From IMG/VR virus record IMGVR_UViG_3300010885_066780: DNA of 64,000 bases; one strand, given 5' to 3'. Positions 1 to 64,000 of the stretch are shown one piece after another. The position numbers were made by a program, and so were the translations under genes. Under the pieces are notes generated by a model. It saw only the letters and a program-made list of their open reading frames with translations. It was not told the DNA's origin and ran no database searches. Origin of the DNA: an uncultured virus (IMG/VR IMGVR_UViG_3300010885_066780). Its lineage: Duplodnaviria > Heunggongvirae > Uroviricota > Caudoviricetes. Each line of letters begins with the position of its first letter. Within the stretch, counting starts at the first letter, position 1.

Positions 1-541
1 GTTTTAAAAATTCACCACATACCAAACAATCAACATCTGCTCTATGGAGCGCCCGATTTTCAACAGGTAGATCAAAATAGTATCGGAAATAATTTAATGA
101 AAAGGTAGTTATTGGAAAATCAGGAAGCAGTAATTGTTTTGCCAGACGCAGTGTACAAATCCAATTATCTGTATTTGCTAATTGAGCTGCCTGTTCCAAA
201 AAATTTAACTTTTTATAATTGTTGACTAGAATATCCCTGTCGAATTTAGCATTATGTGCGACCCATATTGGCATCTCGTCAAATCCCAGCAAATTATTTG
301 CAACTGGAATTGATTCAGAAAACTTGAGTCGGCCAGCCAGTAATTGTCTGCTTATATTATTAACCGCCGAAGCTTCAGCTGGGATCGGAATCCAAGAATC
401 AAACAAGCTGGAATTAGTCTGCCAGTTGTCAACGTTGAAATTCCAAACTGCCATGCCGATTTCTACTAGCTCAGCAGCTTCTATATCGGTGAATGTTGTT
501 TCAGTATCTATGACGCGAATTTTTGATAAAAGTTTTTTCAT
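1..541 (-). CDS. DEDDh 3'-5' exonuclease (DNA Pol III epsilon-like), runs off the window edge
   Basis: Manual translation from ATG at 541: MKKLLSKIRVIDTETT (Exo I DxET), WVAHNAKFDRD (Exo II), ICTLRLAK. Absent from the ORF track because it is truncated. Confidence 0.8.
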   Translation of the reverse strand, partial: MKKLLSKIRVIDTETTFTDIEAAELVEIGMAVWNFNVDNWQTNSSLFDSWIPIPAEASAVNNISRQLLAGRLKFSESIPVANNLLGFDEMPIWVAHNAKFDRDILVNNYKKLNFLEQAAQLANTDNWICTLRLAKQLLLPDFPITTFSLNYFRYYFDLPVENRALHRADVDCLVCGEFLK

Positions 542-555
542 AGTCTAATTATAGG

Positions 556-1344
556 TCAAAAATACTCAATGTCAACTTTGGCATAATTGTCTCTGTTTTC
601 TCGGTTATGGATATTCAAATAATAAATTTGATTGGGGTTGATCCACTGATAATAGATTGCTTCTTGTATCAAACTGTTTAAGATACCAACGTCATACAAA
701 CATATGCTGGCAATTTGTGATTTGGCAAGTGGTTGAGCAGAAATATTTCCAGTTAGTGTAATGGGCCTACCAAGTAAATTTGTGCCATTGATAAATTGGC
801 TGGGCCACATTGACAAAGCGAATTGCTGAGTAGGCTCAAACAGTTCTTGTATGGCTGTAAAGCGAACCTGTGCTCTATCACGTACTTCAAAAGGAAAACA
901 GATTGTTTGACCACGCGGAATGAAATATATGTTATTAGGTGGGGTTTCTGTGACTATTTGAACATTTTCTGGAAGTGGGAATTGGTTTTCAATTATTGTG
1001 CGGGGGATTCCGGGTACATAGGGAGTTTCCCATAAAACTCCTGTTAAAACAAAATTCGAAAGTCCATATCTACTATAAACTTGAATTATGTCACCGGTGT
1101 TTAAATGTAAATTTTGTAGATGCAGTGGCCGATTACCGGGAATTTCAACTTCATAGGCAATCCACATAGTATTGTTTGGTATAGAACCAGCTGGGGCTAT
1201 TCTAACTCGAATGCGATCCGCTTGATTGCTGGTATTGTTACAAACCAACATGGCTTGTATTTGAGATCGTTCTGGAACCAAATACATGTCAACTAAATCA
1301 TTGGCATCTGGTTTCGTTTCAGAAAATATTTGTCGAGTGATCAT
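556..1344 (-). CDS. hypothetical protein, probably virion structural
   Basis: 262-aa ORF co-oriented with a collagen-repeat gene; beta-rich composition. Confidence 0.55.
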   Translation of the reverse strand: MITRQIFSETKPDANDLVDMYLVPERSQIQAMLVCNNTSNQADRIRVRIAPAGSIPNNTMWIAYEVEIPGNRPLHLQNLHLNTGDIIQVYSRYGLSNFVLTGVLWETPYVPGIPRTIIENQFPLPENVQIVTETPPNNIYFIPRGQTICFPFEVRDRAQVRFTAIQELFEPTQQFALSMWPSQFINGTNLLGRPITLTGNISAQPLAKSQIASICLYDVGILNSLIQEAIYYQWINPNQIYYLNIHNRENRDNYAKVDIEYF

Positions 1345-1347
1345 TCG

Positions 1348-1788
1348 TCAGATCCTAGATATAATCCACCAATTTGGTTGATCAAAAACAGGAGCATAGA
1401 CCACAGTAATAGAACCATATGCAGATGATATAACCGCATCAATTTGATTTTCTATGTATCCTGTATCTGGCAATAAGTTGATTTGATTTGTTGCAATTCC
1501 CAAATTACCACTCAAATCTTTTATACTGCATGTCCAACCAGGAGTCATTTGTGACGTTATTAATGTGACATTTGTTATGGTGTCATTAATTATGCCAATG
1601 AATCGATCTTGATTGGTCATCACATAGGAATTTGATGTGACTATTACAGAATTGCCTATTGCAGGACCAGTAGGGCCGATTGGACCAGTATAACCAGAAT
1701 TGGGTCCGGTGGGACCTATTAGGCCAGGTGAGCCAGTTGGTCCGGTGGGTCCTTGTACTGTTGTAGGGGGATAGGAATAAAGTGTCAT
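1348..1788 (-). CDS. short collagen-like (GPT repeat) virion/fibre protein
   Basis: N-terminal GPTGPTGSPG repeats; ATAAATA late-type motif just upstream. Confidence 0.65.
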   Translation of the reverse strand: MTLYSYPPTTVQGPTGPTGSPGLIGPTGPNSGYTGPIGPTGPAIGNSVIVTSNSYVMTNQDRFIGIINDTITNVTLITSQMTPGWTCSIKDLSGNLGIATNQINLLPDTGYIENQIDAVISSAYGSITVVYAPVFDQPNWWIISRI

Positions 1789-1791
1789 ACC

Positions 1792-2040
1792 CTATTTATT
1801 GCGAGTCGGAACAGGAATTTCCCAACCATCAGTTATGAATTCCAGTTGCCCAATTCTACAAATGAAATTACGTTGTCGAGGTTTCTTTTCCAGCGTCATT
1901 TGAAATCCACTGGGCAATTCGGCTTTGATACGAGTGTCAGTTCTTTCAATAACAAAGCTTTTGACTTTTTGAGTAACCGTATTGCATTCAATAATTATTC
2001 TGGGCCTAGGATCAGTTATTTTCGCAGTCAAATGTTCCAC
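1792..2040 (-). CDS. hypothetical protein
   Basis: 82-aa ORF tightly packed between neighbours. Confidence 0.5.
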   Translation of the reverse strand: MEHLTAKITDPRPRIIIECNTVTQKVKSFVIERTDTRIKAELPSGFQMTLEKKPRQRNFICRIGQLEFITDGWEIPVPTRNK

Positions 2041-2399
2041 CCTAATTCAGAAAATTTTGTTTGCCAAGTTTCAAAAACTGTGTCATGGCCACACATTTCA
2101 TTTTTTAAGATTTGCCATTGCCAGATATGAACCATTTCATGAAGCAACGTGGTTTCAAAATCTCGTTTGGTATCAAATTCATCAGTCAAATATAGTTCGT
2201 CGGTTGTTATGTCTTCATCAAATGGAATATAAGCTCCCAGCTCAGTATCCATGTATTCTATTATAATTTCATTTGGGAGATTCAATTTTGATTCAAAATA
2301 TTTTTGGTTAAACCGTTTAAAAGTTTTTGTCAATTTTTTATTTGTTGTTGTAATCATTAGTGTTTCCTTACTAGTCACTATTTTATTGAAAGGGATCAA
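2028..2399 (-). CDS. SprT-like zinc metalloprotease
   Basis: F..FN..YF...L, LLHEMVH (HExxH) and GH...F motifs; true start probably the internal Met (MITTT). Confidence 0.8.
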   Translation of the reverse strand: MIPFNKIVTSKETLMITTTNKKLTKTFKRFNQKYFESKLNLPNEIIIEYMDTELGAYIPFDEDITTDELYLTDEFDTKRDFETTLLHEMVHIWQWQILKNEMCGHDTVFETWQTKFSELGWNI

Positions 2400-2408
2400 C
2401 TAGAATCA

Positions 2409-2415
2409 ATAAATA
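2409..2415 (+). promoter_or_regulatory. representative T4-like late promoter motif ATAAATA
   Basis: The same motif precedes many genes (e.g. before 13131, 18517, 20495, 25133, 28299, 43010, 49469, 54277 and numerous minus-strand genes). Confidence 0.65.
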
Positions 2416-2420
2416 GCTGT

Positions 2421-2960
2421 ATGGAATTTTTCAGACTCTTAGAATCTCACAACAAAACATTGACTTTAAATGCATTGCCGGAAAAATCTGGCAGCTTTGA
2501 ACCTGTTCTAAGTTCAAAAGCCGTAAAATTTCACCATGATGTGTTGGCCAAAGGTTATGTGGATCGATATAACCATCAGGAAGGTGATCCCAAATTTAAT
2601 GAAGCTGGTGCGTTTTTGCACAACTTGTATTTTGATCAGTTCAGTCAACCTGATTCTACCACCATGCCTAGTCAATTGACCAAATTTTTGAAACAGCATT
2701 TCCAGTCAGTTGATAAATTTAAGAAACAATTTGAAGAAACTGCTCTAAAAACACAGGGATCAGGCTGGTGTTATTTGTCTAAAAAAGGCACAATTGAATT
2801 GATCGCTAATCACCAAATCAAAAGGGACGTTGCTCTAATTATAGACATGTGGGAGCACGCATTCATATTAGACTATCAAGCAGATAAGCCAGCCTATCTT
2901 GCCAATCATTGGAAAATCATAGATTGGCAAGTTGTTCAAGATCGACTAGTAACTATTTAG
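2421..2960 (+). CDS. sod: Fe/Mn superoxide dismutase
   Basis: FHHD, FLHN, GSGW and DMWEHAF metal-ligand motifs. Confidence 0.9.
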   Translation: MEFFRLLESHNKTLTLNALPEKSGSFEPVLSSKAVKFHHDVLAKGYVDRYNHQEGDPKFNEAGAFLHNLYFDQFSQPDSTTMPSQLTKFLKQHFQSVDKFKKQFEETALKTQGSGWCYLSKKGTIELIANHQIKRDVALIIDMWEHAFILDYQADKPAYLANHWKIIDWQVVQDRLVTI

Positions 2961-3669
2961 ACTTGGGTTTTCTGGAAAAATTGTTGACTTGACGGACCGT
3001 GCTCATGGGACTTCTGCTGCCATCAGTAACTGGATCTTCTCCTGCAAACGGATCAAATTTGAATTCATTCCTGGAGTTAGTAGTTAGTGGGCTAGCGACA
3101 CCAGAATCATTGTCAAATTCACGAAGGAAAGTGGCATAACGCTGGGTCAACTTTTTCAGCTTTTGGGTAGCTTCATTCACGAGGGTATTGTCACCCAATT
3201 TACCGAATTTTTCATCAGGATTATAATATTGAGTGGATTCCAGGCCTTCGTATTCTGATTGTTGGTCTTTTGTATCAGGCTGATGCCCCCAATCATTTGA
3301 TGTCGCTAGATCTTCAGCTACCATACGTTCGTCACAGCAACATTCAGTTTTCAATTCACCACATCCATCACAACAGTCATCAGATGGACAACAGCATTCC
3401 GATTTATTTTCTCCACACCCAGCGCATTGTTGGTTAGAATCACAGCAGCATTCTGTTTTGTGTTCTCCACATGCTGGACAACAATCATTTGGGCCACATT
3501 CACAGGGATCCATATTGCAATTGGGACAAATTTCATCTGGTTCACAAGTTGGGCAACGATCTTCTTCCAACATGGAACCACATTCCATGCAAGTGGTTGG
3601 ATAGGTTTGTGAATACATGTCTTCTGAAATACCAGCTAGCTGGCGGAAACGTTTGATATCATCCATCAT
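2953..3669 (-). CDS. Cys-rich (metallothionein-like repeat) protein
   Basis: Repeated CxxCGExKxECCC units in the centre; N-terminus MDDIKRFRQLAGISE. Confidence 0.7.
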   Translation of the reverse strand: MMDDIKRFRQLAGISEDMYSQTYPTTCMECGSMLEEDRCPTCEPDEICPNCNMDPCECGPNDCCPACGEHKTECCCDSNQQCAGCGENKSECCCPSDDCCDGCGELKTECCCDERMVAEDLATSNDWGHQPDTKDQQSEYEGLESTQYYNPDEKFGKLGDNTLVNEATQKLKKLTQRYATFLREFDNDSGVASPLTTNSRNEFKFDPFAGEDPVTDGSRSPMSTVRQVNNFSRKPKSK

Positions 3670-4415
3670 GAGTTTTTCTTTCCTTTGGTATTGGCTTGCT
3701 TGGGGGATGCAGAAGCATCAAATCCACCAAATCGATCTTGAAATGCTGAACTAGCGGGTGGCTTAACTGCCTTGTCATAGCTATAAACTGGCTTGGGAGT
3801 GTCCATTTCAGCATTATAATCAGCAGTATCTAATTTGGAATCCAGTGGATTGGATTTGACTTTAGACATGTCCAACCAACTAAACAGCGGAGCATCTGGC
3901 TCCACTTCAGTTGACTTTCGATCTTCTTTGACTTTGGCCAGATAATTTAGGAGTGATTTGTTGTATTCATCACCAAATAAATCACCAATGTCAGGTGATT
4001 CCCAGTCTTCATATTCACGTTTGGTACTCAACCTAGCAGCAGTAACAATGTCATTAGATTTCTTTTCTTGCTCAATTTCTGCATATTGTTCAATGGGTTC
4101 AGCTTGTGAACGGACAATAAGAAGTGAAGGATTGATTCTGAGTGCTGCGGAAATTTCATGATGTAGAATGTATGGACTGAATGGAAGTTCTACTGTAGCA
4201 GTTGTTCGCCAAACGGTTTTGTTTTTGATATCTATGAAATCAGAACGATCATTTTTAATTTCACTGGGTTCTTCAAAATGGGTTAATTCAAATCGTTCTA
4301 AAATACGTTTTAGAAGTTTGAGTTGTTCATCAGTGGGGTTTTCAACTGTTTTGATGACAACAGTTCCTGAAATTGTTGATTCTGATAGATAATTTTTAAG
4401 TGGTTTAATCATCAA
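3666..4415 (-). CDS. hypothetical protein (possible head/scaffold-associated)
   Basis: 249-aa ORF, N-terminus KPLKNYLSES, late motif upstream. Confidence 0.55.
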   Translation of the reverse strand: MMIKPLKNYLSESTISGTVVIKTVENPTDEQLKLLKRILERFELTHFEEPSEIKNDRSDFIDIKNKTVWRTTATVELPFSPYILHHEISAALRINPSLLIVRSQAEPIEQYAEIEQEKKSNDIVTAARLSTKREYEDWESPDIGDLFGDEYNKSLLNYLAKVKEDRKSTEVEPDAPLFSWLDMSKVKSNPLDSKLDTADYNAEMDTPKPVYSYDKAVKPPASSAFQDRFGGFDASASPKQANTKGKKNS

Positions 4416-4476
4416 AGTCTCCTGTATAAGCTATTTATGCTTTCAATTGTCACAGGAGATGATTGGGCGGGGTAGG

Positions 4477-4638
4477 TTATTTTTCAGATGGTTCTTGTTG
4501 GAATTTGTCAGAAATTTGTTGTTTTAATTCTTCTATTTTGATTATAAGTCCACGTTGTCTTTCACGTGATCTTTCTGCCAAACCTTCACAAGCTTGTACA
4601 AATCGTTCTCGCGCAGCTTCTTTTTCTTCTTCAGTCAT
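4477..4638 (-). CDS. small coiled-coil protein (53 aa), paralog of 4641-4802
   Basis: Manual translation MTEEEKEAARERFVQACEGLAER... Confidence 0.6.
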   Translation of the reverse strand: MTEEEKEAARERFVQACEGLAERSRERQRGLIIKIEELKQQISDKFQQEPSEK

Positions 4639-4640
4639 TT

Positions 4641-4802
4641 TCAGCAATCATTTGATTCTAAAATTTGTTGTTTGATTTCCAAATTTTTTGCTGTAGCAGA
4701 AAGACGTATTGCTTCAAGTCTTTCAATCATTCCTTCTGTTGCTTGAAGAAATTTTTCACGAGCAGCTTCTTTTTCTTTATAACTCATTTTCTTTTTGGTC
4801 AT
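4641..4802 (-). CDS. small coiled-coil protein (53 aa), paralog of 4477-4638
   Basis: Manual translation MTKKKMSYKEKEAAREKFLQATEGMIER...; AAGGAG RBS upstream. Confidence 0.6.
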   Translation of the reverse strand: MTKKKMSYKEKEAAREKFLQATEGMIERLEAIRLSATAKNLEIKQQILESNDC

Positions 4803-4834
4803 GATATTTCTCCTTTATCGAAATTATAGATTCA

Positions 4835-5296
4835 TCAAACTTTTTTGTCAACTTCTTCAATGGCTATGGCTGCACGAGCTTCCTTAATTTGTTTGAGTAA
4901 ATCATTTCGGTCAAAAGTGGTGACTTCACCATCGATTGCTGTTGGTTCAGATGCTGCGGGAGACATGCGATCCAAACGAAGTCGGTCTAATTGTAACTTC
5001 ATCAGCTTAAGTCTTTTGTCAACCTTGCTGTTACGCGCATCCAAACTTATTTTTAACATGGTTGCAGCACTTTGGAATATTTCAGCTGAATGTCGTATTT
5101 CAACATTTTCACCCAACTCTTTCATGTCTGTATAACCAGTTAATGCTAACTGACTGATTTCATCCATTTCACGATCATGTTGATCCAATTCAATTTCAGG
5201 CTCTGATTCAACAAAATCAGTGTCTGACAGATCTTCTTCATTCAACTCGGCATCTTCAATATTGAATGTTTCTTTTAGTTTTTCAAAACGACTCAT
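4835..5296 (-). CDS. hypothetical helical protein (possible terminase small subunit)
   Basis: Helical 153-aa ORF with RNDLLK-type C-terminal motif, next to the head-completion gene. Confidence 0.45.
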   Translation of the reverse strand: MSRFEKLKETFNIEDAELNEEDLSDTDFVESEPEIELDQHDREMDEISQLALTGYTDMKELGENVEIRHSAEIFQSAATMLKISLDARNSKVDKRLKLMKLQLDRLRLDRMSPAASEPTAIDGEVTTFDRNDLLKQIKEARAAIAIEEVDKKV

Positions 5297-5754
5297 CGTT
5301 TGCCCTTGTTCCTATAAATTTGGTCTTCTGTTAAAATATTAAACTTGATATTATTTTTTTGACACCAGCGGATTGCAGCTTCCCATTTAGCAGAATTTAA
5401 AATTTGTGCACTTTTATCTCGTCGACTTTTAGCGAATTCAGCTAATGTTTCCTTTTTAGGTTTGACTTCTATTAATTCCGCATGCGTTTTCCCACGCTTG
5501 TCAATATAAACAACTAGAAAGTCAGGTATGTATTGTCGCATTTCTCGTGTGTTGAACGGGTTTTTATAGGGTATTTTAATAGCTTCGCTGGCCCATTGTA
5601 ACACACTGGGACTAGTATCAAAGAACTGCATAATAGTCAATTCCCAAGCACTGCGATAAAATGGATCTGGTTTGCCAATCAACTTTTTGGGATTTTTGGG
5701 AATAAACGTTCCTTGTGTAAATCGACTTCGATTGTCTTCGGGAGCTTTTCTCAT
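5293..5754 (-). CDS. head completion nuclease (T4 gp4-like, TnsA-like PD-(D/E)xK)
   Basis: PKNPKK, YRSAWE, WASE, YIPDF, IEVKP, KWEAA, ILTE motifs. Confidence 0.85.
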   Translation of the reverse strand: MRKAPEDNRSRFTQGTFIPKNPKKLIGKPDPFYRSAWELTIMQFFDTSPSVLQWASEAIKIPYKNPFNTREMRQYIPDFLVVYIDKRGKTHAELIEVKPKKETLAEFAKSRRDKSAQILNSAKWEAAIRWCQKNNIKFNILTEDQIYRNKGKR

Positions 5755-6215
5755 TTGCCGCCTGCAATTGCTGCTGAAACTGCACCAACTAACAACCGAT
5801 TGTTTGCCCAAGCTGGAGTAGTATTGATTTCAAATTGTGCAATTTGACTGCCAGCATCTCGCAAGCTATTAATTGACGCTAGAAAACTGGTTTCAAAAGC
5901 ACCATTTTTAAATAGCTCATATATACCAACGCCTGTTTGACTACTATAATAAGCTGCAATGGCAGCTAATGTTTGTGTCATTTCCACAGGTATATTTGAA
6001 TCACCAAAAATACCCAACGCATGATTGTAGGCATTGGTGCCTATTTGTCCTGCATAAACAGCTGGATTTTGATTCAACATGTCACTGATAGCATCAATAG
6101 GAACTGTTTTTCCTGTGTTATCAACATAACTTGTTGAGCCATTTGTGGTTGCAGCACTAATAGTACCAGTATTCAGTTGTATTTGTCTAGCAAGGCTATT
6201 TTTTGTTGTTGTCAT
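5751..6215 (-). CDS. hypothetical virion protein
   Basis: 154-aa ORF within the tail-tube operon. Confidence 0.5.
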   Translation of the reverse strand: MTTTKNSLARQIQLNTGTISAATTNGSTSYVDNTGKTVPIDAISDMLNQNPAVYAGQIGTNAYNHALGIFGDSNIPVEMTQTLAAIAAYYSSQTGVGIYELFKNGAFETSFLASINSLRDAGSQIAQFEINTTPAWANNRLLVGAVSAAIAGGK

Positions 6216-6222
6216 GAGTTCC

Positions 6223-7434
6223 TCAGAAAAAGTCTAATGCATCAGTATCAACTGCGTCTGCTGTTTGAATTGCAGCACCATTTGAAATTGCAGTGTTTGA
6301 ATCAACCGCAGACAGGGGATTTGATTGAGACAATTGTGATACTACAGTTGGCACAATACTGACCAACTGGCTGCTGGTTTGTGCAAATACAATGGTTGGA
6401 TCAACAGATCTAATTCCCCAATTAAACTTACCAAAACTTCCCAACACATTGGTTGGGGATGAAGTAACCAACCCACTAGTAATAGCATTAATTATTCCCG
6501 AATTGGATTGTGGCAATATATTTTTAAGAGGCGACACGGCTCCTCCAATCAGATTATTTACTAGTGTTGAAGAAAAACCCAGTCTAGTAGATATACTATT
6601 TGTCAGTGAATTTAATAGGCTATTAGGAGAAGACAGGCGCTGCAATAGACCATATGCATCCACCGCCAATTGATTATTGATGGGACGTGGAACGTTTTCC
6701 GGTTCAACAGTGACATCTACTGTGAATCCCATTTGATCAATTTGCTCTTGTGTTAGGAATTCTCCGGTTGCAGCATATTCGATAAATTCATAGTCGAGTC
6801 CCATACTGACTTCAGTCGTTTCGGCACCACTAGCAGAATCAAACCTCTGCCATTCAATTCTAGTAATACGAGGATTGATATAGTTGATTTGAGTATATCG
6901 GCCACCAAATATAGCATAAATTTCTATTTGTTGAAAAAAGTTTTTGGCTTCATTGATGGGTCGAAAACCCCACCCACTGGAATCATAAAAACTGGATTCT
7001 ACCAAAGCTGAATGTTTTGCAGCATCTGTTTTGGGACGACTGTCACCAAAATAATATTGGAAATATTTTAGCCAAATGGAATGCATTCTGTCATCAACTG
7101 TGTCATGAAATGTGATATTAGTTGGTGCGTATTTGACTTTGTTATATACCACTCGTTTTCTGTTGTATTCATTTACTTCTATGGTCTGCATATCAATACT
7201 TGGTCGATCAATTGATTTGACCATAAAACTAATACCATCTCGCCAATCCCCCAAATAAGTTAGTTCAGGATAAATTGCTGTCACTGTGGAATCCACAACA
7301 AAGTTCACATAGTACATGAACTTGGCGCGAGGGATTGCTCGCATTTGTTGTCCAGCAGCGTCTGAACCAAAGAAATGATTGGCCAGTTGTTTATTTCTAA
7401 ACAAAACAGGGGGTGATGTAGTGGGTATTGCCAT
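6223..7434 (-). CDS. tail tube-like / baseplate tube initiator protein
   Basis: VKSIDRPS, NEYNRKR, ITFHD (gp19/gp54-like tube fold); follows the tail tube gene. Confidence 0.7.
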   Translation of the reverse strand: MAIPTTSPPVLFRNKQLANHFFGSDAAGQQMRAIPRAKFMYYVNFVVDSTVTAIYPELTYLGDWRDGISFMVKSIDRPSIDMQTIEVNEYNRKRVVYNKVKYAPTNITFHDTVDDRMHSIWLKYFQYYFGDSRPKTDAAKHSALVESSFYDSSGWGFRPINEAKNFFQQIEIYAIFGGRYTQINYINPRITRIEWQRFDSASGAETTEVSMGLDYEFIEYAATGEFLTQEQIDQMGFTVDVTVEPENVPRPINNQLAVDAYGLLQRLSSPNSLLNSLTNSISTRLGFSSTLVNNLIGGAVSPLKNILPQSNSGIINAITSGLVTSSPTNVLGSFGKFNWGIRSVDPTIVFAQTSSQLVSIVPTVVSQLSQSNPLSAVDSNTAISNGAAIQTADAVDTDALDFF

Positions 7435-7456
7435 ACGACTATTTATGGCTCAAAAA

Positions 7457-8056
7457 TTAACCTATCAAAACACCAGCGGCTGTTGGTGGTTGTGAAGCAG
7501 GCATAATTGTTTGATCCTGTGTCGCGTTATCGAATCGGACTGTCATGTTGATGTCAAGATAACCAGTGGCATCACCATAGTCAAATTCATCATACCCAAC
7601 ATTTTTCAAAAAACAGCCTTCTAAATACCAGTTTTCCAATACACCATCAATACCACCATCCAAAGTTTCAATTTGCATGAAAAACTTGTAGTTGATACCA
7701 GCAAGTGGACTTGTTTGGTCGAAATGGTTCATTTGCTTTTGCAGTTGAGCACCAACTAAACGAGCAGCACTATTATTGACATCATCTCGGATACTTAGTG
7801 TGATAGTTGACCATTCTCCACGCCCGGCAAAATACATGATGTTATTATAACTTGTGGCAGAAGCTTCACCGGTATCAAATGTTGGACGACCAACCTTCAT
7901 TACTTGTCGCGTAATGTCTAGAGCTGAACCAATGGGTCCAAAGTTTTGTAGACTTACTCTAAAGCGATGTTTGAACTTGGGCGCAAGCATACCATTCCCA
8001 CTTGATCCAGCTACAAGTGGTACGCCAAATTTACTGAGTGTTGGTTGATAAGCCAT
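7457..8056 (-). CDS. tail tube protein (gp19-like)
   Basis: PKFKHRFRV, RP, AGRGEW.TITLSIRDD, W.LEGCF, ..TVRFDNA motifs. Confidence 0.8.
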   Translation of the reverse strand: MAYQPTLSKFGVPLVAGSSGNGMLAPKFKHRFRVSLQNFGPIGSALDITRQVMKVGRPTFDTGEASATSYNNIMYFAGRGEWSTITLSIRDDVNNSAARLVGAQLQKQMNHFDQTSPLAGINYKFFMQIETLDGGIDGVLENWYLEGCFLKNVGYDEFDYGDATGYLDINMTVRFDNATQDQTIMPASQPPTAAGVLIG

Positions 8057-8156
8057 TATTATACTCCTATTTTCAAACTATTTATCAGTTTGAAAAATTC
8101 TGAAAAAACTACCGCTTTAATTGTTTTTAGTTCAGTAATTGCCATATAATTATTGA

Positions 8157-9098
8157 ATGACAAAACAAATCGTTTACGTAACTGGGTGTGCTGGATTTAT
8201 TGGTTTTCATGTTGCCAGACAATGTTTAGAGCAGGATTGGTATGTACGAGGTATAGACAATGAGTCATTTGCTTCAGATCCCGACAATATTCGAGAACTG
8301 TTGACTTATCCCAATTTCGTCTATGATCGGCTGGATATCAATGACATTCAACATTTGTATGATGCAAACTATATTATCAATTGTGCAGCATCCACTCATG
8401 TGGACAATTCCATAATTGAAAATGCCAGTTTCTTACACAATAACGTAAATGGCGTACATCGACTATTGACTTTAATTCAGTATAAAGCTCGACGTCCCAC
8501 TTTAATTCATTTCAGCACAGATGAAGTCTATGGAGATTTGGAAACAGGTTTTAAAACAGAACAAGATTTATTATGTCCATCCAACCCATATGCTGCTACC
8601 AAAGCAGCGGCTGATCAATTGGTATTAGCTTGGCATAGGACCTATGGAATTCCCTATATCATTATTAGGCCCACGAATAATTATGGAACTCGGCAATATA
8701 TTGAAAAATTTATCCCTTCAATATTCAAAAATTTGAATTTGGGTAGAAAGATATTACTTCATGACCAGGGATTGCCACGCCGGACTTGGCTTCATGTGGA
8801 AGATACTGCGTCTGCTATTATTCATTTAATTAAATCCGGTGTTCAAAATGACATATTCAATATATCAGGTAACTACGAAGATCAAAACATTAATGTGTTG
8901 AAAAAAGCTTTGTTGTGTTCAGGAATTGATCCCGATTGCTACATAGATTATGTTGAAGCAGTGACACGTCTTGGTCAGGATGTTAGGTATGCAATTGATG
9001 ACCAAAAGATCAGGAATTTGGGATGGGATAATCAATTTAACTTTGATCAAGAACTTCCTCGCATTGCTAATTACTATAGAAACAAATTTATTTGGTGA
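8157..9098 (+). CDS. rfbB: dTDP-glucose 4,6-dehydratase (RmlB/RfbB-like)
   Basis: VTGCAGFIG, AASTHVDNSI, STDEVYG, PSNPYAATKAAAD, NNYG, D.RYAID. Confidence 0.9.
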   Translation: MTKQIVYVTGCAGFIGFHVARQCLEQDWYVRGIDNESFASDPDNIRELLTYPNFVYDRLDINDIQHLYDANYIINCAASTHVDNSIIENASFLHNNVNGVHRLLTLIQYKARRPTLIHFSTDEVYGDLETGFKTEQDLLCPSNPYAATKAAADQLVLAWHRTYGIPYIIIRPTNNYGTRQYIEKFIPSIFKNLNLGRKILLHDQGLPRRTWLHVEDTASAIIHLIKSGVQNDIFNISGNYEDQNINVLKKALLCSGIDPDCYIDYVEAVTRLGQDVRYAIDDQKIRNLGWDNQFNFDQELPRIANYYRNKFIW

Positions 9099-9796
9099 CA
9101 ATGCGAGTAGCGATACAAATATCAGGCCTATTAAGATACAGTGATCAATCAGTTAATTCACTAATAAGACATGTTATTGAGCCACTTGAAGCTGATGTTT
9201 TTGCCAGCTTTTGGAAAACTGATCCCAGCTATATCACTAGTTGGCAAACACAAATTAAACCAAATTTGATTGAAATTGAAAACTGGGATTTAATTAAACC
9301 AACTTTCAATCAATTAAGCAAATATCCCATTTACTCAAATTTGATTTCCATGTTGTGGAAGTTTTATCAAGTTAATAAATTAAAATCTGCTTATGAGTTA
9401 TCTAATAATTTTGCATATGATGCGGTCATACAGCTACGTTCTGATGGGTTGTTTTTTGAAAAATTCCCGAGAGATCAATTACAACAGGCTGTTGAACAAA
9501 AAAATGTACTGACTACATTGCGGTATAGTGAAAATATTGATCCTTTTATTTCGCCTCGAATGGCAGATACTTTGTTTTGTGGACCAACTGAACTAATGAA
9601 TCAGATTGCGGGTTTTATATGGCATCTGGAAACTCAATTAAAGACCAATGAAGAACAAAACACACATTATTTTTCTCAAGTGCCTGAAATACTGCAAAGT
9701 CAAATCTGGAATTCAAATAATATTTCAGTGACTAAATTAACTGGAAGTGGTCCTGAAAATAACTATCATTGGGATTTAGACCCAGGAAGGAAATAG
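9092..9796 (+). CDS. putative glycosyltransferase-associated protein
   Basis: RVAIQISG.LR and YD.VI..R.D motifs typical of viral sugar-cluster proteins; lies between the dehydratase and the GT. Confidence 0.55.
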   Translation: MVTMRVAIQISGLLRYSDQSVNSLIRHVIEPLEADVFASFWKTDPSYITSWQTQIKPNLIEIENWDLIKPTFNQLSKYPIYSNLISMLWKFYQVNKLKSAYELSNNFAYDAVIQLRSDGLFFEKFPRDQLQQAVEQKNVLTTLRYSENIDPFISPRMADTLFCGPTELMNQIAGFIWHLETQLKTNEEQNTHYFSQVPEILQSQIWNSNNISVTKLTGSGPENNYHWDLDPGRK

Positions 9797-10750
9797 ATGG
9801 CTCGAATATTATATGTGGTACATAGATATGGATTTCCGGGTGGATCAGAAGTCTATACACAAAACATGGCTGAAGAAACTCAATTACGTGGACATGATGT
9901 CAGTGTATTGACTGGTGAAACCAGTGCACCAATGATAAATGGCATACCAGTATTGTTGGACCCTAATGTGGTTATGACACAACAATGGGATTTGATAGTA
10001 GTTCATGGTGGAAATGTTCCCATGCAAAATTTAATACTTTATCACTCAGCTCAAATACCTAATCCTATTCTCTACCTGCAAATATTACCAAGTGACACAG
10101 AAGTATGTCAAATGGGATTAAAAAACTGTCGGTGGATTGGATGTAGTACTGCCGCTGATTGGCAGCATGCTGAAAAATATGGGGCAAGTGATAGATCAGT
10201 CTATGTACCACATGGAATCACAACTAATACTTCTCTAGGTAATCCGGGTTTCAAACAAAAAAATAATATTACTGGCGCCATGTTTTTAAGTTCTGGTGGG
10301 TTTTGGCCACATAAAGCAATGAATGAATTAGCTGATCTTTGGGCCAGGTTGAATATGACTGCTACATTGGTTTTGACAGGATATGATAATCGACATGGAA
10401 TACAGCCAAAAAACACCAACAAAGTCAAAAGCTTTTTTCTATCAGATCGGCAAGATGTTTTGAACGCAATCAGTGAAGCCGACTGCTATCTTATGCACAG
10501 CTATGAGGAGGGTTTTGGTCTAGTGTTGTTGGAATCAATGTGGAATTCCACTCCCTGGATCGCCCGGGATATTGCTGGTGCGAATTTATTAAAAGCTTGG
10601 GGACAGACTTATTCAACTGATGAACAGTTAGCCAATCTATTGCTGAATTTTAATGAACTTGACTGGGATTTACCTGGGGCAAAACATTATGTGGCAAACA
10701 ATCATTCAATTGCTAATACAGTGGCCGCAATATTGAAGTTGGTTCAATAG
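9797..10750 (+). CDS. GT-B (family 4) glycosyltransferase
   Basis: GGSEVY N-terminus, EGFGLVLLESM motif. Confidence 0.85.
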   Translation: MARILYVVHRYGFPGGSEVYTQNMAEETQLRGHDVSVLTGETSAPMINGIPVLLDPNVVMTQQWDLIVVHGGNVPMQNLILYHSAQIPNPILYLQILPSDTEVCQMGLKNCRWIGCSTAADWQHAEKYGASDRSVYVPHGITTNTSLGNPGFKQKNNITGAMFLSSGGFWPHKAMNELADLWARLNMTATLVLTGYDNRHGIQPKNTNKVKSFFLSDRQDVLNAISEADCYLMHSYEEGFGLVLLESMWNSTPWIARDIAGANLLKAWGQTYSTDEQLANLLLNFNELDWDLPGAKHYVANNHSIANTVAAILKLVQ

Positions 10751-11088
10751 CTTAAAGTTTTATTTTGAAATCGCGTTTTTAGATTTGGAATATCTCCAAA
10801 TGTGATAAAAGCAAAATCGATCTCAGATCGAGCAATATCACTGGCAATATCAAACCATTCACCCGACAATCTATACTGTTTCAATTGGTCATGAATTATT
10901 CGTTCCATGGTCACTGTATTAGCTTCGCTAATTTCACGCGTATATTTTAGAACCAGTGGCTTTCCATGAGCAGTTTGTAACTGGGCCAGTCGAGCAGTGG
11001 GATCTTGACTGTATCCAATCTTCACATGCCCTTGATCTGACTCAATTAAATAAATGAAACTAGTTTTCATCAGCCTATTTATTGTCAA
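10744..11088 (-). CDS. GIY-YIG nuclease (T5orf172/MUG113-like)
   Basis: FIYLI..., VKIGYS, RL.QLQT, E..IH, GEWF. Confidence 0.8.
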   Translation of the reverse strand: MTINRLMKTSFIYLIESDQGHVKIGYSQDPTARLAQLQTAHGKPLVLKYTREISEANTVTMERIIHDQLKQYRLSGEWFDIASDIARSEIDFAFITFGDIPNLKTRFQNKTLSY

Positions 11089-11155
11089 AATTCAATTCAA
11101 TTTTGCGAATACTGGCCAGTATTGGTTATTCTTTCAAATATAGAAGGAATATCTA

Positions 11156-11611
11156 ATGAGACAATGTCAAGTAGAAGGTTGTTTAAATACTGGGCAACAT
11201 ACTGGAAAGTATAGAACTGATGGCAGCGTGATATACCGTAATCGTTGTAGACAGCATCACGAAGAATTTACCGCTGCTAAACATGGGTTACCAAGTATAA
11301 AACATGTAATGGCAAAGAATGCTGGATTTGATACTGTTTCTGCATTCGTCAATAGTCAACATCCCTATCGAAAGTATAGAAAAGACTATTGTGAAAATGT
11401 GGTTGGATTTTTAGGCTGGCAATGTACAAGCACAATAATTAATCCGGTTCAACTAGATGTTGATCACATCGATGGTAATCCGGAAAATAATGATCCGGAA
11501 AATTTGCAGACTTTGTGTAAAAATTGCCATTCTGTAAAATCACTGCTCAATAAAGATTATTTGACCCCAGGTAGAAAGCGATTGAAACAAATGACATGTG
11601 AGGCCATCTGA
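11156..11611 (+). CDS. HNH endonuclease
   Basis: LDVDHIDGNPENNDPENLQTLCKNCH. Confidence 0.85.
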   Translation: MRQCQVEGCLNTGQHTGKYRTDGSVIYRNRCRQHHEEFTAAKHGLPSIKHVMAKNAGFDTVSAFVNSQHPYRKYRKDYCENVVGFLGWQCTSTIINPVQLDVDHIDGNPENNDPENLQTLCKNCHSVKSLLNKDYLTPGRKRLKQMTCEAI

Positions 11612-12042
11612 TGGAAAAATGGGACGCTCGATTTTTGGAATTGGCCAAACTAGTCAGTAGTTGGTCAAAAGACCCCAGTACTCAAGTGGGAGCAGTAATT
11701 GTGAGTACTAATAAAAAAGTGTTGGGGTTGGGTTATAATGGATTTGCTGCTGGAGTAATGGATTCTGAAGAACGACTGACCAACAGAGATATCAAGTATC
11801 CGTTAATGATTCATGCGGAAATTAACGCGATTACTAGCGCACACTGTGATTTAACTGGCGCAACATTATATACGCATGGTTTATTCACATGTGCTAGATG
11901 TGCTGCTGTAGTTATTAATGCCGGCATAACGAGAGTGGTGTGTCATCGTACGGTAGCAGAAAATCCTCGTTGGAATGCAGAATTTGAATTGGCTAGTCAA
12001 CAGTATGCTGAAGCTGGTGTTCAAGTTGATTTGATAGGTTGA
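11611..12042 (+). CDS. dCMP deaminase
   Basis: WSKDPSTQVGAVIV, GYNG, HAEINA, C..CA motifs. Confidence 0.9.
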   Translation: MEKWDARFLELAKLVSSWSKDPSTQVGAVIVSTNKKVLGLGYNGFAAGVMDSEERLTNRDIKYPLMIHAEINAITSAHCDLTGATLYTHGLFTCARCAAVVINAGITRVVCHRTVAENPRWNAEFELASQQYAEAGVQVDLIG

Positions 12043-12090
12043 CAAAAATTAGTTTGGTAATTATAAATTTTTATAAAAAATGAGTTTGCT

Positions 12091-12273
12091 ATGAATATCA
12101 AAACTGCTGATTTATCAGAAATAGATTATGCCAATCTAACTGAAGACAAGGCCTTAAAATTATTTGAAAGATTAAAAATTGAAAGTCAACAAAGACTTCA
12201 AGCATCTGAAGAGAGACTTAGGAAATATCAATTGGAACCATCTCAAACACTGAATACTACAAATATTGATTAA
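12091..12273 (+). CDS. small hypothetical protein
   Basis: 60-aa ORF preceded by a TTGACA-N17-TATAAA sigma70-like promoter. Confidence 0.45.
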   Translation: MNIKTADLSEIDYANLTEDKALKLFERLKIESQQRLQASEERLRKYQLEPSQTLNTTNID

Positions 12274-13025
12274 CCAACCACCACAATTCCGATTGGCATA
12301 CTTCCATCAATATACTGTTTGAGTTCTAGCTCCGCTTCTTGTCGTTCTGCTAATGCTTCTGTTTTTAATGCATCTCCTTTAAGAGTAACACCGCCCTGGG
12401 GTCCAATGGTCTGATTGTATTTGGCATAGGCTTCACCCAACATGGTCTTGCACCAGCTTAAAGCATAAGTTCTGATCCAGGGTTTAGCAAAATGGTCTGA
12501 TAAAATTTCCTCTTCACTCCGAGTTTTTTCAACCCACAGCATTACTGTTTCAGTTCCTGTGGGTTTTCTCACAATAGTCAATTTTTTAGTGGCCACGTTG
12601 AATGAAAAGTTGATGTCTCGACCAAACATGCGTCCGGCCAATTTTTGATAATCATAAAATAATTCAAATGTAAGCAACCCAGCAGTATAACCTCCACCAG
12701 ACCCAGCCTGAAGCAAATACATGTTGGTATAGGCCAGCGCGAATGGATCTATTTGAGTAGATCCAGCAGTGTCACCAATACCACGTCTGAAAATGGCTCG
12801 AACAAAAGAAACTTCTGCTGGCAATATATATTCTGATTGTTCATATTGCAAATTCAAAAACATGTAGGCTTCTTCATTGGCATTGCCTGCTCGTTGACGG
12901 TATCGATCAAAAGCAAAATTAATGGCTTTATTATAGTCAATGGGTTCAATTTCAACTTCCACCATATTGCCGCCCAACATGGCTTCCAAGTCACTGATTA
13001 GCTCACTTCTAACTGTTTTTTCCAT
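12270..13025 (-). CDS. neck protein (T4 gp13-like)
   Basis: LGG.MV.VE, W.R.YAL...K..LGEA..KY....GP.GG.TL.GD.L motifs. Confidence 0.8.
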   Translation of the reverse strand: MEKTVRSELISDLEAMLGGNMVEVEIEPIDYNKAINFAFDRYRQRAGNANEEAYMFLNLQYEQSEYILPAEVSFVRAIFRRGIGDTAGSTQIDPFALAYTNMYLLQAGSGGGYTAGLLTFELFYDYQKLAGRMFGRDINFSFNVATKKLTIVRKPTGTETVMLWVEKTRSEEEILSDHFAKPWIRTYALSWCKTMLGEAYAKYNQTIGPQGGVTLKGDALKTEALAERQEAELELKQYIDGSMPIGIVVVG

Positions 13026-13130
13026 AATTGCCTCCTGCAACAATATATTTATCAGTGTCTAAATTGAAAAGGAAGGCGTGACAGCCGGTTGGATAAATAA
13101 AGGAATACGCTATGAAAGATTCCAGACCTC

Positions 13131-16100
13131 ATGACTTCAGAAATTGATCCAAGTAAAATTAATGCCAATTTCCCTGTAAGTGACCAAGACAACTCTACTC
13201 AGGGATTTCGTGATAATTTTTCAGCTATACAGGAAAATTTTGCTGACGCTGCTGAAGAAATTTCCAATCTACAAAACAAAACGGTTTCACTCGTTGGACC
13301 AGTAAAAACAGCGGCACCGACTTCAATTGGCGTGGGCACTAATGCTGTTGTATTAACAACCAGTTTCATAGACAGTAGTGGTAATAATCTACTGACATTC
13401 CCTGGCACAGGCGCTGTTAAAATACCAGTTGGTACCACAGCACAACGTCCAGCAGGTACTTCCGGAAATACTGGTGCTACTAGAATCAATTCGGATACTG
13501 GTAGTTTGGAATTTTATAATGGATCAAGTTGGGTTCCTGCTAGTGCAACAGGTCCCACCGGAGCAGCTTCTTCAGTTACTGGACCAACTGGACCAAATGG
13601 TGGACCCACAGGACCAACTGGACCAAATGGCGGCCCTACTGGAGCAACTGGTGCAGCATCAACTATAACTGGTCCAACCGGGCCCATGGGTCTTCAAGGA
13701 CTTCAGGGTGCTATGGGTATTCAAGGTCTAGCCGGCGCTACTGGAGCAACCGGAGCAACTGGTGCTTTGGGTCTAACAGGCCCAACTGGTTCAACTGGGG
13801 CTGTATCAACCGTGCCTGGACCAACTGGTGCGACTGGTGCGACTGGTGCAGCATCTACCGTAACAGGCCCAACTGGACAAATGGGACCACAGGGCATACA
13901 AGGTCCCACTGGTGCAGATTCACAAGTAACAGGGCCAACCGGTCCACTGGGTGGCCCAACTGGCCCAACTGGATACCGAGGTATTGATGGCGTAACTGGT
14001 CCAACTGGGCCCTATGGAGGTCCAACTGGTCCAACTGGTGCTGCATCCACCATAACTGGGCCTACAGGTATACAAGGACTTGACGGACAAACAGGGCCAA
14101 CCGGAGCTACTGGCGCAGCTTCTTCAGTTACTGGTCCAACTGGTCCACAAGGAACTCGTGGTAATGTGGGCTTTACTGGTCCTACTGGAGTAACTGGTCC
14201 AACTGGTATACAGGGACCAGCAAATCCACAGACTGGACCTACTGGTCCACAGGGTGTTGCAGGAACAAACGGATCTACTGGTCCCACAGGAGCTGATTCA
14301 ACTGCGGTTGGTCCCACAGGCCCAGTTGGTGTTACTGGACCAACAGGAACAACTGGTCCGGCTGGAACAGGACTTGGTTATACTCCGATTCAACAGGGTG
14401 GTGGTATAAATCAGGGAAATGCCAAAATATATATTGGTAATATCGCAAGTTCACTAGGGCTTACTATCGGGTTTTCTGATTATGGCGCCAATTGGCCTAT
14501 CAACGTCACAGGATCTGCCAATGCTGCAAATGCTCTAATTGCAAGCAACGGTTATCAAGTTAATAGCTTGGGTGTTGGGCAATTTGCACCAGCTGCGGCA
14601 GGAAGTATTAATGCTACGGTTGTTTCCAGTAACCTAGTTTCTGTTGCAGGCAATATACAAATTTCTAATTCAACAACAATTAGCGGTATAGTATTTGCTG
14701 ATGGAACATTTATGAAGACTGCTGCTCAAACCAGTTTGGCTTCAGGTCCAGTCAATGCCATACAATACAATGCTGGATCAAATATACTAGCCGGATCAAG
14801 TAATTTCCTTTGGGATTCTGCAAACGTGCGACTGAGTGTAGGTGCACCGGGAACCAATACATTAACAGTCACTGGTAATTCACAGGCTCTATTCAATACC
14901 ACTGCTGGAACAGGCGGAGATCCACAAATATTGGTTGGTGCATCATCTGGTGCGGCCGCAGTATTGGGGTATAACTCTGTTAGATCATATTTGAGACATG
15001 GTGGTTCAGCTAATCAAATTACTTGGAATGCCACTGGGGTGGGAATCGGTAATGTAAGCTCCATATTAAACACATTAGATGTCAATGGACAGGCTGTGAT
15101 TGGAGCAGATTGGGCCGGACTATATGCCGCACCCACCAGTGGACTTTTGGTAGAAGGATCAGTGGGTATTGGAACAACTAACCCAACTACATTATTAGAT
15201 GTTAATGGACTTGCTACATTTAGAAACCAAGTTTTAATTACCACCGGTGGCATTACGGTAGCAGGAGGCCCGGCTCAATTCGCAGGTAACCTGATTTCGG
15301 TAAGTTTATCCAGCAATAGCACAATCAGCGCCGCTGGACTGGCGTCCTTCGCTAGTATACGTTCCAATAGTTTTATAGAAACTTCCACGTTACAAGCATC
15401 TGGCTTATTACGTGCCAACTCAATTATTTCAAATACAACTATACAAGTAAATGGTACTACTGCATCTACCAGTTACACAACTGGTGCTTTAGTAGTTGTT
15501 GGTGGGGTTGGAATACAAGGAGCACTAAACACAGCAGGTAATGCTACCGTTGGTGGCAACATGCTAATTGTTGGTAACTTAACCGTTCAAGGAAATAGTT
15601 CAATAGTTAATTCAACCAGCCTTGTGGTATCCAATCCTGTAATTGACGTGGGTGTTAATGCGCTGGGTGGACCACTGACAGTAAATGACGGACTAGATCG
15701 TGGCATTGTAATGCACGTCTATGATGGACAGGGCGACAATCACGTTTACCTGGGACGAGAAAATGCCACCGAACAGCTAATTTATATTACCAATGTCCAG
15801 CCCAATGTAGGCAATTTGACCGTAAATCCATTCCGGCCAAACTCACCAGGCTATGTTTGGGGATCTGCTAAATTTGGTAGCTTGACACTTGCTAATACAA
15901 CAGTATCAACTTCAACTTCAACTGGAGCACTGGTTGTTGGGGGTGGTGTTGGTATTGGAGGTGCATTGTATGTTGGATCAACCGTTTGGATAAATGGTCC
16001 AATAACATCAACTGGTGCAGCTCAAGTAAACTATTTGAATTCCAATACTGGCATTAGTTCCAATGGTCCAGTCAGCATACAGGGAAATTTTGCAGCATCT

Positions 16101-18485
16101 GCTATAGTTTCTAATTCCACACTACAGACTAACTTACTAACAGTCAATTCTACTGCACAATTTGGTAGTACGATAACTGCTAATTTGGTGATATCTAATA
16201 CTCAAATTATAGCAAACAGTGGTCAATTCAGACAGTTGACTTCAAATTCATTAGTAACTGATCAAAGTCTAGCTACAACTGGCAATCTAGTAGTAGTAGG
16301 CAATACTCAACTACAGGCATTAACCGTCAATACCACAATTAATACTAGCACGGTTTCTGCTACAGGTTCTGTTTCTGCTGCTTCAATATCTGCTGGCGGG
16401 TTGGCCGCATTTGGATCAATTCAATCAAACAGTTTGACACAGACCAATCTATTGACGGTCAATTCTGCTATTCAATCCAATGGTCCAATTACTTCTACTG
16501 GTTTGATGACTGCAAATGCTGTACAATCCAATTTGTCAATTGTAAGTCTGGGAACTATTACGTCAGTTAATGCCGGGCAATTTGGAAGCATAATATCCAA
16601 TAGCAGTGTGCAAACCAGCAGTTTGTTGACTGCCAGTGCACAGGTATCTAACAACTTGGTAGCTAACGTTCTAATTGCTAATCTAGGCATTTCTACTCCA
16701 GTTACATTGTCAGTTGGTGGACTAGCATCATTAGGAAGCATGATATCCAATTCCAGCATACAAACTGGAACCCTACAAGCAAATAATAGTATTCAATCTA
16801 ATGGGCCAATTACTAGTACTGGTACTATTACATCAAACGTTCTAATTGCCAACTTGAATATTTCAACTCCAGGTAACATAAGTGTTGCTGGAACTGGTTC
16901 ATTTGGAAGCGTTGTATCAAATGCTGGTATTAGTGCTGCTAGTATCAATACTGTGGGAACAGTCACAGCTAACCAAGTAACAGCCAATGTGATTTCAGTC
17001 AGTAACTTTACGTATGGCACTTTGTCAGGCAACGTAATTGTAGCTAATGTGGGAATTTCAACTTCAGGTAACTTGAGTGTTTCTGGAACAGGCTCATTTG
17101 GTGCTATACAATCAAACAGTGTTATCAACACAACTAGTTTAGTTGCTTCTGGTACAATCACTTCATTGGGTGCGATCAATTCAAATGCTGCGATTACTGG
17201 ATCAACGCTTCAAGCTAACTTGGGAATTTCTACGCCAGGTGCATTAACCGTCACTGGTCAAATTACTGGCGGTGTGATTAATTCCAATAGTTCTATTGTG
17301 TCAACAACTTCTATTATTGCGGGTACTAGCATTCAAGCAGGAACCAGCATTCTGGGTGGGAATATTTTTGCTACGACAGGAGTATATGGTACTACAATAG
17401 TTGGTAACGCTGCCATCAGTAGTGGCGGCCCAATTTCTGCTACAGGGACCATTACTGGCGCACAACTGGTTTCAAACGCTGGTATCACTGCTGCAACAAC
17501 AATTTACACTCCAGCAACTGTTATTGGTAGTACACAAGGTATATTCGGTAGTGTAATATCTAATTCAACTGTATTGACAAATAGTTTACAAGCAAACAGT
17601 TCAATACAGTCGAATGGTCCAATCGTTGGTACTACTTCGATAACTGCGAATAATTTAATTGCTAATGTGGGAATTTCATCACCTGGCGCGGTTTCTGTTG
17701 CTGGATTAGGATCATTTGGTTCTATTGTATCCAATAGTTCAATACAAACTAACAGTTTGCAAGCCAATTCGTCAATTGTTTCTAATGGTCCAATTACAGG
17801 AAATACTATTATAGCCAATAGTGGTATTGCAACACCTGGATCAATACAAGCGGCTGGAATTGGAGTATTTGGTAGCGTTCAATCTAATACTACAATAACT
17901 GGAAATTTCCTACAAGCCAATACCGGAATTTATACCCCTGGCACATTTAATATTGGCAGCACTGGTACTTTTGGCGCAATAGTTTCTAATACCAGTATAC
18001 AGACTGGAACTCTACAAGCTAATACGGGGATGCAAACTCCTGCAACAGTTACGGCCAACTTAGTAGTAGCTAATGTGGGTATTACAAGTCTGAGCACGGT
18101 GACCGCACAAAGTACGATTACTGGTTCTGGATTGATATCAAATACCAGTATAGTGGGAAATACATTTATCCATACTGGACAAAGTATTGCAACATCCGTC
18201 ATTACACCAGTTACAATAGATAGTTGGCCAACAACAACATATCGAACAGCTAGATATTTGATTCAGGTAAGTGATATAACTTTCTTCACTTACCATAGTC
18301 TACAAATCATGCTTATTCATGATGGTACGACAGTTTATAAAACTGAATTCAATGAAGTTTGGACTGTAAGTAGCTTGGGGTCTTTTGATGCAACAATAAG
18401 TGGGTCTACTTTAAATCTAGTATTCACACCAACCGCAGCAACCAGCAAACTAATTAAATTAATTAGAGAAAGTATCAACGTCTAA
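13131..18485 (+). CDS. large tail fibre protein with collagen-like region
   Basis: FP...[11 protein letters not shown]-terminus, long G-P-T collagen tract, extended S/N/T/G beta-repeats, C-terminal IDSW....YRTARY domain. Confidence 0.85.
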
Positions 18486-18516
18486 TGACTATAAATAAAA
18501 GAAAAATTGGTGAAGA

Positions 18517-20451
18517 ATGAGTAATCCAAATAATTTAGGTTTGTTTGCTGCCAATTTGGCAATTAATTCTGGCAATGTGGTGGTACCCATCAATCAGGGT
18601 GGTACCGGAGGCGCCAACGCGGTAGTTGCTCTAAATAACATGAGCTATTTATCTTCGTCATCCAACGCTATTGCTAGATCAGCAACGGCTAAATTTAGTG
18701 ATTGGGTGTCAATATTAGATTTTGGTGGCGATAATACTGGGACAAATGATAATTCTGCTGCATTATCAGCAGCTTTAGCATCGTTTGTTGGTTATAAACT
18801 ATTAATATTTTTCCCACCCGGAAAATACAAATTCAATAGCCAAGTGACTTTGACTATGCCAAATTCAGCATCGGGATCACAAGCAACTGCATTTATGTCA
18901 TCAATTACATTGCTTGGTATGGGAGCAGATGTGACTGAGTTGTATTGGCCTACCGGATCCGGGCTATCCGTCGTGTTTTCTAGTCAACAACATAGCATTC
19001 ATGTAAGAGATTTATCATTTACTACTGGTGCTCAAAATAGTGGCAATGCTATCACATTAACTCAAAATTATCCTTATTTTGGTACTTTTGTTGCACAATC
19101 AGATTTTACTAATGTAACGTTTCGCGGAGCAGATGGTTATGCTTATTCAGGTGGAGCTGGAGGAAAATACTGGACACAGGGCGTAAACATTTCAAATGTA
19201 TCAGACATTATATTTCAAGGGTGTAATTTTTATGGAAATTCCAATGGCAATGTTGGTACTGGAATTTATTTAAGTAGTCCTGGTGCAGGAACCTTTGTCT
19301 CTGCTACTGAAGGACTTTCATCATCATTCACCATAGCATCAGTAATCACAATTGAAAAATGCAATTTTTCATTTATTGCCATTGGTGTTTATTATGGAGC
19401 AAATATCCAAACCGTGACCATTGCAAATTCATTCTTTGGTAACGGACAAAATGCTGTGGTATGTCCCGCAAACTTATATAATAATTCCAATCAAGGGTTT
19501 ATTTTTTCAAACAATACATGTTTTTGTACATTAGATGCTATAACAATACAATCGCCCTTGAATAATATTCAGATCATTGGTAATTTTTTCGCAGTTTCAG
19601 CATCATATCATGGCATTTTTATTAGTCCATCTGTTAATACTACTATAGTAGGAAATCAATTTATTCCATACGGATCTGCCAATACGGCCGCGGCTGGTAT
19701 AGAACTACAAGGGTTTGCTTCCGGATCCATACAATCTATAGATATTACCGCAGTAGGATCTGGTTATACAAATGGAAGTTCTGCTACGGTATCCGGCGGC
19801 GGTGGTTCTGGATTAGCAGTCACCATAGCATCAGTCAATGGATCTGGCGGAATCACTAGTCTATCAATCAGTAACCGCGGAACTGGATATACCAGTGCAC
19901 CAACAATTTCCTTTTCTGGCGGTTCTAGTGCAACTTTCCGAGTTAATTTAGTTAGTACTAATTTAACTCTTATTAATGCCAATACATTTTCAAGTGTCAC
20001 TAACGGCATAATTTTAGATAACAATTCTCAATATGTTACTGTTGGGCCCGGAAACAGTTTTACTCCAACGTTGACAAACGCTGTATTAAATGCCGGCACA
20101 AACAATTTTGTCTATGCTACATCAGGCGTTGGATATGCAACTGGATCGGGAGGTTCAGTCACTCAATCAACAAATAAAACAACTGGAGTAACGATAAATA
20201 CGTATTGCGGACAAATAGTCACAGCGAATTCTACTTTAGGAAATGTAGCAACTAATTCATTCACAGTAACCAATAATAAAATGGCATCTACAGATGTTGT
20301 GATGGTCAATGCCACAAATGGAAACTATACATGTGTTGCCAATAACAATAGCAATGGATCATTCAATATTTCATTAACAAATGTCAGTGGTGGATCATTG
20401 AGTGATGTGGTCTATATCAATTTCGCAATATTTAAAGCAAGTAATTCATAA
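18517..20451 (+). CDS. tail spike / pectate-lyase-like beta-helix protein
   Basis: VSILDFG..., FFPPGKY, parallel beta-helix repeats. Confidence 0.8.
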   Translation: MSNPNNLGLFAANLAINSGNVVVPINQGGTGGANAVVALNNMSYLSSSSNAIARSATAKFSDWVSILDFGGDNTGTNDNSAALSAALASFVGYKLLIFFPPGKYKFNSQVTLTMPNSASGSQATAFMSSITLLGMGADVTELYWPTGSGLSVVFSSQQHSIHVRDLSFTTGAQNSGNAITLTQNYPYFGTFVAQSDFTNVTFRGADGYAYSGGAGGKYWTQGVNISNVSDIIFQGCNFYGNSNGNVGTGIYLSSPGAGTFVSATEGLSSSFTIASVITIEKCNFSFIAIGVYYGANIQTVTIANSFFGNGQNAVVCPANLYNNSNQGFIFSNNTCFCTLDAITIQSPLNNIQIIGNFFAVSASYHGIFISPSVNTTIVGNQFIPYGSANTAAAGIELQGFASGSIQSIDITAVGSGYTNGSSATVSGGGGSGLAVTIASVNGSGGITSLSISNRGTGYTSAPTISFSGGSSATFRVNLVSTNLTLINANTFSSVTNGIILDNNSQYVTVGPGNSFTPTLTNAVLNAGTNNFVYATSGVGYATGSGGSVTQSTNKTTGVTINTYCGQIVTANSTLGNVATNSFTVTNNKMASTDVVMVNATNGNYTCVANNNSNGSFNISLTNVSGGSLSDVVYINFAIFKASNS

Positions 20452-20494
20452 AATTTTAAATAAATAAGACATACATTGATGGAAAGGGAAGTCA

Positions 20495-23400
20495 GTGGCA
20501 AATAACATAGATTTTATAGTTAAGAATGGTCTGCAAGTAAGTTCTAACTTGATAGTTGGACAAAGCTATATTGGAACAACCAATCCAGCGCTAAATGGCG
20601 CTATCATACAAGGCAACGTTGGTATTGGAACAACCAATCCCACTAGCAACTTGCATGTTGTTGGCACTAGCAACTTAGTTGGTAATTTACGCATCACCAA
20701 TTCTGCGGTACAATCCGGAATTCTGTTTCCTGATGGTACATTTCAAGGCACAGCAGCATTTTATACACCGCCTGGTGCCCCAACCAACAGTATCCAATAC
20801 AATAACAGTGGAACATTTGCTGGATCCAGCAATCTAATATGGGACCCAACTAATTCCAGATTGGGTATTAATAAATCTGTTCCTTCATATGCACTGGATG
20901 TGGCTGGAACAATTAGTTCCAATTATTTGATCACTGGTAATATTTTTACGTCAAATACAGCAACCCTACAAAATTTAGTTGCTAATGCTGCGATCCAATC
21001 ACTTGGTTCAGTCACTAGTAATACTTTGGTTGGTAATTTATCTATCACCAGCCTCAGCACAATAAATTCACAGGGTCAAGCCACATTCAATAACGTAGTA
21101 TCCAACACTACCATTGTTGGCGCTAGTTTAACATCCACTGGTCCAATAAATTCAGCTGGTACAGCTAGTTTTGGCGCAATAATTTCCAATTCAAGCTTGC
21201 AAACTAATACACTACAGGCTAATGCCGGCATAGTTGCGACAGGTCCTATTCAATCAACTGCTGCCATTACTGCAAATAATTTCGTAGCTAATACTAACAT
21301 TATAACTCCGGGTACTATTACTGCAAATGGCGTTGCACAATTTCAATCTATTATATCAAATAGTTCTATTGTCGGAACTAATATTACATCAACTGGTACT
21401 ATATTAGCCGCCGGGCAAATCTCAGCGAATTCATTATATTCTAATACGACTATTCAATCACCCAATTCTATTACTGGGAATACGATCGTAGGCAATTTAT
21501 CAATTACCAGCCTAGGTACAATAAATTCACTGGGTATTGCCACTTTCCAGTCAATTGTGTCCAATACGGTAATCCAAGCAACTAACTTTTATGCAATTGG
21601 CACAATCAATTCTGGAGGTGCAACAACAGTGGGGTCACTGGTTTCAAACTCTCTAATACAAACTAATATATTACAAGCCAATGCATTGATACAAACTCCG
21701 GCGACTGTTATTGCTAATGCGCTAATAGCAAACAATACAATAACCAGTTTGGGCACACTTAATATTGCTGGTACTGCGGTAGTCAATAATTTGACTTCGA
21801 ATTCTTCAGTTCAAGCTACCAACATTAACGCATTGATAAACATTACTGCTGGACAAGTTGGACAGTTTGGATCAGTGATTTCAAACTCTACTGTCAGTGC
21901 CACTGGTATTAGTAGTACGGGCACCATAGCTGGTAATACTATTATTGGTAACTTGAATATATCCACCCCTGGAGCATTGTCAGTTGGCTCACTAACTTCA
22001 GTCAATAATTTGGTGGCAAACACTGCTATACAATCACTTGGATCTCTAACTTCCAATACTGTGATAAGTAATTTGTCAATCGCTACACCAGGTACATTAG
22101 TGGTTGGTGGACAAGCAACAGTAAACTCGGTTGTTGCTAATACTGCCATTCAATCGCTTGGTTCTATTACAGCAAATACTATTGTAAGTAATCTATCAAT
22201 TACTGGATTGGGATCACTTAATATTTCTGGCGCCGCCACAGTCAATAGTTTGGTAGCAAATACCACTATATTGGCATCTGGTAACATTACTACACTAACC
22301 AATATTATTGCTAATAATGCCATTACGAATTCAATTACCAACACGGGTAATATTACAGTTAATGGACTATTAAAGTCTGGTGCATTACAAACTGCTGCAA
22401 CCATAATATCTGGCGCCACAACACTTACGAATCTAAATTTTGGGCAATTAATTGAAGTTACTGGTGGTCCATATACCGTAACTTTGACTAATCCAGTATT
22501 GAGTAGTGGAGCTTGGTTTGAATTCTATCTAAATAATTCTTCTGCGGTATCGATCACGCTGTCTACACCAGCTGGTATTTTTGCTGGACCCAGTGGCAAC
22601 TCCGGTTCGTCAATGGTCATCAATTCTGGATTAAGTTCATTTATAACTGTTATGAGTGATGGCACCAATTGGATCGTTTCCAATTCAGTTAATGTGAATT
22701 CGGCAGGTAATGTGGCAATTGGCAATGTGGCAGCAACTAGTCCTTTGACAGTGGCAGGCAATGTGAAAATAGCTAATACTGCCATTCAAGCCGGTATCAT
22801 TTTCCCGGATAATACATATCAATCAACAGCAGCAACACTACCAGTTCGCCAAACAATTTTAGTAGCATCGAACGCCACTAACCAAACTTATAATATTTCT
22901 GGCGGTTATATTCCCAGTCAATTAGACGTTTACGTAAATGGAGTTCGACTAAATTATCTGGATTATACTGCTATTAATGGAGCAAATATCCAAATAGCAG
23001 GATCATATACTGTTGGTTCAATAATTGATGTAGTTGGTAATAAAACTTATAGTGGATATACAGGATATACCCCCCCTACAACTACTGGTTTTGGTAACAT
23101 GGTATTGGCTACCAGTCCAACCGTGTTTACTCCTACCGTGGTAGGCAATATTCAAATCAGTAATCTAACAGCACAAAGTGGAATTATATTCTCAGACGGG
23201 TCTGTTCAATTTTCAGCTGCCAATACCGCACCAGTCAGGCAATCATTCCTAGCAGATGGTTCAAATGTCACCTATACAATTTCAAATGGATATATTCCCA
23301 ATCAATTAGATGTTTTTGTCAATGGTGTGAAATTAGACTATACCGCATACACTGCATTAAATGGTGCCAATATCACATTGTCATCTGTTTATCCCAATGG

Positions 23401-25117
23401 ATCAACAATTGATGTTTTGGGTTCCAGAATATATGGTGGATATACTGGTTATGTTCCACCACCAACTACTGGATCAGGAAATATGGTATTGGCTACCAGT
23501 CCCACAGTATTTACTCCTACTTCAGTTGGCAACATTCGAATTAGTAACTTAGTCAATCAAAGCGGTATAGTATTCAGTGATGGATCAGTTCAATATTCAG
23601 CTGCCAATGTTTCTCAAATAAGACAAACATTTGTTGCAGATGGATCCACTTCTACGTTTACCGTAACCGGCGGTTATATTCCCAGCCAATTAGACGTTTA
23701 TGTAAATGGTATCAAACTATCTTATACAGATGTCAATGTTTCAAACGGAGCCGTTTTTTCAACCAATATAACTTATCCAGCAGGTGCTGTGATAGATGTT
23801 GTTGGAAACAAAACATATCTTGGTGCATATACAGGTTATACACCACCACCCTCAACTGGTTCTGGAAATATGGTGTTGAATAATTCTCCCATATTGACGT
23901 CTGCTACATTAAATTCACCAATATTGATCACACCTAATATAGGCACCCCAACCTTTGGTAATTTAATAAACGCCACTGGGATGCTGTTATCAAATACCAG
24001 TGGGGTTTTGCCCGTTACACGCGGAGGCACTGGTAATACAACCGCATTTACGAGTGGGTCAGTTGTATTTGCTGGTGCTTCAGGTACATATACACAAAAC
24101 AATAGCCAGTTATTTTGGGATAACACCAATAACAGATTGGGAATTGGTACTACATCACCTTCCTATCTTTTGGATGTGGTTGGTACCACAAACGGATTTG
24201 CAGGAACTAGAATTTATAATAATAACAGCGGATCATCTACTCTGACTTATCTCCAGTTAGGAAATGATTTAAATGGAGCAGCAGCCACAATCGGATTATC
24301 TAGTTCTACTAATGGTTCATGGCCAGGCGGCCCTGGCGCGCTATTCATAGCAAATGGCCTGGCATATCCTATTGCTTTTTCAACTTCCGGGGGCGAAAGA
24401 ATGCGAATAGATGCTGGAGGAAATGTGGGGATTGGTACTACTAGTCCAAATTCATTCGGTAAATTTGCAGTCAGTGGAGTGTTAGGAACGGTATATGTGG
24501 GGTTAAACGGAGATGCATTTGCATTTAGTAAGGGTGGAACAAATTATATTTCAACTAGTTCCAGTGGTGGTGCATTGCAATTCCAGACCGGAGCCAGTTC
24601 CAATGCGTTATTACTAGATAGTTCACAAAATGCCACTTTTTCTGCAAAAGTTGCTATCAGCACAAACAATAATTTTGCATTGGATATAACCGGTTCTAAT
24701 AATGGTTATTATGGGATGCGTATATACAACAATAACGGCGGCGCGTCTGCTGTCACGTATTTGCAATTGGGAAATGATTCAAATGCATATACAGGATATT
24801 TGGGATTAAATGGTGGTACCAATACAGGGGCAGTAGGCGGTGCTAATGCGGTTGTTTTGTCAAATGGTTTAACTGCACCAATCTCTTTTGTAACTAGCGG
24901 CGCCGAACGTATTCGAATAAATGGCACTGGGGGTATGGTAATTTATGGGTATTCATCTGGCACGCCCTTCATAACAGTAAATAATTCTGGTACTACGGGT
25001 GCACAAGTTGCAACATTTACTGCAACCAACAAACCTGGAACAGGAACAACCGCGCCTTCAAAATGGCTTCCAATCATAATGGATGGTACCACATATTATA
25101 TTCCTGCTTGGCAATAA
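20495..25117 (+). CDS. large tail fibre protein
   Basis: DFIVKNGL N-terminus, GNVGIGTT repeats, three LDVYVNG modules, ERMRI..GNVGIG modules. Confidence 0.85.
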   Translation: MANNIDFIVKNGLQVSSNLIVGQSYIGTTNPALNGAIIQGNVGIGTTNPTSNLHVVGTSNLVGNLRITNSAVQSGILFPDGTFQGTAAFYTPPGAPTNSIQYNNSGTFAGSSNLIWDPTNSRLGINKSVPSYALDVAGTISSNYLITGNIFTSNTATLQNLVANAAIQSLGSVTSNTLVGNLSITSLSTINSQGQATFNNVVSNTTIVGASLTSTGPINSAGTASFGAIISNSSLQTNTLQANAGIVATGPIQSTAAITANNFVANTNIITPGTITANGVAQFQSIISNSSIVGTNITSTGTILAAGQISANSLYSNTTIQSPNSITGNTIVGNLSITSLGTINSLGIATFQSIVSNTVIQATNFYAIGTINSGGATTVGSLVSNSLIQTNILQANALIQTPATVIANALIANNTITSLGTLNIAGTAVVNNLTSNSSVQATNINALINITAGQVGQFGSVISNSTVSATGISSTGTIAGNTIIGNLNISTPGALSVGSLTSVNNLVANTAIQSLGSLTSNTVISNLSIATPGTLVVGGQATVNSVVANTAIQSLGSITANTIVSNLSITGLGSLNISGAATVNSLVANTTILASGNITTLTNIIANNAITNSITNTGNITVNGLLKSGALQTAATIISGATTLTNLNFGQLIEVTGGPYTVTLTNPVLSSGAWFEFYLNNSSAVSITLSTPAGIFAGPSGNSGSSMVINSGLSSFITVMSDGTNWIVSNSVNVNSAGNVAIGNVAATSPLTVAGNVKIANTAIQAGIIFPDNTYQSTAATLPVRQTILVASNATNQTYNISGGYIPSQLDVYVNGVRLNYLDYTAINGANIQIAGSYTVGSIIDVVGNKTYSGYTGYTPPTTTGFGNMVLATSPTVFTPTVVGNIQISNLTAQSGIIFSDGSVQFSAANTAPVRQSFLADGSNVTYTISNGYIPNQLDVFVNGVKLDYTAYTALNGANITLSSVYPNGSTIDVLGSRIYGGYTGYVPPPTTGSGNMVLATSPTVFTPTSVGNIRISNLVNQSGIVFSDGSVQYSAANVSQIRQTFVADGSTSTFTVTGGYIPSQLDVYVNGIKLSYTDVNVSNGAVFSTNITYPAGAVIDVVGNKTYLGAYTGYTPPPSTGSGNMVLNNSPILTSATLNSPILITPNIGTPTFGNLINATGMLLSNTSGVLPVTRGGTGNTTAFTSGSVVFAGASGTYTQNNSQLFWDNTNNRLGIGTTSPSYLLDVVGTTNGFAGTRIYNNNSGSSTLTYLQLGNDLNGAAATIGLSSSTNGSWPGGPGALFIANGLAYPIAFSTSGGERMRIDAGGNVGIGTTSPNSFGKFAVSGVLGTVYVGLNGDAFAFSKGGTNYISTSSSGGALQFQTGASSNALLLDSSQNATFSAKVAISTNNNFALDITGSNNGYYGMRIYNNNGGASAVTYLQLGNDSNAYTGYLGLNGGTNTGAVGGANAVVLSNGLTAPISFVTSGAERIRINGTGGMVIYGYSSGTPFITVNNSGTTGAQVATFTATNKPGTGTTAPSKWLPIIMDGTTYYIPAWQ

Positions 25118-25453
25118 TGGATAAATAATAATATGACACAAAATGCCAGTTTAGCTCAATTCGCCAATTCAATTTCTGCATCAACAGGTACTGGTAATTT
25201 GGTGTTGTCTAATTCACCCACATTAACAACTCCTTTGTTGGGAACCCCAACATCAGGCAACTTGGTCAATACAACTGGATTACCACTTACAACTGGTGTA
25301 ACTGGTATTTTACCAGTTGCCAACGGCGGTACTGGATCATCTAGTGCATTTACTAGTGGGTCAGTTGTATTTGCTGGTGCTTCAGGTACATATACACAAA
25401 ACAATAGCCAGTTATTTTGGGATAACACCAATAACAGATTGGGAATTGGTACT
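24053..25453 (+). repeat. 99-bp identical direct repeat shared by two fibre genes (24053-24151 and 25355-25453)
   Basis: agtgggtcagttgtatttgctggtgcttcagg...gggaattggtact is identical in both copies. Confidence 0.85.
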
Positions 25454-27094
25454 GCATCACCATCATATGTCCTCGATGTAGTTGGATCATCAAATGGATA
25501 CCTGGGATCACGTATATACAATACTAACTCCGGAACTTCTGCGATTGCATATCTGCAATTTGGAAACAATAGCAATGCTACAGCTGGACTGCTTGCATAT
25601 AATGGTAGCAACAATATTGCATCTCTTGGAGGAGCAAATGCGCTAGTATTAAGCAATGGTTTGAGTGAACCCATTGTCTTTGCTACAGGAGGCACTAGTA
25701 GATTCAAAATAACTGGTACTGGGGATGTTCAAATTACTGGAACATCAGGTACCATAACACATGGCTACGCTGGACAAAATATGTCATTTTCATACAGTGG
25801 AGCGAATTATATTTCTACTAGTACCAGTGGTGGGTCACTAATTTTTCAAACCGGAACTAGCTCAACGGCGTTAACCTTAGATAGCTCACAAAATGCTACT
25901 TTTGTTGGAAATGTAACTATTAATAATTCTACGACATTGGTGCCTGGTGGATTAGCCGTAGCAGGAAATTCTGTTCCGGTAGCTGGAAGTTCTGCGTCAG
26001 TTTCATATAAATGGGAATCATCTAGTTTTACAGCTGAATCTTTGGGTGGTATATGGGGACAAAATACTTATTTCAACTGGGCATTTAACAAAGAATTTAA
26101 TTCATCAAATACCACTGGCCAAACTTTACCATATGGTTCAAACGTAACTACTCCATTGGCGGTCATTGCACAGAATAATGGTAGTAACGGACAAGTAGTA
26201 GGATTATTTGTTAGTGCTAATTCTAGAACAAATAATACCGTGACTTATGGCGCAAATATTATTGCAAATACGCCGAGTTCACAAACAAATGTCAGATTAA
26301 TTGGTATGGAAATTGACGTGGAATATGGATTGGGCGCCACATCACAGGCCGGCTCGGGAGGATTATTCATTAACGCATTCAATGCCGCTGTAACTGGTCC
26401 TTTTATGCAAATTGGAAGTGTTAGTGGTGGATCATTTAATAATGGATTGGGAATATATGGCATATATCCAAATTCAGCAGGCATTTTTACCAATGCACAA
26501 TATTGTGTTACTACAGGAAACATATCTAATGGGTCAAATCAATTAACTGGCGTAGTAAATAATTCAGGTTTATTTGTTGGATCAACTATAATAGGCACGG
26601 GGATACCTTCAAATACCACTGCTCTACAGGTTTCTTTGCAGGGAAATGGAACATCAACTGTAACGATGTCAAATAACGCAACTGCCACCACCACTGGTCT
26701 ATCAATAACTATTGATGGAAAAATGAATAGTTTTATTAATACTGCAAATGGTGATTATAGAAATACTGCAATAATATTGGGGTCAAATGTTTCAAATGGT
26801 ATTGCATTTGGTACTGGCGGAGCAGGTGTCTCGCCTTATATGTGGGGAGACACCAGTAACAATCTTAACATACAAATTTCTTCCGGTGGCGGTTATTTGA
26901 TTAAAAATAGTGTAGCAAATAACATGTTTTCGATAGATTCATCAGGGAATATGTCTTGGGGAAGCGCTGGTAGCAATATTGCTACTACCACCACAGCCCC
27001 CTCAGCCGGCGCCGCAGGTGCCTTGCCGGCGACTCCTGCAGGCTATGTCACGGTCTATATAAATGGTACTGCTAGAAAAATTGCATATTATTAA
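25133..27094 (+). CDS. tail fibre protein
   Basis: TP.LGTP.SG.L.N.TGLPL.TGVTG.LP.ANGGTG motif, LFWD..NNRLGIG, C-terminal P.GY....ING..RKI.YY. Confidence 0.8.
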   Translation: MTQNASLAQFANSISASTGTGNLVLSNSPTLTTPLLGTPTSGNLVNTTGLPLTTGVTGILPVANGGTGSSSAFTSGSVVFAGASGTYTQNNSQLFWDNTNNRLGIGTASPSYVLDVVGSSNGYLGSRIYNTNSGTSAIAYLQFGNNSNATAGLLAYNGSNNIASLGGANALVLSNGLSEPIVFATGGTSRFKITGTGDVQITGTSGTITHGYAGQNMSFSYSGANYISTSTSGGSLIFQTGTSSTALTLDSSQNATFVGNVTINNSTTLVPGGLAVAGNSVPVAGSSASVSYKWESSSFTAESLGGIWGQNTYFNWAFNKEFNSSNTTGQTLPYGSNVTTPLAVIAQNNGSNGQVVGLFVSANSRTNNTVTYGANIIANTPSSQTNVRLIGMEIDVEYGLGATSQAGSGGLFINAFNAAVTGPFMQIGSVSGGSFNNGLGIYGIYPNSAGIFTNAQYCVTTGNISNGSNQLTGVVNNSGLFVGSTIIGTGIPSNTTALQVSLQGNGTSTVTMSNNATATTTGLSITIDGKMNSFINTANGDYRNTAIILGSNVSNGIAFGTGGAGVSPYMWGDTSNNLNIQISSGGGYLIKNSVANNMFSIDSSGNMSWGSAGSNIATTTTAPSAGAAGALPATPAGYVTVYINGTARKIAYY

Positions 27095-27188
27095 TACGTT
27101 TGAATATCATGTTTGCAAAAATATAGTGATATCCTTTTGCTTTTGGCTCATTTCAGTTAAATATCAGTGTGGTATATAAGGCAATCCA

Positions 27189-27470
27189 ATGAAGAAATTG
27201 GCAGAGATAATCAACTTTCCTGGTACAAAAACTGCCAAAACTAGACGAACAAAAATTACAGACGTTCTTGTTGAACAACTAGTAACTGATAATCACATCA
27301 AAGTAGGACACGTGGATTTCACTTGCCCCAACTGTCAAAAAGTTGCAAAATTTGATTTCACTGATTTGATATTCAAAACGATTAAATTTTTTTGTGGGAA
27401 TTGCGGTCATGGTTATCAAATGACCAACCCGGTGTTTGATCAATCAAAGAAAAATACAAAAACAAATTGA
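27189..27470 (+). CDS. zinc-ribbon protein
   Basis: CPNC and CGNC motifs. Confidence 0.65.
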   Translation: MKKLAEIINFPGTKTAKTRRTKITDVLVEQLVTDNHIKVGHVDFTCPNCQKVAKFDFTDLIFKTIKFFCGNCGHGYQMTNPVFDQSKKNTKTN

Positions 27471-27500
27471 CTTCAACAACCAATTTTAAAACAATTAGAC

Positions 27501-27755
27501 ATGGAAGAATTCACAAATTTACCGGAACTATCTGAACTCAAAGACTCTGAATTAATTGATCAATTCAGCAAACTCTTAAGACGACATCAAATCGCCAGTA
27601 GTACAGGAATGCCACAGTCTGTTATTTCACAACTTGAAACATTTATGGCACATGTCCAGCAAGAACAACAGATGAGAATATATAAATTAGATCAATTGGA
27701 AGATGAACCATTTATAGTAATTGATACTGATCGAAAGCCCACTAAGGGGTTTTGA
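27501..27755 (+). CDS. hypothetical protein
   Basis: 84-aa ORF abutting the next gene. Confidence 0.5.
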   Translation: MEEFTNLPELSELKDSELIDQFSKLLRRHQIASSTGMPQSVISQLETFMAHVQQEQQMRIYKLDQLEDEPFIVIDTDRKPTKGF

Positions 27756-28274
27756 ATGCAACTGGAAAATCGAAAAATCCTACTAGATGGTACAGTTATT
27801 ATGTCTGAAAAAGGTTTATTTGAATTAGTCTATCAAGAAAAAAATATAGATGGACTGGTTTCAGAAAATACGAATGACACCATACAGTATAATTCTGCCG
27901 TAAAATTGCTGGATAGTGATTTCAAAAAATTAATTTTAACTGATCAGGAAATTTATGGCGATTATCTCTGGGACCAATATTGGCCAACTCCAGATGAATA
28001 TAAAAAACTCGATTTAAAAAAACATTTGATTGACAAATGTTCAACTACTGAAGAAATTCAACGAATCGAAGAAGAATGGATTTTATATGAAAAAAATTCA
28101 TTGATTCCAATGCTTTATTATTTGGTTTTTTTAATTGACAACTGGCGTAGCCAAAGTGTTGTTTGGGGTGTTGGGCGCGGAAGTTCGGTGGGATCATTCA
28201 TACTTTATCTTATTGGTTTGAATAGAATTAATCCTCTGGAATATGATTTATCAATACAGGATTTTCTGACATAA
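27756..28274 (+). CDS. stand-alone fragment of DNA polymerase III alpha (DnaE)
   Basis: R..EE, WGVGRGSSVGS.ILYLIG...INPL.YDL palm-region motif; only 172 aa. Confidence 0.8.
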   Translation: MQLENRKILLDGTVIMSEKGLFELVYQEKNIDGLVSENTNDTIQYNSAVKLLDSDFKKLILTDQEIYGDYLWDQYWPTPDEYKKLDLKKHLIDKCSTTEEIQRIEEEWILYEKNSLIPMLYYLVFLIDNWRSQSVVWGVGRGSSVGSFILYLIGLNRINPLEYDLSIQDFLT

Positions 28275-28298
28275 ATACTACTATAAAAGGAGATAAAA

Positions 28299-28664
28299 AT
28301 GGCTCAAGTAAGATCTATGAGAGGTGAAGTTGTTGATTTCAATGCACTTCAACAAGCACATGCAACCAAAGTTGCGTTGGGGAATGCCAGTATGAATGCC
28401 AAGGGAGACAAAGTGAATCCCAATGGCATTGTATTAAAAACACAGGAACAAATTGAAGCAGAATGGGCAGCACAACAAGCCAAAAATACTGCTAGCGTAA
28501 ATTTTGATATCAAAGGCGCAGTTCCAAAAGATTTGAAACAAGCATTGGATTTACATGATCAAAATTTTGATCCAATTGAATCAAAAGCAATTGAACCAAT
28601 TCCAGAACCCAAGCCTGAAAGTAAGCCAGCCGCAAAATCAGAAAAAACAGAGGCGCCAAAGTAA
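28299..28664 (+). CDS. hypothetical protein
   Basis: RSMRG..VD, A.GN...NA.GD motifs; strong RBS and late motif. Confidence 0.6.
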   Translation: MAQVRSMRGEVVDFNALQQAHATKVALGNASMNAKGDKVNPNGIVLKTQEQIEAEWAAQQAKNTASVNFDIKGAVPKDLKQALDLHDQNFDPIESKAIEPIPEPKPESKPAAKSEKTEAPK

Positions 28665-28993
28665 TGACCGACTATTTTTGGGAACTAGCAGAAGATCAAG
28701 AACTTCGTCCATTGGCTGATGCAGTATTAGTGCACAACATGGAATATGGTGAGAGAAAAACAGCAACAGGAATTATTATCCCGGATGACAATGGTAAAGA
28801 ATCTGGTATTCGTCCTAGACGGTGTCGTGTTTATGCGGTTGGTAAAAATGTTGATGAACTATCTCCGGGCGATTTAATTCTAGTTGCACATGGACGTTGG
28901 ACACGTGGTGTGAAAATAGTAGCAGAAGATGGTAGTTCAACAGTGGTACGCCGCGTTGATCCCAAAGATATTTTGCTGGTCATAGAAGACTGA
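28664..28993 (+). CDS. groES: GroES-like co-chaperonin
   Basis: LRPL.D.VLV, KTA.GIII, V.AVG, GD.ILV, DIL.V. Confidence 0.85.
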   Translation: MTDYFWELAEDQELRPLADAVLVHNMEYGERKTATGIIIPDDNGKESGIRPRRCRVYAVGKNVDELSPGDLILVAHGRWTRGVKIVAEDGSSTVVRRVDPKDILLVIED

Positions 28994-29058
28994 AAAGCTA
29001 GTTGCATTTTGATTGTCAACGTTATATCATCAAACAATGATATAGCGGAGGCGGTCTT

Positions 29059-29517
29059 ATGAAAATTCGGTATGAAAAAGGTGATTTGCTTGCAGGTCCC
29101 CAACGTGTGAAGTGTCATGGTGCGAATGCACTAGGTGTTATGGGTGCGGGCGTTGCATTGCAAATTAAACAGAAGTGGCCCAACGTATTTGAAATCTATC
29201 AACTGCGTCATCAAACGTTTGGTTTGAATTTGGGAGAAATTATTCCGGTCTATACGACTGATGGGTTTCTAATCTTGAATTGCATTACCCAACAAAATGT
29301 GGGCACTCACCAACGACAAGTTGATTATGCGGCCGTTGAAACTATCTTCAGTCAAATTAACGATAAAGTTCTGGATTGGGAAGTTTCTGAAGTTGCTATG
29401 CCACGAATTGGTGCGGGACTTGCCGGCGGTGATTGGGATATCATTTCAGAAATTATTGAACGTACTGCAACCAACTATACTCCAGTTGTTTGGGATTATG
29501 TTCCGGCTACTCAATAA
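29059..29517 (+). CDS. macrodomain protein (ADP-ribose processing)
   Basis: KGDL, HG.N..G.MGAGVA, MPRIGAGLAGGDW. Confidence 0.88.
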   Translation: MKIRYEKGDLLAGPQRVKCHGANALGVMGAGVALQIKQKWPNVFEIYQLRHQTFGLNLGEIIPVYTTDGFLILNCITQQNVGTHQRQVDYAAVETIFSQINDKVLDWEVSEVAMPRIGAGLAGGDWDIISEIIERTATNYTPVVWDYVPATQ

Positions 29518-29575
29518 ACAAATTTGATGATTGCTTTCAGATTCCCTATAATTGGGAAAAGAAGGCAATCATCAA

Positions 29576-30523
29576 ATGAATCAAGAAAAACAGCTTTGGA
29601 GAGAAAAGTATCGTCCCCAGACAATTGACGACTATGTTTGGGTAGATCAAAATCAACGTGATCAAGTAGAACGTTGGATTGCTGAAAAAAATCTTCCAGA
29701 CCTACTACTTAGCGGACCCGCAGGTATTGGAAAAAGCTCAGCCTCGAAGATGATTTTATCTGAAATTGGTGTTGATCCCAGTGACATCAAATATATCAAT
29801 GCTTCCAAAGAAAACAAAATAGATGATTTCAGAAATTTGGAAAACTTCATCGACACTATGCCCATGGGTGAATTTAAGTATGTGATACTAGACGAAGCCG
29901 ATCGAATTACGTCAAACGCCATGGACCTTCTAAAGAACATGATGGAAGAATATAGTTCTACTTGTCGCTGGATTCTAACAACCAATCACCCTAATAAAAT
30001 AACTCCCCCGATCAAAAGCAGGTGTGTTTGGTTTCATTTTGAAAAGTTGGATTGGGAACAATTTCTGACTCGTGCAGCTCATATTCTCATGGCAGAAAAC
30101 ATTGAATTGGATGATTCAGCATTGGATATTCTACAGGAATATGTAACTGCCAGTTATCCAGATCTACGTAAATGTATCAATTACCTACAACAAAATAGTC
30201 GAGATGGCAAGTTGCACCGGCCTAGTGCAAGTTCTGCAAGCTCAGGAACGCAGGAATATCTAGTTACGGCGATTAGTCATTTTAAAACTGGTGATATCAA
30301 ACGTGCACGAGAAGTCATTTCAGCAAATGTGCAGGAAAATGACTATGAAGACATTTATAGATTATTGTATAGAAATTTGAACTGGTGGGGATCAACTGAA
30401 AATCAACAGAATGTTGCTGTGATTCAAATAGCAAATCGTCTTCGAGACCATGCTGTTATAGCAGATCCTGAAATTTGTTTGAGTGCGTTGTTGATTGAAT
30501 TGGCTGAAATAGCAAACCAATAA
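29576..30523 (+). CDS. clamp loader small subunit (RFC/gp44-like AAA+)
   Basis: W.EKYRP, GPAGIGKS, ILDEAD, SRC, DLR. Confidence 0.9.
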   Translation: MNQEKQLWREKYRPQTIDDYVWVDQNQRDQVERWIAEKNLPDLLLSGPAGIGKSSASKMILSEIGVDPSDIKYINASKENKIDDFRNLENFIDTMPMGEFKYVILDEADRITSNAMDLLKNMMEEYSSTCRWILTTNHPNKITPPIKSRCVWFHFEKLDWEQFLTRAAHILMAENIELDDSALDILQEYVTASYPDLRKCINYLQQNSRDGKLHRPSASSASSGTQEYLVTAISHFKTGDIKRAREVISANVQENDYEDIYRLLYRNLNWWGSTENQQNVAVIQIANRLRDHAVIADPEICLSALLIELAEIANQ

Positions 30524-30530
30524 ATAAGGG

Positions 30531-32993
30531 ATGACAATCCCCTATTGGGTCACCCCTGCAAATTTGACCGCCGTTAATCTGGTAGTAACTGATTTAAATC
30601 AAACTCCAATTGTGATTGATTATCACTCTGATTCAATTGCAACAGTTGTTTTATTGAATGGAGTTTTCCCGACTGGGTTAATTTGGACAGTAGCTAACAA
30701 TAATTCTGTCACTATTTCTGGTACTCCGATTGCAGGGAGCTATGCTTGGACTTGGAGAATTACCAATTCAACAGCGATAAGTGATAGAACGTATTATCTT
30801 GATATAATAGAAGATCATAGTTTAGAGATTACATGGACCGGACAAACAACGGTTGTTGGCTATGCATCTGCTGCTAGAGAATCAACTTACCAAGTTCAAG
30901 CACAAACCAATTCCAGTAAATCAATTTCCTATTACTTGGTTCCGCCACTGGATAATACTGGTATCCCGACTGGTATGACTATAAACACCCTCACTGGAGT
31001 CATTACTTTTTTACCATCTAATAATATTGATGTTGTTACTGACATAAATTTCACAGCTAGAGCACAAATTGATTCAACTTATATAGACCAATTGTTAACA
31101 ATAATACAAGTGCCTATTGTATTTGAACCAATTTGGCAAACTCCTGCAAATGCGGTTCTTGATACAATAAAATCTGGTGAATTTTTTGAATACCAATTGC
31201 GCGCATTTAATCCCAATGTTGATAACATTGTTTATACATTAGTATCAGCATTGCCAACATCTACATTATTATTGACTTCAACTGGGTTAATACATGGTCG
31301 GGTTCCCAAGGTGACTCAAATAACAGATTATACCGTTGGAATAATTGCTCGAAATTCTACTGCAGGAGTCACCCAATATATCAAGTTTCGAGTATTGCCT
31401 AATATAGATGCGTTGTTGACATTTAATTCTAACGTAACTAATTTGGGTTCATATGAACAAGGGCAATTGGTTGTTTTTGATATCAGTGCCACTAGTACTA
31501 GGACTGGGAATTTGACTTATGCAATTGTTGGTGGAAACATTCCACCAGGACTAAGATTGGATTCATTCAATGGTGTTATAGTAGGATTTTTAGAATTCCA
31601 ACCGGTGACTCATTCATATGCTTGGGAAATATCAGTAACTGATGGAACTGCAACAATTTCACAGGGATATACTTTAAACGTATTGAGTCACGGCGTTCTT
31701 AGATTGGATGTCACGATACCACTAATGGGAAAAATCAAAGAACAGTGGATTACCACAAAACAACTACTCGTCGATACATTCGTTATTGAACCCTTTTCTG
31801 AATTTTTACCAATTGATAGTTCACATCCTCGTTTGAATTTGATTTCAGGATTGAATCCAAGTTGGGTGAATCCTGATCAATTTGAACAATATATACAACA
31901 GCAGTTGACACCCATAAATTTATCATTTGGAGCAGTATCGAATATTGCAATCGGTACAAATCAACAATTGTTTGTCAGTGTTTTGGATCCTCAAATAAAA
32001 TCAAATGAAACTGCCAATTTTCAAACAAGATCAATTATGGTGCCAAGTCTAACAAATATTAGAAATAATATAAAAACATATTATGATTTTGAATCATCAG
32101 GATGGGGTACCGCTGCATCGTTAGTTCCAATTATAAACACTAATGGGCAAATAGTTTCCGTTTCAATAGTAGCGTCTGGCAAAAATTATTTATTTGCTCC
32201 TGAACTCGTAGTCATTGGTACAGGCACAGGAGCCAAATTGGCCAGTAACTTGTCCATACAAAGCACTACCATAACTGGTTTGTCTGGTAATTGGTTGCCA
32301 GGTGACCGGGTTGTAGTTGATGTGGGTGAATTTGACGTGCCAGCAACAATTGTATTTTATTCAACAAATAACATTCCCAATTTTGTTGTAGAACACAGTG
32401 GAAATTATGCGAAATTTCCAAGTGGTGCACAAACGGTCTACAATCAATCAAATGCTCGGGCCACAGTGGAATTTTCATTGGGAATTTCTAATATTGGAAT
32501 TTTAAATTCTGGCGCAGGATATTCATCAAACACTCAAATTGAAATTAATTCAACTGAGCTATTAGACCCTGGCTTGACAACTTGGCAACCAGCTATCCCA
32601 CTGGCACTGGTAGCCGGTTCCAGCATGTCTAGAATTTTAGCAAATGAGCAAACAAATGCGCTATCTGGTTTGGAAGGCTATCAATTTATAGTTGATTATC
32701 TATTGTTGAATTACCAGGGAAAATTGTGGACTGGATCCAGCCGTTTTGACCAAGACTTAACAGCATTTGACGGAAACTCAACTACATTTGATGACTATTT
32801 GGAACCCAGCAATACATTATTTGATCAAACGGCAACAACCTGGGATAAAAATCAAACGTCGTTTGATTACAAGCATGATACAATTGTACAATATTCTGCA
32901 AATGCTACGGTATTTGAAACTAGTTTAGCAAACTTTACTTTGGAACCAACTCAAATATCAAGTAACACATTGATCAGGAAATTGATTAAATAG
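30531..32993 (+). CDS. virion structural protein with putative Ig-like repeats
   Basis: P.W.TP, IP.GL.L...G.I.G repeats, C-terminal T.FD repeats. Confidence 0.7.
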   Translation: MTIPYWVTPANLTAVNLVVTDLNQTPIVIDYHSDSIATVVLLNGVFPTGLIWTVANNNSVTISGTPIAGSYAWTWRITNSTAISDRTYYLDIIEDHSLEITWTGQTTVVGYASAARESTYQVQAQTNSSKSISYYLVPPLDNTGIPTGMTINTLTGVITFLPSNNIDVVTDINFTARAQIDSTYIDQLLTIIQVPIVFEPIWQTPANAVLDTIKSGEFFEYQLRAFNPNVDNIVYTLVSALPTSTLLLTSTGLIHGRVPKVTQITDYTVGIIARNSTAGVTQYIKFRVLPNIDALLTFNSNVTNLGSYEQGQLVVFDISATSTRTGNLTYAIVGGNIPPGLRLDSFNGVIVGFLEFQPVTHSYAWEISVTDGTATISQGYTLNVLSHGVLRLDVTIPLMGKIKEQWITTKQLLVDTFVIEPFSEFLPIDSSHPRLNLISGLNPSWVNPDQFEQYIQQQLTPINLSFGAVSNIAIGTNQQLFVSVLDPQIKSNETANFQTRSIMVPSLTNIRNNIKTYYDFESSGWGTAASLVPIINTNGQIVSVSIVASGKNYLFAPELVVIGTGTGAKLASNLSIQSTTITGLSGNWLPGDRVVVDVGEFDVPATIVFYSTNNIPNFVVEHSGNYAKFPSGAQTVYNQSNARATVEFSLGISNIGILNSGAGYSSNTQIEINSTELLDPGLTTWQPAIPLALVAGSSMSRILANEQTNALSGLEGYQFIVDYLLLNYQGKLWTGSSRFDQDLTAFDGNSTTFDDYLEPSNTLFDQTATTWDKNQTSFDYKHDTIVQYSANATVFETSLANFTLEPTQISSNTLIRKLIK

Positions 32994-33013
32994 TCTATAC
33001 ATTTAGGAAAAAC

Positions 33014-33535
33014 ATGACCGTAGGCAGCCGAGTAAATCCAAATTATCCTGTTCCAGGAATAAGCCAATCCAGCAAGGGACATCGAGACAATTATTCAATC
33101 ATCAAATCTGAGATTGAAAACTTGCAATCAAAAACGATTCAGCTAGTTGGAAGTGTCACCAGTACTACAATATTAATAGACAGTGGATCAGATCCAATTG
33201 TGATTCAGACCAGCCTGTCTAATTCACAAGCCCATTCACCCAACAAAATCAATACTGGAAACTCTATCACAGTAATTGATAGTTGGTCAAACACAAAATA
33301 CCGATCAGCAAAATATTTGATACAAGCAGTCGTTGGATCAAATGTGGAAATATCAGAAACACTGTTAGTTCAAAATCAAAGTTCAGTGTATATAAACACA
33401 GTAAATCATGTCAACGCAGGATATGTATTGGGAGTGTTATCGGCTGCTATGTCCAGTAGTAATGTAGTAGTTTCTTATAGTGGAACACAATCCAACATTA
33501 ATTTAAGTATTCAAACCAATTATTTTACTTTATAG
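33014..33535 (+). CDS. virion structural protein (N- and C-terminal domains shared with the 13131 fibre)
   Basis: YP..G..Q.S.G.RDN and IDSW...KYRSAKY. Confidence 0.7.
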   Translation: MTVGSRVNPNYPVPGISQSSKGHRDNYSIIKSEIENLQSKTIQLVGSVTSTTILIDSGSDPIVIQTSLSNSQAHSPNKINTGNSITVIDSWSNTKYRSAKYLIQAVVGSNVEISETLLVQNQSSVYINTVNHVNAGYVLGVLSAAMSSSNVVVSYSGTQSNINLSIQTNYFTL

Positions 33536-33971
33536 CATTCAATGTAGTTCTTAATTTCCAGCGATGCATCTGATGTGCATCCAGCCTTTCAGCCAAATAA
33601 TTCATCAATGCTTGATTATTGGCAGTTTCTGCAGCATCAAAAACAGTCTGTAGTAGAACCAACATGGATTCATGATCAACCAATAATTGTTTTAAATATT
33701 CTGTTGCAGACAATGCCACGGTGAAATCCTCAAAGATTGTTTTTTCTTGAAATTCAGCTAGGCCTGCTGGTACGAAAAAATCCAAGCGTCGTATTTTTTC
33801 TGCAATGGTATCTACTTGTTCGTAGATATCTTCATATTGTTCTAAAAAAAGGGCATGTAGTGATTGAAAGAACATGCCTGAAACGTTCCAATGTGCAGCA
33901 TGAGTTTTCAAGTAGAGTGAGAAATTGCTGGCCATTAGAGTCCGCATGTGATCAATTAATTTTTCAGACAT
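33525..33971 (-). CDS. dps: Dps / ferritin-like DNA protection protein
   Basis: KTH..HWNV.G..F..LH..F.EQY, D..AE.IR, H...W. Confidence 0.9.
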   Translation of the reverse strand: MSEKLIDHMRTLMASNFSLYLKTHAAHWNVSGMFFQSLHALFLEQYEDIYEQVDTIAEKIRRLDFFVPAGLAEFQEKTIFEDFTVALSATEYLKQLLVDHESMLVLLQTVFDAAETANNQALMNYLAERLDAHQMHRWKLRTTLNAIK

Positions 33972-34506
33972 TGAAATCCTCTATTTTTGATGGGCATTTA
34001 AATGAATGTCTAAACACTTTTATGGTGGATCGATCAACTTCATCATTATATTCTTCATTGACATTATAATCGTCAGTAACATCCTGATTTTGATCTTTCA
34101 AACATGTAGTGCCGGGAAAATCATGCTGCATGAATTGTTCCAAATCAGCGCCATGCATTGTCAGTCCATTGGGATTGTTAGTATATTTGGGTGCATTGAC
34201 AAAACAATCCACTGTTGCAATTAACATGCCATCTGAATCTCTATAATAATCATGTCGTTCATTTACATCTAGATCAGAAGGCAATGACAAATTTTGCGCA
34301 AATCTAAATAATTCGTCATCAAATTTAACTTCAGGTGGTGCCGCCTTCTTTTTGAAGAAGTTAGGCATTTTAAAATTGGGCATTTTAATTTCACTAAGAG
34401 GATCAGCTGTTCTTTTCAAAAGACTCCGTCGTTCTTGTAAATTTTGTTTATTACTATCAATGTCATTAAATGTATTTAAAATTTTGCGAATATCTTCTGC
34501 ACTCAT
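33964..34506 (-). CDS. hypothetical protein with MSAEDIRK-type N-terminus (probable internal head protein)
   Basis: N-terminal motif shared with several ORFs in the window; late motif upstream. Confidence 0.55.
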   Translation of the reverse strand: MSAEDIRKILNTFNDIDSNKQNLQERRSLLKRTADPLSEIKMPNFKMPNFFKKKAAPPEVKFDDELFRFAQNLSLPSDLDVNERHDYYRDSDGMLIATVDCFVNAPKYTNNPNGLTMHGADLEQFMQHDFPGTTCLKDQNQDVTDDYNVNEEYNDEVDRSTIKVFRHSFKCPSKIEDFNV

Positions 34507-34560
34507 AATAGTCTCCGATTATAAGACTATTTATACAAATTCAAGGAAAACAATTGATTG

Positions 34561-34635
34561 TGGCAGGCCGACCCAGAATTGAACTGGGAATAAAAAATTA
34601 GAAGTTTTCTGTGATCTCCATTTCACCATCGGCCT
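34561..34635 (-). tRNA. tRNA-Arg(TCT)
   Basis: AGGCCGA/TCGGCCT acceptor, anticodon loop CTTCTAA, TTCAATT T-loop, encoded CCA. Confidence 0.85.
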
Positions 34636-34667
34636 ATAAAATTGTATACAACTAATTTAACAGAAGA

Positions 34668-35687
34668 TCAACCTATTGCAGCAATTAATTCAGGTATTTC
34701 CCAAACAGGTTCCATAATTACAGGGTTATCGCTGAAAACCGGATCCAATTTTTCTGATATTCGGTCTAATATTTCTGAAAATTCTAGTCCGTTTATATCC
34801 AAGTGTATGATTTCAGATGTTGAAGAATAATAATTTATAACTGTTTGAGTTTCTTGATGAAATTTGTCTAATATTGATTTAATTCTATTTTGGGGGAAAT
34901 ATTTTTTTAGATTTTTTGTAATGTTTTTTAAATTCAAGTTTAAATTGATTACTAAATTCGGAGTCACCGACATTTCCATCAACCATTTGATGTCTGCGGT
35001 TGTCTTAGGGTATCCATCAAAAATAAAACCATTTTTTGTGTCGGTGTTTAATAGTCTTTCTCGAATTATTTCGGCAGAGATATAATCTGGAATTAAATTT
35101 TGTTGCATCAAATATTCATTTGCTCTTATTGCTAGTGGATCAGATTTTGCAATCCCAATATTAACTAATTCAATTAGGCTGACATATGGTATTTCATAAA
35201 TTCTAGCTAGTTCACGACACAGCAGTGTTTTATTTGAACAGGGTGGACCAATTATGGAAATTATTGGACACTTGTTTTGGATTGTTTCAGTAACTTTGCG
35301 TGGATTCATTGCTTGTGCATAATCTTCAAGTCCACGGAATACAGGCACGCCCAGCATTTTTTCCAAATCTTCATCAGATCCCACGGTTTTTTTGGGAATA
35401 ATTACTATGGTGTTTTTTCTAACAAGTTTGATTTGATCCAGTATCATATCAATCGTAATCCAATTTGACGTACTCACATTTATAATTTGTATTTCATACG
35501 TAAAGTCAACTGGTGTAATTGATTTTAACATTTTTTGAAGCCCAGTACATTCTAGGCTAGCTGATACGATAATAACATGTTGTGATTTCAGATGCTGAAA
35601 TTCTAAAAGTTTTTGGCGATTTGTTGATTCATATTGATTTCTTGAACAGATTTCTAAAAGATCATATAATTTCAAAGACGTCACCAT
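34668..35687 (-). CDS. adenylate kinase-like protein with an extra N-terminal domain (DUF6513-like)
   Basis: IIGPPCSNKT degenerate P-loop, GFIFDGYPKT, IPD motifs; N-terminal DFTYEIQ...GVPVFRG segment. Confidence 0.7.
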   Translation of the reverse strand: MVTSLKLYDLLEICSRNQYESTNRQKLLEFQHLKSQHVIIVSASLECTGLQKMLKSITPVDFTYEIQIINVSTSNWITIDMILDQIKLVRKNTIVIIPKKTVGSDEDLEKMLGVPVFRGLEDYAQAMNPRKVTETIQNKCPIISIIGPPCSNKTLLCRELARIYEIPYVSLIELVNIGIAKSDPLAIRANEYLMQQNLIPDYISAEIIRERLLNTDTKNGFIFDGYPKTTADIKWLMEMSVTPNLVINLNLNLKNITKNLKKYFPQNRIKSILDKFHQETQTVINYYSSTSEIIHLDINGLEFSEILDRISEKLDPVFSDNPVIMEPVWEIPELIAAIG

Positions 35688-35714
35688 TGGGTTATAAAGG
35701 TATTTATGCCTGGA

Positions 35715-36128
35715 TTATTTTTTCTTCCCTAATTCAGTCAAGTCAGAACCTGGGGTTATATATTGGTAACTGCCTTTTGAAAATGCGGGAGCAACTTGCT
35801 TGGCTTTTTGTCGAGCTTGATCTAATGCTGCTTTCTCACGAGCCTGCATTTCATCATCTTCAATGTCTCGTTTCCATTCGGATAGAAAAACAGATTTTTG
35901 AAATCCCGAGCCGGGAATTTGATCGCTGGCTTTTTGGCTGGGTTGATAAATTTCTCGATTTTCTTTGAATTTTTTCTTCACTGCTAATTGTGAGGAATGC
36001 AGTCCTTGTTTCTTCAACCAAGCATCATGTTCTGCCTGTGCCGCTTGTTGCTTTTTGGTAGGTTTTGATTTTCGATTATATTTTGTTGTTGTCACAAAAA
36101 TTGGTGCCAATGCCATGAAATTCTCCAT
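35715..36128 (-). CDS. basic hypothetical protein
   Basis: C-terminal APAFSKGSYQYIT motif. Confidence 0.6.
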   Translation of the reverse strand: MENFMALAPIFVTTTKYNRKSKPTKKQQAAQAEHDAWLKKQGLHSSQLAVKKKFKENREIYQPSQKASDQIPGSGFQKSVFLSEWKRDIEDDEMQAREKAALDQARQKAKQVAPAFSKGSYQYITPGSDLTELGKKK

Positions 36129-36132
36129 TCAT

Positions 36133-36157
36133 AAAAAAAGCCGGGTTGCCCCGGCTT
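36133..36157 (-). terminator. intrinsic terminator after the OMP gene
   Basis: AAGCCGGG-GCAA-CCCGGCTT followed by a T tract on the minus strand. Confidence 0.8.
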
Positions 36158-36173
36158 CTTCTATTGATCAATT

Positions 36174-36773
36174 TTAGAACTTATGTGAAACTGCAACACT
36201 AAATTCATTAGTGTTGTCATTAGCTTGCCAATTGGTAAGTGCAGTGTGGTTACGGTAGTAATTTAGTGAAACAGTTGTATTTGGTAGAACTGCATAATCA
36301 GCGCCGAGTTGGAATCGACGTTGTTCAGAAAATTTATTACCAAATCCTTCACGTAGGCGATAACCTGCAACTAGATTAAACTTTGTATCAACTGCAAAAG
36401 CAGCTGAACCAGATACACCATAGAACAGGTTGTTCGTGCCAGGCTGGATAGAATCACCAACTTCAACACCGCCAGTAAAAGTAACATTCTTTAGTACCGG
36501 AACCAGAGTGGGAGTATAGTCACGCGTGGCAACCGCTGAAACATTAGTTACAACGACACCATTGTGATTAGCTTGGAAGGTTTCAACTTCAACACCAGCT
36601 TGGGTGTTAAAATAACTCTTTTGTGTTGCACGAAGACGGAATGCACCAAAATCAGTAGACTTATCTGAAACTGCTGACTTGGCTTCAACAGTAACTTGTT
36701 GAGCTGATGCAGCAGTAGCCAGAGCGACCGCAGACACAGCAGCTAGGCTAGCTAGAATAATTTTCATTGTCAT
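36174..36773 (-). CDS. outer-membrane beta-barrel protein
   Basis: Sec signal peptide (ASA|QQ), amphipathic strands, C-terminal VSHKF. Confidence 0.75.
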   Translation of the reverse strand: MTMKIILASLAAVSAVALATAASAQQVTVEAKSAVSDKSTDFGAFRLRATQKSYFNTQAGVEVETFQANHNGVVVTNVSAVATRDYTPTLVPVLKNVTFTGGVEVGDSIQPGTNNLFYGVSGSAAFAVDTKFNLVAGYRLREGFGNKFSEQRRFQLGADYAVLPNTTVSLNYYRNHTALTNWQANDNTNEFSVAVSHKF

Positions 36774-36848
36774 ATATTTTCCTTTGTTTGAAAGTTTAAG
36801 GGTATAGACCCTTTCACTAAACAAATGTAAGCAATGCTAAGCTATATG

Positions 36849-37484
36849 TCAATTATCTACCGGAGAAATATATCCGGTCCATCCCACAATTTCATTTGCT
36901 GATCGGTTTGGTGTTGCTTTGACAAATGCCAATGTGATTCGGTCAGTGTATTGATGTTGAAATGAAAATGTCATTTCAAATGTACGCTGTTCTTCAATTG
37001 CTCGGTCCCATTCAGTAATAACTCGGTTTCTATCAGTTTCCAACACGGAATTAATCCAACCATGTCCTATTAGATCCGGCAATGTTCTTCCACTCATACT
37101 CAAATAAGCTGAGTTTACCCAAATAAACTGTCCCTTGTTGTCTGTTTCAAAAATTGCCATGTCGTCTCGATCAAGTATTCCCAATATGCGATCATTTAAA
37201 ATGATTTGTCTGCGATCCAATCGGTTAATTGTATCACGCAGGCTACTGCCGTCATTGGTATATAATTCCTGCAAAATTTTTTCATTTTGTTTGAGAATGA
37301 TCCATGGCAATTGGATTGGAGTAGTAACCCAATTCAAAAATGCAACGATTCTCATTAATGCATTGTACGCGGCCCCTCTGATTGCAGAATTCATAAGAAA
37401 GGTCAGAGATCCAACTAATCCAGATAATATGGTTTTAATTAAGTCAACATGTACAATTATGAAGTGTATTATATTGTGGAACAT
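36849..37484 (-). CDS. membrane-anchored PAS-domain protein
   Basis: N-terminal hydrophobic segments, NDGSSLRD, TD.KG....VN.AY..., LIG.GW, W..A. Confidence 0.75.
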   Translation of the reverse strand: MFHNIIHFIIVHVDLIKTILSGLVGSLTFLMNSAIRGAAYNALMRIVAFLNWVTTPIQLPWIILKQNEKILQELYTNDGSSLRDTINRLDRRQIILNDRILGILDRDDMAIFETDNKGQFIWVNSAYLSMSGRTLPDLIGHGWINSVLETDRNRVITEWDRAIEEQRTFEMTFSFQHQYTDRITLAFVKATPNRSANEIVGWTGYISPVDN

Positions 37485-37563
37485 CTGCGCATCTCAATTA
37501 TTCTACCCAAACATATTTATCTATATGAGCTTTTGGGAGAACACTGCATTTTATGCGTAGTGA

Positions 37564-37839
37564 TTAATTTATTGAATTTAAGGTGGATAGCAATGCGACA
37601 CTGATAATATCACCATCTATGTGATCAAAGCTGATAGTATTTAATTTTGCAACTACGTCCACACCGTTGAATTGAAGACATTCTTCTTCAGTTAGTTGAA
37701 AATTTTCATCAGTTGCCAAATAAATCTTGTGTCCTGCGGGTGTCACCAGAAAAGCCCCGTTTCCAATATTGTCTAAATGAAAGCGGCCGCGTTGTTCGTA
37801 TAATTGAGAGGTGATTGTAGCAAATTGATATTGATCCAT
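37564..37839 (-). CDS. hypothetical protein
   Basis: 91-aa ORF with AAGGAG RBS. Confidence 0.5.
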   Translation of the reverse strand: MDQYQFATITSQLYEQRGRFHLDNIGNGAFLVTPAGHKIYLATDENFQLTEEECLQFNGVDVVAKLNTISFDHIDGDIISVALLSTLNSIN

Positions 37840-37953
37840 CGTTCATCTCCTTGAGTTTCTCATTATTTATCTTGGTTCTGCTTATTTTGGTAATTAAGAA
37901 ACGTTCAACGTAGGTAGGTCCTCAAGTTTTAGAAATTTTCTGTTTTTTGTCAA

Positions 37954-39210
37954 CTACTGCCTGGATTGATCTTGCGTATTGTTTCTAAATTGCATGATTT
38001 GTAGGAATTGTTTCAAACCACGAAAGTTAGCTTCCCGGTCTTCAATCCCATGTAAAGTTCGATTAATGGGTTTGGTAACAGTTTTTGTGTCTTCAAAATT
38101 GTCTGTTTTGGCGGCAACATGCGTTTTCCAAAACCAAATGGTGGTTTCAGCTGCAATCTTGGGATCTCGTTCAACCAATTCTGGATGTGCTTCAAGAGGC
38201 AAGTTTAGGGCTTGTCCAGCCCGCCGATAATTATCTCGACCAGTTAATTGAATATACCCACGTCCATAATATTTTGCGCCATCTCCAGGGTGTTCATTTC
38301 CCAATATTTCAGCAGTTTCAGGATTATGTCTACGATCATATTGCTGCATGAAATCCTGTCGAGTGCCATGTTCTTTTAAAGTTGTAAAATTGGCTGTTTC
38401 ATGAGCGCATTGAGCAATTAGTTGTAGAAGTTCCATGCCCTTTATACCATGTCTTTGAGCAGATTCCAGCAATTCTTTTGCTAATGGCCGTTGTAGAAAT
38501 TCAACTACTTTTTCCACTTCTGTTGTGATTTGTGGTTGCGCCTGGTTTTGACGAACTACCACTGGAGTGGGATCATCTGATGGTTTTCTGGGATCACTGG
38601 TGTTTTCCAGTGGTCTAAAATTTCGATCAAGTGTTTGTTGAATGTAATCTTGATTCATGTTGATTGCTTGACTCAAGATACCTGCTGACGTAAGAATCGC
38701 AGCAGCTGAAATCCCCAGTGATTTTAAAGATTCTGTTAGTTCGTGATCTTCTTCATGTAAAAAACAATCAGCTAATTCTCGGCAAATTTGTTGAATTTCA
38801 GTGTTATTAGTATAAGCTATTTCAAAATTTGGATTAGATAATGTTTGACTGGGATCCTGGTATCCCACATAAACTTGGCAATCTGGTAAACTTTCAATTA
38901 GGGTCTCACAATCAGAGTTAAGTCTGTCTGTCATAGAATCACTGCATGGACTCAAAGTCACGACGATAAGTGAATGTTCAGGCAAGTAACCAAATCGGTT
39001 CCGAAAAATATTTACGGCAGTTCTTTCTGCGTGTTGCCATTTGCCAGATTTTTTGATGCTGGTCGCCGTGGTTTTGTATCCGGTTTCACGATCAATATAT
39101 GCAGCCCCAACTAATCCCCATTTTTCAGGATCGATTTTTTGTCGTTCAATTACGAGATCACATAAATTGATTAGTATTCGGTCTAATTGGTTTCTATTAT
39201 ATGTTTTCAT
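37954..39210 (-). CDS. fusion: N-terminal zinc deaminase-like domain + C-terminal GH19 peptidoglycan hydrolase
   Basis: HAE...TLSPC...C; AQCAHET, LGN..PGDG.KY.GRG.IQLTGR.NY, WFW, IN. Confidence 0.8.
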   Translation of the reverse strand: MKTYNRNQLDRILINLCDLVIERQKIDPEKWGLVGAAYIDRETGYKTTATSIKKSGKWQHAERTAVNIFRNRFGYLPEHSLIVVTLSPCSDSMTDRLNSDCETLIESLPDCQVYVGYQDPSQTLSNPNFEIAYTNNTEIQQICRELADCFLHEEDHELTESLKSLGISAAAILTSAGILSQAINMNQDYIQQTLDRNFRPLENTSDPRKPSDDPTPVVVRQNQAQPQITTEVEKVVEFLQRPLAKELLESAQRHGIKGMELLQLIAQCAHETANFTTLKEHGTRQDFMQQYDRRHNPETAEILGNEHPGDGAKYYGRGYIQLTGRDNYRRAGQALNLPLEAHPELVERDPKIAAETTIWFWKTHVAAKTDNFEDTKTVTKPINRTLHGIEDREANFRGLKQFLQIMQFRNNTQDQSRQ

Positions 39211-39378
39211 CTTTTATTTATTGAAATTCCAGAATAGAACACCTTCTAAATAAGTGATAATTTTCAAAAAGGTGTTGCAAATTGAAATTGAAATCCATAC
39301 AATAAAAAGGTTAAACATTTAATGAGGAATTAATATGTCTAAATCTGAACAAACTGCAATTGCTATAGTACCTCAAAT

Positions 39379-40698
39379 CATATAATATCTTAAGTATTTA
39401 AGATATCATTACTATTATGATTGAGTCTTTGTTTTTTTCCAAGAGAACTATTTGTACCCTTGTGTGTTTTCTTAGTTAGAGCGCCGAGACCTCTAGTCAA
39501 GATATTACGTGCGGCATTAGTATCTGCGTCGCTGACGTAACCACAATGTACACACACGAAATACTCGCCCCTACGACTATCTGCGTGTACATGCCCGCAT
39601 TCGCTACACCTCTGCGAGGTATAGGCAGGATTTATCCGAAATACATGAACGTCATGTTCAGCAGCTAACTCCTCTATCCGGTTGTTGATATAACTTAAAC
39701 ACCATGCATGGTTTTTATATCCCCAACTTTTACTTGTTTTCATACCAGTTAAATTTTCAGTAATTAAATAATCAATAGCATCAAAATTAATATCTCTCTT
39801 TAACGAGTAATTGATTTCATTACGTAAAAAATTTCTAGCTCGTTTTTGTGCTTTACTACCGTGTTTCTTTGAAGCAACAATATCCATGATTTGATCAATT
39901 GGCAATCCCCTTTTATGAGTTGTTTCCATATGACCATCATCTCTAGCAATCAACTTTTTTCTACCAATGTCAATTGCTTGAATCTTAGTTATGTCATTAC
40001 CGGTATTAATTGGTTTGTGAAAATAAAATCCCAGTGATCCATCATTATTCACACGTAACGAATTGGTTTTTAAAACAAATCCCCTGTCAATTAATTTTTT
40101 CATATGACGCGTTAACACAAGCGGAATATAAAAATTGCCTCTCATGAAAGAAGTTATTTTAATCCAATATTCACAAATAGTTGTATCTTTTGATTTTTCT
40201 ATTGAAATAAATCTTGAATCCAGTTCAATATTAACACTTTTTATATCAATTTGTAATAGGCCCGAATTATATTTTTCCAATATCTCTCTTTGATATTTTT
40301 TTAAATTTGTTGCGTTTTTAGCTAACTTGACTTTATCTGTAATAGATCTAGCTATTGCTACTGCTTGTTTGGCTAGAACTTGGCTCATTCGAGCAGGAAA
40401 TGGCAATGCTGCAACTATTTCTTTGGGAAGAAAGTTTGGTATTTGATCAAAATCATATATTAATTGGTTGATTAATATATGCAATTCAAATTTATATAAG
40501 TCGAAAGGAGTAGTCAAACGTGTTTGTTTCCCAGTATTCGCCAATACGGGATTATAATTACTAATGCGGATATTGTTTTTATTGGGTTTCTTCGCCATTA
40601 GTCAATTCCAACTATTTTTTGTCCATAACTTTATGTTTCGTACTTGTATTTATACTAGAAATATAGTATTATTTGCGATATGAATGAAAATAAATAAT
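39379..40698 (-). mobile_element. TnpB-only (IS1341-like) insertion element
   Basis: Boundaries inferred from the restored HTH reading frame (about 3-nt AAT ambiguity); no tnpA. Confidence 0.65.
39390..40598 (-). CDS. tnpB: TnpB RNA-guided endonuclease
   Basis: RuvC I AIDIG, RuvC II TENL, NPAYTSQRCS.CG...F.C..CG...DAD.NAARNI. Confidence 0.9.
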   Translation of the reverse strand: MAKKPNKNNIRISNYNPVLANTGKQTRLTTPFDLYKFELHILINQLIYDFDQIPNFLPKEIVAALPFPARMSQVLAKQAVAIARSITDKVKLAKNATNLKKYQREILEKYNSGLLQIDIKSVNIELDSRFISIEKSKDTTICEYWIKITSFMRGNFYIPLVLTRHMKKLIDRGFVLKTNSLRVNNDGSLGFYFHKPINTGNDITKIQAIDIGRKKLIARDDGHMETTHKRGLPIDQIMDIVASKKHGSKAQKRARNFLRNEINYSLKRDINFDAIDYLITENLTGMKTSKSWGYKNHAWCLSYINNRIEELAAEHDVHVFRINPAYTSQRCSECGHVHADSRRGEYFVCVHCGYVSDADTNAARNILTRGLGALTKKTHKGTNSSLGKKQRLNHNSNDILNT

Positions 40699-40828
40699 AC
40701 TTAGAGCTGGTCGTTCATATGATGAAGCCAGTCAAATCACAGGTGTATCTCTAGAACGACTGTACCAACTCTGGAAAGAATCTCAAGGAGCGAAATAAAA
40801 CTGTTGATGCAACAACAGAATATATTTT

Positions 40829-42953
40829 TTATGCTGTGACTGCGGATCCAGTACCAACAATATTTCCAAAATTCACAATCGCTCCTCCAAAATTCTTTTG
40901 TCCGGCAGTAATTGCACTATATGCACCTGTGATCTTATAAGATTGTCCAGATGTTCCATATAGCACTGCACTGCCAACCAACATAGACGAAACAGTAGAA
41001 GTCAATTCTTCTCTATATTGTATACCTGTATTACCATAGCATAATATTTGTCCTATATGTCCAAAAACAGTGGCTCCTGTATTTGATCGAACATATACGC
41101 CAGCACCACCATTTAAAATAGATTTGGCAACCCCAATCGTAGTAGTACTACTTGAATCAATGTTGATTCCATCACCAGACCAATTTGTGGCATGTAAATT
41201 ATTAAATGTATTGTTGGATACTGCTAATATTTGTATGCCAATGCCATTGGTTCTTCCGGAAGTTACATATGCTGATATTTTGTCCCAATCACAATTTTGA
41301 CATCCATATATATAAACTCCGCCGCCAGGCGTTTCGTAAACACTTATATTAGTAAACGAAGATGCGATTTCTCCATTAACAGATACTCCAAGTGCATTAC
41401 CACCAATCAGTGATAATCCAGTAACCCATATATTCAAATAGTGATTATTTGAGCCATTGGCATTTCCGGTAATATTAACTCCACCGCCATAACAGCCATA
41501 TGAATATAATTGGAATTTTCCATTAGTACACCCAGTTGTAACAACTCCAGTTCCAGTTATTGAATCAGCTTCAAAATTTTCAATACTCGGAGCACCCACA
41601 TTATATAAATGAAGTCCGTTTGCTGCAGGATAACTTGTTATAATAGAAACCAATCCTGCAAAGTTAGAGTTATAGCTAGCTGAAGCCCCGCCAGCGCCTG
41701 CAAAAGTATAAGTATAAGTATTGGCATTAGTAACCGTTATAGAATATACACCGTTAAATGCAATAGGAGTACATCCTGCGATCGCAACCTTTTGTCCAGT
41801 TGAATAACCATGAGAGGTGTGGGTTACGGTTGCAGTAGTACTTGATGATGTGATTGAAACAGTGGTTCTTATACCATATCCATAAACACCAGATGCATCT
41901 CTGATTTCAACTCCAATGGATGCTTGTCTTGGCAACCCTCCTGAAACAGAAGGTCTAGCAGCATTTGTGGAACCAATTTGTATTGCAGCCCACGTAATAG
42001 GATATACTGTTGCTGAAAGGCTCAATGGTTCAATCGTATCTCCTGTTCGAGATTCAGTACAACGCCAAAGTTGAACAAATCCCTGTGAATTGTAAATGGT
42101 AAACGATTGTCCACGTGGCAAGTATGAAGTTATATTTCTGAATTCTGCTCTAAATATATAGGTATAATCACTGTCATTATCCTGCCTTATCATCCAAGCA
42201 GCATTTACGCCATATATATATCTCGGATTTCTTGGAACCATTGTAGTATTCTTGATCCATTAGTAGCCCCTGTACCATAATACGTGACGACACCATGTGG
42301 GGTGGCATTTGAGCCTGGGGGAAAATTAAAAAATGTTCCATTCCCATATATGAAATTATTTGTGGTATACTGGCTCAAATAACCAATTCTAGCAAAACTA
42401 TCTGAACAAGTAACTATTTGGTTGGGTCCTTCAAATTCCATGCCCATTCCAGTACCCAGATCAACCTGCGCAGTATGTGTATATCCGGCTGAATTATAGG
42501 GTATCCAAACTCGTTTTTTGGTATTAAGTGCCTTTTGCAAAGCAGAACTAAAATTGTCAGTTCCAGGAATCCAATAATCCAATAATCCAATATGCTGACA
42601 CGATCACTGATACTGGCCGCGGGGGTTCTAGCAGTAGATCCAGTTCCAGAAGCTTGGTAACTCATATTATTGAATGCAGAAATAGCATTTGAAGCACCAG
42701 TACCACCATTGGCAATGGGCAATATGCCTGTTACACCAGTTGTGAGTGGTAGTCCGGTTGTGTTGACCAAGTTACCTGATGTGGGAGTTCCTAATAACGG
42801 AGTGGTTAACACGGGAGATGTTGATAAAACCACGTTGCCAGATCCAGTCGAGGTGGTCACTCCGGAACCACCTTGACTAATGGGAACGACCACATTTCCG
42901 GAATTGATAGTCGAGTTATTGGAGAATAAAATTAGATTACTGTTTAAAGACAT
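40829..42953 (-). pseudogene. tail fibre/spike gene split into three frames by two repeat expansions
   Basis: ORFs 42414-42953, 42205-42582 and 40829-42241 join in frame after removing one TATTGGAT unit (about 42569-42592) and one AT (about 42212-42221); N-terminus resembles the 18517 and 25133 genes. Confidence 0.8.
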
Positions 42954-43009
42954 TGTTCACCCGTCATTGTCTTATATTTATGCTACTTGAGTCAAGTGAT
43001 AAATAGTTG

Positions 43010-43855
43010 ATGCGACTACAAGACTTATTTGAAGATCCAATTTCTGATCTAGACCATTTGGGAGATTTCACCAAACCTGGACCATTCAGAAATCAATTGG
43101 ATAAAAAATTAGCAACTCATCCGGTTTCTCTGGAAAAAATTCGCAACTTTTTCAAAAACACTGATTGGGATATTAGACTCTACTTTTGTAATATAAGTGG
43201 TACCGGAAAACACGCCGAATCCGGACTGGCAAGTGATTTGGAATTAGAAAAAATTTTTGGCAAAGCGATTGCTGACCAATTGATGGCTGATAGAGATGAT
43301 CAGATCACCATGGTGTTTTTGGGGAACTCAGGAGCCGAAAGAATGCCACTTACGCCCTGGATTATTGCACATCGCATGGGGCATGCCATCAATGCCAGTA
43401 CAGGCAGTGCCAGCCGAAGCAATGCTGCTATCTATTGGCAAGAAGCTGAATGGGGTTTTTTTAGAGATGTGAATGAAGTTTTGAGAGATGTTTATGGAAT
43501 TAAAAATGTCAATACAAGAACTTTAATTTATGAAAGAACTCCAGAATATCGTGCTTTATTCAATTCAATTGGTACGCAAAAAAGTAGCCGAGATCACAAA
43601 ATCAATCGACCCTTTGAATTTCTCTATGAATCATTTGCACAATACCTGCATACTGGGAACATTGTCTACAATCCACTGCCCAGACAATTGGGCTTTGGGA
43701 AGCAAGCATGGGGCAAACCCACCAGATATCTGATAGCTGACTCTGAGATATCTGATGAAGAATTGGCAGACGCCAGCTGGAGAATAGCTAGTAATCTGGA
43801 AGCCAATTTTTATAATGTGATGGACGCCTGTCGTTCAGAAATATTTTTGATGTGA
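43010..43855 (+). CDS. hypothetical protein (MRLQDLFE N-terminus; probable internal head protein)
   Basis: P.TPWIIAHR.GH motif; ATAAATA immediately upstream. Confidence 0.6.
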   Translation: MRLQDLFEDPISDLDHLGDFTKPGPFRNQLDKKLATHPVSLEKIRNFFKNTDWDIRLYFCNISGTGKHAESGLASDLELEKIFGKAIADQLMADRDDQITMVFLGNSGAERMPLTPWIIAHRMGHAINASTGSASRSNAAIYWQEAEWGFFRDVNEVLRDVYGIKNVNTRTLIYERTPEYRALFNSIGTQKSSRDHKINRPFEFLYESFAQYLHTGNIVYNPLPRQLGFGKQAWGKPTRYLIADSEISDEELADASWRIASNLEANFYNVMDACRSEIFLM

Positions 43856-44116
43856 TTATTCGTTTGTGAATATTTGTTTTTGAACTCGGGCATCAGATCC
43901 AGGAATCGACCAAGACCAATTGAAACTGCCGAATCCAAATGATTCATGACCACCATCATACCACATGGATCTATACCCCCAATATCGATAGTTTTTGGAT
44001 AAGGGGTTCCACCAATAGAAATAATAGCTGTATTCTGTTTCGCCATCTGTGGCACGAGTCCAGGGTGACCAAAGAATACCACCTCGATCAAATTTCAAAT
44101 AGGGCACCTTTTTCAT
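43856..44116 (-). CDS. small aromatic-rich hypothetical protein
   Basis: 86-aa W/Y-rich ORF overlapping the stop of 44113-44685. Confidence 0.5.
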   Translation of the reverse strand: MKKVPYLKFDRGGILWSPWTRATDGETEYSYYFYWWNPLSKNYRYWGYRSMWYDGGHESFGFGSFNWSWSIPGSDARVQKQIFTNE

Positions 44117-44685
44117 GAGTTTTCAAACTTCTTCTGAAGTGAAAGATACAGAGCATATTCTTGAGCATTGATTTGGGCTTGTTTGATCTCTGCTTGTTTT
44201 GAATCAAGTGCTTGTTTTTGATAATATGCAGCTAGATATTTCTCCCACTTAGTTTGAACATATGCTTGGATCAATTCCAAATTGATGACATCTGAACCCC
44301 AGTCAGATTCTTCAGGATATTCTGTCAATTCAATCACTTGATTCATGACATCAACAGGCAACACCATGTAATCACCGGCGTCGTCAAATGATGTGCTGGT
44401 GACAATAAACATATCGTCTTCAACTTCGACGTCAAAAACATAATTAATAGTCCGACGCCCCCACTTAAAGTCACGCTTGTCAATTTCATACATGATTCCA
44501 CGGAATTGGGCCCAGGACGTGGATCTGTCATCTGCGTTTGTTTCGGAATCTAGGAATTCCTTCAATAGTCTGCTTTCAAAATCCGTTTGCATTCTCCAAA
44601 CGTTGAATATTGCATCACTGAGTGCATTGGCTCGATTTTGTTCTGAAATGATATTAAATGCAGACATAATGATTTCCCTACTCAT
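44113..44685 (-). CDS. hypothetical protein, paralog family with a C-terminal E(Y/F)..L..KF tail
   Basis: Ends EYALYLSLQKKFENS; TTGACA-type promoter upstream. Confidence 0.55.
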   Translation of the reverse strand: MSREIIMSAFNIISEQNRANALSDAIFNVWRMQTDFESRLLKEFLDSETNADDRSTSWAQFRGIMYEIDKRDFKWGRRTINYVFDVEVEDDMFIVTSTSFDDAGDYMVLPVDVMNQVIELTEYPEESDWGSDVINLELIQAYVQTKWEKYLAAYYQKQALDSKQAEIKQAQINAQEYALYLSLQKKFENS

Positions 44686-44728
44686 AAATTAAACATAACA
44701 TTTATCAAGCAGCATGTCAAACGAAAAA

Positions 44729-44803
44729 TGGAGCTGTGATCCAGAATCGAACTGGAGACAATGACATACCAAGTCATGGGTTTACCTGCTAGCCTATCGC
44801 AGC
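44729..44803 (-). tRNA. tRNA-Thr(GGT)
   Basis: ATGAC-TTGGTAT-GTCAT anticodon arm, TTCGATT T-loop, CCA. Confidence 0.85.
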
Positions 44804-44812
44804 AATTTCATA

Positions 44813-44886
44813 TGGTACCCGATGGTGGTTACGCTCCACCTTCTCTGTCGAGTCAGGACAGTGTTCTGCTACTCTACTAATCGGGG
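44813..44886 (-). tRNA. tRNA-Val(GAC), atypical (weak D arm, AGCGTAA T-loop)
   Basis: CTGTC-CTGACTC-GACAG anticodon arm, CCA; 5' end overlaps the stop of the upstream ORF. Confidence 0.65.
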
Positions 44887-45369
44887 TACACTATCTTCAA
44901 ATCTTGCTTTGAGCTCGAGAAATTTTTCATAATCAATATGATCTTGCGCAGCCTCCCGAGATTGAGCTTCTACATTGGCTTGGTGCTTGAAATCCTCAAT
45001 ACGTTGATTGATGTCTATCCACTTGTTTTCAATATAGCCCATGAGTGCTGCATAGCTGTAAATTTCAAACAGTGAATCTTCTGTTTCAACGACGCAAGCT
45101 TCAACAACTGAAATAGGAATTTGAAAATTATGATAGGGTTGCCAAGTATATTGTAATAGGACATGGTCTTCTTCAGTTGCTATCGTGAATTCAGGATCAA
45201 TCTTTCTCCGTCCCCAGCGGCGATCATGAGTTGCTAGGATGTGCCGATCTTCACGATTAATTTCACCCTGTTGACGTTCAAGTTGATTAGAATAGGTCCA
45301 CATGGAAAGAAGACATGAACGCAGACTTTGATCTCGTTCACGTTCTTTGCGAAAATTCAAAGCAGTCAT
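44869..45369 (-). CDS. hypothetical protein, same paralog family
   Basis: DYEKFLELKARFE tail; GGAG RBS; TTGACA-N17-TATTGT upstream. Confidence 0.55.
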   Translation of the reverse strand: MTALNFRKERERDQSLRSCLLSMWTYSNQLERQQGEINREDRHILATHDRRWGRRKIDPEFTIATEEDHVLLQYTWQPYHNFQIPISVVEACVVETEDSLFEIYSYAALMGYIENKWIDINQRIEDFKHQANVEAQSREAAQDHIDYEKFLELKARFEDSVPRLVE

Positions 45370-45447
45370 TTTGCATCTCCAACAAGTGTTACAATGCACA
45401 ATAACAGGATTTATTGCGGTGTCAACTGAATTTTCTAAGAAAATAGC

Positions 45448-45523
45448 TGGTCGAAGCTTCAGGAATCAAACCTGATCAATCTCGCAATGTAAATGCAATG
45501 CCGTCTCATCTGGCCCAGCTTCG
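45448..45523 (-). tRNA. tRNA-Val(TAC)
   Basis: CGAAGCT/AGCTTCG acceptor, TTGCA-TTTACAT-TGCGA, CCA. Confidence 0.8.
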
Positions 45524-45532
45524 ACAATAATA

Positions 45533-45682
45533 TGGTGGACAGCAAGGGAATCGAACCCTTCCTCGTAGAATGCCTTATGGAGATTCTGGATTTGCACCAT
45601 CGCAGGCTATTTTCTGCGTTCTACAATACCGGCGTATCGCTTTCTCCTAAATCTACTGTGCTACCACTATCACTAGCCGCCC
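45533..45682 (-). tRNA. tRNA-Ala with a 75-nt structured insert in the anticodon loop (GGC or TGC after removal)
   Basis: GGGCGGC/GCTGTCC acceptor with G3:U70, normal D and T arms, GTAGA/TCTAC anticodon stem enclosing 82 nt, A-CCA end. Confidence 0.8.
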
Positions 45683-45693
45683 ATTAAAAATTT

Positions 45694-45770
45694 TGGCGCC
45701 CCATGAGAAATTCGAATTCCCGACCCTTGGTTCCGAAGACCAATGCTCTGATCCACTGAGCTAATGAGGC
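45694..45770 (-). tRNA. tRNA-Arg(TCG)
   Basis: TTGGT-CTTCGGA-ACCAA, A20 in the D loop, CCA. Confidence 0.9.
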
Positions 45771-45781
45771 ATATATTTTAT

Positions 45782-46069
45782 TTATCTGTCTTTAAAAACT
45801 TGAATCAAATTTTGAATATCATTACGCACGTGCGTAATAGCTTGTCCCAACCAATTAGTTCCTTGCCAAGTTGATCGATCCAATCGCAGTGGATCGTGTT
45901 CTGACAACCCAATTCCCCATATCTTATCGTATGGACTGGCTTCAACAAAAGTGTCTTCGGTTCTGTTGGACAGCCATAGAGCTAGTTGTGGGTTTTGTGT
46001 GAATTTGGCCAGGTTAGCTCTATAGACAATCAATTTGCATTCCTGTTCCCAAACTGTTTGATGGTATTA
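45782..46069 (-). pseudogene. NADAR (YbiA-like) family, C-terminal remnant
   Basis: KF.QN..L...L, VEASPYD.IWGIG, W.G.N.LG motifs; in-frame stop just upstream, N-terminal half missing. Confidence 0.75.
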
Positions 46070-46164
46070 AAAAACTTGTTATCAGGATTAAATTTCATTC
46101 TCAAATTATATGAATGATAGGCATGAAATCAATCATATAATTTAAATCAGAAATCCAAAATAAT

Positions 46165-47436
46165 TTATTTTCTCGTTAATCTTTTTCGATATCTTTGCTC
46201 TCTAATGGGCGTAACATTAGGATGCTCCTTGGGATCAAATCCCAATGGCTGATAATCAGGACATGCATCTTTTAAAATAGCCAATATTTTCGCTGTGCTA
46301 GTAGCAATACCAGGATGTTCTTTCATTTGATCTTGAATTTCCTGTTTTTCTTCGTCGCTGCGGCCCATACCTGCGCTCCAGCTGATTCCATGAACAACGT
46401 TTACTTTAACGATTTTTCCACGATAAAAAATCATACTAGATGGGATACTTCTAACCCTTAACATACCAACCAAACAACTACCAACAGGACCCCATAGGTC
46501 ATCACCTTTAACAGGCTGTGCCCAATCAGCTTGAATAAAATAAGTTTGAAAATTGCCTATTTTTGCAGCTTCTTGAATTTCTTTTTTAGTATGGTTAGCA
46601 CCATGCCATTCTTCATCTGAATAATAAAACACCCAAACTGGTTTGGTTTGACTTTTTTGTTTGATATTTTCTAAAGCTGCATGGGCTTGTTGCGACAAAT
46701 GCGCATTTTCTTGCTTATCTAACTCTTCTTGTTTACGAGTATCTTTTGCTTTTTTGCTCCAAGGAATGAATTCTGGAAGTTCGAATTCATTTAGCGACAT
46801 TTTAGTATCATAGTCAGGGCATGCATCTTGTACAATTTCTATTATTTTAGCCACATTATTTGCAATGTTAGGCATTTGATTGATTATGCCTCTATTGCCA
46901 ATTCCTGGGTTTCTTTTTATTATTTCATTTCTATCGTCTCTTTCATCTGGAGTTCTAGGCATATCTGAACCCCACATACTGTCAGTATGATGAATTTCGC
47001 TTTTTACTAATTGACCTTTCCAAAACAAATAGCTTGTCGGGATAGTACGAATACCTAGAATACCTTCTAAATATCCACTAATTCTTCCGGTAGCATCATC
47101 GTCAATATCACTAATGTTAGTTGATTGATAATCTAGCACAAAATAAGTTTGGAAATTTCCAAGTCGCGCAGCATCCTTAACTTCTTGTTTCATACTTTCA
47201 TCAGAGTTATCATGAAAAAATAACCAAACCGGACTAATGTAACTGTTTGCTTTAATGGTTTCAAGTTCATGTTCAGCTGCTGCTCGATCTTGTTGATCTT
47301 GTACCTTTTGTTCTCGTGTAGCAATCGCTCTCTTGCTTCCTGGAATGAATTCTGGAAGTTCGAATTCATTTAGCGATTCTTTTGAATCGATTCCTTCAAG
47401 TAGGTTGATTATTTTTCTGATTTGTTCAGTACTCAT
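46165..47436 (-). CDS. protein with a tandem duplicated thioredoxin-like module (probable internal head protein)
   Basis: SLNEFELPEFIP, PVW.F, GNFQTYF, R.IP.S..F..G and DACPDY each occur twice; no CxxC. Confidence 0.6.
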   Translation of the reverse strand: MSTEQIRKIINLLEGIDSKESLNEFELPEFIPGSKRAIATREQKVQDQQDRAAAEHELETIKANSYISPVWLFFHDNSDESMKQEVKDAARLGNFQTYFVLDYQSTNISDIDDDATGRISGYLEGILGIRTIPTSYLFWKGQLVKSEIHHTDSMWGSDMPRTPDERDDRNEIIKRNPGIGNRGIINQMPNIANNVAKIIEIVQDACPDYDTKMSLNEFELPEFIPWSKKAKDTRKQEELDKQENAHLSQQAHAALENIKQKSQTKPVWVFYYSDEEWHGANHTKKEIQEAAKIGNFQTYFIQADWAQPVKGDDLWGPVGSCLVGMLRVRSIPSSMIFYRGKIVKVNVVHGISWSAGMGRSDEEKQEIQDQMKEHPGIATSTAKILAILKDACPDYQPLGFDPKEHPNVTPIREQRYRKRLTRK

Positions 47437-47480
47437 TGTATACTCCAAATGTATTAGCTATTTATATATATATGATAAAT

Positions 47481-47822
47481 TCACCGTAATTGAACCAAGT
47501 CAGGATTGTCAGCAATGAAATCCTGTATCAGAAAAATCAAAGACAGTATTTCAGGATCCGCCGCTCTAGAAAATTGATTGAAAATTCCCAGATAATTCAT
47601 TCGATAGTAGGCAATTAATCTTTCAGCAATTACCAGATCATCTGTCAATAAATTGGCATGGTGAAAGATGATTTCTGCTATGGCAATACCATGTTTCAAT
47701 TCAGTTTTTGAACCAGCTACTGCCCCCACTATTTGAACAAAGTCAATTCCAGCTTGTCGGGCATGTTCTTCAAACCGTTGAGAAATTTCTATCAAGCCAG
47801 GATCAGCAGGGTCAATTTTCAC
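47481..47822 (-). CDS. hypothetical protein
   Basis: 113-aa ORF with late motif upstream. Confidence 0.5.
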   Translation of the reverse strand: MKIDPADPGLIEISQRFEEHARQAGIDFVQIVGAVAGSKTELKHGIAIAEIIFHHANLLTDDLVIAERLIAYYRMNYLGIFNQFSRAADPEILSLIFLIQDFIADNPDLVQLR

Positions 47823-47839
47823 CTATTATTTATAGATTG

Positions 47840-47912
47840 TGGAGCGAATGCTGGTATTCGAAACCAGTGGGTCTGACAGGCAATCGGACTCCTCTCCCAG
47901 GAGGACATTCGC
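47840..47912 (-). tRNA. tRNA-Gly(GCC)
   Basis: GCGAATG/CATTCGC acceptor, U73, loop TTGCCTG, CCA. Confidence 0.8.
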
Positions 47913-47920
47913 ATAAATTA

Positions 47921-48011
47921 TGGAGGATAGCGGAGAGAACGATTCCCATACCATTTGAAAGGTACCAACTGTTTAGCAAACAGCGCCAACCACCCGGTTG
48001 ATTCACTATCC
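47921..48011 (-). tRNA. tRNA-Ser(GCT), 8/4 cloverleaf
   Basis: 8-bp acceptor GGATAGTG/CGCTATCC, 6-bp D stem, TTGCTAA loop, long V arm, 4-bp T stem. Confidence 0.8.
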
Positions 48012-48121
48012 AAATTATTTAAATGTGAACCAAGCTACCAGTCCCCAAAACACACTGGGAATTAATAAACAGATCCACATTCCAATATATCCTTTTTTCA
48101 TATTTTAATTATATGAATTCG

Positions 48122-49426
48122 TTAATTGGAGTCAAGATGTTGTTGCGCAATATCTAAAGCATGTTCCAGGTCTGGAAAAGTTATTCCTAATAATTGTATA
48201 GCAGAAATAAGCATTACTGCTTCTTTGTAGTTTTTGCTCACCGTCAATAGAGGAACAATAGTTTTCATGATTTCTCGATGAACAACTCGATCACTTTTCT
48301 TAGCAGGATCGGCAGCAACTTGGCGAACTACCGCAGCAATATCAGGATAAGCAGTGGCATTTGATTTGAGTCTGAACCAGTCAACTGGATCAATTATGGT
48401 GGTATTAATTTGATATCGTCCATCGGATCTATCAGTCCAGTCTGCTGAAATTATATTCATTTGGTTTGTTTGCTTATTATAACGATAGGTCAAATATACT
48501 ACATTGTTATTTTCAGATCCATATACTGCATAATAAGCGATCTTAAATGGCATTCCCTTGAGAATCGCTACTCCGGAAGCATTACTGGAATTATCTTTCG
48601 GAGTCATTTGGTAATTGACTCCCGCAAATGTAACTATGTTTGCGTTGTTCTTTTTACACCATTCAATGAACTCATGAATAGTATTAGCGGTGGGCTGCTT
48701 GCTGAGTTTATAAGCAGTTAATCTAGCTTGTAGGTCTTTAGTGCCTTTTTCTATTTCCCAGCGAGATAACTGTCTTTTTTGTCTTTTACCCATTGCAACT
48801 TCATCCTGGAGAACGAGTTTTGCGGTCACAGGCTGGTTTTTTGTTTTGCCAAGCAGCATTATCATATTCATCAAGTCGGCTAGTGAACCAGTGTCGGTCT
48901 TTGTACCCGCTAACTTGTTGATATATTCAACTCGATTTTCTTCGCTATAACCACCCACGTATTCATAGTCTTTAGTAGTTCGAATAGAAGAAGTAGGCAA
49001 TGCGCGCAATTGTTGATTCCAAGGCAGCTCCTTGTTTATTGCTTCAATATCATCTTTATATGCAGACAAATCCCAGGCCATCCATTGTTCTCGACTGGCG
49101 CCAGCTAAATGATAGGCATCTGTAATTGCAAATATAACAGCTTGGTCACCCATATAAACTGCGAATGCAACCGGATGCTTTTTATCAGCGGTTTGTTTTT
49201 TATATGCAGCTCGAATATCTTTTAGGCCATTTTTCAAAACGCTCAAATCTATGACTGGACTGGTGTTTGATAGCCAATTATTTTGAACAAAACTAGGGTT
49301 GAATTTATTTTGTATAGTACTTGTTCTTCGACCATAATCATTTTGTTTCAACAAATCTCCCAATGGCCCCAAATTCAATTGAGCTAGGGTTCCCAAATCT
49401 TCTGTCAATACTTGCCAAAGTCTCAT
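48122..49426 (-). CDS. hypothetical protein (MRLWQVLTE N-terminus; probable internal head protein)
   Basis: Long ORF with late motif upstream. Confidence 0.6.
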   Translation of the reverse strand: MRLWQVLTEDLGTLAQLNLGPLGDLLKQNDYGRRTSTIQNKFNPSFVQNNWLSNTSPVIDLSVLKNGLKDIRAAYKKQTADKKHPVAFAVYMGDQAVIFAITDAYHLAGASREQWMAWDLSAYKDDIEAINKELPWNQQLRALPTSSIRTTKDYEYVGGYSEENRVEYINKLAGTKTDTGSLADLMNMIMLLGKTKNQPVTAKLVLQDEVAMGKRQKRQLSRWEIEKGTKDLQARLTAYKLSKQPTANTIHEFIEWCKKNNANIVTFAGVNYQMTPKDNSSNASGVAILKGMPFKIAYYAVYGSENNNVVYLTYRYNKQTNQMNIISADWTDRSDGRYQINTTIIDPVDWFRLKSNATAYPDIAAVVRQVAADPAKKSDRVVHREIMKTIVPLLTVSKNYKEAVMLISAIQLLGITFPDLEHALDIAQQHLDSN

Positions 49427-49468
49427 CAATACACCAAATGTCTATTGACTATTTATCATAAATAGTGG

Positions 49469-50896
49469 ATGCGTTACTGGGAAATAATAAACGAAGCTCT
49501 GAACATGGAGCTTACTATTCAAAATTGGGCCAAGCCACTTCGTGATCGAGTCAAAAGAGATACGAAATTTTCAATTCCGCCGCAAATGACAGATCAAGAA
49601 TTGATTGATTGGTTTGCTCAATGGGATCCAACCAAAGCTAAAAAATATTTGATCAATTGGATCTTACCACGATATGTCTGGGGTGGAATCAACTATGCAG
49701 AAGACTTGGAAGGAGTGCACGATGATCTAGCTAACTTTGATCGATTCAAACAACGCATGCCTGAAAAGGATATTCTAAAAATAAAGACGGCTGCTGAATT
49801 GGCGACTATGGTCCGTGAAACACTGAAACCACCTGGTAGCATAGACGGTCCAAATGGCACAATACCACCGGCTGAAGTACAAGCCGCTCATTCAGAATCC
49901 ATAAAGGTATTTGAAGACGACACCAATCTGATTGTTATTCCTCTAACTGCTCGTGCAGCTGGATTCTGGGGACGCCATTCCAATTGGTGCACTGCCTATG
50001 GTTATAAATGGGGCAACTATCCTGATCGAACTAGTTGGTTTGAACAATATAATAATGAAGGACAACGATTGTTGACGGTTTTGAATAAACAAGATCCAGA
50101 AGCAATTGGATTGAATTTTCAATGTCATTATGATGGTCAATTTGGTGAAGCAAGTCAGATTATGGATTTGACAGATTATGATGCGATTGACGATAATAAA
50201 TTGGCCAAAATATTTGAAAAATTATCTAATAGTCAATTGGAAATTATTGCCAAAAATTGTTTGGCGTATTATGATGTTGAAACCGACAATACCAGTCGAT
50301 TCGACATTCATTCAACTAACAAAATTACGGCAGACAGCAGACTACTTGTAAAGAATATTAAATTTCCAGACTTGATAAAAGTACATGGTAATGACACGGC
50401 CAAATGGGCTTGGCAAACAATAGTTGGTGACCGGCATTTTGATACCCCATATTTTGAAGAAAATCTGGAAACTATTGTGGAAGATCGATTACCTAGAAAA
50501 CTCCGAGACAAGTTGGCCGCTTGGTTAGATAAAAAATATCCCGATTCCGAAAACGAATCCATTGCTGATTGCTTGGAAAATAATGACGAATATCAAATTA
50601 TTGAAACACTGAAAAGTGAGAATTACAATGCTTTTCGGAATGGTTGCGAAGGTGCTATGTGGCAGGCATTCGACGAAGCTGTTTCAGAAGCCAATATTCA
50701 ATTGATGGAACCTCACAACTATGAAGGACTGTGTTCAGTCATTGGTCCCAAAGTCATTGATTTCTTGAGTTATCCACGTTTTCGTGAAGATCCAGATGAC
50801 AATCAATTAATTGTGTTGCAGGAACCCAATTATGGTTGGGATGGATATGATAAATCAATTTGGGAACAAGGTGAGATAGAAGCGCTGTTGATTTAA
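49469..50896 (+). CDS. hypothetical protein (MRYWEIINE N-terminus; probable internal head protein)
   Basis: DPT..K.Y..W, P.T..AA...G....WCT motifs seen in jumbo-phage proteins. Confidence 0.6.
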   Translation: MRYWEIINEALNMELTIQNWAKPLRDRVKRDTKFSIPPQMTDQELIDWFAQWDPTKAKKYLINWILPRYVWGGINYAEDLEGVHDDLANFDRFKQRMPEKDILKIKTAAELATMVRETLKPPGSIDGPNGTIPPAEVQAAHSESIKVFEDDTNLIVIPLTARAAGFWGRHSNWCTAYGYKWGNYPDRTSWFEQYNNEGQRLLTVLNKQDPEAIGLNFQCHYDGQFGEASQIMDLTDYDAIDDNKLAKIFEKLSNSQLEIIAKNCLAYYDVETDNTSRFDIHSTNKITADSRLLVKNIKFPDLIKVHGNDTAKWAWQTIVGDRHFDTPYFEENLETIVEDRLPRKLRDKLAAWLDKKYPDSENESIADCLENNDEYQIIETLKSENYNAFRNGCEGAMWQAFDEAVSEANIQLMEPHNYEGLCSVIGPKVIDFLSYPRFREDPDDNQLIVLQEPNYGWDGYDKSIWEQGEIEALLI

Positions 50897-50990
50897 TTGG
50901 GGTCTCTAGATGGAATCGCACCATCATGCCCGGGATATGAATCCGGTCCACTCGCTGTTGTGGTATAGAGACATGAATATTCAAAAATTG

Positions 50991-52214
50991 TTATTCGTCA
51001 TCTTCTTCATCATCAGTTGCATTGTCATCATGATTATCAGTTGTTCCACTTGATGGATGTGAAGAGATGAAATTATAATCACTAGAAGTTCCTATATTTT
51101 CAGAAAATGTCATGCTCAATATTTTTTTACCAACATTTAATGGATCTAGTATACGTTTAGTGTAGTTATTGATTGCATTGACTTGTCCACGCGAATATCT
51201 CGCAATTATTCTAAACATAAGCAGGAAATCAGTATAATTGCTTGTTGATGGCAATAATAAAAAGACTGATGACATAGCTCGAGATTGAATCATTGAGAAT
51301 AATATACTACCAATAGTCACATGTATACGAACATCACGAATTCGAGGTAGCTGTCGCCCTGCACTGCCAGTTATTTTTATTTCCCAGGGATATTCCATTC
51401 TTTCATGAACATTTTCCATATCCACTTGTATTTGTTGACCATGTTCAGTTACAAATACGCATCGCATATGCCAAGCGCTATTGATTGTTTGGCTATAATC
51501 ATATCTTTCTTTTTTATCCAAAATTGAATCTGATTTTAAAAATTCTGGCAGTGCTTCATTAAATGCATACTGCAATGAAGTTTCAACATCATCGATGCGA
51601 CTTCTACGGATTTCCTTCACTCGGTTAACTAATATGTTCGTTATGCTACTTTTTAGATACGATTCAGCATCAATTGCGCATACGACTAAAACATTTGATA
51701 ATCTATTTGGTTGGATGTTTGTTTGATTTAAAGCAGTATTATCTTTTGCTAGATCTAATGTTACCCATCCAAATTTTTTCCCCAATCTGTTAGCTAAAGC
51801 ACGGTATAATTTGTCATGACTATCTGTAGCTGGGTGACACTTAAAAAATACTGGTTGAAATTTAATAATTACTTCTTCTAATGATTGCCTTACTGCTGAA
51901 AAAACTCTAGCAGCAGTAGATCCATAATTGTTAGAAACTCCAAATTCGCCGTCAACACTAAATTCAACATCATAACCAAATGCATTGCCAATATAAATTG
52001 CATCAAAGGTTATTTTAAATCTTAAAAATTCACCTTCTTGATCTCTAATACGAGTGGAAGCATGTATAGATTTTTTGAGATTTCCACGCCATTCAAAGTC
52101 ATATTTGGTATCAAGATATTCTAGAAACATATCTTTGTGATTTTCATTATGTGGTTTTTTCAAACTTAAAGTTTCAAATAAATTAATAAACCTTCTTATT
52201 TCTTCAGAACTCAT
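50991..52214 (-). CDS. hypothetical protein (MSSEEIRRFINLFE N-terminus)
   Basis: Shared N-terminal motif; acidic C-terminal tail. Confidence 0.6.
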   Translation of the reverse strand: MSSEEIRRFINLFETLSLKKPHNENHKDMFLEYLDTKYDFEWRGNLKKSIHASTRIRDQEGEFLRFKITFDAIYIGNAFGYDVEFSVDGEFGVSNNYGSTAARVFSAVRQSLEEVIIKFQPVFFKCHPATDSHDKLYRALANRLGKKFGWVTLDLAKDNTALNQTNIQPNRLSNVLVVCAIDAESYLKSSITNILVNRVKEIRRSRIDDVETSLQYAFNEALPEFLKSDSILDKKERYDYSQTINSAWHMRCVFVTEHGQQIQVDMENVHERMEYPWEIKITGSAGRQLPRIRDVRIHVTIGSILFSMIQSRAMSSVFLLLPSTSNYTDFLLMFRIIARYSRGQVNAINNYTKRILDPLNVGKKILSMTFSENIGTSSDYNFISSHPSSGTTDNHDDNATDDEEDDE

Positions 52215-52251
52215 TGAATGACCACTTAATAATTTCAAGTATTTATTCAAT

Positions 52252-52326
52252 TGGATGAAGCGATTGGGGTCGAACCAATAACTACCGATCCAGAGTCGGT
52301 CGTTTTACCAGTTAAACTACGCTTCA
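52252..52326 (-). tRNA. tRNA-Gln(CTG)
   Basis: U1-A72, ACCGA-CTCTGGA-TCGGT, CCA. Confidence 0.9.
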
Positions 52327-52332
52327 AAATTT

Positions 52333-52407
52333 TGGCGCAGATGACCAGGATCGCACTGGCCTAACCCGTTAGACAGACGGGCCTCTTCACTAGATGAGTA
52401 CACCTGC
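52333..52407 (-). tRNA. tRNA-Asp(GTC)
   Basis: CCCGT-CTGTCTA-ACGGG, G73, T-loop TGCGATC. Confidence 0.85.
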
Positions 52408-52415
52408 ATTATAGT

Positions 52416-52509
52416 TGGCGGAGGAAGGGTCGTATTGCACGCCTAACCGGGTCCTAGCCGGTTCTACAGTTTTCAAGACTGTCGTTGGAACTTTCCAACA
52501 TCATCCTCC
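52416..52509 (-). tRNA. tRNA-Ser(TGA), Sec-like D stem, probable 8/4 fold
   Basis: ACAGT-CTTGAAA-ACTGT, GTTGGA/TCCAAC D stem, long V arm, G73. Confidence 0.8.
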
Positions 52510-52517
52510 GTGTGCTT

Positions 52518-52592
52518 TGGTACTAGCGGAAGGTAACGCTCCTTCTACCACAGAGTTATCAGCTCTGGCCCTCACTTTTCGGACTCACTAGT
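52518..52592 (-). tRNA. tRNA-Ile(GAT)
   Basis: CAGAG-CTGATAA-CTCTG, T-loop AGCGTTA, A-CCA. Confidence 0.8.
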
Positions 52593-52634
52593 ATGATTTT
52601 AAAACATTTGAGCTATGGGCACAAATAAATTTGT

Positions 52635-52868
52635 TTAAATGTCAGTTGCAGATCGGTGTGACTTATAATCACGCTCACGTTCTTGCAAATATAATCCATC
52701 TACGATAGCTGGATAAGTTTCCACAACCTGCCACCCATTGGTCCAAGTTCCCGCTTGTCGGAGCCGAACATATTTGCCTGGTATGGCATGCTCAACTGGG
52801 ATCCAAGCCACATGAGTATCACCATTGACTCGTTTCAGTACCGCATGTTTATATTGATTTCGGTTCAT
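52635..52868 (-). CDS. hypothetical protein
   Basis: MNRNQY... start with AGGAGG RBS; the track's longer version overlaps tRNA-Asn. Confidence 0.6.
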   Translation of the reverse strand: MNRNQYKHAVLKRVNGDTHVAWIPVEHAIPGKYVRLRQAGTWTNGWQVVETYPAIVDGLYLQERERDYKSHRSATDI

Positions 52869-52898
52869 AGCTTTCCTCCTTGTGTTTGTTTGAATGAT

Positions 52899-52988
52899 TG
52901 GCTCCTGAGGGAGTAATCGAAACTCCATAACCCTTTCGGGTATACGCCGAGTTAACAGCTCGGTCACCTACCATTAGTGCACTCAGGA
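52899..52988 (-). tRNA. tRNA-Asn(GTT) with a long variable arm
   Basis: TCCTGAG/CTCAGGA, G73, CTGTTAA loop, ACCC-GAAA-GGGT V arm. Confidence 0.85.
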
Positions 52989-52997
52989 ATAAAAGAT

Positions 52998-53080
52998 TGG
53001 GCTACCGGGGTGGTTCCGCCCCACTTTCGACTGGGTTAAAAGGCCAGCGTCGGACTATCCTGACTATACGATCCCGGTAG
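52998..53080 (-). tRNA. tRNA-Lys(TTT), atypical
   Basis: CTACCGGG/CCCGGTAG acceptor, enlarged D loop, CTTTTAA loop, GGCGGAA T-loop. Confidence 0.7.
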
Positions 53081-53093
53081 ATTTTTTATTTAG

Positions 53094-53170
53094 TGGTAAG
53101 CCCTTTGGGATTTGAACCCAAAACCTACCTTCGTAGAGTCGGTCGCTCTGACCAGTTGAGCTAAGGGCTT
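53094..53170 (-). tRNA. tRNA of undetermined identity (CTA in canonical register, ACG in shifted register)
   Basis: Canonical acceptor, D and T arms; anticodon arm ACCGACTCTACGAAGGT is imperfect. Confidence 0.7.
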
Positions 53171-53183
53171 ATATTATAAAAGT

Positions 53184-53270
53184 TGGAGAACCAGGTCAGA
53201 ATCGAACTGACTAGGAGATTCCTCTCGACGAATTAAGAGTTCGTTGGACCGACCATTGTCCATCTGGTTC
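53184..53270 (-). tRNA. tRNA-Lys(CTT) with a long variable arm
   Basis: ACGAA-CTCTTAA-TTCGT, GAGA-GGAA-TCTC V arm, CCA. Confidence 0.85.
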
Positions 53271-53278
53271 ATATGTAG

Positions 53279-53358
53279 TGGCCCCACCCCGCTGAATTGA
53301 ACAGCGTCCTCGAGTTTTTCAGACTCATGTGCTTACCATGTGAATACACCTGAGTGGG
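53279..53358 (-). tRNA. tRNA-Phe(GAA)
   Basis: TGAGT-CTGAAAA-ACTCG, enlarged D loop, CCA. Confidence 0.8.
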
Positions 53359-53367
53359 AAATTTGAA

Positions 53368-53444
53368 TGGTACGTTCGGAGGGATTTGAACCCCCAACCA
53401 ACAGTTTCTAAAACTGCGCTCTCTGCCAATTGGAGTACGAACGC
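53368..53444 (-). tRNA. tRNA-Leu(TAG) with a short variable loop
   Basis: GCAGT-TTTAGAA-ACTGT, 5-nt V loop, A-CCA. Confidence 0.85.
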
Positions 53445-53453
53445 ATGTAGAAT

Positions 53454-53532
53454 TGGGTGCGTCGGTGGGAAATGCTCAACCACGATCTCCGGCATATGAA
53501 ACCGGCGAGATAGACTTCTTCTCTACTACGCA
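53454..53532 (-). tRNA. tRNA-Met(CAT), initiator-like, irregular T arm
   Basis: CCGGT-TTCATAT-GCCGG; 5' end overlaps the GIY-YIG stop codon. Confidence 0.7.
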
Positions 53533-54071
53533 TCATTATTCTTTAGTTTGGTTTCTGATATCTTTTTTCTAATTTCATCAGGAACTACTTTACCGGTTAA
53601 GGCTTTTGCTATTTTTCCTTTAGTTTCTATAGAATGTTTTTTACCGAGACGAGATTGTCTAATCTTTTCTATGGTTTCTGGAGAATGCTTTCGTGATTTA
53701 TACTTAATTCTAGTTTCATCTGTTATGATTCTATCCGAACTTGCATATGCAATCTTTTTCTTAGTAGAATTTGAATGACGCTTCCCCTTAAAGTGTGGAC
53801 CGCCTTCGCCGCCTATACCAAGATTATATGTATCTGTTCTACTGACAAATTCTTCAGTTATTAGTTCTTTTTCTTTGGAATTCATCTCTTCTTCTGTATC
53901 AAAGATGAATAAAACCTCTTTAGAAAATTTTTCTTTACCATATTTCTTAATGGCATCTCTTAAATGCTTTCCAGATCCTAAATAGGAATCATTTGGATCT
54001 TTGGTTTGATGTTTTCCAATATAGATTTTACCATTGATTAGGTTCTTGGTCTGATATATCGTATAGTACAT
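53526..54071 (-). CDS. GIY-YIG homing endonuclease (Seg-like, NUMOD3 repeats)
   Basis: YTIY...NLINGKIYIGKH, YLGSG, YN...GG.G, HS.ET..KI repeats. Confidence 0.9.
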   Translation of the reverse strand: MYYTIYQTKNLINGKIYIGKHQTKDPNDSYLGSGKHLRDAIKKYGKEKFSKEVLFIFDTEEEMNSKEKELITEEFVSRTDTYNLGIGGEGGPHFKGKRHSNSTKKKIAYASSDRIITDETRIKYKSRKHSPETIEKIRQSRLGKKHSIETKGKIAKALTGKVVPDEIRKKISETKLKNNDA

Positions 54072-54150
54072 TTTATTACTCCTATATACGGAGTATTTAT
54101 AATATCAGAAACCAGTTACTAACCATCTTGTCCTTCCTGCTATAAAAATT

Positions 54151-54236
54151 TGGTCCATCACCTTGGATCCGCCCCAAGTATGCCCGAAGGCGCTCGATTT
54201 ACAGTCGAGTCCAGTCTCTCATGCCGGTCGTGATGG
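54151..54236 (-). tRNA. tRNA-Tyr(GTA)
   Basis: CTCGA-CTGTAAA-TCGAG, V arm GCC-TTCG-GGC, C1:G72, T-loop GGCGGAT. Confidence 0.85.
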
Positions 54237-54276
54237 ATAATAATAAATAATCAGTATTGCATTTTTAGGAAAACAC

Positions 54277-54618
54277 ATGAGCTCAACTGAAATGAGAAAA
54301 TATATTCAACTATTAGAGAATATAGAACTTGAAGAAAAATGGAGTGCCAAATATAAACGGAGTATTGATTGCACTCACCCCAAAGGTTTCAGTCAAAGAG
54401 CACATTGCGCCAGTAAAAAACAACAGAACGAAAGCACTGATGAAATGCAAATGACATGCCCAGATTGTGGTATGTGTGAAACACATGGCAACCTCAATGA
54501 GATCAAAAAAGGTCAAAAAGATGCAAATGGAGTGACCAAATGCTGGTCAGGTTATCATGCACAAGGAACCAAACCAGGTAAAAATGGAGGTCGAGTACGC
54601 AACTGTGTGCCTGATTGA
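54277..54618 (+). CDS. hypothetical protein (MSSTEMRK N-terminus, Cys motifs)
   Basis: EKWS.KYKRSIDC..PKGFSQRAHC and CW.GY...NCV modules. Confidence 0.65.
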   Translation: MSSTEMRKYIQLLENIELEEKWSAKYKRSIDCTHPKGFSQRAHCASKKQQNESTDEMQMTCPDCGMCETHGNLNEIKKGQKDANGVTKCWSGYHAQGTKPGKNGGRVRNCVPD

Positions 54619-54641
54619 TTTTTATAAGTTATTGAAATGAT

Positions 54642-54718
54642 TGGGAGAACCAGCGGGAATTGAACCCTGCATCCCTTGATTGAAAGTCAAGAATCTTCTG
54701 CCATTAGACGATGGTTCC
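54642..54718 (-). tRNA. tRNA-Glu(TTC)
   Basis: CTTGA-CTTTCAA-TCAAG, TTCAATT, CCA. Confidence 0.85.
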
Positions 54719-54757
54719 ATAAAGTGTTGGATGATGTAATTTAGTTGCTATAAAAGA

Positions 54758-55207
54758 TTAAGACTCTGCACCAAATTTCTTACGAAGACGTTCGAACTCT
54801 TTTCGATCCCGTTCTTCTTGCGCTTTGTCTCGTGCATATTTTTCTCGAGCCTGCTCTTCTAGCTTGATCTCTGTAATTTGCTTGAGACGTTGTTCTTCAA
54901 TCGGATGCCAGTCAATTCCTAGATAGGATTGAGGAAAGGTCACTGTGATTGAATCTTCAACTCGAGACCAATAAAAATACACACTTACGACAGGAGTTCC
55001 TACACCCCAATCAGGTCCTTCTTCACCTTCATGATAAGGGCTATGATAATCAAAAAGACGATAGCGTTCAAATCCATATTGAGAGCTTAAAGATTGTTGT
55101 TCTCGCATTGAATAGATTTTACGAGCCATCTTGTTCAGCTTGTCCTCTACTTGCTCTGTAGCTTGTTCAGCTTCACGAATCTGATCAAGTGTTAGGTAAT
55201 CATTCAT
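54758..55207 (-). CDS. hypothetical protein, same paralog family as 44113 and 44869
   Basis: ERDRKEFERLRKKFG tail; AAGGA RBS; TTGACA promoter upstream. Confidence 0.6.
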   Translation of the reverse strand: MNDYLTLDQIREAEQATEQVEDKLNKMARKIYSMREQQSLSSQYGFERYRLFDYHSPYHEGEEGPDWGVGTPVVSVYFYWSRVEDSITVTFPQSYLGIDWHPIEEQRLKQITEIKLEEQAREKYARDKAQEERDRKEFERLRKKFGAES

Positions 55208-55289
55208 TGAGTTTTCCTTTTCAATTTTGGTATTACTCATAAGCATAATACCACATAATATTATATTGTCAAGAAGAATCATAAAATAT

Positions 55290-55364
55290 TGGATGATCCC
55301 CTAGGCCACGATCCTAGATATCCAAAGCCAAAATTTGGCGACTTACCAATTAGTCGAGGGATCA
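55290..55364 (-). tRNA. tRNA-Gln(TTG)
   Basis: U1-A72, CCAAA-TTTTGGC-TTTGG, T-loop ATCGTGG. Confidence 0.8.
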
Positions 55365-55410
55365 ATAATTTCTGTTCGATGTTTTTTTGATATAAAAATT
55401 TATATGACTG

Positions 55411-55680
55411 CTACCAATACGTAAATTTAAAAATGTAAATTTTATAAAATTTTATTACCTTTTTTCTATTTTCTGATTTAGTTAGGTATTGTAAGTTTGA
55501 AATAGAATGCAACCCTCCTTTGGATATAGGGATAATATGATCGACCTCATATCCTTCGGGACAAGCTTCATAAAATTTTTTAATTGCTGAAAGATCTTCG
55601 TCATGTGGAGTATTATATTTCTTTTTGGCATTATATCTCGCCCATGCTTCTCGTTTGATACCTCGCGTGTGTTCTTTTGA
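55411..55680 (-). pseudogene. HNH endonuclease C-terminal fragment
   Basis: CP.GYEVDHIIP.SKGGLH...NLQYLT..EN; sequence upstream of about 55680 is the antisense of another gene. Confidence 0.7.
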
Positions 55681-55886
55681 TACCTTGGGTAGATTCCAAT
55701 AATAAAAATAGAAAATATTTTCCGGATTTTTACCTACCAAAATATGATCTTTATTTAGATCCAAAAAATGATTACCAAATAAAGATTGGTCAAGAAAAGT
55801 TAGATTGTGTTTCAAACAAAATTCATCTAATTTATGGTCGAGTTGAATATATTCAACAATATATTTTGAATATCATGACCAGTTAA
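55677..55886 (+). pseudogene. PD-(D/E)xK nuclease C-terminal fragment
   Basis: IPW.D....RKYFPDFYLP.YD.YLDPKN. Confidence 0.7.
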
Positions 55887-55921
55887 ACTGCCCGGCAACA
55901 ATTTATAGCATATAATAAAAA

Positions 55922-58234
55922 CTAATCAGGATATAGTGCAGCCAAAGCTTCAGCACTGTCTGCACGAGTATTACCGGTGCCTATATCCAGGTGTGCTTGA
56001 CAATATGCTCGTATCTCATGTCCAGGGATACGAGAGATTGCACTGGGTGGTATGGGGTTGGTGCTATACACAGGATGAAAACGTTGCATGTCTAAAGCTG
56101 GGTCATCAAACACTGTCCAATCTTTTGGCAAGCTTATGCGCCAAATGTCGGTGGGTTCCCTATAAGGTCTAGACCACGTTGCCCATTCACATACATCTTC
56201 AAATCGCCTAAACATATAAACCCCAGGTATTCTTTGACGTTGAGTATATTTTTTGATCATGACCAACAGTCCCAATCTCTCAATGTTATGCCTAGATTCA
56301 GATGGACTCATATGATAGAAAGTTTGAGAACCTGTTTGTTCATTCAATATAAATTCATAAGCTCTCATACTGTTATTTATGGTCTGGGTGGGAAGTTTTG
56401 CAATTCCAGCCTCTTGCAAGCCTAACACGTTAATTTCAAACTGTCTTTCAATCCATTTCTTTGCATCGTTTTCTTTTTCATATAAACTACTTTTTATATA
56501 ATATCCGTCACGCCCATCAGGATAAATTGCCGCAATCCAGCCTGCGGTTTGCTTTTTGATATATCCAATGTATCTTTTAGAATTAGCAACATTGGAATAT
56601 TTCATGCTTACATCATAACTAACGTTGCCATCGCTTGAAGTGGATTTTACATATATAAAATCAACGTTGTGTTTTTTACTAAAATTAAACATTTCGTCCA
56701 GTGGTTCACCCATGTCATTTACTGAGCTACGCATATGTGATTGCCATTCTGGAACATGATCAATTGCACTAACGACAAATTCCATTACAGCAGCGACCGC
56801 ATCTGGATTATCACCAAAGAATTCTTCTAAATCACGGTAACCAATATCATGTACCAACTTTTCCAGTGTTCTAGCATCAACGCTTGGGTTGTTTCTCATC
56901 CACAGATCTATTGAATTGCCAGCTGTATTTGATTCTGAAACATTAATTCTTTTTTCATGATCGCCATTATAGCTGGGTTGACGAGTATTGTCCAGGTATT
57001 CTTTTTTAACCCAGTTGATAGCAGCCTGTGAAGTTTTAAAACCGCGTTGGGATTTTTTGGTTGTATTGGAATAAGCAGACCAAGTTTCTCCGTTTGTGGA
57101 TTTTTGTACTATTCCAACTTGTTTGCCACCGTCACTAATGATTGCTTCTTGACCTTTTTTTGTCCAATGAGCTTTGGGTTCTACTACATTTTCCATCAAT
57201 GATTTGTTGGGATCAGCTGCTGCGGTTTTGACAGCATCGGAAATTTCTCGGGTACTAGCATTTGGCATTACTACTCGAATGGCTGCTGTGACTGCTGCTT
57301 GATCTCGGTGTCCCAATTCTTTTTCATCATAGATGGTTTCAAACATTTGAGTAATTTTGGCCAGATCGTCAGGATGTAAATCATACCCACGATGTTTTTT
57401 TAGCATGCCAATTGCTCGTTCCACGAATTGTTCTTTGGATATTGGTGTTTCATCACTTTCATCCAAGTCTTCTGGTCCTCGATAAGTCCACATTTTTTTC
57501 AAAATATTAATACCAAAAATTGCAACACCGACTGCTCCTAATAGATCAACTAGTGTAGAAAATTCAGTGTCTGATTCAGTTACTTTTCCCCAGCCTGTTT
57601 TTGCACGAATAGCAAAAGTCACTTCTTGTTGTTTGGTGTATTCTTCAGAACCTTTTTTATGGGGTCCTGATGCCTTCAACTTTTTTAATTCTGCTTTTAA
57701 AGCAGCTACTGTTTTACCAGCAAACATACCTTTTTTCTTTTTTGGAGTCTTCATTTTAGAAACCCATTTTTCCATGAGATTGCTATTTGCTGCTAAACGA
57801 GCTTCTTTTTCAGTTGCATATCCTTCATGACCTTGTATGATTACATGCCCATTACGAGATTTATACCAAAACCACATTCCATCAGAATCTTGATATACTT
57901 TGACTTCTGTTTGATCAGTATTGTTTATGGGATCGTCCCAGGTTTCCATGACTTGGTCATGAGTTGATTTGGGAGTTTTAGAGTTGATGGCTGCTTGAAT
58001 TTTTTCTATTTTTAATTCAATGGCTTTTATAGCTGCATCGGGTTTTTTAGTCCCTTTTGCATAACGCAATTTACGGCGTTCTTCTTCCAACTGTTCTTCG
58101 AGTGCATCCAATGACAAACCAGAATAGGGATTGGTATCATTTGAATCTTCTTGAATCGAAGCTGATTCAGTCAATGTTGTTTTTTCAATTGAATTAAATT
58201 GATCTAGTAAATTTCTTATGTCTTTGGCACTCAT
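55922..58234 (-). CDS. modular polyprotein-like protein (probable head-packaged) with a C-terminal ART-like domain
   Basis: MSAKDIRNLL N-terminus, modules separated by (L/I/V)xE, last module FYH.S.....I...GL...GVY.F. Confidence 0.65.
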   Translation of the reverse strand: MSAKDIRNLLDQFNSIEKTTLTESASIQEDSNDTNPYSGLSLDALEEQLEEERRKLRYAKGTKKPDAAIKAIELKIEKIQAAINSKTPKSTHDQVMETWDDPINNTDQTEVKVYQDSDGMWFWYKSRNGHVIIQGHEGYATEKEARLAANSNLMEKWVSKMKTPKKKKGMFAGKTVAALKAELKKLKASGPHKKGSEEYTKQQEVTFAIRAKTGWGKVTESDTEFSTLVDLLGAVGVAIFGINILKKMWTYRGPEDLDESDETPISKEQFVERAIGMLKKHRGYDLHPDDLAKITQMFETIYDEKELGHRDQAAVTAAIRVVMPNASTREISDAVKTAAADPNKSLMENVVEPKAHWTKKGQEAIISDGGKQVGIVQKSTNGETWSAYSNTTKKSQRGFKTSQAAINWVKKEYLDNTRQPSYNGDHEKRINVSESNTAGNSIDLWMRNNPSVDARTLEKLVHDIGYRDLEEFFGDNPDAVAAVMEFVVSAIDHVPEWQSHMRSSVNDMGEPLDEMFNFSKKHNVDFIYVKSTSSDGNVSYDVSMKYSNVANSKRYIGYIKKQTAGWIAAIYPDGRDGYYIKSSLYEKENDAKKWIERQFEINVLGLQEAGIAKLPTQTINNSMRAYEFILNEQTGSQTFYHMSPSESRHNIERLGLLVMIKKYTQRQRIPGVYMFRRFEDVCEWATWSRPYREPTDIWRISLPKDWTVFDDPALDMQRFHPVYSTNPIPPSAISRIPGHEIRAYCQAHLDIGTGNTRADSAEALAALYPD

Positions 58235-58279
58235 AGCAAATCCTTTTATTATCCACTATTTATACCAAAATATAAAAAT

Positions 58280-58372
58280 AGCCACAGCCCCCACGCCCGC
58301 CTGACTACTGACCTTTTCCTAATTGTTCATGCCCCTCGAGTGGAGGTCAATTGTACCTAGAAGGCCTTACCG
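58280..58372 (-). ncRNA. putative structured ncRNA
   Basis: GC-rich non-coding tract directly after tRNA-Trp with nested pairings GGCCTT/AAGGTC, AATTG/CAATT, CCTC/GAGG. Confidence 0.4.
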
Positions 58373-58379
58373 AATTATT

Positions 58380-58453
58380 TGGCCACCGCACCTGGAATCA
58401 AACCAAGATCATCTGTTTTGGAGACAGAGGCCCTATCATTGGACGATACGGTA
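58380..58453 (-). tRNA. tRNA-Trp(CCA)
   Basis: TCTGT-CTCCAAA-ACAGA, G73, CCA. Confidence 0.85.
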
Positions 58454-58472
58454 GCATAAAATATTTCTAAAC

Positions 58473-58646
58473 GCAGGAGTTGTTAATTCCCACTATCGCT
58501 ATCACCGGCCTTGGCCAGTAATAGTTGCGCCTTTTTCCTACCCAATTGTAACTCAACAATTCACATTGCCCAATTGGGAATCCATCCGCTATGCCGGTAA
58601 CATTTCGCTTTGTCTGCAGGCTGGTTACTCGCCTTTTTAGTCCTGT
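58473..58646 (-). ncRNA. putative about 175-nt multi-stem ncRNA
   Basis: Closing stem CAGGA/TCCTG; hairpins GTAAC/GTTAC, CCCAATTG/CAATTGGG, CTATTACTGGC/GCCGGTGATAG. Confidence 0.5.
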
Positions 58647-58705
58647 TAAATTCTATCTATCCACCACTATTCATATTTCTACCTTGCTCCTATGTTTCAG
58701 GTAAT

Positions 58706-58732
58706 AAAAAACCCCGGATTTTTGATCCGAGG
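58706..58732 (-). terminator. intrinsic terminator (attenuator) upstream of the tRNA/ncRNA array
   Basis: CCTCGGAT-CAAAA-ATCCGGGG-TTTTTT. Confidence 0.8.
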
Positions 58733-58787
58733 CCTGTAAAATTTGATTTTTGAAGTTTCAGCTTCTTATTTCAAATTTTGGGGCCTC
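58729..58787 (-). promoter_or_regulatory. putative antiterminator hairpin
   Basis: GAGGCC-CC-AAAATTTGA pairs with TCAAATTTT-ACA-GGCCTC and sequesters the CCTC of the terminator 5' arm. Confidence 0.65.
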
Positions 58788-58899
58788 CAGAACCACGCTC
58801 AAAATTGGGTTGATTTGAGCCAAACTGACGCACGCTTGGGCTGGTCACGGACCAATCCAGATAGGCGAGTTCAAATTTTGGTTTCATAATCAGTGTCAT
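58771..58899 (-). CDS. putative 42-aa leader peptide
   Basis: MTLIMKPKFELAYLDWSVTSPSVRQFGSNQPNFERGSGGPKI*; AAAGGA 12 nt upstream; stop codon lies inside the antiterminator 5' arm. Confidence 0.6.
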   Translation of the reverse strand: MTLIMKPKFELAYLDWSVTSPSVRQFGSNQPNFERGSGGPKI

Positions 58900-58929
58900 T
58901 GAAGTTTCAGTTCCTTTGTTTGTTCGATC

Positions 58930-58965
58930 TATTTATGCCTGTTCTTGAATTCAAAGTCAAGAACA
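58930..58965 (-). promoter_or_regulatory. promoter of the leader/tRNA array (ATAAATA late motif plus TTGACT -35-like hexamer, 9-bp inverted repeat)
   Basis: ATAAATA at 58930-58936; tgttcttga-N8-tcaagaaca at 58940-58965. Confidence 0.5.
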
Positions 58966-59048
58966 AAAATTATTTTTCTAAATTTTTCTAATCTTCGAAA
59001 AATCTACTACTATTTATACCACCAGTTCAGTTGAGTGTCAACCGATCA

Positions 59049-59294
59049 TTAAATATGATATGCAATATCTTCCCAATCATCTTGGGACATGCTGAGATAA
59101 TCCATTTCGGTATACCCAAGCCTGTCAATTCCGTTTCCGCAGCCAACATAGTTCCCATCTTGATCAACTCCGGAATAACCATAGCTATCATATCCTTCGG
59201 AATCATAATCAGCCATATGTTGCTTAGACATATAGGCCACGTTCAACGCTCCGTTGTTTGTGTTCGTATCAATACAATAACAGGTACAAGGCAT
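59049..59294 (-). CDS. small acidic hypothetical protein with GYD repeats
   Basis: YDSEGYDSYGY, GIDRLGY. Confidence 0.55.
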   Translation of the reverse strand: MPCTCYCIDTNTNNGALNVAYMSKQHMADYDSEGYDSYGYSGVDQDGNYVGCGNGIDRLGYTEMDYLSMSQDDWEDIAYHI

Positions 59295-59313
59295 TTGTCA
59301 ACTATATTCTGTA

Positions 59314-59769
59314 CTATTTGTTCTTTTGCAGGCTCACCAGTTCCAGATAAAAGTGGAAATACTTTTCCATGCGGGCCATGTCCTTGGGAGTCACACCCTT
59401 GAGTCTAGTGATCTGAGTGTTATGGTTCAAATCAGACATCTTTACCAGCACTGCATCTGGGTTGCCTTTGACCTTGTCCTTATATTCTTCATAGGATTCA
59501 CCAGGCACTTTGGTCATGCAACGAATGCCATCAATGATTCGATCTGTGAAACCAAGTTCTCTGAGTTGGTTGTAAGTCACATCACAATCTTCAACAATGT
59601 CATGACCCAGGGCGATGCATTGCAGTTCTTCATCGTCCGACTTGAGTCCATACATCACAGACAGAGCGTGCAGAATGTAGGGGTTGCCGCCCTTGTCAAA
59701 CTGACCAGCATGAGAGTTGGTAGCCAGTACCAACATCTTGTTTAGGAGTTCGCCCTTTTTGAAAGTCAT
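59314..59769 (-). CDS. HD-domain hydrolase (small alarmone hydrolase/Mesh1-like)
   Basis: H.GQ.DK.G.PYILH, ALGHD.VED, VK..D..HN. Confidence 0.85.
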   Translation of the reverse strand: MTFKKGELLNKMLVLATNSHAGQFDKGGNPYILHALSVMYGLKSDDEELQCIALGHDIVEDCDVTYNQLRELGFTDRIIDGIRCMTKVPGESYEEYKDKVKGNPDAVLVKMSDLNHNTQITRLKGVTPKDMARMEKYFHFYLELVSLQKNK

Positions 59770-59915
59770 TTTGGTTTCTCCTTTGCTATAGCTCGTACAA
59801 TCATATTTGCATTATTTGAAATGTCTGTCAACCATTGTAAGAATTGTTCCGATTGCAAAACAGCTGGATCCTGACAAATAAAACCACAATGCTAAGTCTG
59901 CCATTTTCATTTCTT

Positions 59916-60326
59916 TTATGCCTTCTTATTTTTGCGATCTTCTTGCCAAAGCTTCCAAATTTCAGGCAAGTTGTCTTTGATGATGTTTTTCAATTCTGTG
60001 TTTTCTCGGGTTGATTGATAGTGATCATTAGACATCAATTGCCAACTGCGATGATGTCTTTCCTTGACTTCATCAAAGGTCCGACTATTGGCGTCATGCA
60101 ATTGTTGCCAAGCTTCTATTCGTTCTTGCAAACTAACGATTTTAGCATTGGCTGCTTCTAACTCATTTAGTGTTTTGTGCCATGCTGCTGTACCGTATTC
60201 CAGTATATCATAAATTTGCATCATATCTTCGATTGCTTGAATTTCAAGATCATTAGAATGACTGGAAATTGTTTTCGAAGATAAAAACTTGCGCCATTCT
60301 TCTCGAGTCTTATGCAATATAGTCAT
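59916..60326 (-). CDS. coiled-coil hypothetical protein
   Basis: ATG overlaps the stop of the upstream gene. Confidence 0.55.
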   Translation of the reverse strand: MTILHKTREEWRKFLSSKTISSHSNDLEIQAIEDMMQIYDILEYGTAAWHKTLNELEAANAKIVSLQERIEAWQQLHDANSRTFDEVKERHHRSWQLMSNDHYQSTRENTELKNIIKDNLPEIWKLWQEDRKNKKA

Positions 60327-60670
60327 TTGATTTCTTTCACAACGTAACGAGCAGCAAAACAATCAGCAAGCGTCAGCAATTGTTTTCCACCCCGGCCTTG
60401 ATAAATTTCGATCGTCTTTGGATCTCGCTGATTTTCATTACCACCCCAATGACGACGTGCTTCTTCGTCTAGTTCATTGGCATCATATGCGTCAGCAATT
60501 GCAAGTAATGGCTCAATAGCTGTTTTCAAACGTTTGATTTGATCATAGAGTGCAGCATGTTCCAAAACTTTTGAAACATGTCCGCGTTCTTCTAAGGCAA
60601 ATTCCCGCAGACGTGTATTCTCAGCCTTCAAAAATTCCAGTTGTTCAAGATCAGTCATTGTCATTTTCAA
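60323..60670 (-). CDS. hypothetical protein
   Basis: 115-aa ORF in an operon with the helicase. Confidence 0.55.
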   Translation of the reverse strand: MKMTMTDLEQLEFLKAENTRLREFALEERGHVSKVLEHAALYDQIKRLKTAIEPLLAIADAYDANELDEEARRHWGGNENQRDPKTIEIYQGRGGKQLLTLADCFAARYVVKEIK

Positions 60671-60699
60671 TTATGTGAACTTTCTGCGACTATGTCAAT

Positions 60700-62259
60700 T
60701 CACCGATTTTCTGCTGGAGTTGCTACGTCAATCAATTCTCGCAGTGCACGAGTAATTGCCACATATTCCAGATTGACTTCTTGAACTTGTTGCCAAGCCT
60801 TCTTTGCATAGGGAGAAGGCATATACCTGTCACGTCCTAAAATATAAACTCGGTGCCATTCGCGCCCCTTTGAACGATGTACCGTTGACAGCGTCAGGAC
60901 TTCTGGCAACCGATCATCTGGTGTATTACCAAACATGCGATCAATGTCAGCTACTAGATCATCTACCAAGTCTCGCTTTTGCAGCAAGCACCGATTGATA
61001 ATCACTCGGAGGCAATCTATCTGATCAACCAGAGCTTCAACGCGCCCTTCTTGCCCCTTGCTCATAAACTTGGCAGTTTGGCGAGCTTCAAAATCTTCCA
61101 GCTTGGTCAACAGTCGGTCCAGAGTCTTGATTTTCCAACGTCGGGCCAGCTTGATCAAACCAGTTCCAATTTCACGTCCTTCAACCCGACAAGCGATTCC
61201 CCGAGACAAGAGTGAATAAGCGGTCGTTACCAGAGGAGCTGTGTTTCTGCAAAGAATGGCATCGGTCTTTCCCAGTCCTTCAGCATCAAGTTCTTCAAAC
61301 TTGATTGATCGGATGACGCCATCTTCACTGTCTTCCCAAGCTTTGAAGTCGGGAACAAGTCGTTGTGCTTCAGCAACCACCAGCTTGGGGCAACGACGAG
61401 TCACATTCAGTGGCATCGTAACTGCATTAGTTGCCTGCTTGAGTTGGTTCATGGAATCACTGTCAGCTCCAGTAAATCCATAAATTGCTTGGCAGGGATC
61501 TCCCACAAAAATCATTCGACCAGTACGTGGCTTCAACATGGCCATAGCCAATGCTCGTCGCGCCGGGTTGGTGTCTTGTGATTCATCCAGGAGGATCCAA
61601 TCCTTGGGCCAGAAACGAGCCTTAAAATAAAGCGGGGCCAGGATCATGTCATCAAAGTCAATTACTTCTCGACATTGGTTGAGGCTGATTCTGTAGACTG
61701 CTTGCGCTGCTCGAATTACAGCAGCAACATCCACATCTTCAGCAACATCATCTTCAATTCCAAAGTGATCCCAGATGTCCCACCAAAGAGCTGTGTCTTC
61801 AATTCTGCCCAAGTGACCAATTGCACGTTGCTTGGCCAAGCTGGCCAACTTAGCAATAGCAGTGTCACATTCGGTATAGATGGCACCTTCAGGTTGAAAG
61901 CTTTGTTCTTTAATAATGTTGGCCAACTTCTTGTCATCCACTCGGACGTTGGGAGCAATCTTTCTCCAAGCTGAAAATCCAAAGCTATGAACAGTGCCAG
62001 CCTGTGCAACTCGCCAGTCGAACTTGGCTTCTTCCAACCAAACCTTAAGTTCGTCAGCGATCTTCTTGTTATAAGCCATGAGTGCCACATCACCAAACCG
62101 ACCATCAACAATGGCTTCAACCACTCGCTTGAGGGTAAATGTTTTGCCACATCCAGCACGTGCCAGCAGTTCAAGAGATCCGGTTCCTTCATATACCCAG
62201 CGAATGACTGCCAGTTGTTGATCGGAAAGTCCTTGCCAGCGAGTAGGGTTGAAAGCCAT
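60700..62259 (-). CDS. UvrD/Rep-family SF1 helicase
   Basis: ARAGCGKT, T.HS, LDESQD, VGD..QAIYGF.GA, RC, ILCR.T, STVHRSKGREW, YVA.TRA. Confidence 0.92.
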   Translation of the reverse strand: MAFNPTRWQGLSDQQLAVIRWVYEGTGSLELLARAGCGKTFTLKRVVEAIVDGRFGDVALMAYNKKIADELKVWLEEAKFDWRVAQAGTVHSFGFSAWRKIAPNVRVDDKKLANIIKEQSFQPEGAIYTECDTAIAKLASLAKQRAIGHLGRIEDTALWWDIWDHFGIEDDVAEDVDVAAVIRAAQAVYRISLNQCREVIDFDDMILAPLYFKARFWPKDWILLDESQDTNPARRALAMAMLKPRTGRMIFVGDPCQAIYGFTGADSDSMNQLKQATNAVTMPLNVTRRCPKLVVAEAQRLVPDFKAWEDSEDGVIRSIKFEELDAEGLGKTDAILCRNTAPLVTTAYSLLSRGIACRVEGREIGTGLIKLARRWKIKTLDRLLTKLEDFEARQTAKFMSKGQEGRVEALVDQIDCLRVIINRCLLQKRDLVDDLVADIDRMFGNTPDDRLPEVLTLSTVHRSKGREWHRVYILGRDRYMPSPYAKKAWQQVQEVNLEYVAITRALRELIDVATPAENR

Positions 62260-62411
62260 GACGTCAAATCCTTGTGCAATCTCTTTGTCTATCATACAAG
62301 TTTTTGAAAAGTTGTCAAGAGTGATCTTTGAACAGCATAAATAAATTAGATAGTTGTGGCGGAAATCGACCACAACTCAAAAACCCTTCAGCAGAAAGTG
62401 ATTGAAACAAA

Positions 62412-63158
62412 ATGACAACATCTCCGAATAAAATACAAATCCTTCAAACTCTATTAAAACATTTTCCCACTAGTGATTTCCAACAGTTGGGATTAGCTAC
62501 CGATGAATTATTTGGATTGTTATATCCAGATGAACTTGGAACTGAAATTCCAAACACGTTTGTCAATTTTTTGAATACATTAATTATCAATAATGTCAAA
62601 TCTGGACAAGTGATATTCAAACCCAGATCCTACCAAACTGATTTTGCAACACAATTGACTGGAGCATATTCTAGAATCATCCATAAAGCTGACAGACAGA
62701 TGGGGACAACTCTTATGTTAACAGCATTTGCAGTATGGACAGCTTTATCCAATCCCTGGCAATGCATTGAGTATATTGTACCAACATTCAATGTCAGCAA
62801 AACCGTTAGTCATCGATGTCAAGACATCTGTTTGAACCCCTTATACAAACTGCATGTTGTATCAGCCAACTTTCATGGTATTCAATTCACCAATGGAAGT
62901 CGACTAGTATTCAGCACTGCATCGTCTCCTTGGGTTGCTCGTGGAAGAAGTTGTGGTATGATAATTATTGAAAATGCTGATCTCATATCTAAAAAATATG
63001 AAGAAGATTTGTATGGCAATGTTTTTGCAGCGACGCATCCCAATGGAAAAATAATTGTTAGTGGTGGTGAATCATCATTTCAAGGCCAGTTCTATGATAT
63101 TTGGCAGAATTCTGCGGATTGGCATCATATTGAACATACACAAGACATGGGGTCTTGA
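62412..63158 (+). CDS. terminase large-subunit ATPase-like domain, degenerate, lacking the nuclease domain
   Basis: F..R.YQ, RQMGTT, I.F.NGS, RG.S, G.FY.IW. Confidence 0.65.
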   Translation: MTTSPNKIQILQTLLKHFPTSDFQQLGLATDELFGLLYPDELGTEIPNTFVNFLNTLIINNVKSGQVIFKPRSYQTDFATQLTGAYSRIIHKADRQMGTTLMLTAFAVWTALSNPWQCIEYIVPTFNVSKTVSHRCQDICLNPLYKLHVVSANFHGIQFTNGSRLVFSTASSPWVARGRSCGMIIIENADLISKKYEEDLYGNVFAATHPNGKIIVSGGESSFQGQFYDIWQNSADWHHIEHTQDMGS

Positions 63159-63211
63159 TTATTTTAAATACGTTGGGTTAGCTTAACTCAAATACTTTTT
63201 AGGAGATAGTA

Positions 63212-63994
63212 ATGAATAAAATTGAATATTCAGATAATGTACATCCAAAATTTGGAAGACCATTAGTATCCAAATTTATAAATTTTAAAGAATTGAAATT
63301 ATCACATGCTAGAAATGTTGCTATCAACAAAAGACAATTGAATGAATATAAAATTGTTCCTGAAATGGAATTTCCAGTTCATGATTTGACAAAAGGCACT
63401 CACATAGGAAATGCAAACACAACATTAGGACCAATGCAAATTTATAGGATGTATGAAATCAATGAAGATCAACAACATATGATTTTATATGCATTTATAA
63501 GAGAAGATTTGGGTCCTACAAAACCATTATGTCAAATCGTGTTTAATTATATAGAAAATATTGGATTATTGAGAAAAGGTATGTATTGTGTTGCTGGATT
63601 CCGTGGCCGAGGTTTGATTTCAGAATTAACTTTGTGTGTTACCAAAATGGATGATGAAAGAATCATAAGTGATGTGCATATGACACCTTCTGGAGAAAAA
63701 GCTTGGGAAAAATTATTGCGAGATTATCCTTCACAAACTGGGATTTTTCATGGACCAACTCAAAAAGTTTATCCTCTCCAGGCAGCTAATAAAATATTCA
63801 ATAATGTATTTGTTGTTAGTCCTAAAGATGACAATGCAAGTGATCAATATTGGTTTGAAAATCCAGAACATGGACAAGCTTGGTTTTACTATATCAATTA
63901 TCATATTAATACTATTCAAGAATCAGCAGTCAATAATTCTAGGCACCTTGGGTTGATTCAACCATATTATTCTTTTGGAGACGGTTATGAATAA
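63212..63994 (+). CDS. hypothetical protein (possible GNAT-like segment)
   Basis: FRGRGL..L and ISD...T.SG...W..L motifs. Confidence 0.5.
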   Translation: MNKIEYSDNVHPKFGRPLVSKFINFKELKLSHARNVAINKRQLNEYKIVPEMEFPVHDLTKGTHIGNANTTLGPMQIYRMYEINEDQQHMILYAFIREDLGPTKPLCQIVFNYIENIGLLRKGMYCVAGFRGRGLISELTLCVTKMDDERIISDVHMTPSGEKAWEKLLRDYPSQTGIFHGPTQKVYPLQAANKIFNNVFVVSPKDDNASDQYWFENPEHGQAWFYYINYHINTIQESAVNNSRHLGLIQPYYSFGDGYE

Positions 63995-64000
63995 ATTTTC

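What the first reader, a model, noticed from the sequence alone, without database searches (positions are those of the whole stretch)
45533..45682. tRNA-Ala with a 75-nt cloverleaf-like element nested in its anticodon loop
Seen: an otherwise intact tRNA (G3:U70, A73, CCA, normal D and T arms) whose GTAGA/TCTAC anticodon stem encloses 82 nt instead of 7. The extra 75 nt fold by eye into a four-way junction: closing stem GGAGA/TCTCC, hairpin GCGATAC-GCCG-GTATTGT, hairpin CGCAG-AAAATAGC-CTGCG and a T-loop-like hairpin TGG-TGCAAAT-CCA. Removing 45575-45649 gives TT-GGC-AT and removing 45574-45648 gives TT-TGC-AT. Both are Ala anticodons, matching the acceptor identity. Known: G3:U70 specifies alanylation, and bacterial tRNA introns are group I ribozymes of roughly 200 nt or more with a U before the 5' site and a terminal G. 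The second register obeys this U|...G| rule, but 75 nt is too short for a group I core and no bulge-helix-bulge is evident. Inference: it may be a new mini-intron spliced in trans or by a protein, or an unspliced aminoacylatable double-tRNA decoy or tmRNA-like RNA.
Basis: partly seen in the sequence, partly recalled or inferred. Interest (0 to 1): 0.88.

Follow-up and report, generated by a model that had tools for sequence, protein, structure and literature searches.

The report
Folded insert splitting phage alanine tRNA
A large freshwater bacteriophage carries an otherwise perfect alanine tRNA gene whose anticodon loop is split by a 75-base, tightly folded insert that fits no known intron type, so the phage either cuts it out by a route not yet described or uses the RNA unspliced.

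Summary
On the minus strand at 45533-45682 lies a complete tRNA-Ala body: G3:U70, A73, CCA, Rfam tRNA 33 bits against a cut-off of 29. A 75-nt insert sits in its anticodon loop and folds into a four-way junction (insert alone z = -3.4).

It is not an assembly artefact. An 88%-identical metagenome relative (L114) carries the insert with 2 changes, both of which keep base pairs. Contigs of two further runs cross it without skipping it.

It is not a group I intron, a bulge-helix-bulge intron, a tmRNA or any Rfam family. It also differs in build and position from the 'enigmatic' nested-tRNA introns of Lak megaphages.

Only removal of RNA 35-109 (giving UGC) or 34-108 (giving GGC) restores a normal Ala anticodon loop. 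UGC is mildly favoured.

Best reading (0.45): a protein-spliced tRNA intron. Rivals: an unspliced Ala-accepting RNA, a dead gene, or a small new ribozyme.

I obtained no RNA data, no insert-free allele, no two-sided covariation and no ligase or nuclease candidate. The insert is no better conserved than the neighbouring spacers.

This scan has flagged other non-group-I inserts in phage tRNAs on other DNA. None is similar in sequence to this one. I rate it a new variant of a known but unexplained kind.

The parts
45649..45682 (-). 5' exon of tRNA-Ala (RNA positions 1-34 in the UGC register): acceptor 5' strand with G3, D arm, anticodon stem 5' strand, U32 U33 U34
   Evidence: Rfam tRNA alignment; ARAGORN with introns; 34 of 34 identical in L114
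45574..45648 (-). 75-nt insert (RNA 35-109, UGC register; the GGC register is 45575-45649)
   Evidence: ARAGORN intron call; folds alone at z -3.36; no Rfam family at E <= 10; 73 of 75 identical in L114
45533..45573 (-). 3' exon (RNA 110-150): G35 C36 A37 U38, anticodon stem 3' strand, variable loop, T arm, acceptor 3' strand with U70, A73, CCA
   Evidence: 41 of 41 identical in L114
45643..45651 (-). 5' strand of the long closing helix (RNA 32-40: UUUA + GGAGA)
   Evidence: Minimum-energy and consensus folds
45574..45583 (-). 3' strand of the closing helix (RNA 100-109: UCUCC, bulged A105, UAAG); followed by the 4-nt bulge G110-U113
45623..45640 (-). Hairpin 1 (RNA 43-60), 7 pairs, loop GCCG; G45>A in L114 turns G-U into A-U
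45601..45618 (-). Hairpin 2 (RNA 65-82), 5 pairs, loop AAAAUAGC; C81>U in L114 turns G-C into G-U
45587..45599 (-). Hairpin 3 (RNA 84-96), 3 pairs, loop UGCAAAU closed by G-C. By inspection it resembles a T loop (U at the first and A at the fifth loop position, C at the third) but has G where tRNAs have U55
   Evidence: Fold; the T-loop likeness is my reading of the sequence and was not scored by any tool
45448..45523 (-). tRNA-Val(UAC), 9 nt downstream on the same strand (context: tRNA cluster)
45694..45770 (-). tRNA-Arg(UCG), 11 nt upstream on the same strand (context: tRNA cluster)

Best explanation
This is a working phage tRNA-Ala gene interrupted between U34 and G35 by a 75-nt structured intron that cannot splice itself.

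The gene is transcribed with its neighbours tRNA-Arg and tRNA-Val. In the precursor the tRNA body folds normally, and the insert folds as a separate four-way junction. Its closing helix runs on from the anticodon stem, which brings the two exon-intron borders to the same 4-pair helix, 3 pairs apart.

Protein endonucleases (host or phage) then cut at U34|A35 and G109|G110. The alternative is one position upstream at each border, which gives GGC. The two tRNA halves stay together through the tRNA body, and an RNA ligase seals the nick in the anticodon loop. The product is a 75-nt tRNA-Ala(UGC) that reads the phage's commonest Ala codon, GCA.

Shown: the gene, the fold, its retention in relatives, and which registers restore an Ala anticodon loop. 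Inferred: that it is transcribed, that it is spliced at all, the register, and the enzymes.

The most concrete enzyme guess is RNase P plus RNase Z treating the junction as a tRNA-like handle, followed by an ATP-dependent ligase. I hold this at only about 0.15. Counting 7 pairs from the junction predicts the GGC register, not UGC, and the T-like hairpin is not stacked directly on the closing stem.
For: (1) The exons form a complete tRNA-Ala that reaches Rfam's tRNA cut-off despite the insert (33 vs 29 bits).
(2) Of 8 possible 75-nt excisions, only the two starting at RNA 34 or 35 keep U32, U33 and an Ala anticodon that matches G3:U70. All seven original loop nucleotides survive as UUU + GCAU.
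(3) None of the other 13 tRNAs in the window is a tRNA-Ala. GCA is the most used Ala codon (526 of 1356 Ala codons in the 55 ORFs counted). Three of the five four-codon-box tRNAs in the window have U34.
(4) The insert is old and retained. L114, 88.2% identical over 3 kb, has exons 75 of 75 and insert 73 of 75 identical, and both changes keep a pair (G-U to A-U, G-C to G-U). Contigs of relatives in runs X3 and X4 cross the gene with no joint that skips the insert. X4 depth fractions imply about 8-11 nt fewer inside the insert, so it is kept but its length is not fixed (table 2; my inference).
(5) The insert folds better than shuffles (z -3.36).
(6) A contig in run X2 shares 35 of 40 nt with the 5' exon plus upstream spacer, then continues as an uninterrupted tRNA-Ala with loop UUUGCAA (tables 7 and 8). 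This favours UGC.
(7) Precedent exists. Non-group-I inserts in phage tRNA genes are in print (PMC6784885, passages and Table S6; PMC13037316, one passage). In the Lak phages, alleles with and without the insert exist.
Against: No RNA evidence exists.

No insert-free allele of this gene was found, so the borders are not fixed by comparison.

The 67 window ORFs scanned against Pfam include no RNA ligase, RtcB, polynucleotide kinase or tRNA-splicing endonuclease. However, the window is only part of the genome.

The insert (97.3%) is no better conserved than the neighbouring spacers (209 of 216, 96.8%), so purifying selection on it is not shown. Only 2 substitutions are available, both one-sided, so there is no true covariation.

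The structure fits no known splice-site motif. An RNase III-type 2-nt stagger on the closing helix would leave a 6- or 8-nt loop (my geometry on the fold). The naive RNase P/Z rule on the whole 9-pair helix would leave a 3-nt loop.

The element was found in one phage lineage only.
Confidence: 0.45

Rival explanations
1. The RNA works unspliced. The tRNA body supplies end processing, stability and charging with alanine, because AlaRS needs only G3:U70 (established knowledge). The 75-nt four-way junction is the working part, acting as a decoy or sponge for a host factor, a natural 'tRNA scaffold', or a tmRNA-like RNA.
For: Ala is the one identity that does not depend on the anticodon. The insert is a compact independent fold with a T-loop-like hairpin (by inspection). 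No splicing motif or enzyme was found.

One curiosity: the frame from UAG (RNA 34-36) to UAA (106-108) is open for 23 codons after an AGGAG, and both L114 substitutions are synonymous in it.

This scan noted anticodon-less tRNA-like RNAs in other phages. These are unchecked AI notes, leads only.
Against: All seven anticodon-loop nucleotides are kept in two blocks that rebuild an Ala anticodon, which an unspliced RNA would not need.

For the tmRNA version: ARAGORN finds no tmRNA. Rfam gives only 12 bits to a permuted-tmRNA model, and that match lies outside the insert. A full D arm and anticodon stem are present. The frame has no usual start codon. The synonymous pattern rests on 2 changes, with a chance of about 1 in 9.
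Confidence: 0.25
2. It is a disabled tRNA gene: a clean but unspliceable insertion that the phage lineage has carried neutrally (a pseudo-tRNA).
For: No splicing route is evident. Conservation of the insert and exons is not clearly above that of the local spacers. With the spacer rate, about 2.4 changes would be expected in the 75 exon nt and 0 are seen, P about 0.09 (my calculation). The insert is confined to one lineage.
Against: The insert is shared by variants that differ by 12-15% elsewhere, yet the exons are 75 of 75 identical in L114. The insert's two changes both keep pairs. The insert folds far better than shuffles. No other tRNA-Ala lies in this tRNA-rich window.
Confidence: 0.12
3. 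The insert is a small self-cleaving or self-splicing ribozyme of a new class. It frees itself, and the exons are rejoined by the reverse reaction or by an RtcB-type ligase.
For: The fold is a compact junction. The UGC register has U before the 5' border and G as the last insert base, as in group I introns (sequence).
Against: No match to any ribozyme family in Rfam 15 at E <= 10. 75 nt would have to act at two sites. In the fold, U34 pairs with A107 at the insert's 3' end and forms no U-G pair with a guide near its 5' end. No conserved-core evidence is available.
Confidence: 0.08
4. It is an assembly chimera or sequencing artefact.
For: None found.
Against: Independent contigs of 4 runs and 2 JGI records hold the junctions.
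Confidence: 0.01

Closest known systems
'Enigmatic' introns in tRNA genes of Lak megaphages (Devoto et al. 2019, PMC6784885; I read passages of the main text and Table S6). The same kind is reported for 262 alternatively coded jumbo phages (PMC13037316; one passage read).
   Same: A phage tRNA gene is split in the anticodon loop by a 79-114-nt (here 75-nt) non-coding insert with no Rfam family. The insert is partly tRNA-shaped and highly conserved, and its mechanism is unknown.
   Different: By inspection of Table S6, the Lak inserts sit one base 3' of the anticodon. They begin with a small hairpin and an A/T-rich linker, and end in a mini-tRNA whose canonical T arm (GGTTCGAAtCC type) directly abuts its closing stem. 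One of them is called a tRNA by Rfam.

Here the insert sits inside the anticodon (34/35), and the closing stem is made of its two ends. The T-like hairpin has 3 pairs and is set off by GAA, and the tRNA model does not match. I saw no sequence similarity by eye and did not run an alignment. Here the genome uses the standard code (long ORFs under table 11), and no insert-free allele is known.
Bacterial group I introns in tRNA anticodon loops (cyanobacterial tRNA-Leu(UAA) between U34 and A35; review PMC3984707, passages read)
   Same: The insertion point is the same, between positions 34 and 35. U lies before the 5' border and G is the last base (UGC register).
   Different: The insert is 75 nt, against roughly 200 nt or more for group I introns (recalled). 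There is no catalytic core and no Rfam RF00028 match. No P1 with a U-G pair is present.
Archaeal and eukaryal protein-spliced tRNA introns (bulge-helix-bulge; review PMC4090602, listing and abstract only)
   Same: The proposed logic is the same: endonuclease cuts in a precursor held together by the tRNA body, followed by ligation. A bulge next to the anticodon stem on the 3' strand followed by a 4-pair helix recalls one half of the motif.
   Different: There is no second bulge on the 5' strand. The borders needed for an Ala anticodon do not lie where that motif would be cut. The host is presumably bacterial, and no splicing endonuclease was found in the window.
tmRNA
   Same: Ala identity through G3:U70, a T arm, CCA, and an internal stretch with an open frame ending in UAA.
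   Different: A full D arm and anticodon stem are present and there are no pseudoknots. Neither ARAGORN nor Rfam calls a tmRNA. The frame is buried in helices.

Membership tests
tRNA (Rfam RF00005), isotype Ala | Full cloverleaf scoring at or above the family cut-off | tested here: met
   33.0 bits vs 29, model positions 1-71 of 71, with a 78-nt insertion in the anticodon loop
tRNA (Rfam RF00005), isotype Ala | G3:U70 pair, A73, and an Ala anticodon in a 7-nt loop | tested here: inconclusive
   G3:U70, A73 and CCA are present in the sequence. An Ala anticodon loop exists only after removal of RNA 34-108 or 35-109, and that removal is not shown
Group I intron (RF00028) | Conserved catalytic core (P3-P9) detectable by the covariance model | tested here: not met
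   No match at E <= 10 in 401 nt or in the insert alone, and none at E <= 0.1 in the window. The insert is only 75 nt
Group I intron (RF00028) | U before the 5' splice site paired to G of an internal guide; terminal G | tested here: inconclusive
   U34 and G109 are present in the UGC register. In the fold, however, U34 pairs with A107 near the insert's 3' end
Group I intron (RF00028) | Self-splicing with guanosine and Mg2+ | not testable with these tools
   Needs an in vitro transcript
Bulge-helix-bulge tRNA intron | Two 3-nt bulges on opposite strands separated by a 4-pair helix, each holding a splice site | tested here: not met
   The fold has a 4-nt bulge (G110-U113) and a 1-nt bulge (A105), both on the 3' strand. 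The 5' border for Ala lies inside the 4-pair helix
Bulge-helix-bulge tRNA intron | A tRNA-splicing endonuclease in host or virus | tested here: inconclusive
   None among the 67 window ORFs by Pfam. The rest of the genome and the host are unknown
Lak-type nested-tRNA introns of phage tRNAs | Non-group-I, non-coding insert in the anticodon loop of a phage tRNA gene with no Rfam family | tested here: met
Lak-type nested-tRNA introns of phage tRNAs | Build: 5' hairpin, A/T-rich linker, then a mini-tRNA with a canonical T arm abutting its closing stem; placed one base 3' of the anticodon | tested here: not met
   Comparison by eye of Table S6 with the fold. The insert alone is not matched by the tRNA model. 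Its position is 34/35
Lak-type nested-tRNA introns of phage tRNAs | Alleles with and without the insert in related phages | tested here: not met
   Every relative seen keeps the insert (L114, and contigs of X3 and X4). Few relatives could be reached
tmRNA | tRNA-like domain without an anticodon arm, pseudoknots, and a tag frame; detected by ARAGORN or Rfam | tested here: not met
   No tmRNA. There is only a 12.1-bit permuted-tmRNA match, at 45511-45560. D and anticodon stems are present

The most novel reading that the evidence does not exclude
The insert belongs to a still undescribed kind of tRNA intron in bacterial viruses: a folded RNA junction that marks itself for excision by protein nucleases, with the halves rejoined by an RNA ligase. 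That would be a cut-and-rejoin tRNA splicing pathway operating in bacteria, where only self-splicing tRNA introns are established. This example sits inside the anticodon (34/35) and is built differently from the Lak type, so such introns would have arisen more than once. A bolder reading that my evidence does not exclude, at about 0.03-0.05, is an Ala-charged non-decoding RNA with a 23-codon frame, a phage mini-tmRNA.
Probability: 0.4. Interest if true: 0.85.

Novelty: new variant of a known kind. Interest (0 to 1): 0.55.

Why it matters
Bacteria and their viruses are taught to have only self-splicing (group I) tRNA introns. Enzyme-spliced tRNA introns are a hallmark of archaea and eukaryotes.

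Short structured inserts in phage tRNA genes have been seen since 2019 but never explained. This locus adds a compact, clean example in a standard-code freshwater phage, at a different position and with a different build. Its predictions are exact: two candidate pairs of cut sites, a 75-nt product with loop UUUGCAU or UUGGCAU, and a 75-nt excised junction.

If it is spliced, it points to an unknown RNA-processing route in bacteria. That route could serve to gate tRNA supply during infection, or to shield the anticodon from host anticodon nucleases.

If it is not spliced, it is a natural tRNA-scaffolded RNA chargeable with alanine. Either outcome can be tested with a 150-nt transcript.

Tried and rejected
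**Homologue searches that found nothing useful**
- IMG/VR 16-mer of the T-like hairpin: 111 loci, none matching more than 21 nt of the query, so chance.
- IMG/VR exon patterns of 25, 20 and 21 nt: 0 hits each.
- Neighbour protein ORF176 in IMG/VR: 0 relatives. Clamp loader: 1 locus at 31% identity.
- GTDB genomes, 20-mer: 1 hit in a Bacterioplanes contig that is not a tRNA.
- Cultured phages by blastn: 45 records, all covering 25% of the query or less, mostly T arm/acceptor of tRNA-Ala. The 4-kb flank matched only tRNA-Arg.
- Intact NADAR protein of L114 in IMG/VR: 80 loci at 39-62% identity, none holding a look-alike. ARAGORN with introns on them gave 10 calls in 7 of the 80 loci, none an Ala. 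I did not check them, and some may be adjacent tRNAs joined by the program.
- Covariance model R1 of the insert plus anticodon stem: it matched only the window and L114 among 83 sources and 503 kb, and 0 of 5 whole huge-phage records. DNA search of those 5 records gave T-arm-sized matches only.
- Earlier notes of this scan: no look-alike by sequence, and no notes on this genome.
- No second copy of the insert in the window.

**RNA and expression**
- No RNA holder was listed among the 5 runs.

**Enzyme candidates**
- No ligase, kinase or splicing nuclease by Pfam in 67 ORFs.
- The tRNA-region ORFans gave nothing in PHROGs or NCBIfam. The one I ran against the PDB, the 427-aa ORF, also gave nothing.

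**Ideas rejected**
- A DNA transposon with a TA duplication: removing G36-A105 plus one TA leaves a 10-nt loop.
- RNase III: a 2-nt stagger gives a 6- or 8-nt loop.
- An intron at the canonical 37/38 position: it gives anticodon UAG on a class I body with Ala identity, and the window already has a tRNA-Leu(UAG).
- The plus-strand ORF 45493-45687: both L114 changes fall on second codon positions (my calculation).
- ARAGORN's 'tRNA-Leu(taa) with a 395-nt intron' at 52252-52745 reuses the strong tRNA-Gln, so I judged it spurious.

**Literature**
- Seven searches found no paper giving a mechanism for non-group-I inserts in phage tRNAs. Subscription-only papers are not covered.

Full report
**What is there.** The window is part of a large tailed phage from fresh water. 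It encodes tail tube proteins, a head-tail adaptor, tail fibres, a clamp loader and a terminase fragment. It also carries many homing-endonuclease-type genes and a TnpB-like gene. Its GC content is 35-44%. The five sequencing runs that hold it are four labelled freshwater metagenome and one labelled only metagenome.

Thirteen tRNA genes lie on the minus strand between 34.5 and 58.5 kb. Default ARAGORN and Rfam's fast filters do not report a fourteenth. It lies between tRNA-Arg(UCG) and tRNA-Val(UAC), at 45533-45682. With more permissive filters, Rfam's tRNA model matches it end to end at 33.0 bits (cut-off 29), with 78 nt set aside as an insertion in the anticodon loop. The body has G3:U70, A73, CCA, a GG-containing D loop and a canonical T arm.

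**The insert.** It is a four-way junction with closing stem GGAGA/UCUCC, a 7-pair hairpin with loop GCCG, a 5-pair hairpin with loop AAAAUAGC, and a 3-pair hairpin with loop UGCAAAU.
- The insert alone folds at -21.8 kcal/mol against -12.6 +/- 2.8 for shuffles (z -3.36; 1 of 200 shuffles as good).
- The closing stem continues for four more pairs (U32-A35 with U106-G109, A105 bulged), up to a 4-nt bulge (G110-U113) that abuts the anticodon stem. Both candidate borders therefore lie on one short helix.
- By inspection, the third hairpin has T-loop features (closing G-C, U at loop position 1, C at 3, A at 5).
- The insert alone matches no Rfam family, tRNA included, at E <= 10. 'Nested cloverleaf' therefore describes the topology and is not a family assignment.

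**Is it real?** Yes.
- Contigs of run X1 tile the locus with no difference, and X2 holds part of it.
- Two JGI contigs contain it. L113 is identical to the window over 5,023 nt, and L114 is a relative at 88.2% identity over 3 kb.
- Contigs of relatives in X3 (which matches L114's pattern of differences) and in X4 (about 85% identity in this block) cross the gene. The only joint reported anywhere on the stretch skips the neighbouring ORF, not the insert.
- From the X4 depth fractions per bin, I infer about 8 nt missing within 45572-45625 and 3 within 45626-45679. The insert would then be kept but somewhat shorter. I could not see that sequence.

**Conservation.** In L114 the exons are 75 of 75 identical and the insert 73 of 75.
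- The two changes are G45>A (G-U to A-U in hairpin 1) and C81>U (G-C to G-U in hairpin 2). Both keep a pair but are one-sided.
- This does not demonstrate selection on the insert. The spacers of this tRNA block are just as conserved (209 of 216), and the other tRNAs score 72 of 75, 76 of 76 and 76 of 77, whereas the ORFs are 83-92% identical.
- Both changes are also synonymous in the one open frame of the insert, 23 codons between UAG at RNA 34-36 and UAA at 106-108, after an AGGAG. With two changes this is a curiosity, with a chance of about 1 in 9.

**Which borders?** Removing 75 nt in the eight possible registers gives GGC (start at 32-34), UGC (35), Val UAC (36) or Leu UAG (37-39). Only starts at 34 and 35 keep U32, U33 and an Ala anticodon that agrees with G3:U70. 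Three observations mildly favour UGC:
- ARAGORN chooses it.
- GCA is the top Ala codon (526, against GCT 486, GCC 227 and GCG 117), and most of the phage's four-box tRNAs have U34.
- An X2 contig shares 35 of 40 nt with the 5' exon and upstream spacer, then runs on as an uninterrupted tRNA-Ala with loop UUUGCAA.

**What it is not.**
- Group I intron: the insert is too short and has no model match. U34 pairs with A107, not with a guide G.
- Bulge-helix-bulge intron: both bulges are on the 3' strand.
- tmRNA: there is no ARAGORN or Rfam call, and full D and anticodon stems are present.
- Repeat or mobile DNA element: there is no second copy in the window, and a TA-duplication model leaves a 10-nt loop.
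- RNase III substrate that yields a tRNA: a 2-nt stagger leaves 6 or 8 loop bases.

**What it is closest to.** The nearest known thing is the 'enigmatic' introns of Lak megaphage tRNAs (PMC6784885; passages and Table S6 read). A 2026 survey also reports tRNA introns that 'could encode another tRNA' in 262 alternatively coded jumbo phages (PMC13037316; one passage read). By eye, the Lak inserts are built differently. They have a 5' hairpin, an A/T-rich linker and a mini-tRNA with a canonical T arm abutting its closing stem, and they sit one base 3' of the anticodon. They also occur as present/absent alleles. The present insert shares the general kind but not the build, the position or any sequence I could see. 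A 2014 review states that all phage introns then known were in protein-coding genes (PMC3984707, passage). This scan has flagged other non-group-I inserts in phage tRNAs on other DNA. None is similar in sequence to this one. Those notes gave me the lead to the Lak paper, and I do not count them as evidence.

**How it most likely works.** I commit, at 0.45, to a protein-spliced intron. The precursor folds with the tRNA body intact. The junction presents both borders on the closing helix. Endonucleases cut at U34|A35 and G109|G110, or one base upstream at each border. A ligase then seals the nicked anticodon loop to give tRNA-Ala(UGC).

The enzymes are unknown. RNase P plus RNase Z would leave directly ligatable 3'-OH and 5'-P ends. 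If one counts a 7-pair 'acceptor' from the junction (U34-A107 as the first pair, A108 as discriminator), they would cut exactly in the GGC register. That counting rule is an assumption, the T-like hairpin is not stacked on the closing stem, and the register disagrees with the mild preference for UGC. I hold this version at about 0.15.

No ligase or nuclease candidate is present in the 64 kb, and the one neighbouring ORFan I ran against the PDB (the 427-aa ORF) matched nothing. The two optional neighbour genes are each absent from a relative that keeps the insert, so neither is needed for it.

The rivals are:
- an unspliced Ala-accepting RNA, as scaffold, decoy or tmRNA-like (0.25);
- a neutral dead gene (0.12);
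- a new small ribozyme (0.08);
- an artefact (0.01).

**Limits.** I obtained no RNA data (one search listed no RNA holder). No insert-free allele was found. Only one readable relative was available. The metagenome and genome scans were capped at one each, and the rest of the phage genome is not held.

**Verdict.** The finding is a new variant of a known but unexplained kind, of moderate interest, with sharp and cheap experimental tests.

Noticed in passing
window 46063-47486 (with 45782-46033): Relative to L114, the window carries about 1.4 kb with a 427-aa ORFan (46165-47448) in place of about 275 nt. In L114 the NADAR gene is intact (164 aa). In the window only its C-terminal 83 aa remain as an ORF. 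Contigs of X3 and X4 also diverge from the window at 46062. It looks like a gene insertion that truncated NADAR.
   Followed up: partly
window 44847-45422: The 176-aa ORFan between tRNA-Thr and tRNA-Val is absent from the X4 relative, whose contig joins 44846 to 45423 with 4 other letters. It is very variable in L114 (83% identity, 38 gap positions). It is an optional gene inside the tRNA cluster.
   Followed up: partly
window 53184-53270 and 52899-52988: Two over-long tRNAs. tRNA-Lys(CUU) is 87 nt with a paired extra arm and scores 40.5 bits on Rfam's tRNA-Sec model (cut-off 47). tRNA-Asn(GUU) is 90 nt with a long, mostly unpaired variable region.
   Followed up: no
window 52327-52898: About 570 nt between tRNA-Gln and tRNA-Asn has no convincing ORF and no Rfam match at E <= 0.1. 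ARAGORN's 'tRNA-Leu(taa) with a 395-nt intron' here reuses tRNA-Gln and looks spurious.
   Followed up: partly
window 39390-40598; 53526-54071; 11156-11611; 55411-55815; 10744-11088; 5293-5811: There is a dense set of selfish-nuclease-type genes in one phage window: TnpB-like (Cas12f1-like TNB domain), GIY-YIG with NUMOD3, two HNH, T5orf172/MUG113, and a TnsA-like endonuclease N-terminal domain.
   Followed up: no
window 34668-35687; 37954-39210; 2421-2960; 33525-33971; 28664-28993; 29059-29517; 36849-37484: Unusual cargo for a phage: adenylate kinase fused to DUF6513; a protein with a deaminase-like N-terminus and a class I chitinase (GH19) domain; Fe/Mn superoxide dismutase; a ferritin-like protein; Cpn10; a macro domain; and a PAS-domain protein.
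   Followed up: no
window 45575-45649, minus strand: The 75 nt of the GGC-register insert are exactly stop + 23 sense codons + stop (UAG ... UAA), preceded by AGGAG. Both L114 substitutions are synonymous in that frame and also keep base pairs.
   Followed up: partly

Follow-up and report, generated by a model that had tools for sequence, protein, structure and literature searches.

Leader-peptide attenuators of amino-acid operons (trp, his, leu, thr, pheA, ilv) are a class of regulatory element described by Yanofsky and others, and the multivalent ones among them (ilvGMEDA, thr) deal with two to three amino acids in clustered runs. Leader ORFs that stall ribosomes also serve to sense antibiotics: attenuators of this kind, found in Firmicutes by Term-seq, gate bacterial resistance genes. 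The usual view of phage tRNA genes is of a passive aid to codon usage or of substitutes for tRNAs that host defences have removed and, to our knowledge, little has been described of how their expression is controlled; our literature search found no described leader-ORF attenuation of tRNA genes. A further arrangement, in T4-type and other phages, is that of morons and of PeSLs, cassettes of promoter and stem-loop, which combine a strong sigma-70-like promoter, A/T-rich upstream DNA, a terminating stem-loop and a small orphan ORF (PMC2839356, PMC4122927).

Here we analyse a 64,000-nt stretch of DNA from an uncultured lake virus of the Caudoviricetes (IMG/VR IMGVR_UViG_3300010885_066780), which we call the window. 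On balance, we take one of its elements to be a ribosome-mediated (leader-peptide) transcription attenuator, a member of a family that fronts tRNA genes in one group of freshwater jumbo phages. Its identity as a translation-sensing attenuator is probable on computational grounds: given the anatomy in the window and the same layout before the tRNA blocks of relatives, it probably lets transcription enter the tRNA genes when translation is slow. The parts are, in order along the minus strand:

59010..59041, minus strand: promoter P1, with TTGACA at 59041-59036, 17 nt, and TATAAA at 59018-59013; TGg stands ahead, and the promoter overlaps the phage motif ATAAATAG at 59017-59010.
58966..58991, minus strand: A/T-rich stretch between P1 and P2 that adjoins the P2 -35, with the tandem repeat TTAGAAAAAT twice (D7, 58972-58991).
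58929..58965, minus strand: promoter P2, with TTGACT at 58960-58955, a 17-nt spacer, and CATAAA at 58937-58932 overlapping ATAAATAG at 58936-58929.
58900..58917, minus strand: ribosome-binding region, SD-like AAAGGA at 58917-58912 and then ACTGAAACTTCA at 58911-58900.
58771..58899, minus strand: leader ORF of 42 codons plus UGA (58773-58771): MTLIMKPKFELAYLDWSVTSPSVRQFGSNQPNFERGSGGPKI.
58839..58858, minus strand: mid-ORF hairpin GGAUUGGUC-CGU-GACCAGCC, which holds the sole Trp codon and appears in folds.
58729..58787, minus strand: putative antiterminator hairpin, 5' arm GAGGCC-CC-AAAAUUUGA at 58787-58771 and 3' arm UCAAAUUUU-ACA-GGCCUC at 58746-58729.
58706..58732, minus strand: predicted intrinsic terminator, CCUCGGAU-CAAAA-AUCCGGGG at 58732-58712 followed by U6 at 58711-58706.
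58454..58705, minus strand: spacer of 252 nt from the terminator to the tRNA, its fold unremarkable (z-score -1.45).
58380..58453, minus strand: tRNA-Trp (CCA), the first tRNA downstream of the terminator.

A preliminary description of this DNA had listed a promoter, an SD-like AAAGGA, a 42-codon ORF, a hairpin over its stop and a terminator that shares CCTC with that hairpin, and all of these are in the sequence; P1, a second sigma-70-like promoter by our reading of the letters, had been overlooked. The -35 of P2 lies inside a palindrome with 12-nt arms (I3, 58940-58965), and the A/T-rich stretch beside it is what we take to be an UP-element-like sequence. P2 is missing from the promoter consensus scan because that scan demands T at position 6. 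The ATAAATAG motif is found repeatedly ahead of gene starts in the window, and TTGAC at 17 nt from ATAAATA occurs elsewhere in the window only at the divergent site 62337.

The leader ORF is presumably translated in vivo. Its SD-like AAAGGA stands 12 nt from the ATG, an atypical spacing of about twice the norm of this phage, whose SD-type genes have 5-8 nt, and ACTTCAATG is present once in the window. The ORF uses 28 distinct sense codons for 18 amino acids and lacks only Cys and His, just as first described, and it has no run of any codon. This diversity is ordinary: 3537 of 20000 background windows reach 18 amino acids and 5938 of 20000 reach 28 codons, so the coincidence drawn earlier between the absent Cys and His codons and the absence of their tRNAs from the window carries no weight. 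The single Trp codon (58854-58852) is likewise not significant ahead of tRNA-Trp, and we rejected a specific Trp sensor, since UGG occurs only once and a stall anywhere before about codon 32 would have the same effect. The mid-ORF hairpin might act as a pause hairpin; leaders of related phages have a hairpin CUGGCAA..UUGCCAG at a comparable codon position, with CTGGCAA.A.TGCCAG invariant among them. Searches for homologues of the 42-aa leader peptide returned none outside its own cluster.

We now consider how the two structures at the end of the leader relate to each other. The 5' arm of the antiterminator spans the last leader codons and the stop, with UGA as its final triplet, and the sequence CCUC is common to antiterminator and terminator, which makes them mutually exclusive. 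The apical part of the antiterminator repeats the RBS motif CUGAAACUUCAA (58761-58750), and the unit contains the internal repeats D1, D3 and I2. With 11 pairs, 5 of them G-C, the terminator ranks top among the terminator-like sites of the 44-64 kb scan and outranks all those of 24-44 kb; only two sites on the minus strand of the window qualify as strict terminators, this one included, and it stands after two promoters, not before them. The antiterminator with a 4-bp stub is predicted at -18.6 kcal/mol, compared with -15.8 kcal/mol for the terminator with its inner stem and -11.7 kcal/mol for the terminator alone. In a 105-nt context the minimum free energy is -29.3, versus -25.0 with the terminator forced, and thus the antiterminator is predicted to be favoured by about 3-4 kcal/mol. 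Folding from the predicted transcript start gives pairing probabilities of 0.88-0.96 for the antiterminator and 0.04 for the terminator, while a ribosome mask through the stop codon yields an 11-bp terminator (G-U included) of -14.3 kcal/mol. The attenuator anatomy of the preliminary description is supported: the leader stop lies inside the competing hairpin arm, and termination is predicted only when that arm is masked.

This behaviour depends to some degree on context. The terminator probability is at most 0.28 in 8 of 9 transcript contexts, the exception being a transcript start at 58832, which favours the terminator (0.80). The native sequence drops the terminator from the minimum-energy fold in three of the four upstream contexts, and dinucleotide shuffles of the upstream sequence disrupt it in 8, 14, 11 and 18 cases per 300 (3-6%). 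When only duplex formation between the terminator 5' arm and the upstream sequence was scored, the result was not significant (360 of 1000 shuffles), the whole-transcript fold is unremarkable (z-score -1.64), and an Rfam covariance-model search of 58454-59050 (E up to 1) gave no match. An extension of the antiterminator stem, UGGUUC/GGAUCA, was dropped since the substitutions of a natural haplotype, L081, break it. By its modelled geometry, a ribosome at the leader stop would block the antiterminator, and the terminator may be functional and switchable in vivo.

Three natural haplotypes are available: the window (with L074, identical), L081 (93.8% over 679 nt) and one from a contig of sequencing run X3. 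L074 (identical) and L081 (about 94%) are those that cover the leader among 8 loci returned by a metagenome search with the 81-aa protein. Sequencing runs X1-X6 show the phage in lakes, and a search for RNA runs with the locus turned up none. The leader ORF is intact in all three. Its isolated substitutions (3 of 3) are synonymous and at third codon positions, and one 3-nt cluster turns SV into IA; the same variation gives amino-acid changes in the antisense ORF. Stem arms and terminator are unchanged throughout. L081 has 11 changes in the 255 nt between the P2 -35 and the U-tract, none in the stem arms or terminator and 2 of them in the apical loop of the antiterminator, and its folding matches that of the window; P2 is identical there and the P1 -35 is displaced yet kept. 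The tRNA-Trp slot is swapped in the other haplotypes, and spacer segment 58643-58700 is hypervariable in that of X3. A 289-aa ORF beside the alternative tRNA-Trp of L081 was considered as an HNH homing endonuclease and set aside, Pfam giving only a zinc finger below cut-off.

The preliminary description had proposed a search for the same layout in related jumbo phages, and we find it in four further IMG/VR records (G001, G002, G005 and G006), located through a neighbouring helicase and the spacer pattern. There, a promoter TATAAATAG is followed by a 32-43-codon ORF, a terminator, a gap and the first tRNA, at the array heads G001 His, G002 His, G006 His, G005 A and G002 Val. We define the class by a promoter (C/T)ATAAATAG, an ORF of 32-43 codons, a strong terminator and a gap of 167-255 nt to the first tRNA; in the window these are ATAAATAG, a 42-codon ORF and 255 nt up to tRNA-Trp, compared with 167-218 nt from terminator stem to first tRNA in the relatives. 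Within the relatives' ORFs, or at their ends, lies a stretch able to pair with the terminator 5' arm (CCCUCAGU, CUUCCAGG, CCCGAGUU), which co-varies with the terminator; duplex tests on three His-type units gave 0, 2 and 8 per 1000 shuffles. The equilibrium fold of the relatives is the terminator (P about 1), not the antiterminator, and therefore kinetics would be needed for switching there. The layout is absent at the array heads of G003 and G004 and ahead of the arrays of L113, L143 and L144. The head of the G001 Val array was tried as a further unit and not counted (a 24-codon ORF with 14/23 codons matching its own array versus 9/23 the other; duplex test 941/1000).

Quantitative inspection of the relatives' leaders shows how closely they follow the arrays behind them and how they avoid codons of the other array. 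For the codons ahead of the switch (the first 33, or the first 28 for G002 Val), we compared the match to the leader's own array with that to the other array of the same record. The G002 His leader matches its own array at 33/33 codons and the other at 7/33, the G006 His leader at 31/33 and 6/33, the G005 A leader at 24/33 and 2/33, and the G002 Val leader at 26/28 and 4/28, with 0 of 20000 background windows reaching the own-array value in each of these four; the G001 His leader scores 26/33 and 8/33, and 21 of 20000 background windows reach its own-array value. The His-type leader peptides are conserved at the amino-acid level among relatives, and one change among them, AGA/CGA, is synonymous. 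The relatives also conserve a spacer hairpin element, GGACCGC..GAGUGCGAUAAAGG, that stands after the terminator and ahead of the first tRNA, with compensatory changes in 7 of 11 base pairs. These changes indicate that the element acts as RNA and so is transcribed from upstream; it also occurs without a leader in L113 and L143.

How does the window relate to this group? The 12 nt before its ATG (ACTGAAACTTCA) are identical at 11 of 12 positions to those of the G006 His-array leader, a value not attained by any of 15120 control pairs of gene starts, and its ORF of 42 codons compares with 40-43 in the relatives compared. The RBS pattern ACTGARACTTCAATG has at least 117 matches and, among the matches listed, only one has a downstream tRNA, that of G006. 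Against G001, BLASTP found no similarity for the window peptide and no significant local alignment was found for spacer and leader DNA; a MAFFT alignment of the two units was meaningless. The relatives' spacer element was sought in the window with nhmmer and, in spacer 58454-58705, with the covariance model R1, and neither gave a match at E up to 10, contradicting a resemblance seen by eye. Among GenBank phages the only match was one of 135 nt (71%) to Agrobacterium phage Atu_ph07, within the 81-aa gene and with no synteny. IMG/VR queries with the HD protein returned 3 loci, none with tRNAs or synteny, that with the 770-aa protein none, that with the helicase 26 without downstream synteny, and that with the 81-aa protein 2; a hairpin pattern gave 41 loci, all discarded as unrelated by BLAST, and a pattern search of genome contigs gave 0 matches.

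The window's own tRNA genes give a different picture. Default ARAGORN detects 13, with more at relaxed settings; the catalogue is incomplete. They are dispersed across 34.5-58.5 kb among ORFs, plus-strand ORFs included. The element had been placed at the head of a tRNA array. tRNA-Trp is indeed co-oriented downstream, but the 13 tRNAs are scattered over 24 kb with promoter motifs in between: the 770-aa gene after tRNA-Trp has its own ATAAATAG motif, and the motif stands 8 nt ahead of at least one tRNA further on (Arg, 45770). Control by the leader over the remaining tRNAs of the window is doubtful. The notion of a sensor matched to the window's tRNAs did not hold either. The 13 default tRNAs read 15 of 41 leader codons, compared with 14.4 +/- 3.1 for background windows, of which 9202 in 20000 come up to the leader's value, so the leader is not enriched for codons of the detectable tRNAs; relaxed-threshold tRNAs raise the figure to 21/41 and four-way wobble to 27/41 (44 readable codons). 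No tRNA was detected in the window for Ile, Pro, Phe, GGA and ACA codons.

Could the same parts instead form a self-contained small-gene, moron-like cassette, in which a strong early promoter drives a gene for a 42-aa protein that ends at a constitutive terminator, the hairpin being incidental or a stabiliser of the mRNA 3' end, and tRNA-Trp is transcribed by leakage or otherwise? Three haplotypes with an intact ORF and only synonymous isolated changes are what a real protein gene would give, and the amino-acid conservation of the relatives' His-type peptides goes beyond what classical leaders need. Another strict terminator of the window (36157-36138) lies 10 nt ahead of a gene start, so leaky terminators within operons seem normal in the window, and T4-type phages are known to have small ORFs in cassettes of promoter and stem-loop (PMC2839356, PMC4122927). 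However, the terminator is predicted to be out-competed in naked RNA, a property rare in shuffles (3-6%) and retained in L081, and the stop codon lies exactly within the competing arm. The 42-aa peptide is without homologues, the window has no second copy of the promoter and hairpin motif, which in PeSLs would recur, and a free-standing protein gene leaves unexplained why the layout recurs, with codon matching, at the relatives' tRNA array heads. We consider such a cassette unlikely.

Less probable still is that the terminator is an insulator which ends the helicase/HD/81-aa operon together with the P1 and P2 transcripts, with tRNA-Trp and what follows transcribed from a promoter in the 252-nt spacer and the ORF not regulatory. 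The spacer does hold weak promoter-like sites (TGGGCA-16-TACAAT at 58572-58545 and TTAACA-17-TATTTT at 58486-58458), and other tRNAs and genes bear their own ATAAATA motif; yet the sites score 9/12, a level that chance often produces (89 sites in 20 kb versus 61.7 expected), and ATAAATA is absent from the spacer. An insulator would be expected before two promoters rather than after them, and it leaves the codon matching between leader and array unexplained. The relatives' spacer element bears on it both ways, being conserved also without a leader (L113, L143) but, by its compensatory changes, an RNA transcribed from upstream. Least probable, and in our view very improbable, is a non-coding small RNA: a roughly 220-nt regulatory or structural RNA from P2 to the terminator, with a fortuitous ORF. 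The unit is bounded by promoter and terminator, its SD spacing is poor, it has internal repeats (D1, D3) and hairpins, and the T4 tRNA region yields stable small RNAs. Against this, folding predicts that the RNA, if untranslated, would fail to form its terminator (P about 0.04), its fold is not unusually stable (z -1.64) and it has no Rfam family; the isolated substitutions fall at third codon positions (3/3) and change amino acids in the antisense ORF, and ORF length (42 versus 40-43 codons) and RBS are common to the relatives' leaders.

Returning to the leader-peptide attenuator, we propose the following scheme. Transcripts from P2, P1 or the upstream operon would carry the 42-codon ORF. A ribosome that reaches the stop promptly would cover GAGGCC-CC-AAAAUUUGA, leaving the 3' arm free for a terminator of 8-11 bp, and the transcript would end at 58706. 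Were the ribosome missing or delayed, or held up before about codon 32, the long hairpin would form first and hold CCUC, leaving only a 4-bp stub (GGAU/AUCC) apart from the U-tract, and RNA polymerase would continue into the spacer and tRNA-Trp, for which P2 transcripts are presumably the source. Downstream tRNA output would thus rise with slow decoding and fall with fast decoding, a feedback on translation capacity.

Rather more tentatively, the window could be one member of a widespread, unpublished mode of phage tRNA control in which a test ORF and a terminator that can be switched stand ahead of each block of tRNAs, and the phage would transcribe these tRNAs the more, the more slowly ribosomes decode. 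It would be homeostatic, sensing the usable tRNA pool, and the broad, 18-amino-acid leader before tRNA-Trp would be a general sensor; we find this quite possible but would not presume it. If it is true, degradation of host tRNAs during infection, or their cleavage by anticodon-nuclease defences, would set the sensor off, and it would switch off once phage tRNAs accumulate. In the relatives with two arrays, each leader uses the codons of its own array. From these relatives we would predict that loss of a set of tRNAs de-represses only the array whose leader uses those codons. The phage would then gauge decoding speed and make tRNA on demand, and there would be a testable link from tRNA depletion, for instance by anticodon nucleases, to phage counter-measures. 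The physiological signal sensed, including any such anticodon-nuclease link, is one that we infer.

Finally, we compare the element with the described systems. PeSLs are alike in promoter type, A/T-rich upstream DNA, terminating stem-loop, small orphan ORF and a place in the variable part of the genome of a T4-related phage but they have the stem-loop ahead of the promoter and many copies per genome, whereas the order in the window is promoter, ORF, competing hairpins. We rejected PeSL membership on this order of parts, on the motif CTGAAACTTCAA, which is exact only within the window unit, and on the recurrence at the relatives' tRNA array heads. The antibiotic-responsive attenuators resemble it in that any leader stall favours antiterminator and read-through, so that the general state of translation is sensed; they differ in responding to drugs and serving resistance genes in bacteria, where the window element belongs to a phage and to tRNA genes. 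Like the multivalent attenuators, the leader would answer to multiple amino acids or tRNAs, but in the relatives as many as 33 codons in a row draw on the full set of tRNAs in the array, and the window covers 18 amino acids.

The likeness to the attenuators of amino-acid operons, pheL (PMC3082878) among them, extends to a short leader ORF, an intrinsic terminator, an overlapping antiterminator and a stop placed where the ribosome blocks the antiterminator, and the relatives' His-type units show the four-segment 1:2 / 2:3 / 3:4 topology with repeated 7-8-mers. The window is without segment 1, and therefore, unlike in those operons, read-through would be its untranslated default. Neither window nor relatives have a run of one codon; the relatives' leaders sample instead 10-15 amino acids, those of the array. 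The gene regulated would be a phage tRNA gene or array, not a biosynthetic operon, and if our reading is right a textbook bacterial mechanism gains a new kind of target.

We take the window's element to be a candidate translation-sensing attenuator, a reading built on the sequence and on computed folds. Its parts, as the preliminary description gave them, are all borne out in the sequence.

Features of the element and its surroundings, all on the minus strand
End at 59049: 81-aa gene, real given its match to Agrobacterium phage Atu_ph07 at 71% on the nucleotide level
59041-59013: promoter P1, TTGACA-17-TATAAA, read from sequence
Between P1 and P2: A/T-rich tandem repeat, TTAGAAAAAT x2, from a repeat search
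58960-58932: promoter P2, TTGACT-17-CATAAA, read from sequence
58917-58912: SD-like AAAGGA, read from sequence
58899-58771: leader ORF of 42 codons, from an ORF call
58787-58771: 5' arm of the antiterminator hairpin, GAGGCC-CC-AAAAUUUGA
58746-58729: 3' arm of the antiterminator hairpin, UCAAAUUUU-ACA-GGCCUC
58732-58706: intrinsic terminator, CCUCGGAU-CAAAA-AUCCGGGG-U6
58705-58454: spacer, 252 nt
58453-58380: tRNA-Trp, anticodon CCA

Intrinsic terminators are scarce here: a strict scan of the minus strand over the whole window finds two, of which the element's is the better. Because it lies 3' of two promoters, not 5' of them, this is the arrangement of a leader and not that of an operon end. 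The leader does draw on 28 different sense codons for its 18 amino acids, but such diversity is ordinary.

The two hairpins compete. The antiterminator with a 4-bp stub is computed at -18.6 kcal/mol, against -15.8 kcal/mol for the terminator with an inner A/U stem; within 105 nt of context the minimum free energy (MFE) is -29.3, against -25.0 with the terminator forced. When the RNA is masked through the stop codon, mimicking a terminating ribosome, an 11-pair terminator forms (-14.3). This agrees with the proposal that the antiterminator prevails unless a ribosome reaches the leader stop. In the transcript from the predicted start the antiterminator pairs have a probability of 0.88-0.96 and the terminator 0.04, and across nine folded 5' ends the terminator probability is at most 0.28 in eight and 0.80 in one. 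The native upstream sequence removes the terminator from the MFE structure in three of four contexts, which dinucleotide shuffles of that sequence do in 8/300, 14/300, 11/300 and 18/300 cases in the four contexts. A coarser duplex test, confined to the 8-nt terminator arm, is not significant (360/1000 shuffles).

Beyond an identical metagenome locus (L074), the comparison set for the window's own unit is one diverged relative (locus L081; 93.8% identity over 679 nt, unit included) and one contig variant from sequencing run X3, a third haplotype. L081 folds as the window does. Over the 255 nt that begin at the P2 -35 and end with the U-tract it has 11 substitutions, three in the 5' UTR, six in the ORF and two in the apical loop, with none in either hairpin arm or the terminator. 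All three isolated ORF changes are synonymous and in third position (AAT>AAC, CGT>CGC, GGT>GGA), two of them also occurring in X3, and a 3-nt cluster turns Ser-Val into Ile-Ala; the leader ORF stays open and the antisense ORF gains amino-acid changes. This substitution pattern lends modest support to the leader ORF being translated. Downstream, the tRNA-Trp slot (window 58380-58457; L081 2054-3011) is a swap cassette with conserved flanks: L081 holds a different tRNA-Trp(CCA) and an opposite-strand ORF of 289 aa with no Pfam family above cut-off, and in X3 73 nt are replaced by 94 other letters. We also observe that the 58 nt just 3' of the terminator (58643-58700) are hypervariable in X3 (about 18 substitutions and 4 indels, with flanks differing by <2%), and that in L081 (560-1380 vs window 59131-59237) the 81-aa gene 5' of the leader is split by an insert of about 820 nt, on which lie ORFs of 104 and 138 aa without Pfam family.

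Most searches for relatives of the unit return nothing syntenic. Four large IMG/VR records were reached via the neighbouring helicase (G001-G004) and two via a spacer pattern (G005, G006); G001, G002 and G003 have 45-54 tRNAs each and G004 three. CUA-anticodon tRNAs (ARAGORN label 'Pyl') occur in G001 (124199, 126682), G002 (333621) and G005 (L155 3001); these could act as amber suppressors and might point to reassignment of a stop codon. We surveyed 61 tRNAs with at least 400 nt free upstream for a strong terminator with its stem end 167-255 nt 5' of the tRNA, an ATG ORF of 32-43 codons ending just 5' of that terminator, and a (C/T)ATAAATAG promoter. The full layout stands at 4 of the 61 (window Trp, G001 His, G002 His and G002 Val), all within nine major array heads. 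The arrays G006 His and G005 A supply additional units, so the layout, sought ahead of tRNA arrays in jumbo-phage relatives, is present there; G001 Val has a doubtful variant only, and the heads at G003, G004, L113 and L143/L144 lack it.

Each relative's leader holds a segment complementary to the terminator 5' arm: CCCUCAGU in G001, G002 and G006, and CUUCCAGG in G005, whose leader is homologous to theirs. In G002 Val the segment is CCCGAGUU and overlaps the ORF's final codons and stop. Segment and terminator vary jointly; the lower terminator stem, common to the segment, is invariant and the upper stem co-varies (AGC/GCU vs UUCC/GGAA). The duplex test gives 0/1000, 2/1000 and 8/1000 shuffles for the three His-type units, 54/1000 for G005 and 72/1000 for G002 Val. 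Since the equilibrium fold of these units is the terminator, kinetic competition has to be assumed, as operates in the E. coli trp leader. A trp-like 1:2 / 2:3 / 3:4 set is seen in the His-type leaders, with the ribosome-binding site as segment 1: its sequence, ACUGAGG, is a repeat of the terminator 5' arm (L083 1582-1589, 1702-1709, 1754-1781, G001; likewise loci L084 and L156) and pairs with the in-ORF CCCUCAGU in the MFE structure.

In the relatives, a leader uses the codons that tRNAs of its own array decode. We counted pre-switch codons (the first 33, or 28 for G002 Val) under strict wobble with default ARAGORN tRNAs; the cases are about three independent ones, not five, because the three His-type leaders are homologues.

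Leader codons readable by own array, by other array, and background draws reaching the own-array value
G002 His: 33/33; 7/33; 0/20000
G006 His: 31/33; 6/33; 0/20000
G005 A: 24/33; 2/33; 0/20000
G001 His: 26/33; 8/33; 21/20000
G002 Val: 26/28; 4/28; 0/20000

The window's own leader lacks such codon matching (15/41 vs background 14.4 +/- 3.1; 21-27/41 readable with relaxed tRNAs and wobble), a test that is weak because the tRNA catalogue of the window has visible gaps, and whose result as it stands is negative. Other features speak for a link to the relatives. In the 12 nt 5' of the window's leader ATG (ACTGAAACTTCA), 11 positions match the G006 leader, a value reached by 0/15120 control pairs of ordinary gene starts, and ACTTCAATG has a single occurrence in the window; the 213 kb from the relatives contain four, two of them in leaders. 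The units are also alike in promoter motif, ORF length, first-tRNA distance and the presence of a mid-ORF hairpin CUGG...CCAG. Against a link, alignment finds no similarity in peptide or spacer. Just 5' of their tRNA arrays, with or without a leader ORF, the relatives carry an element composed, in order, of GGACCGC, a hairpin whose loop is GAGUAGYCUUCA, and GAGUGCGAUAAAGG. Of its 11 predicted pairs, 7 show compensatory changes among eight sequences (alignment A5: L146:739-813, L149:737-811(-), L110, L137, L113, L143, L108, L128), as in a conserved structured RNA; it was not detected in the window, which also speaks against a link.

The Pfam matches in the window (clamp loader with gp44 lid, UvrD-like helicase, dCMP deaminase, homing endonucleases) make it part of a large T4-related phage. 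The motif ATAAATAG overlaps both P1 and P2 and recurs a few bases 5' of many start codons; we take it, with ATAAATA(G), to be similar to the T4 late promoter. ATAAATA(G) is no more frequent than expected (38 vs about 34), and its placement is striking: gene-oriented, 3-30 nt 5' of many starts (1799, 2409, 4438, 7446, 8085, 30520, 39221, 42999, 47465, 49456/49458, 58263 and others). Several sites would yield leaderless or nearly leaderless mRNAs. tRNA-Trp does come next after the leader, as described, but the remaining tRNAs form no compact array: 13 (default ARAGORN) are dispersed over 34.5-58.5 kb among ORFs of both strands, with more from Rfam and relaxed ARAGORN. The gene directly 3' of tRNA-Trp (770 aa) has a ATAAATAG copy of its own at 58263, and tRNA-Arg 45770 has the motif 8 nt upstream; control by the unit past tRNA-Trp is doubtful. 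Missed at default settings are tRNA-like genes at 44813-44886, 45536-45682, 47840-48012, 52333-52506 and 54151-54236, among them an intron-containing one (Rfam; ARAGORN -i label Ala tgc); relaxed calls are Val, Gly, Ser, Asp and Tyr. By eye, the gaps 53271-53367 and 52989-53093 resemble odd Phe(GAA) and Lys(UUU) tRNAs. Interspersed with the tRNA genes are a TnpB/Cas12f-like ORF and GIY-YIG and HNH homing-endonuclease ORFs (39390-40598, 53526-54071, 55411-55815, 11156-11611).

How might such an element work? A ribosome at the leader stop would lead to termination, while a late or stalled ribosome would let the antiterminator form and allow read-through into the spacer and tRNA-Trp. The signal sensed, any anticodon-nuclease link included, is something we infer. 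Part of the data could be explained by an ordinary small-gene cassette, by an insulating terminator with the tRNA promoter inside the spacer, or by a non-coding RNA; none of these covers both the competing fold placed at the stop codon and the codon-matched recurrence at the relatives' array heads.

Full-text literature searching turned up no case of tRNA genes controlled by a leader peptide. The PeSL cassettes of T4-type phages, which combine promoter and stem-loop in many copies per genome, differ from the window's unit in the order of their parts (PMC2839356, PMC4122927).
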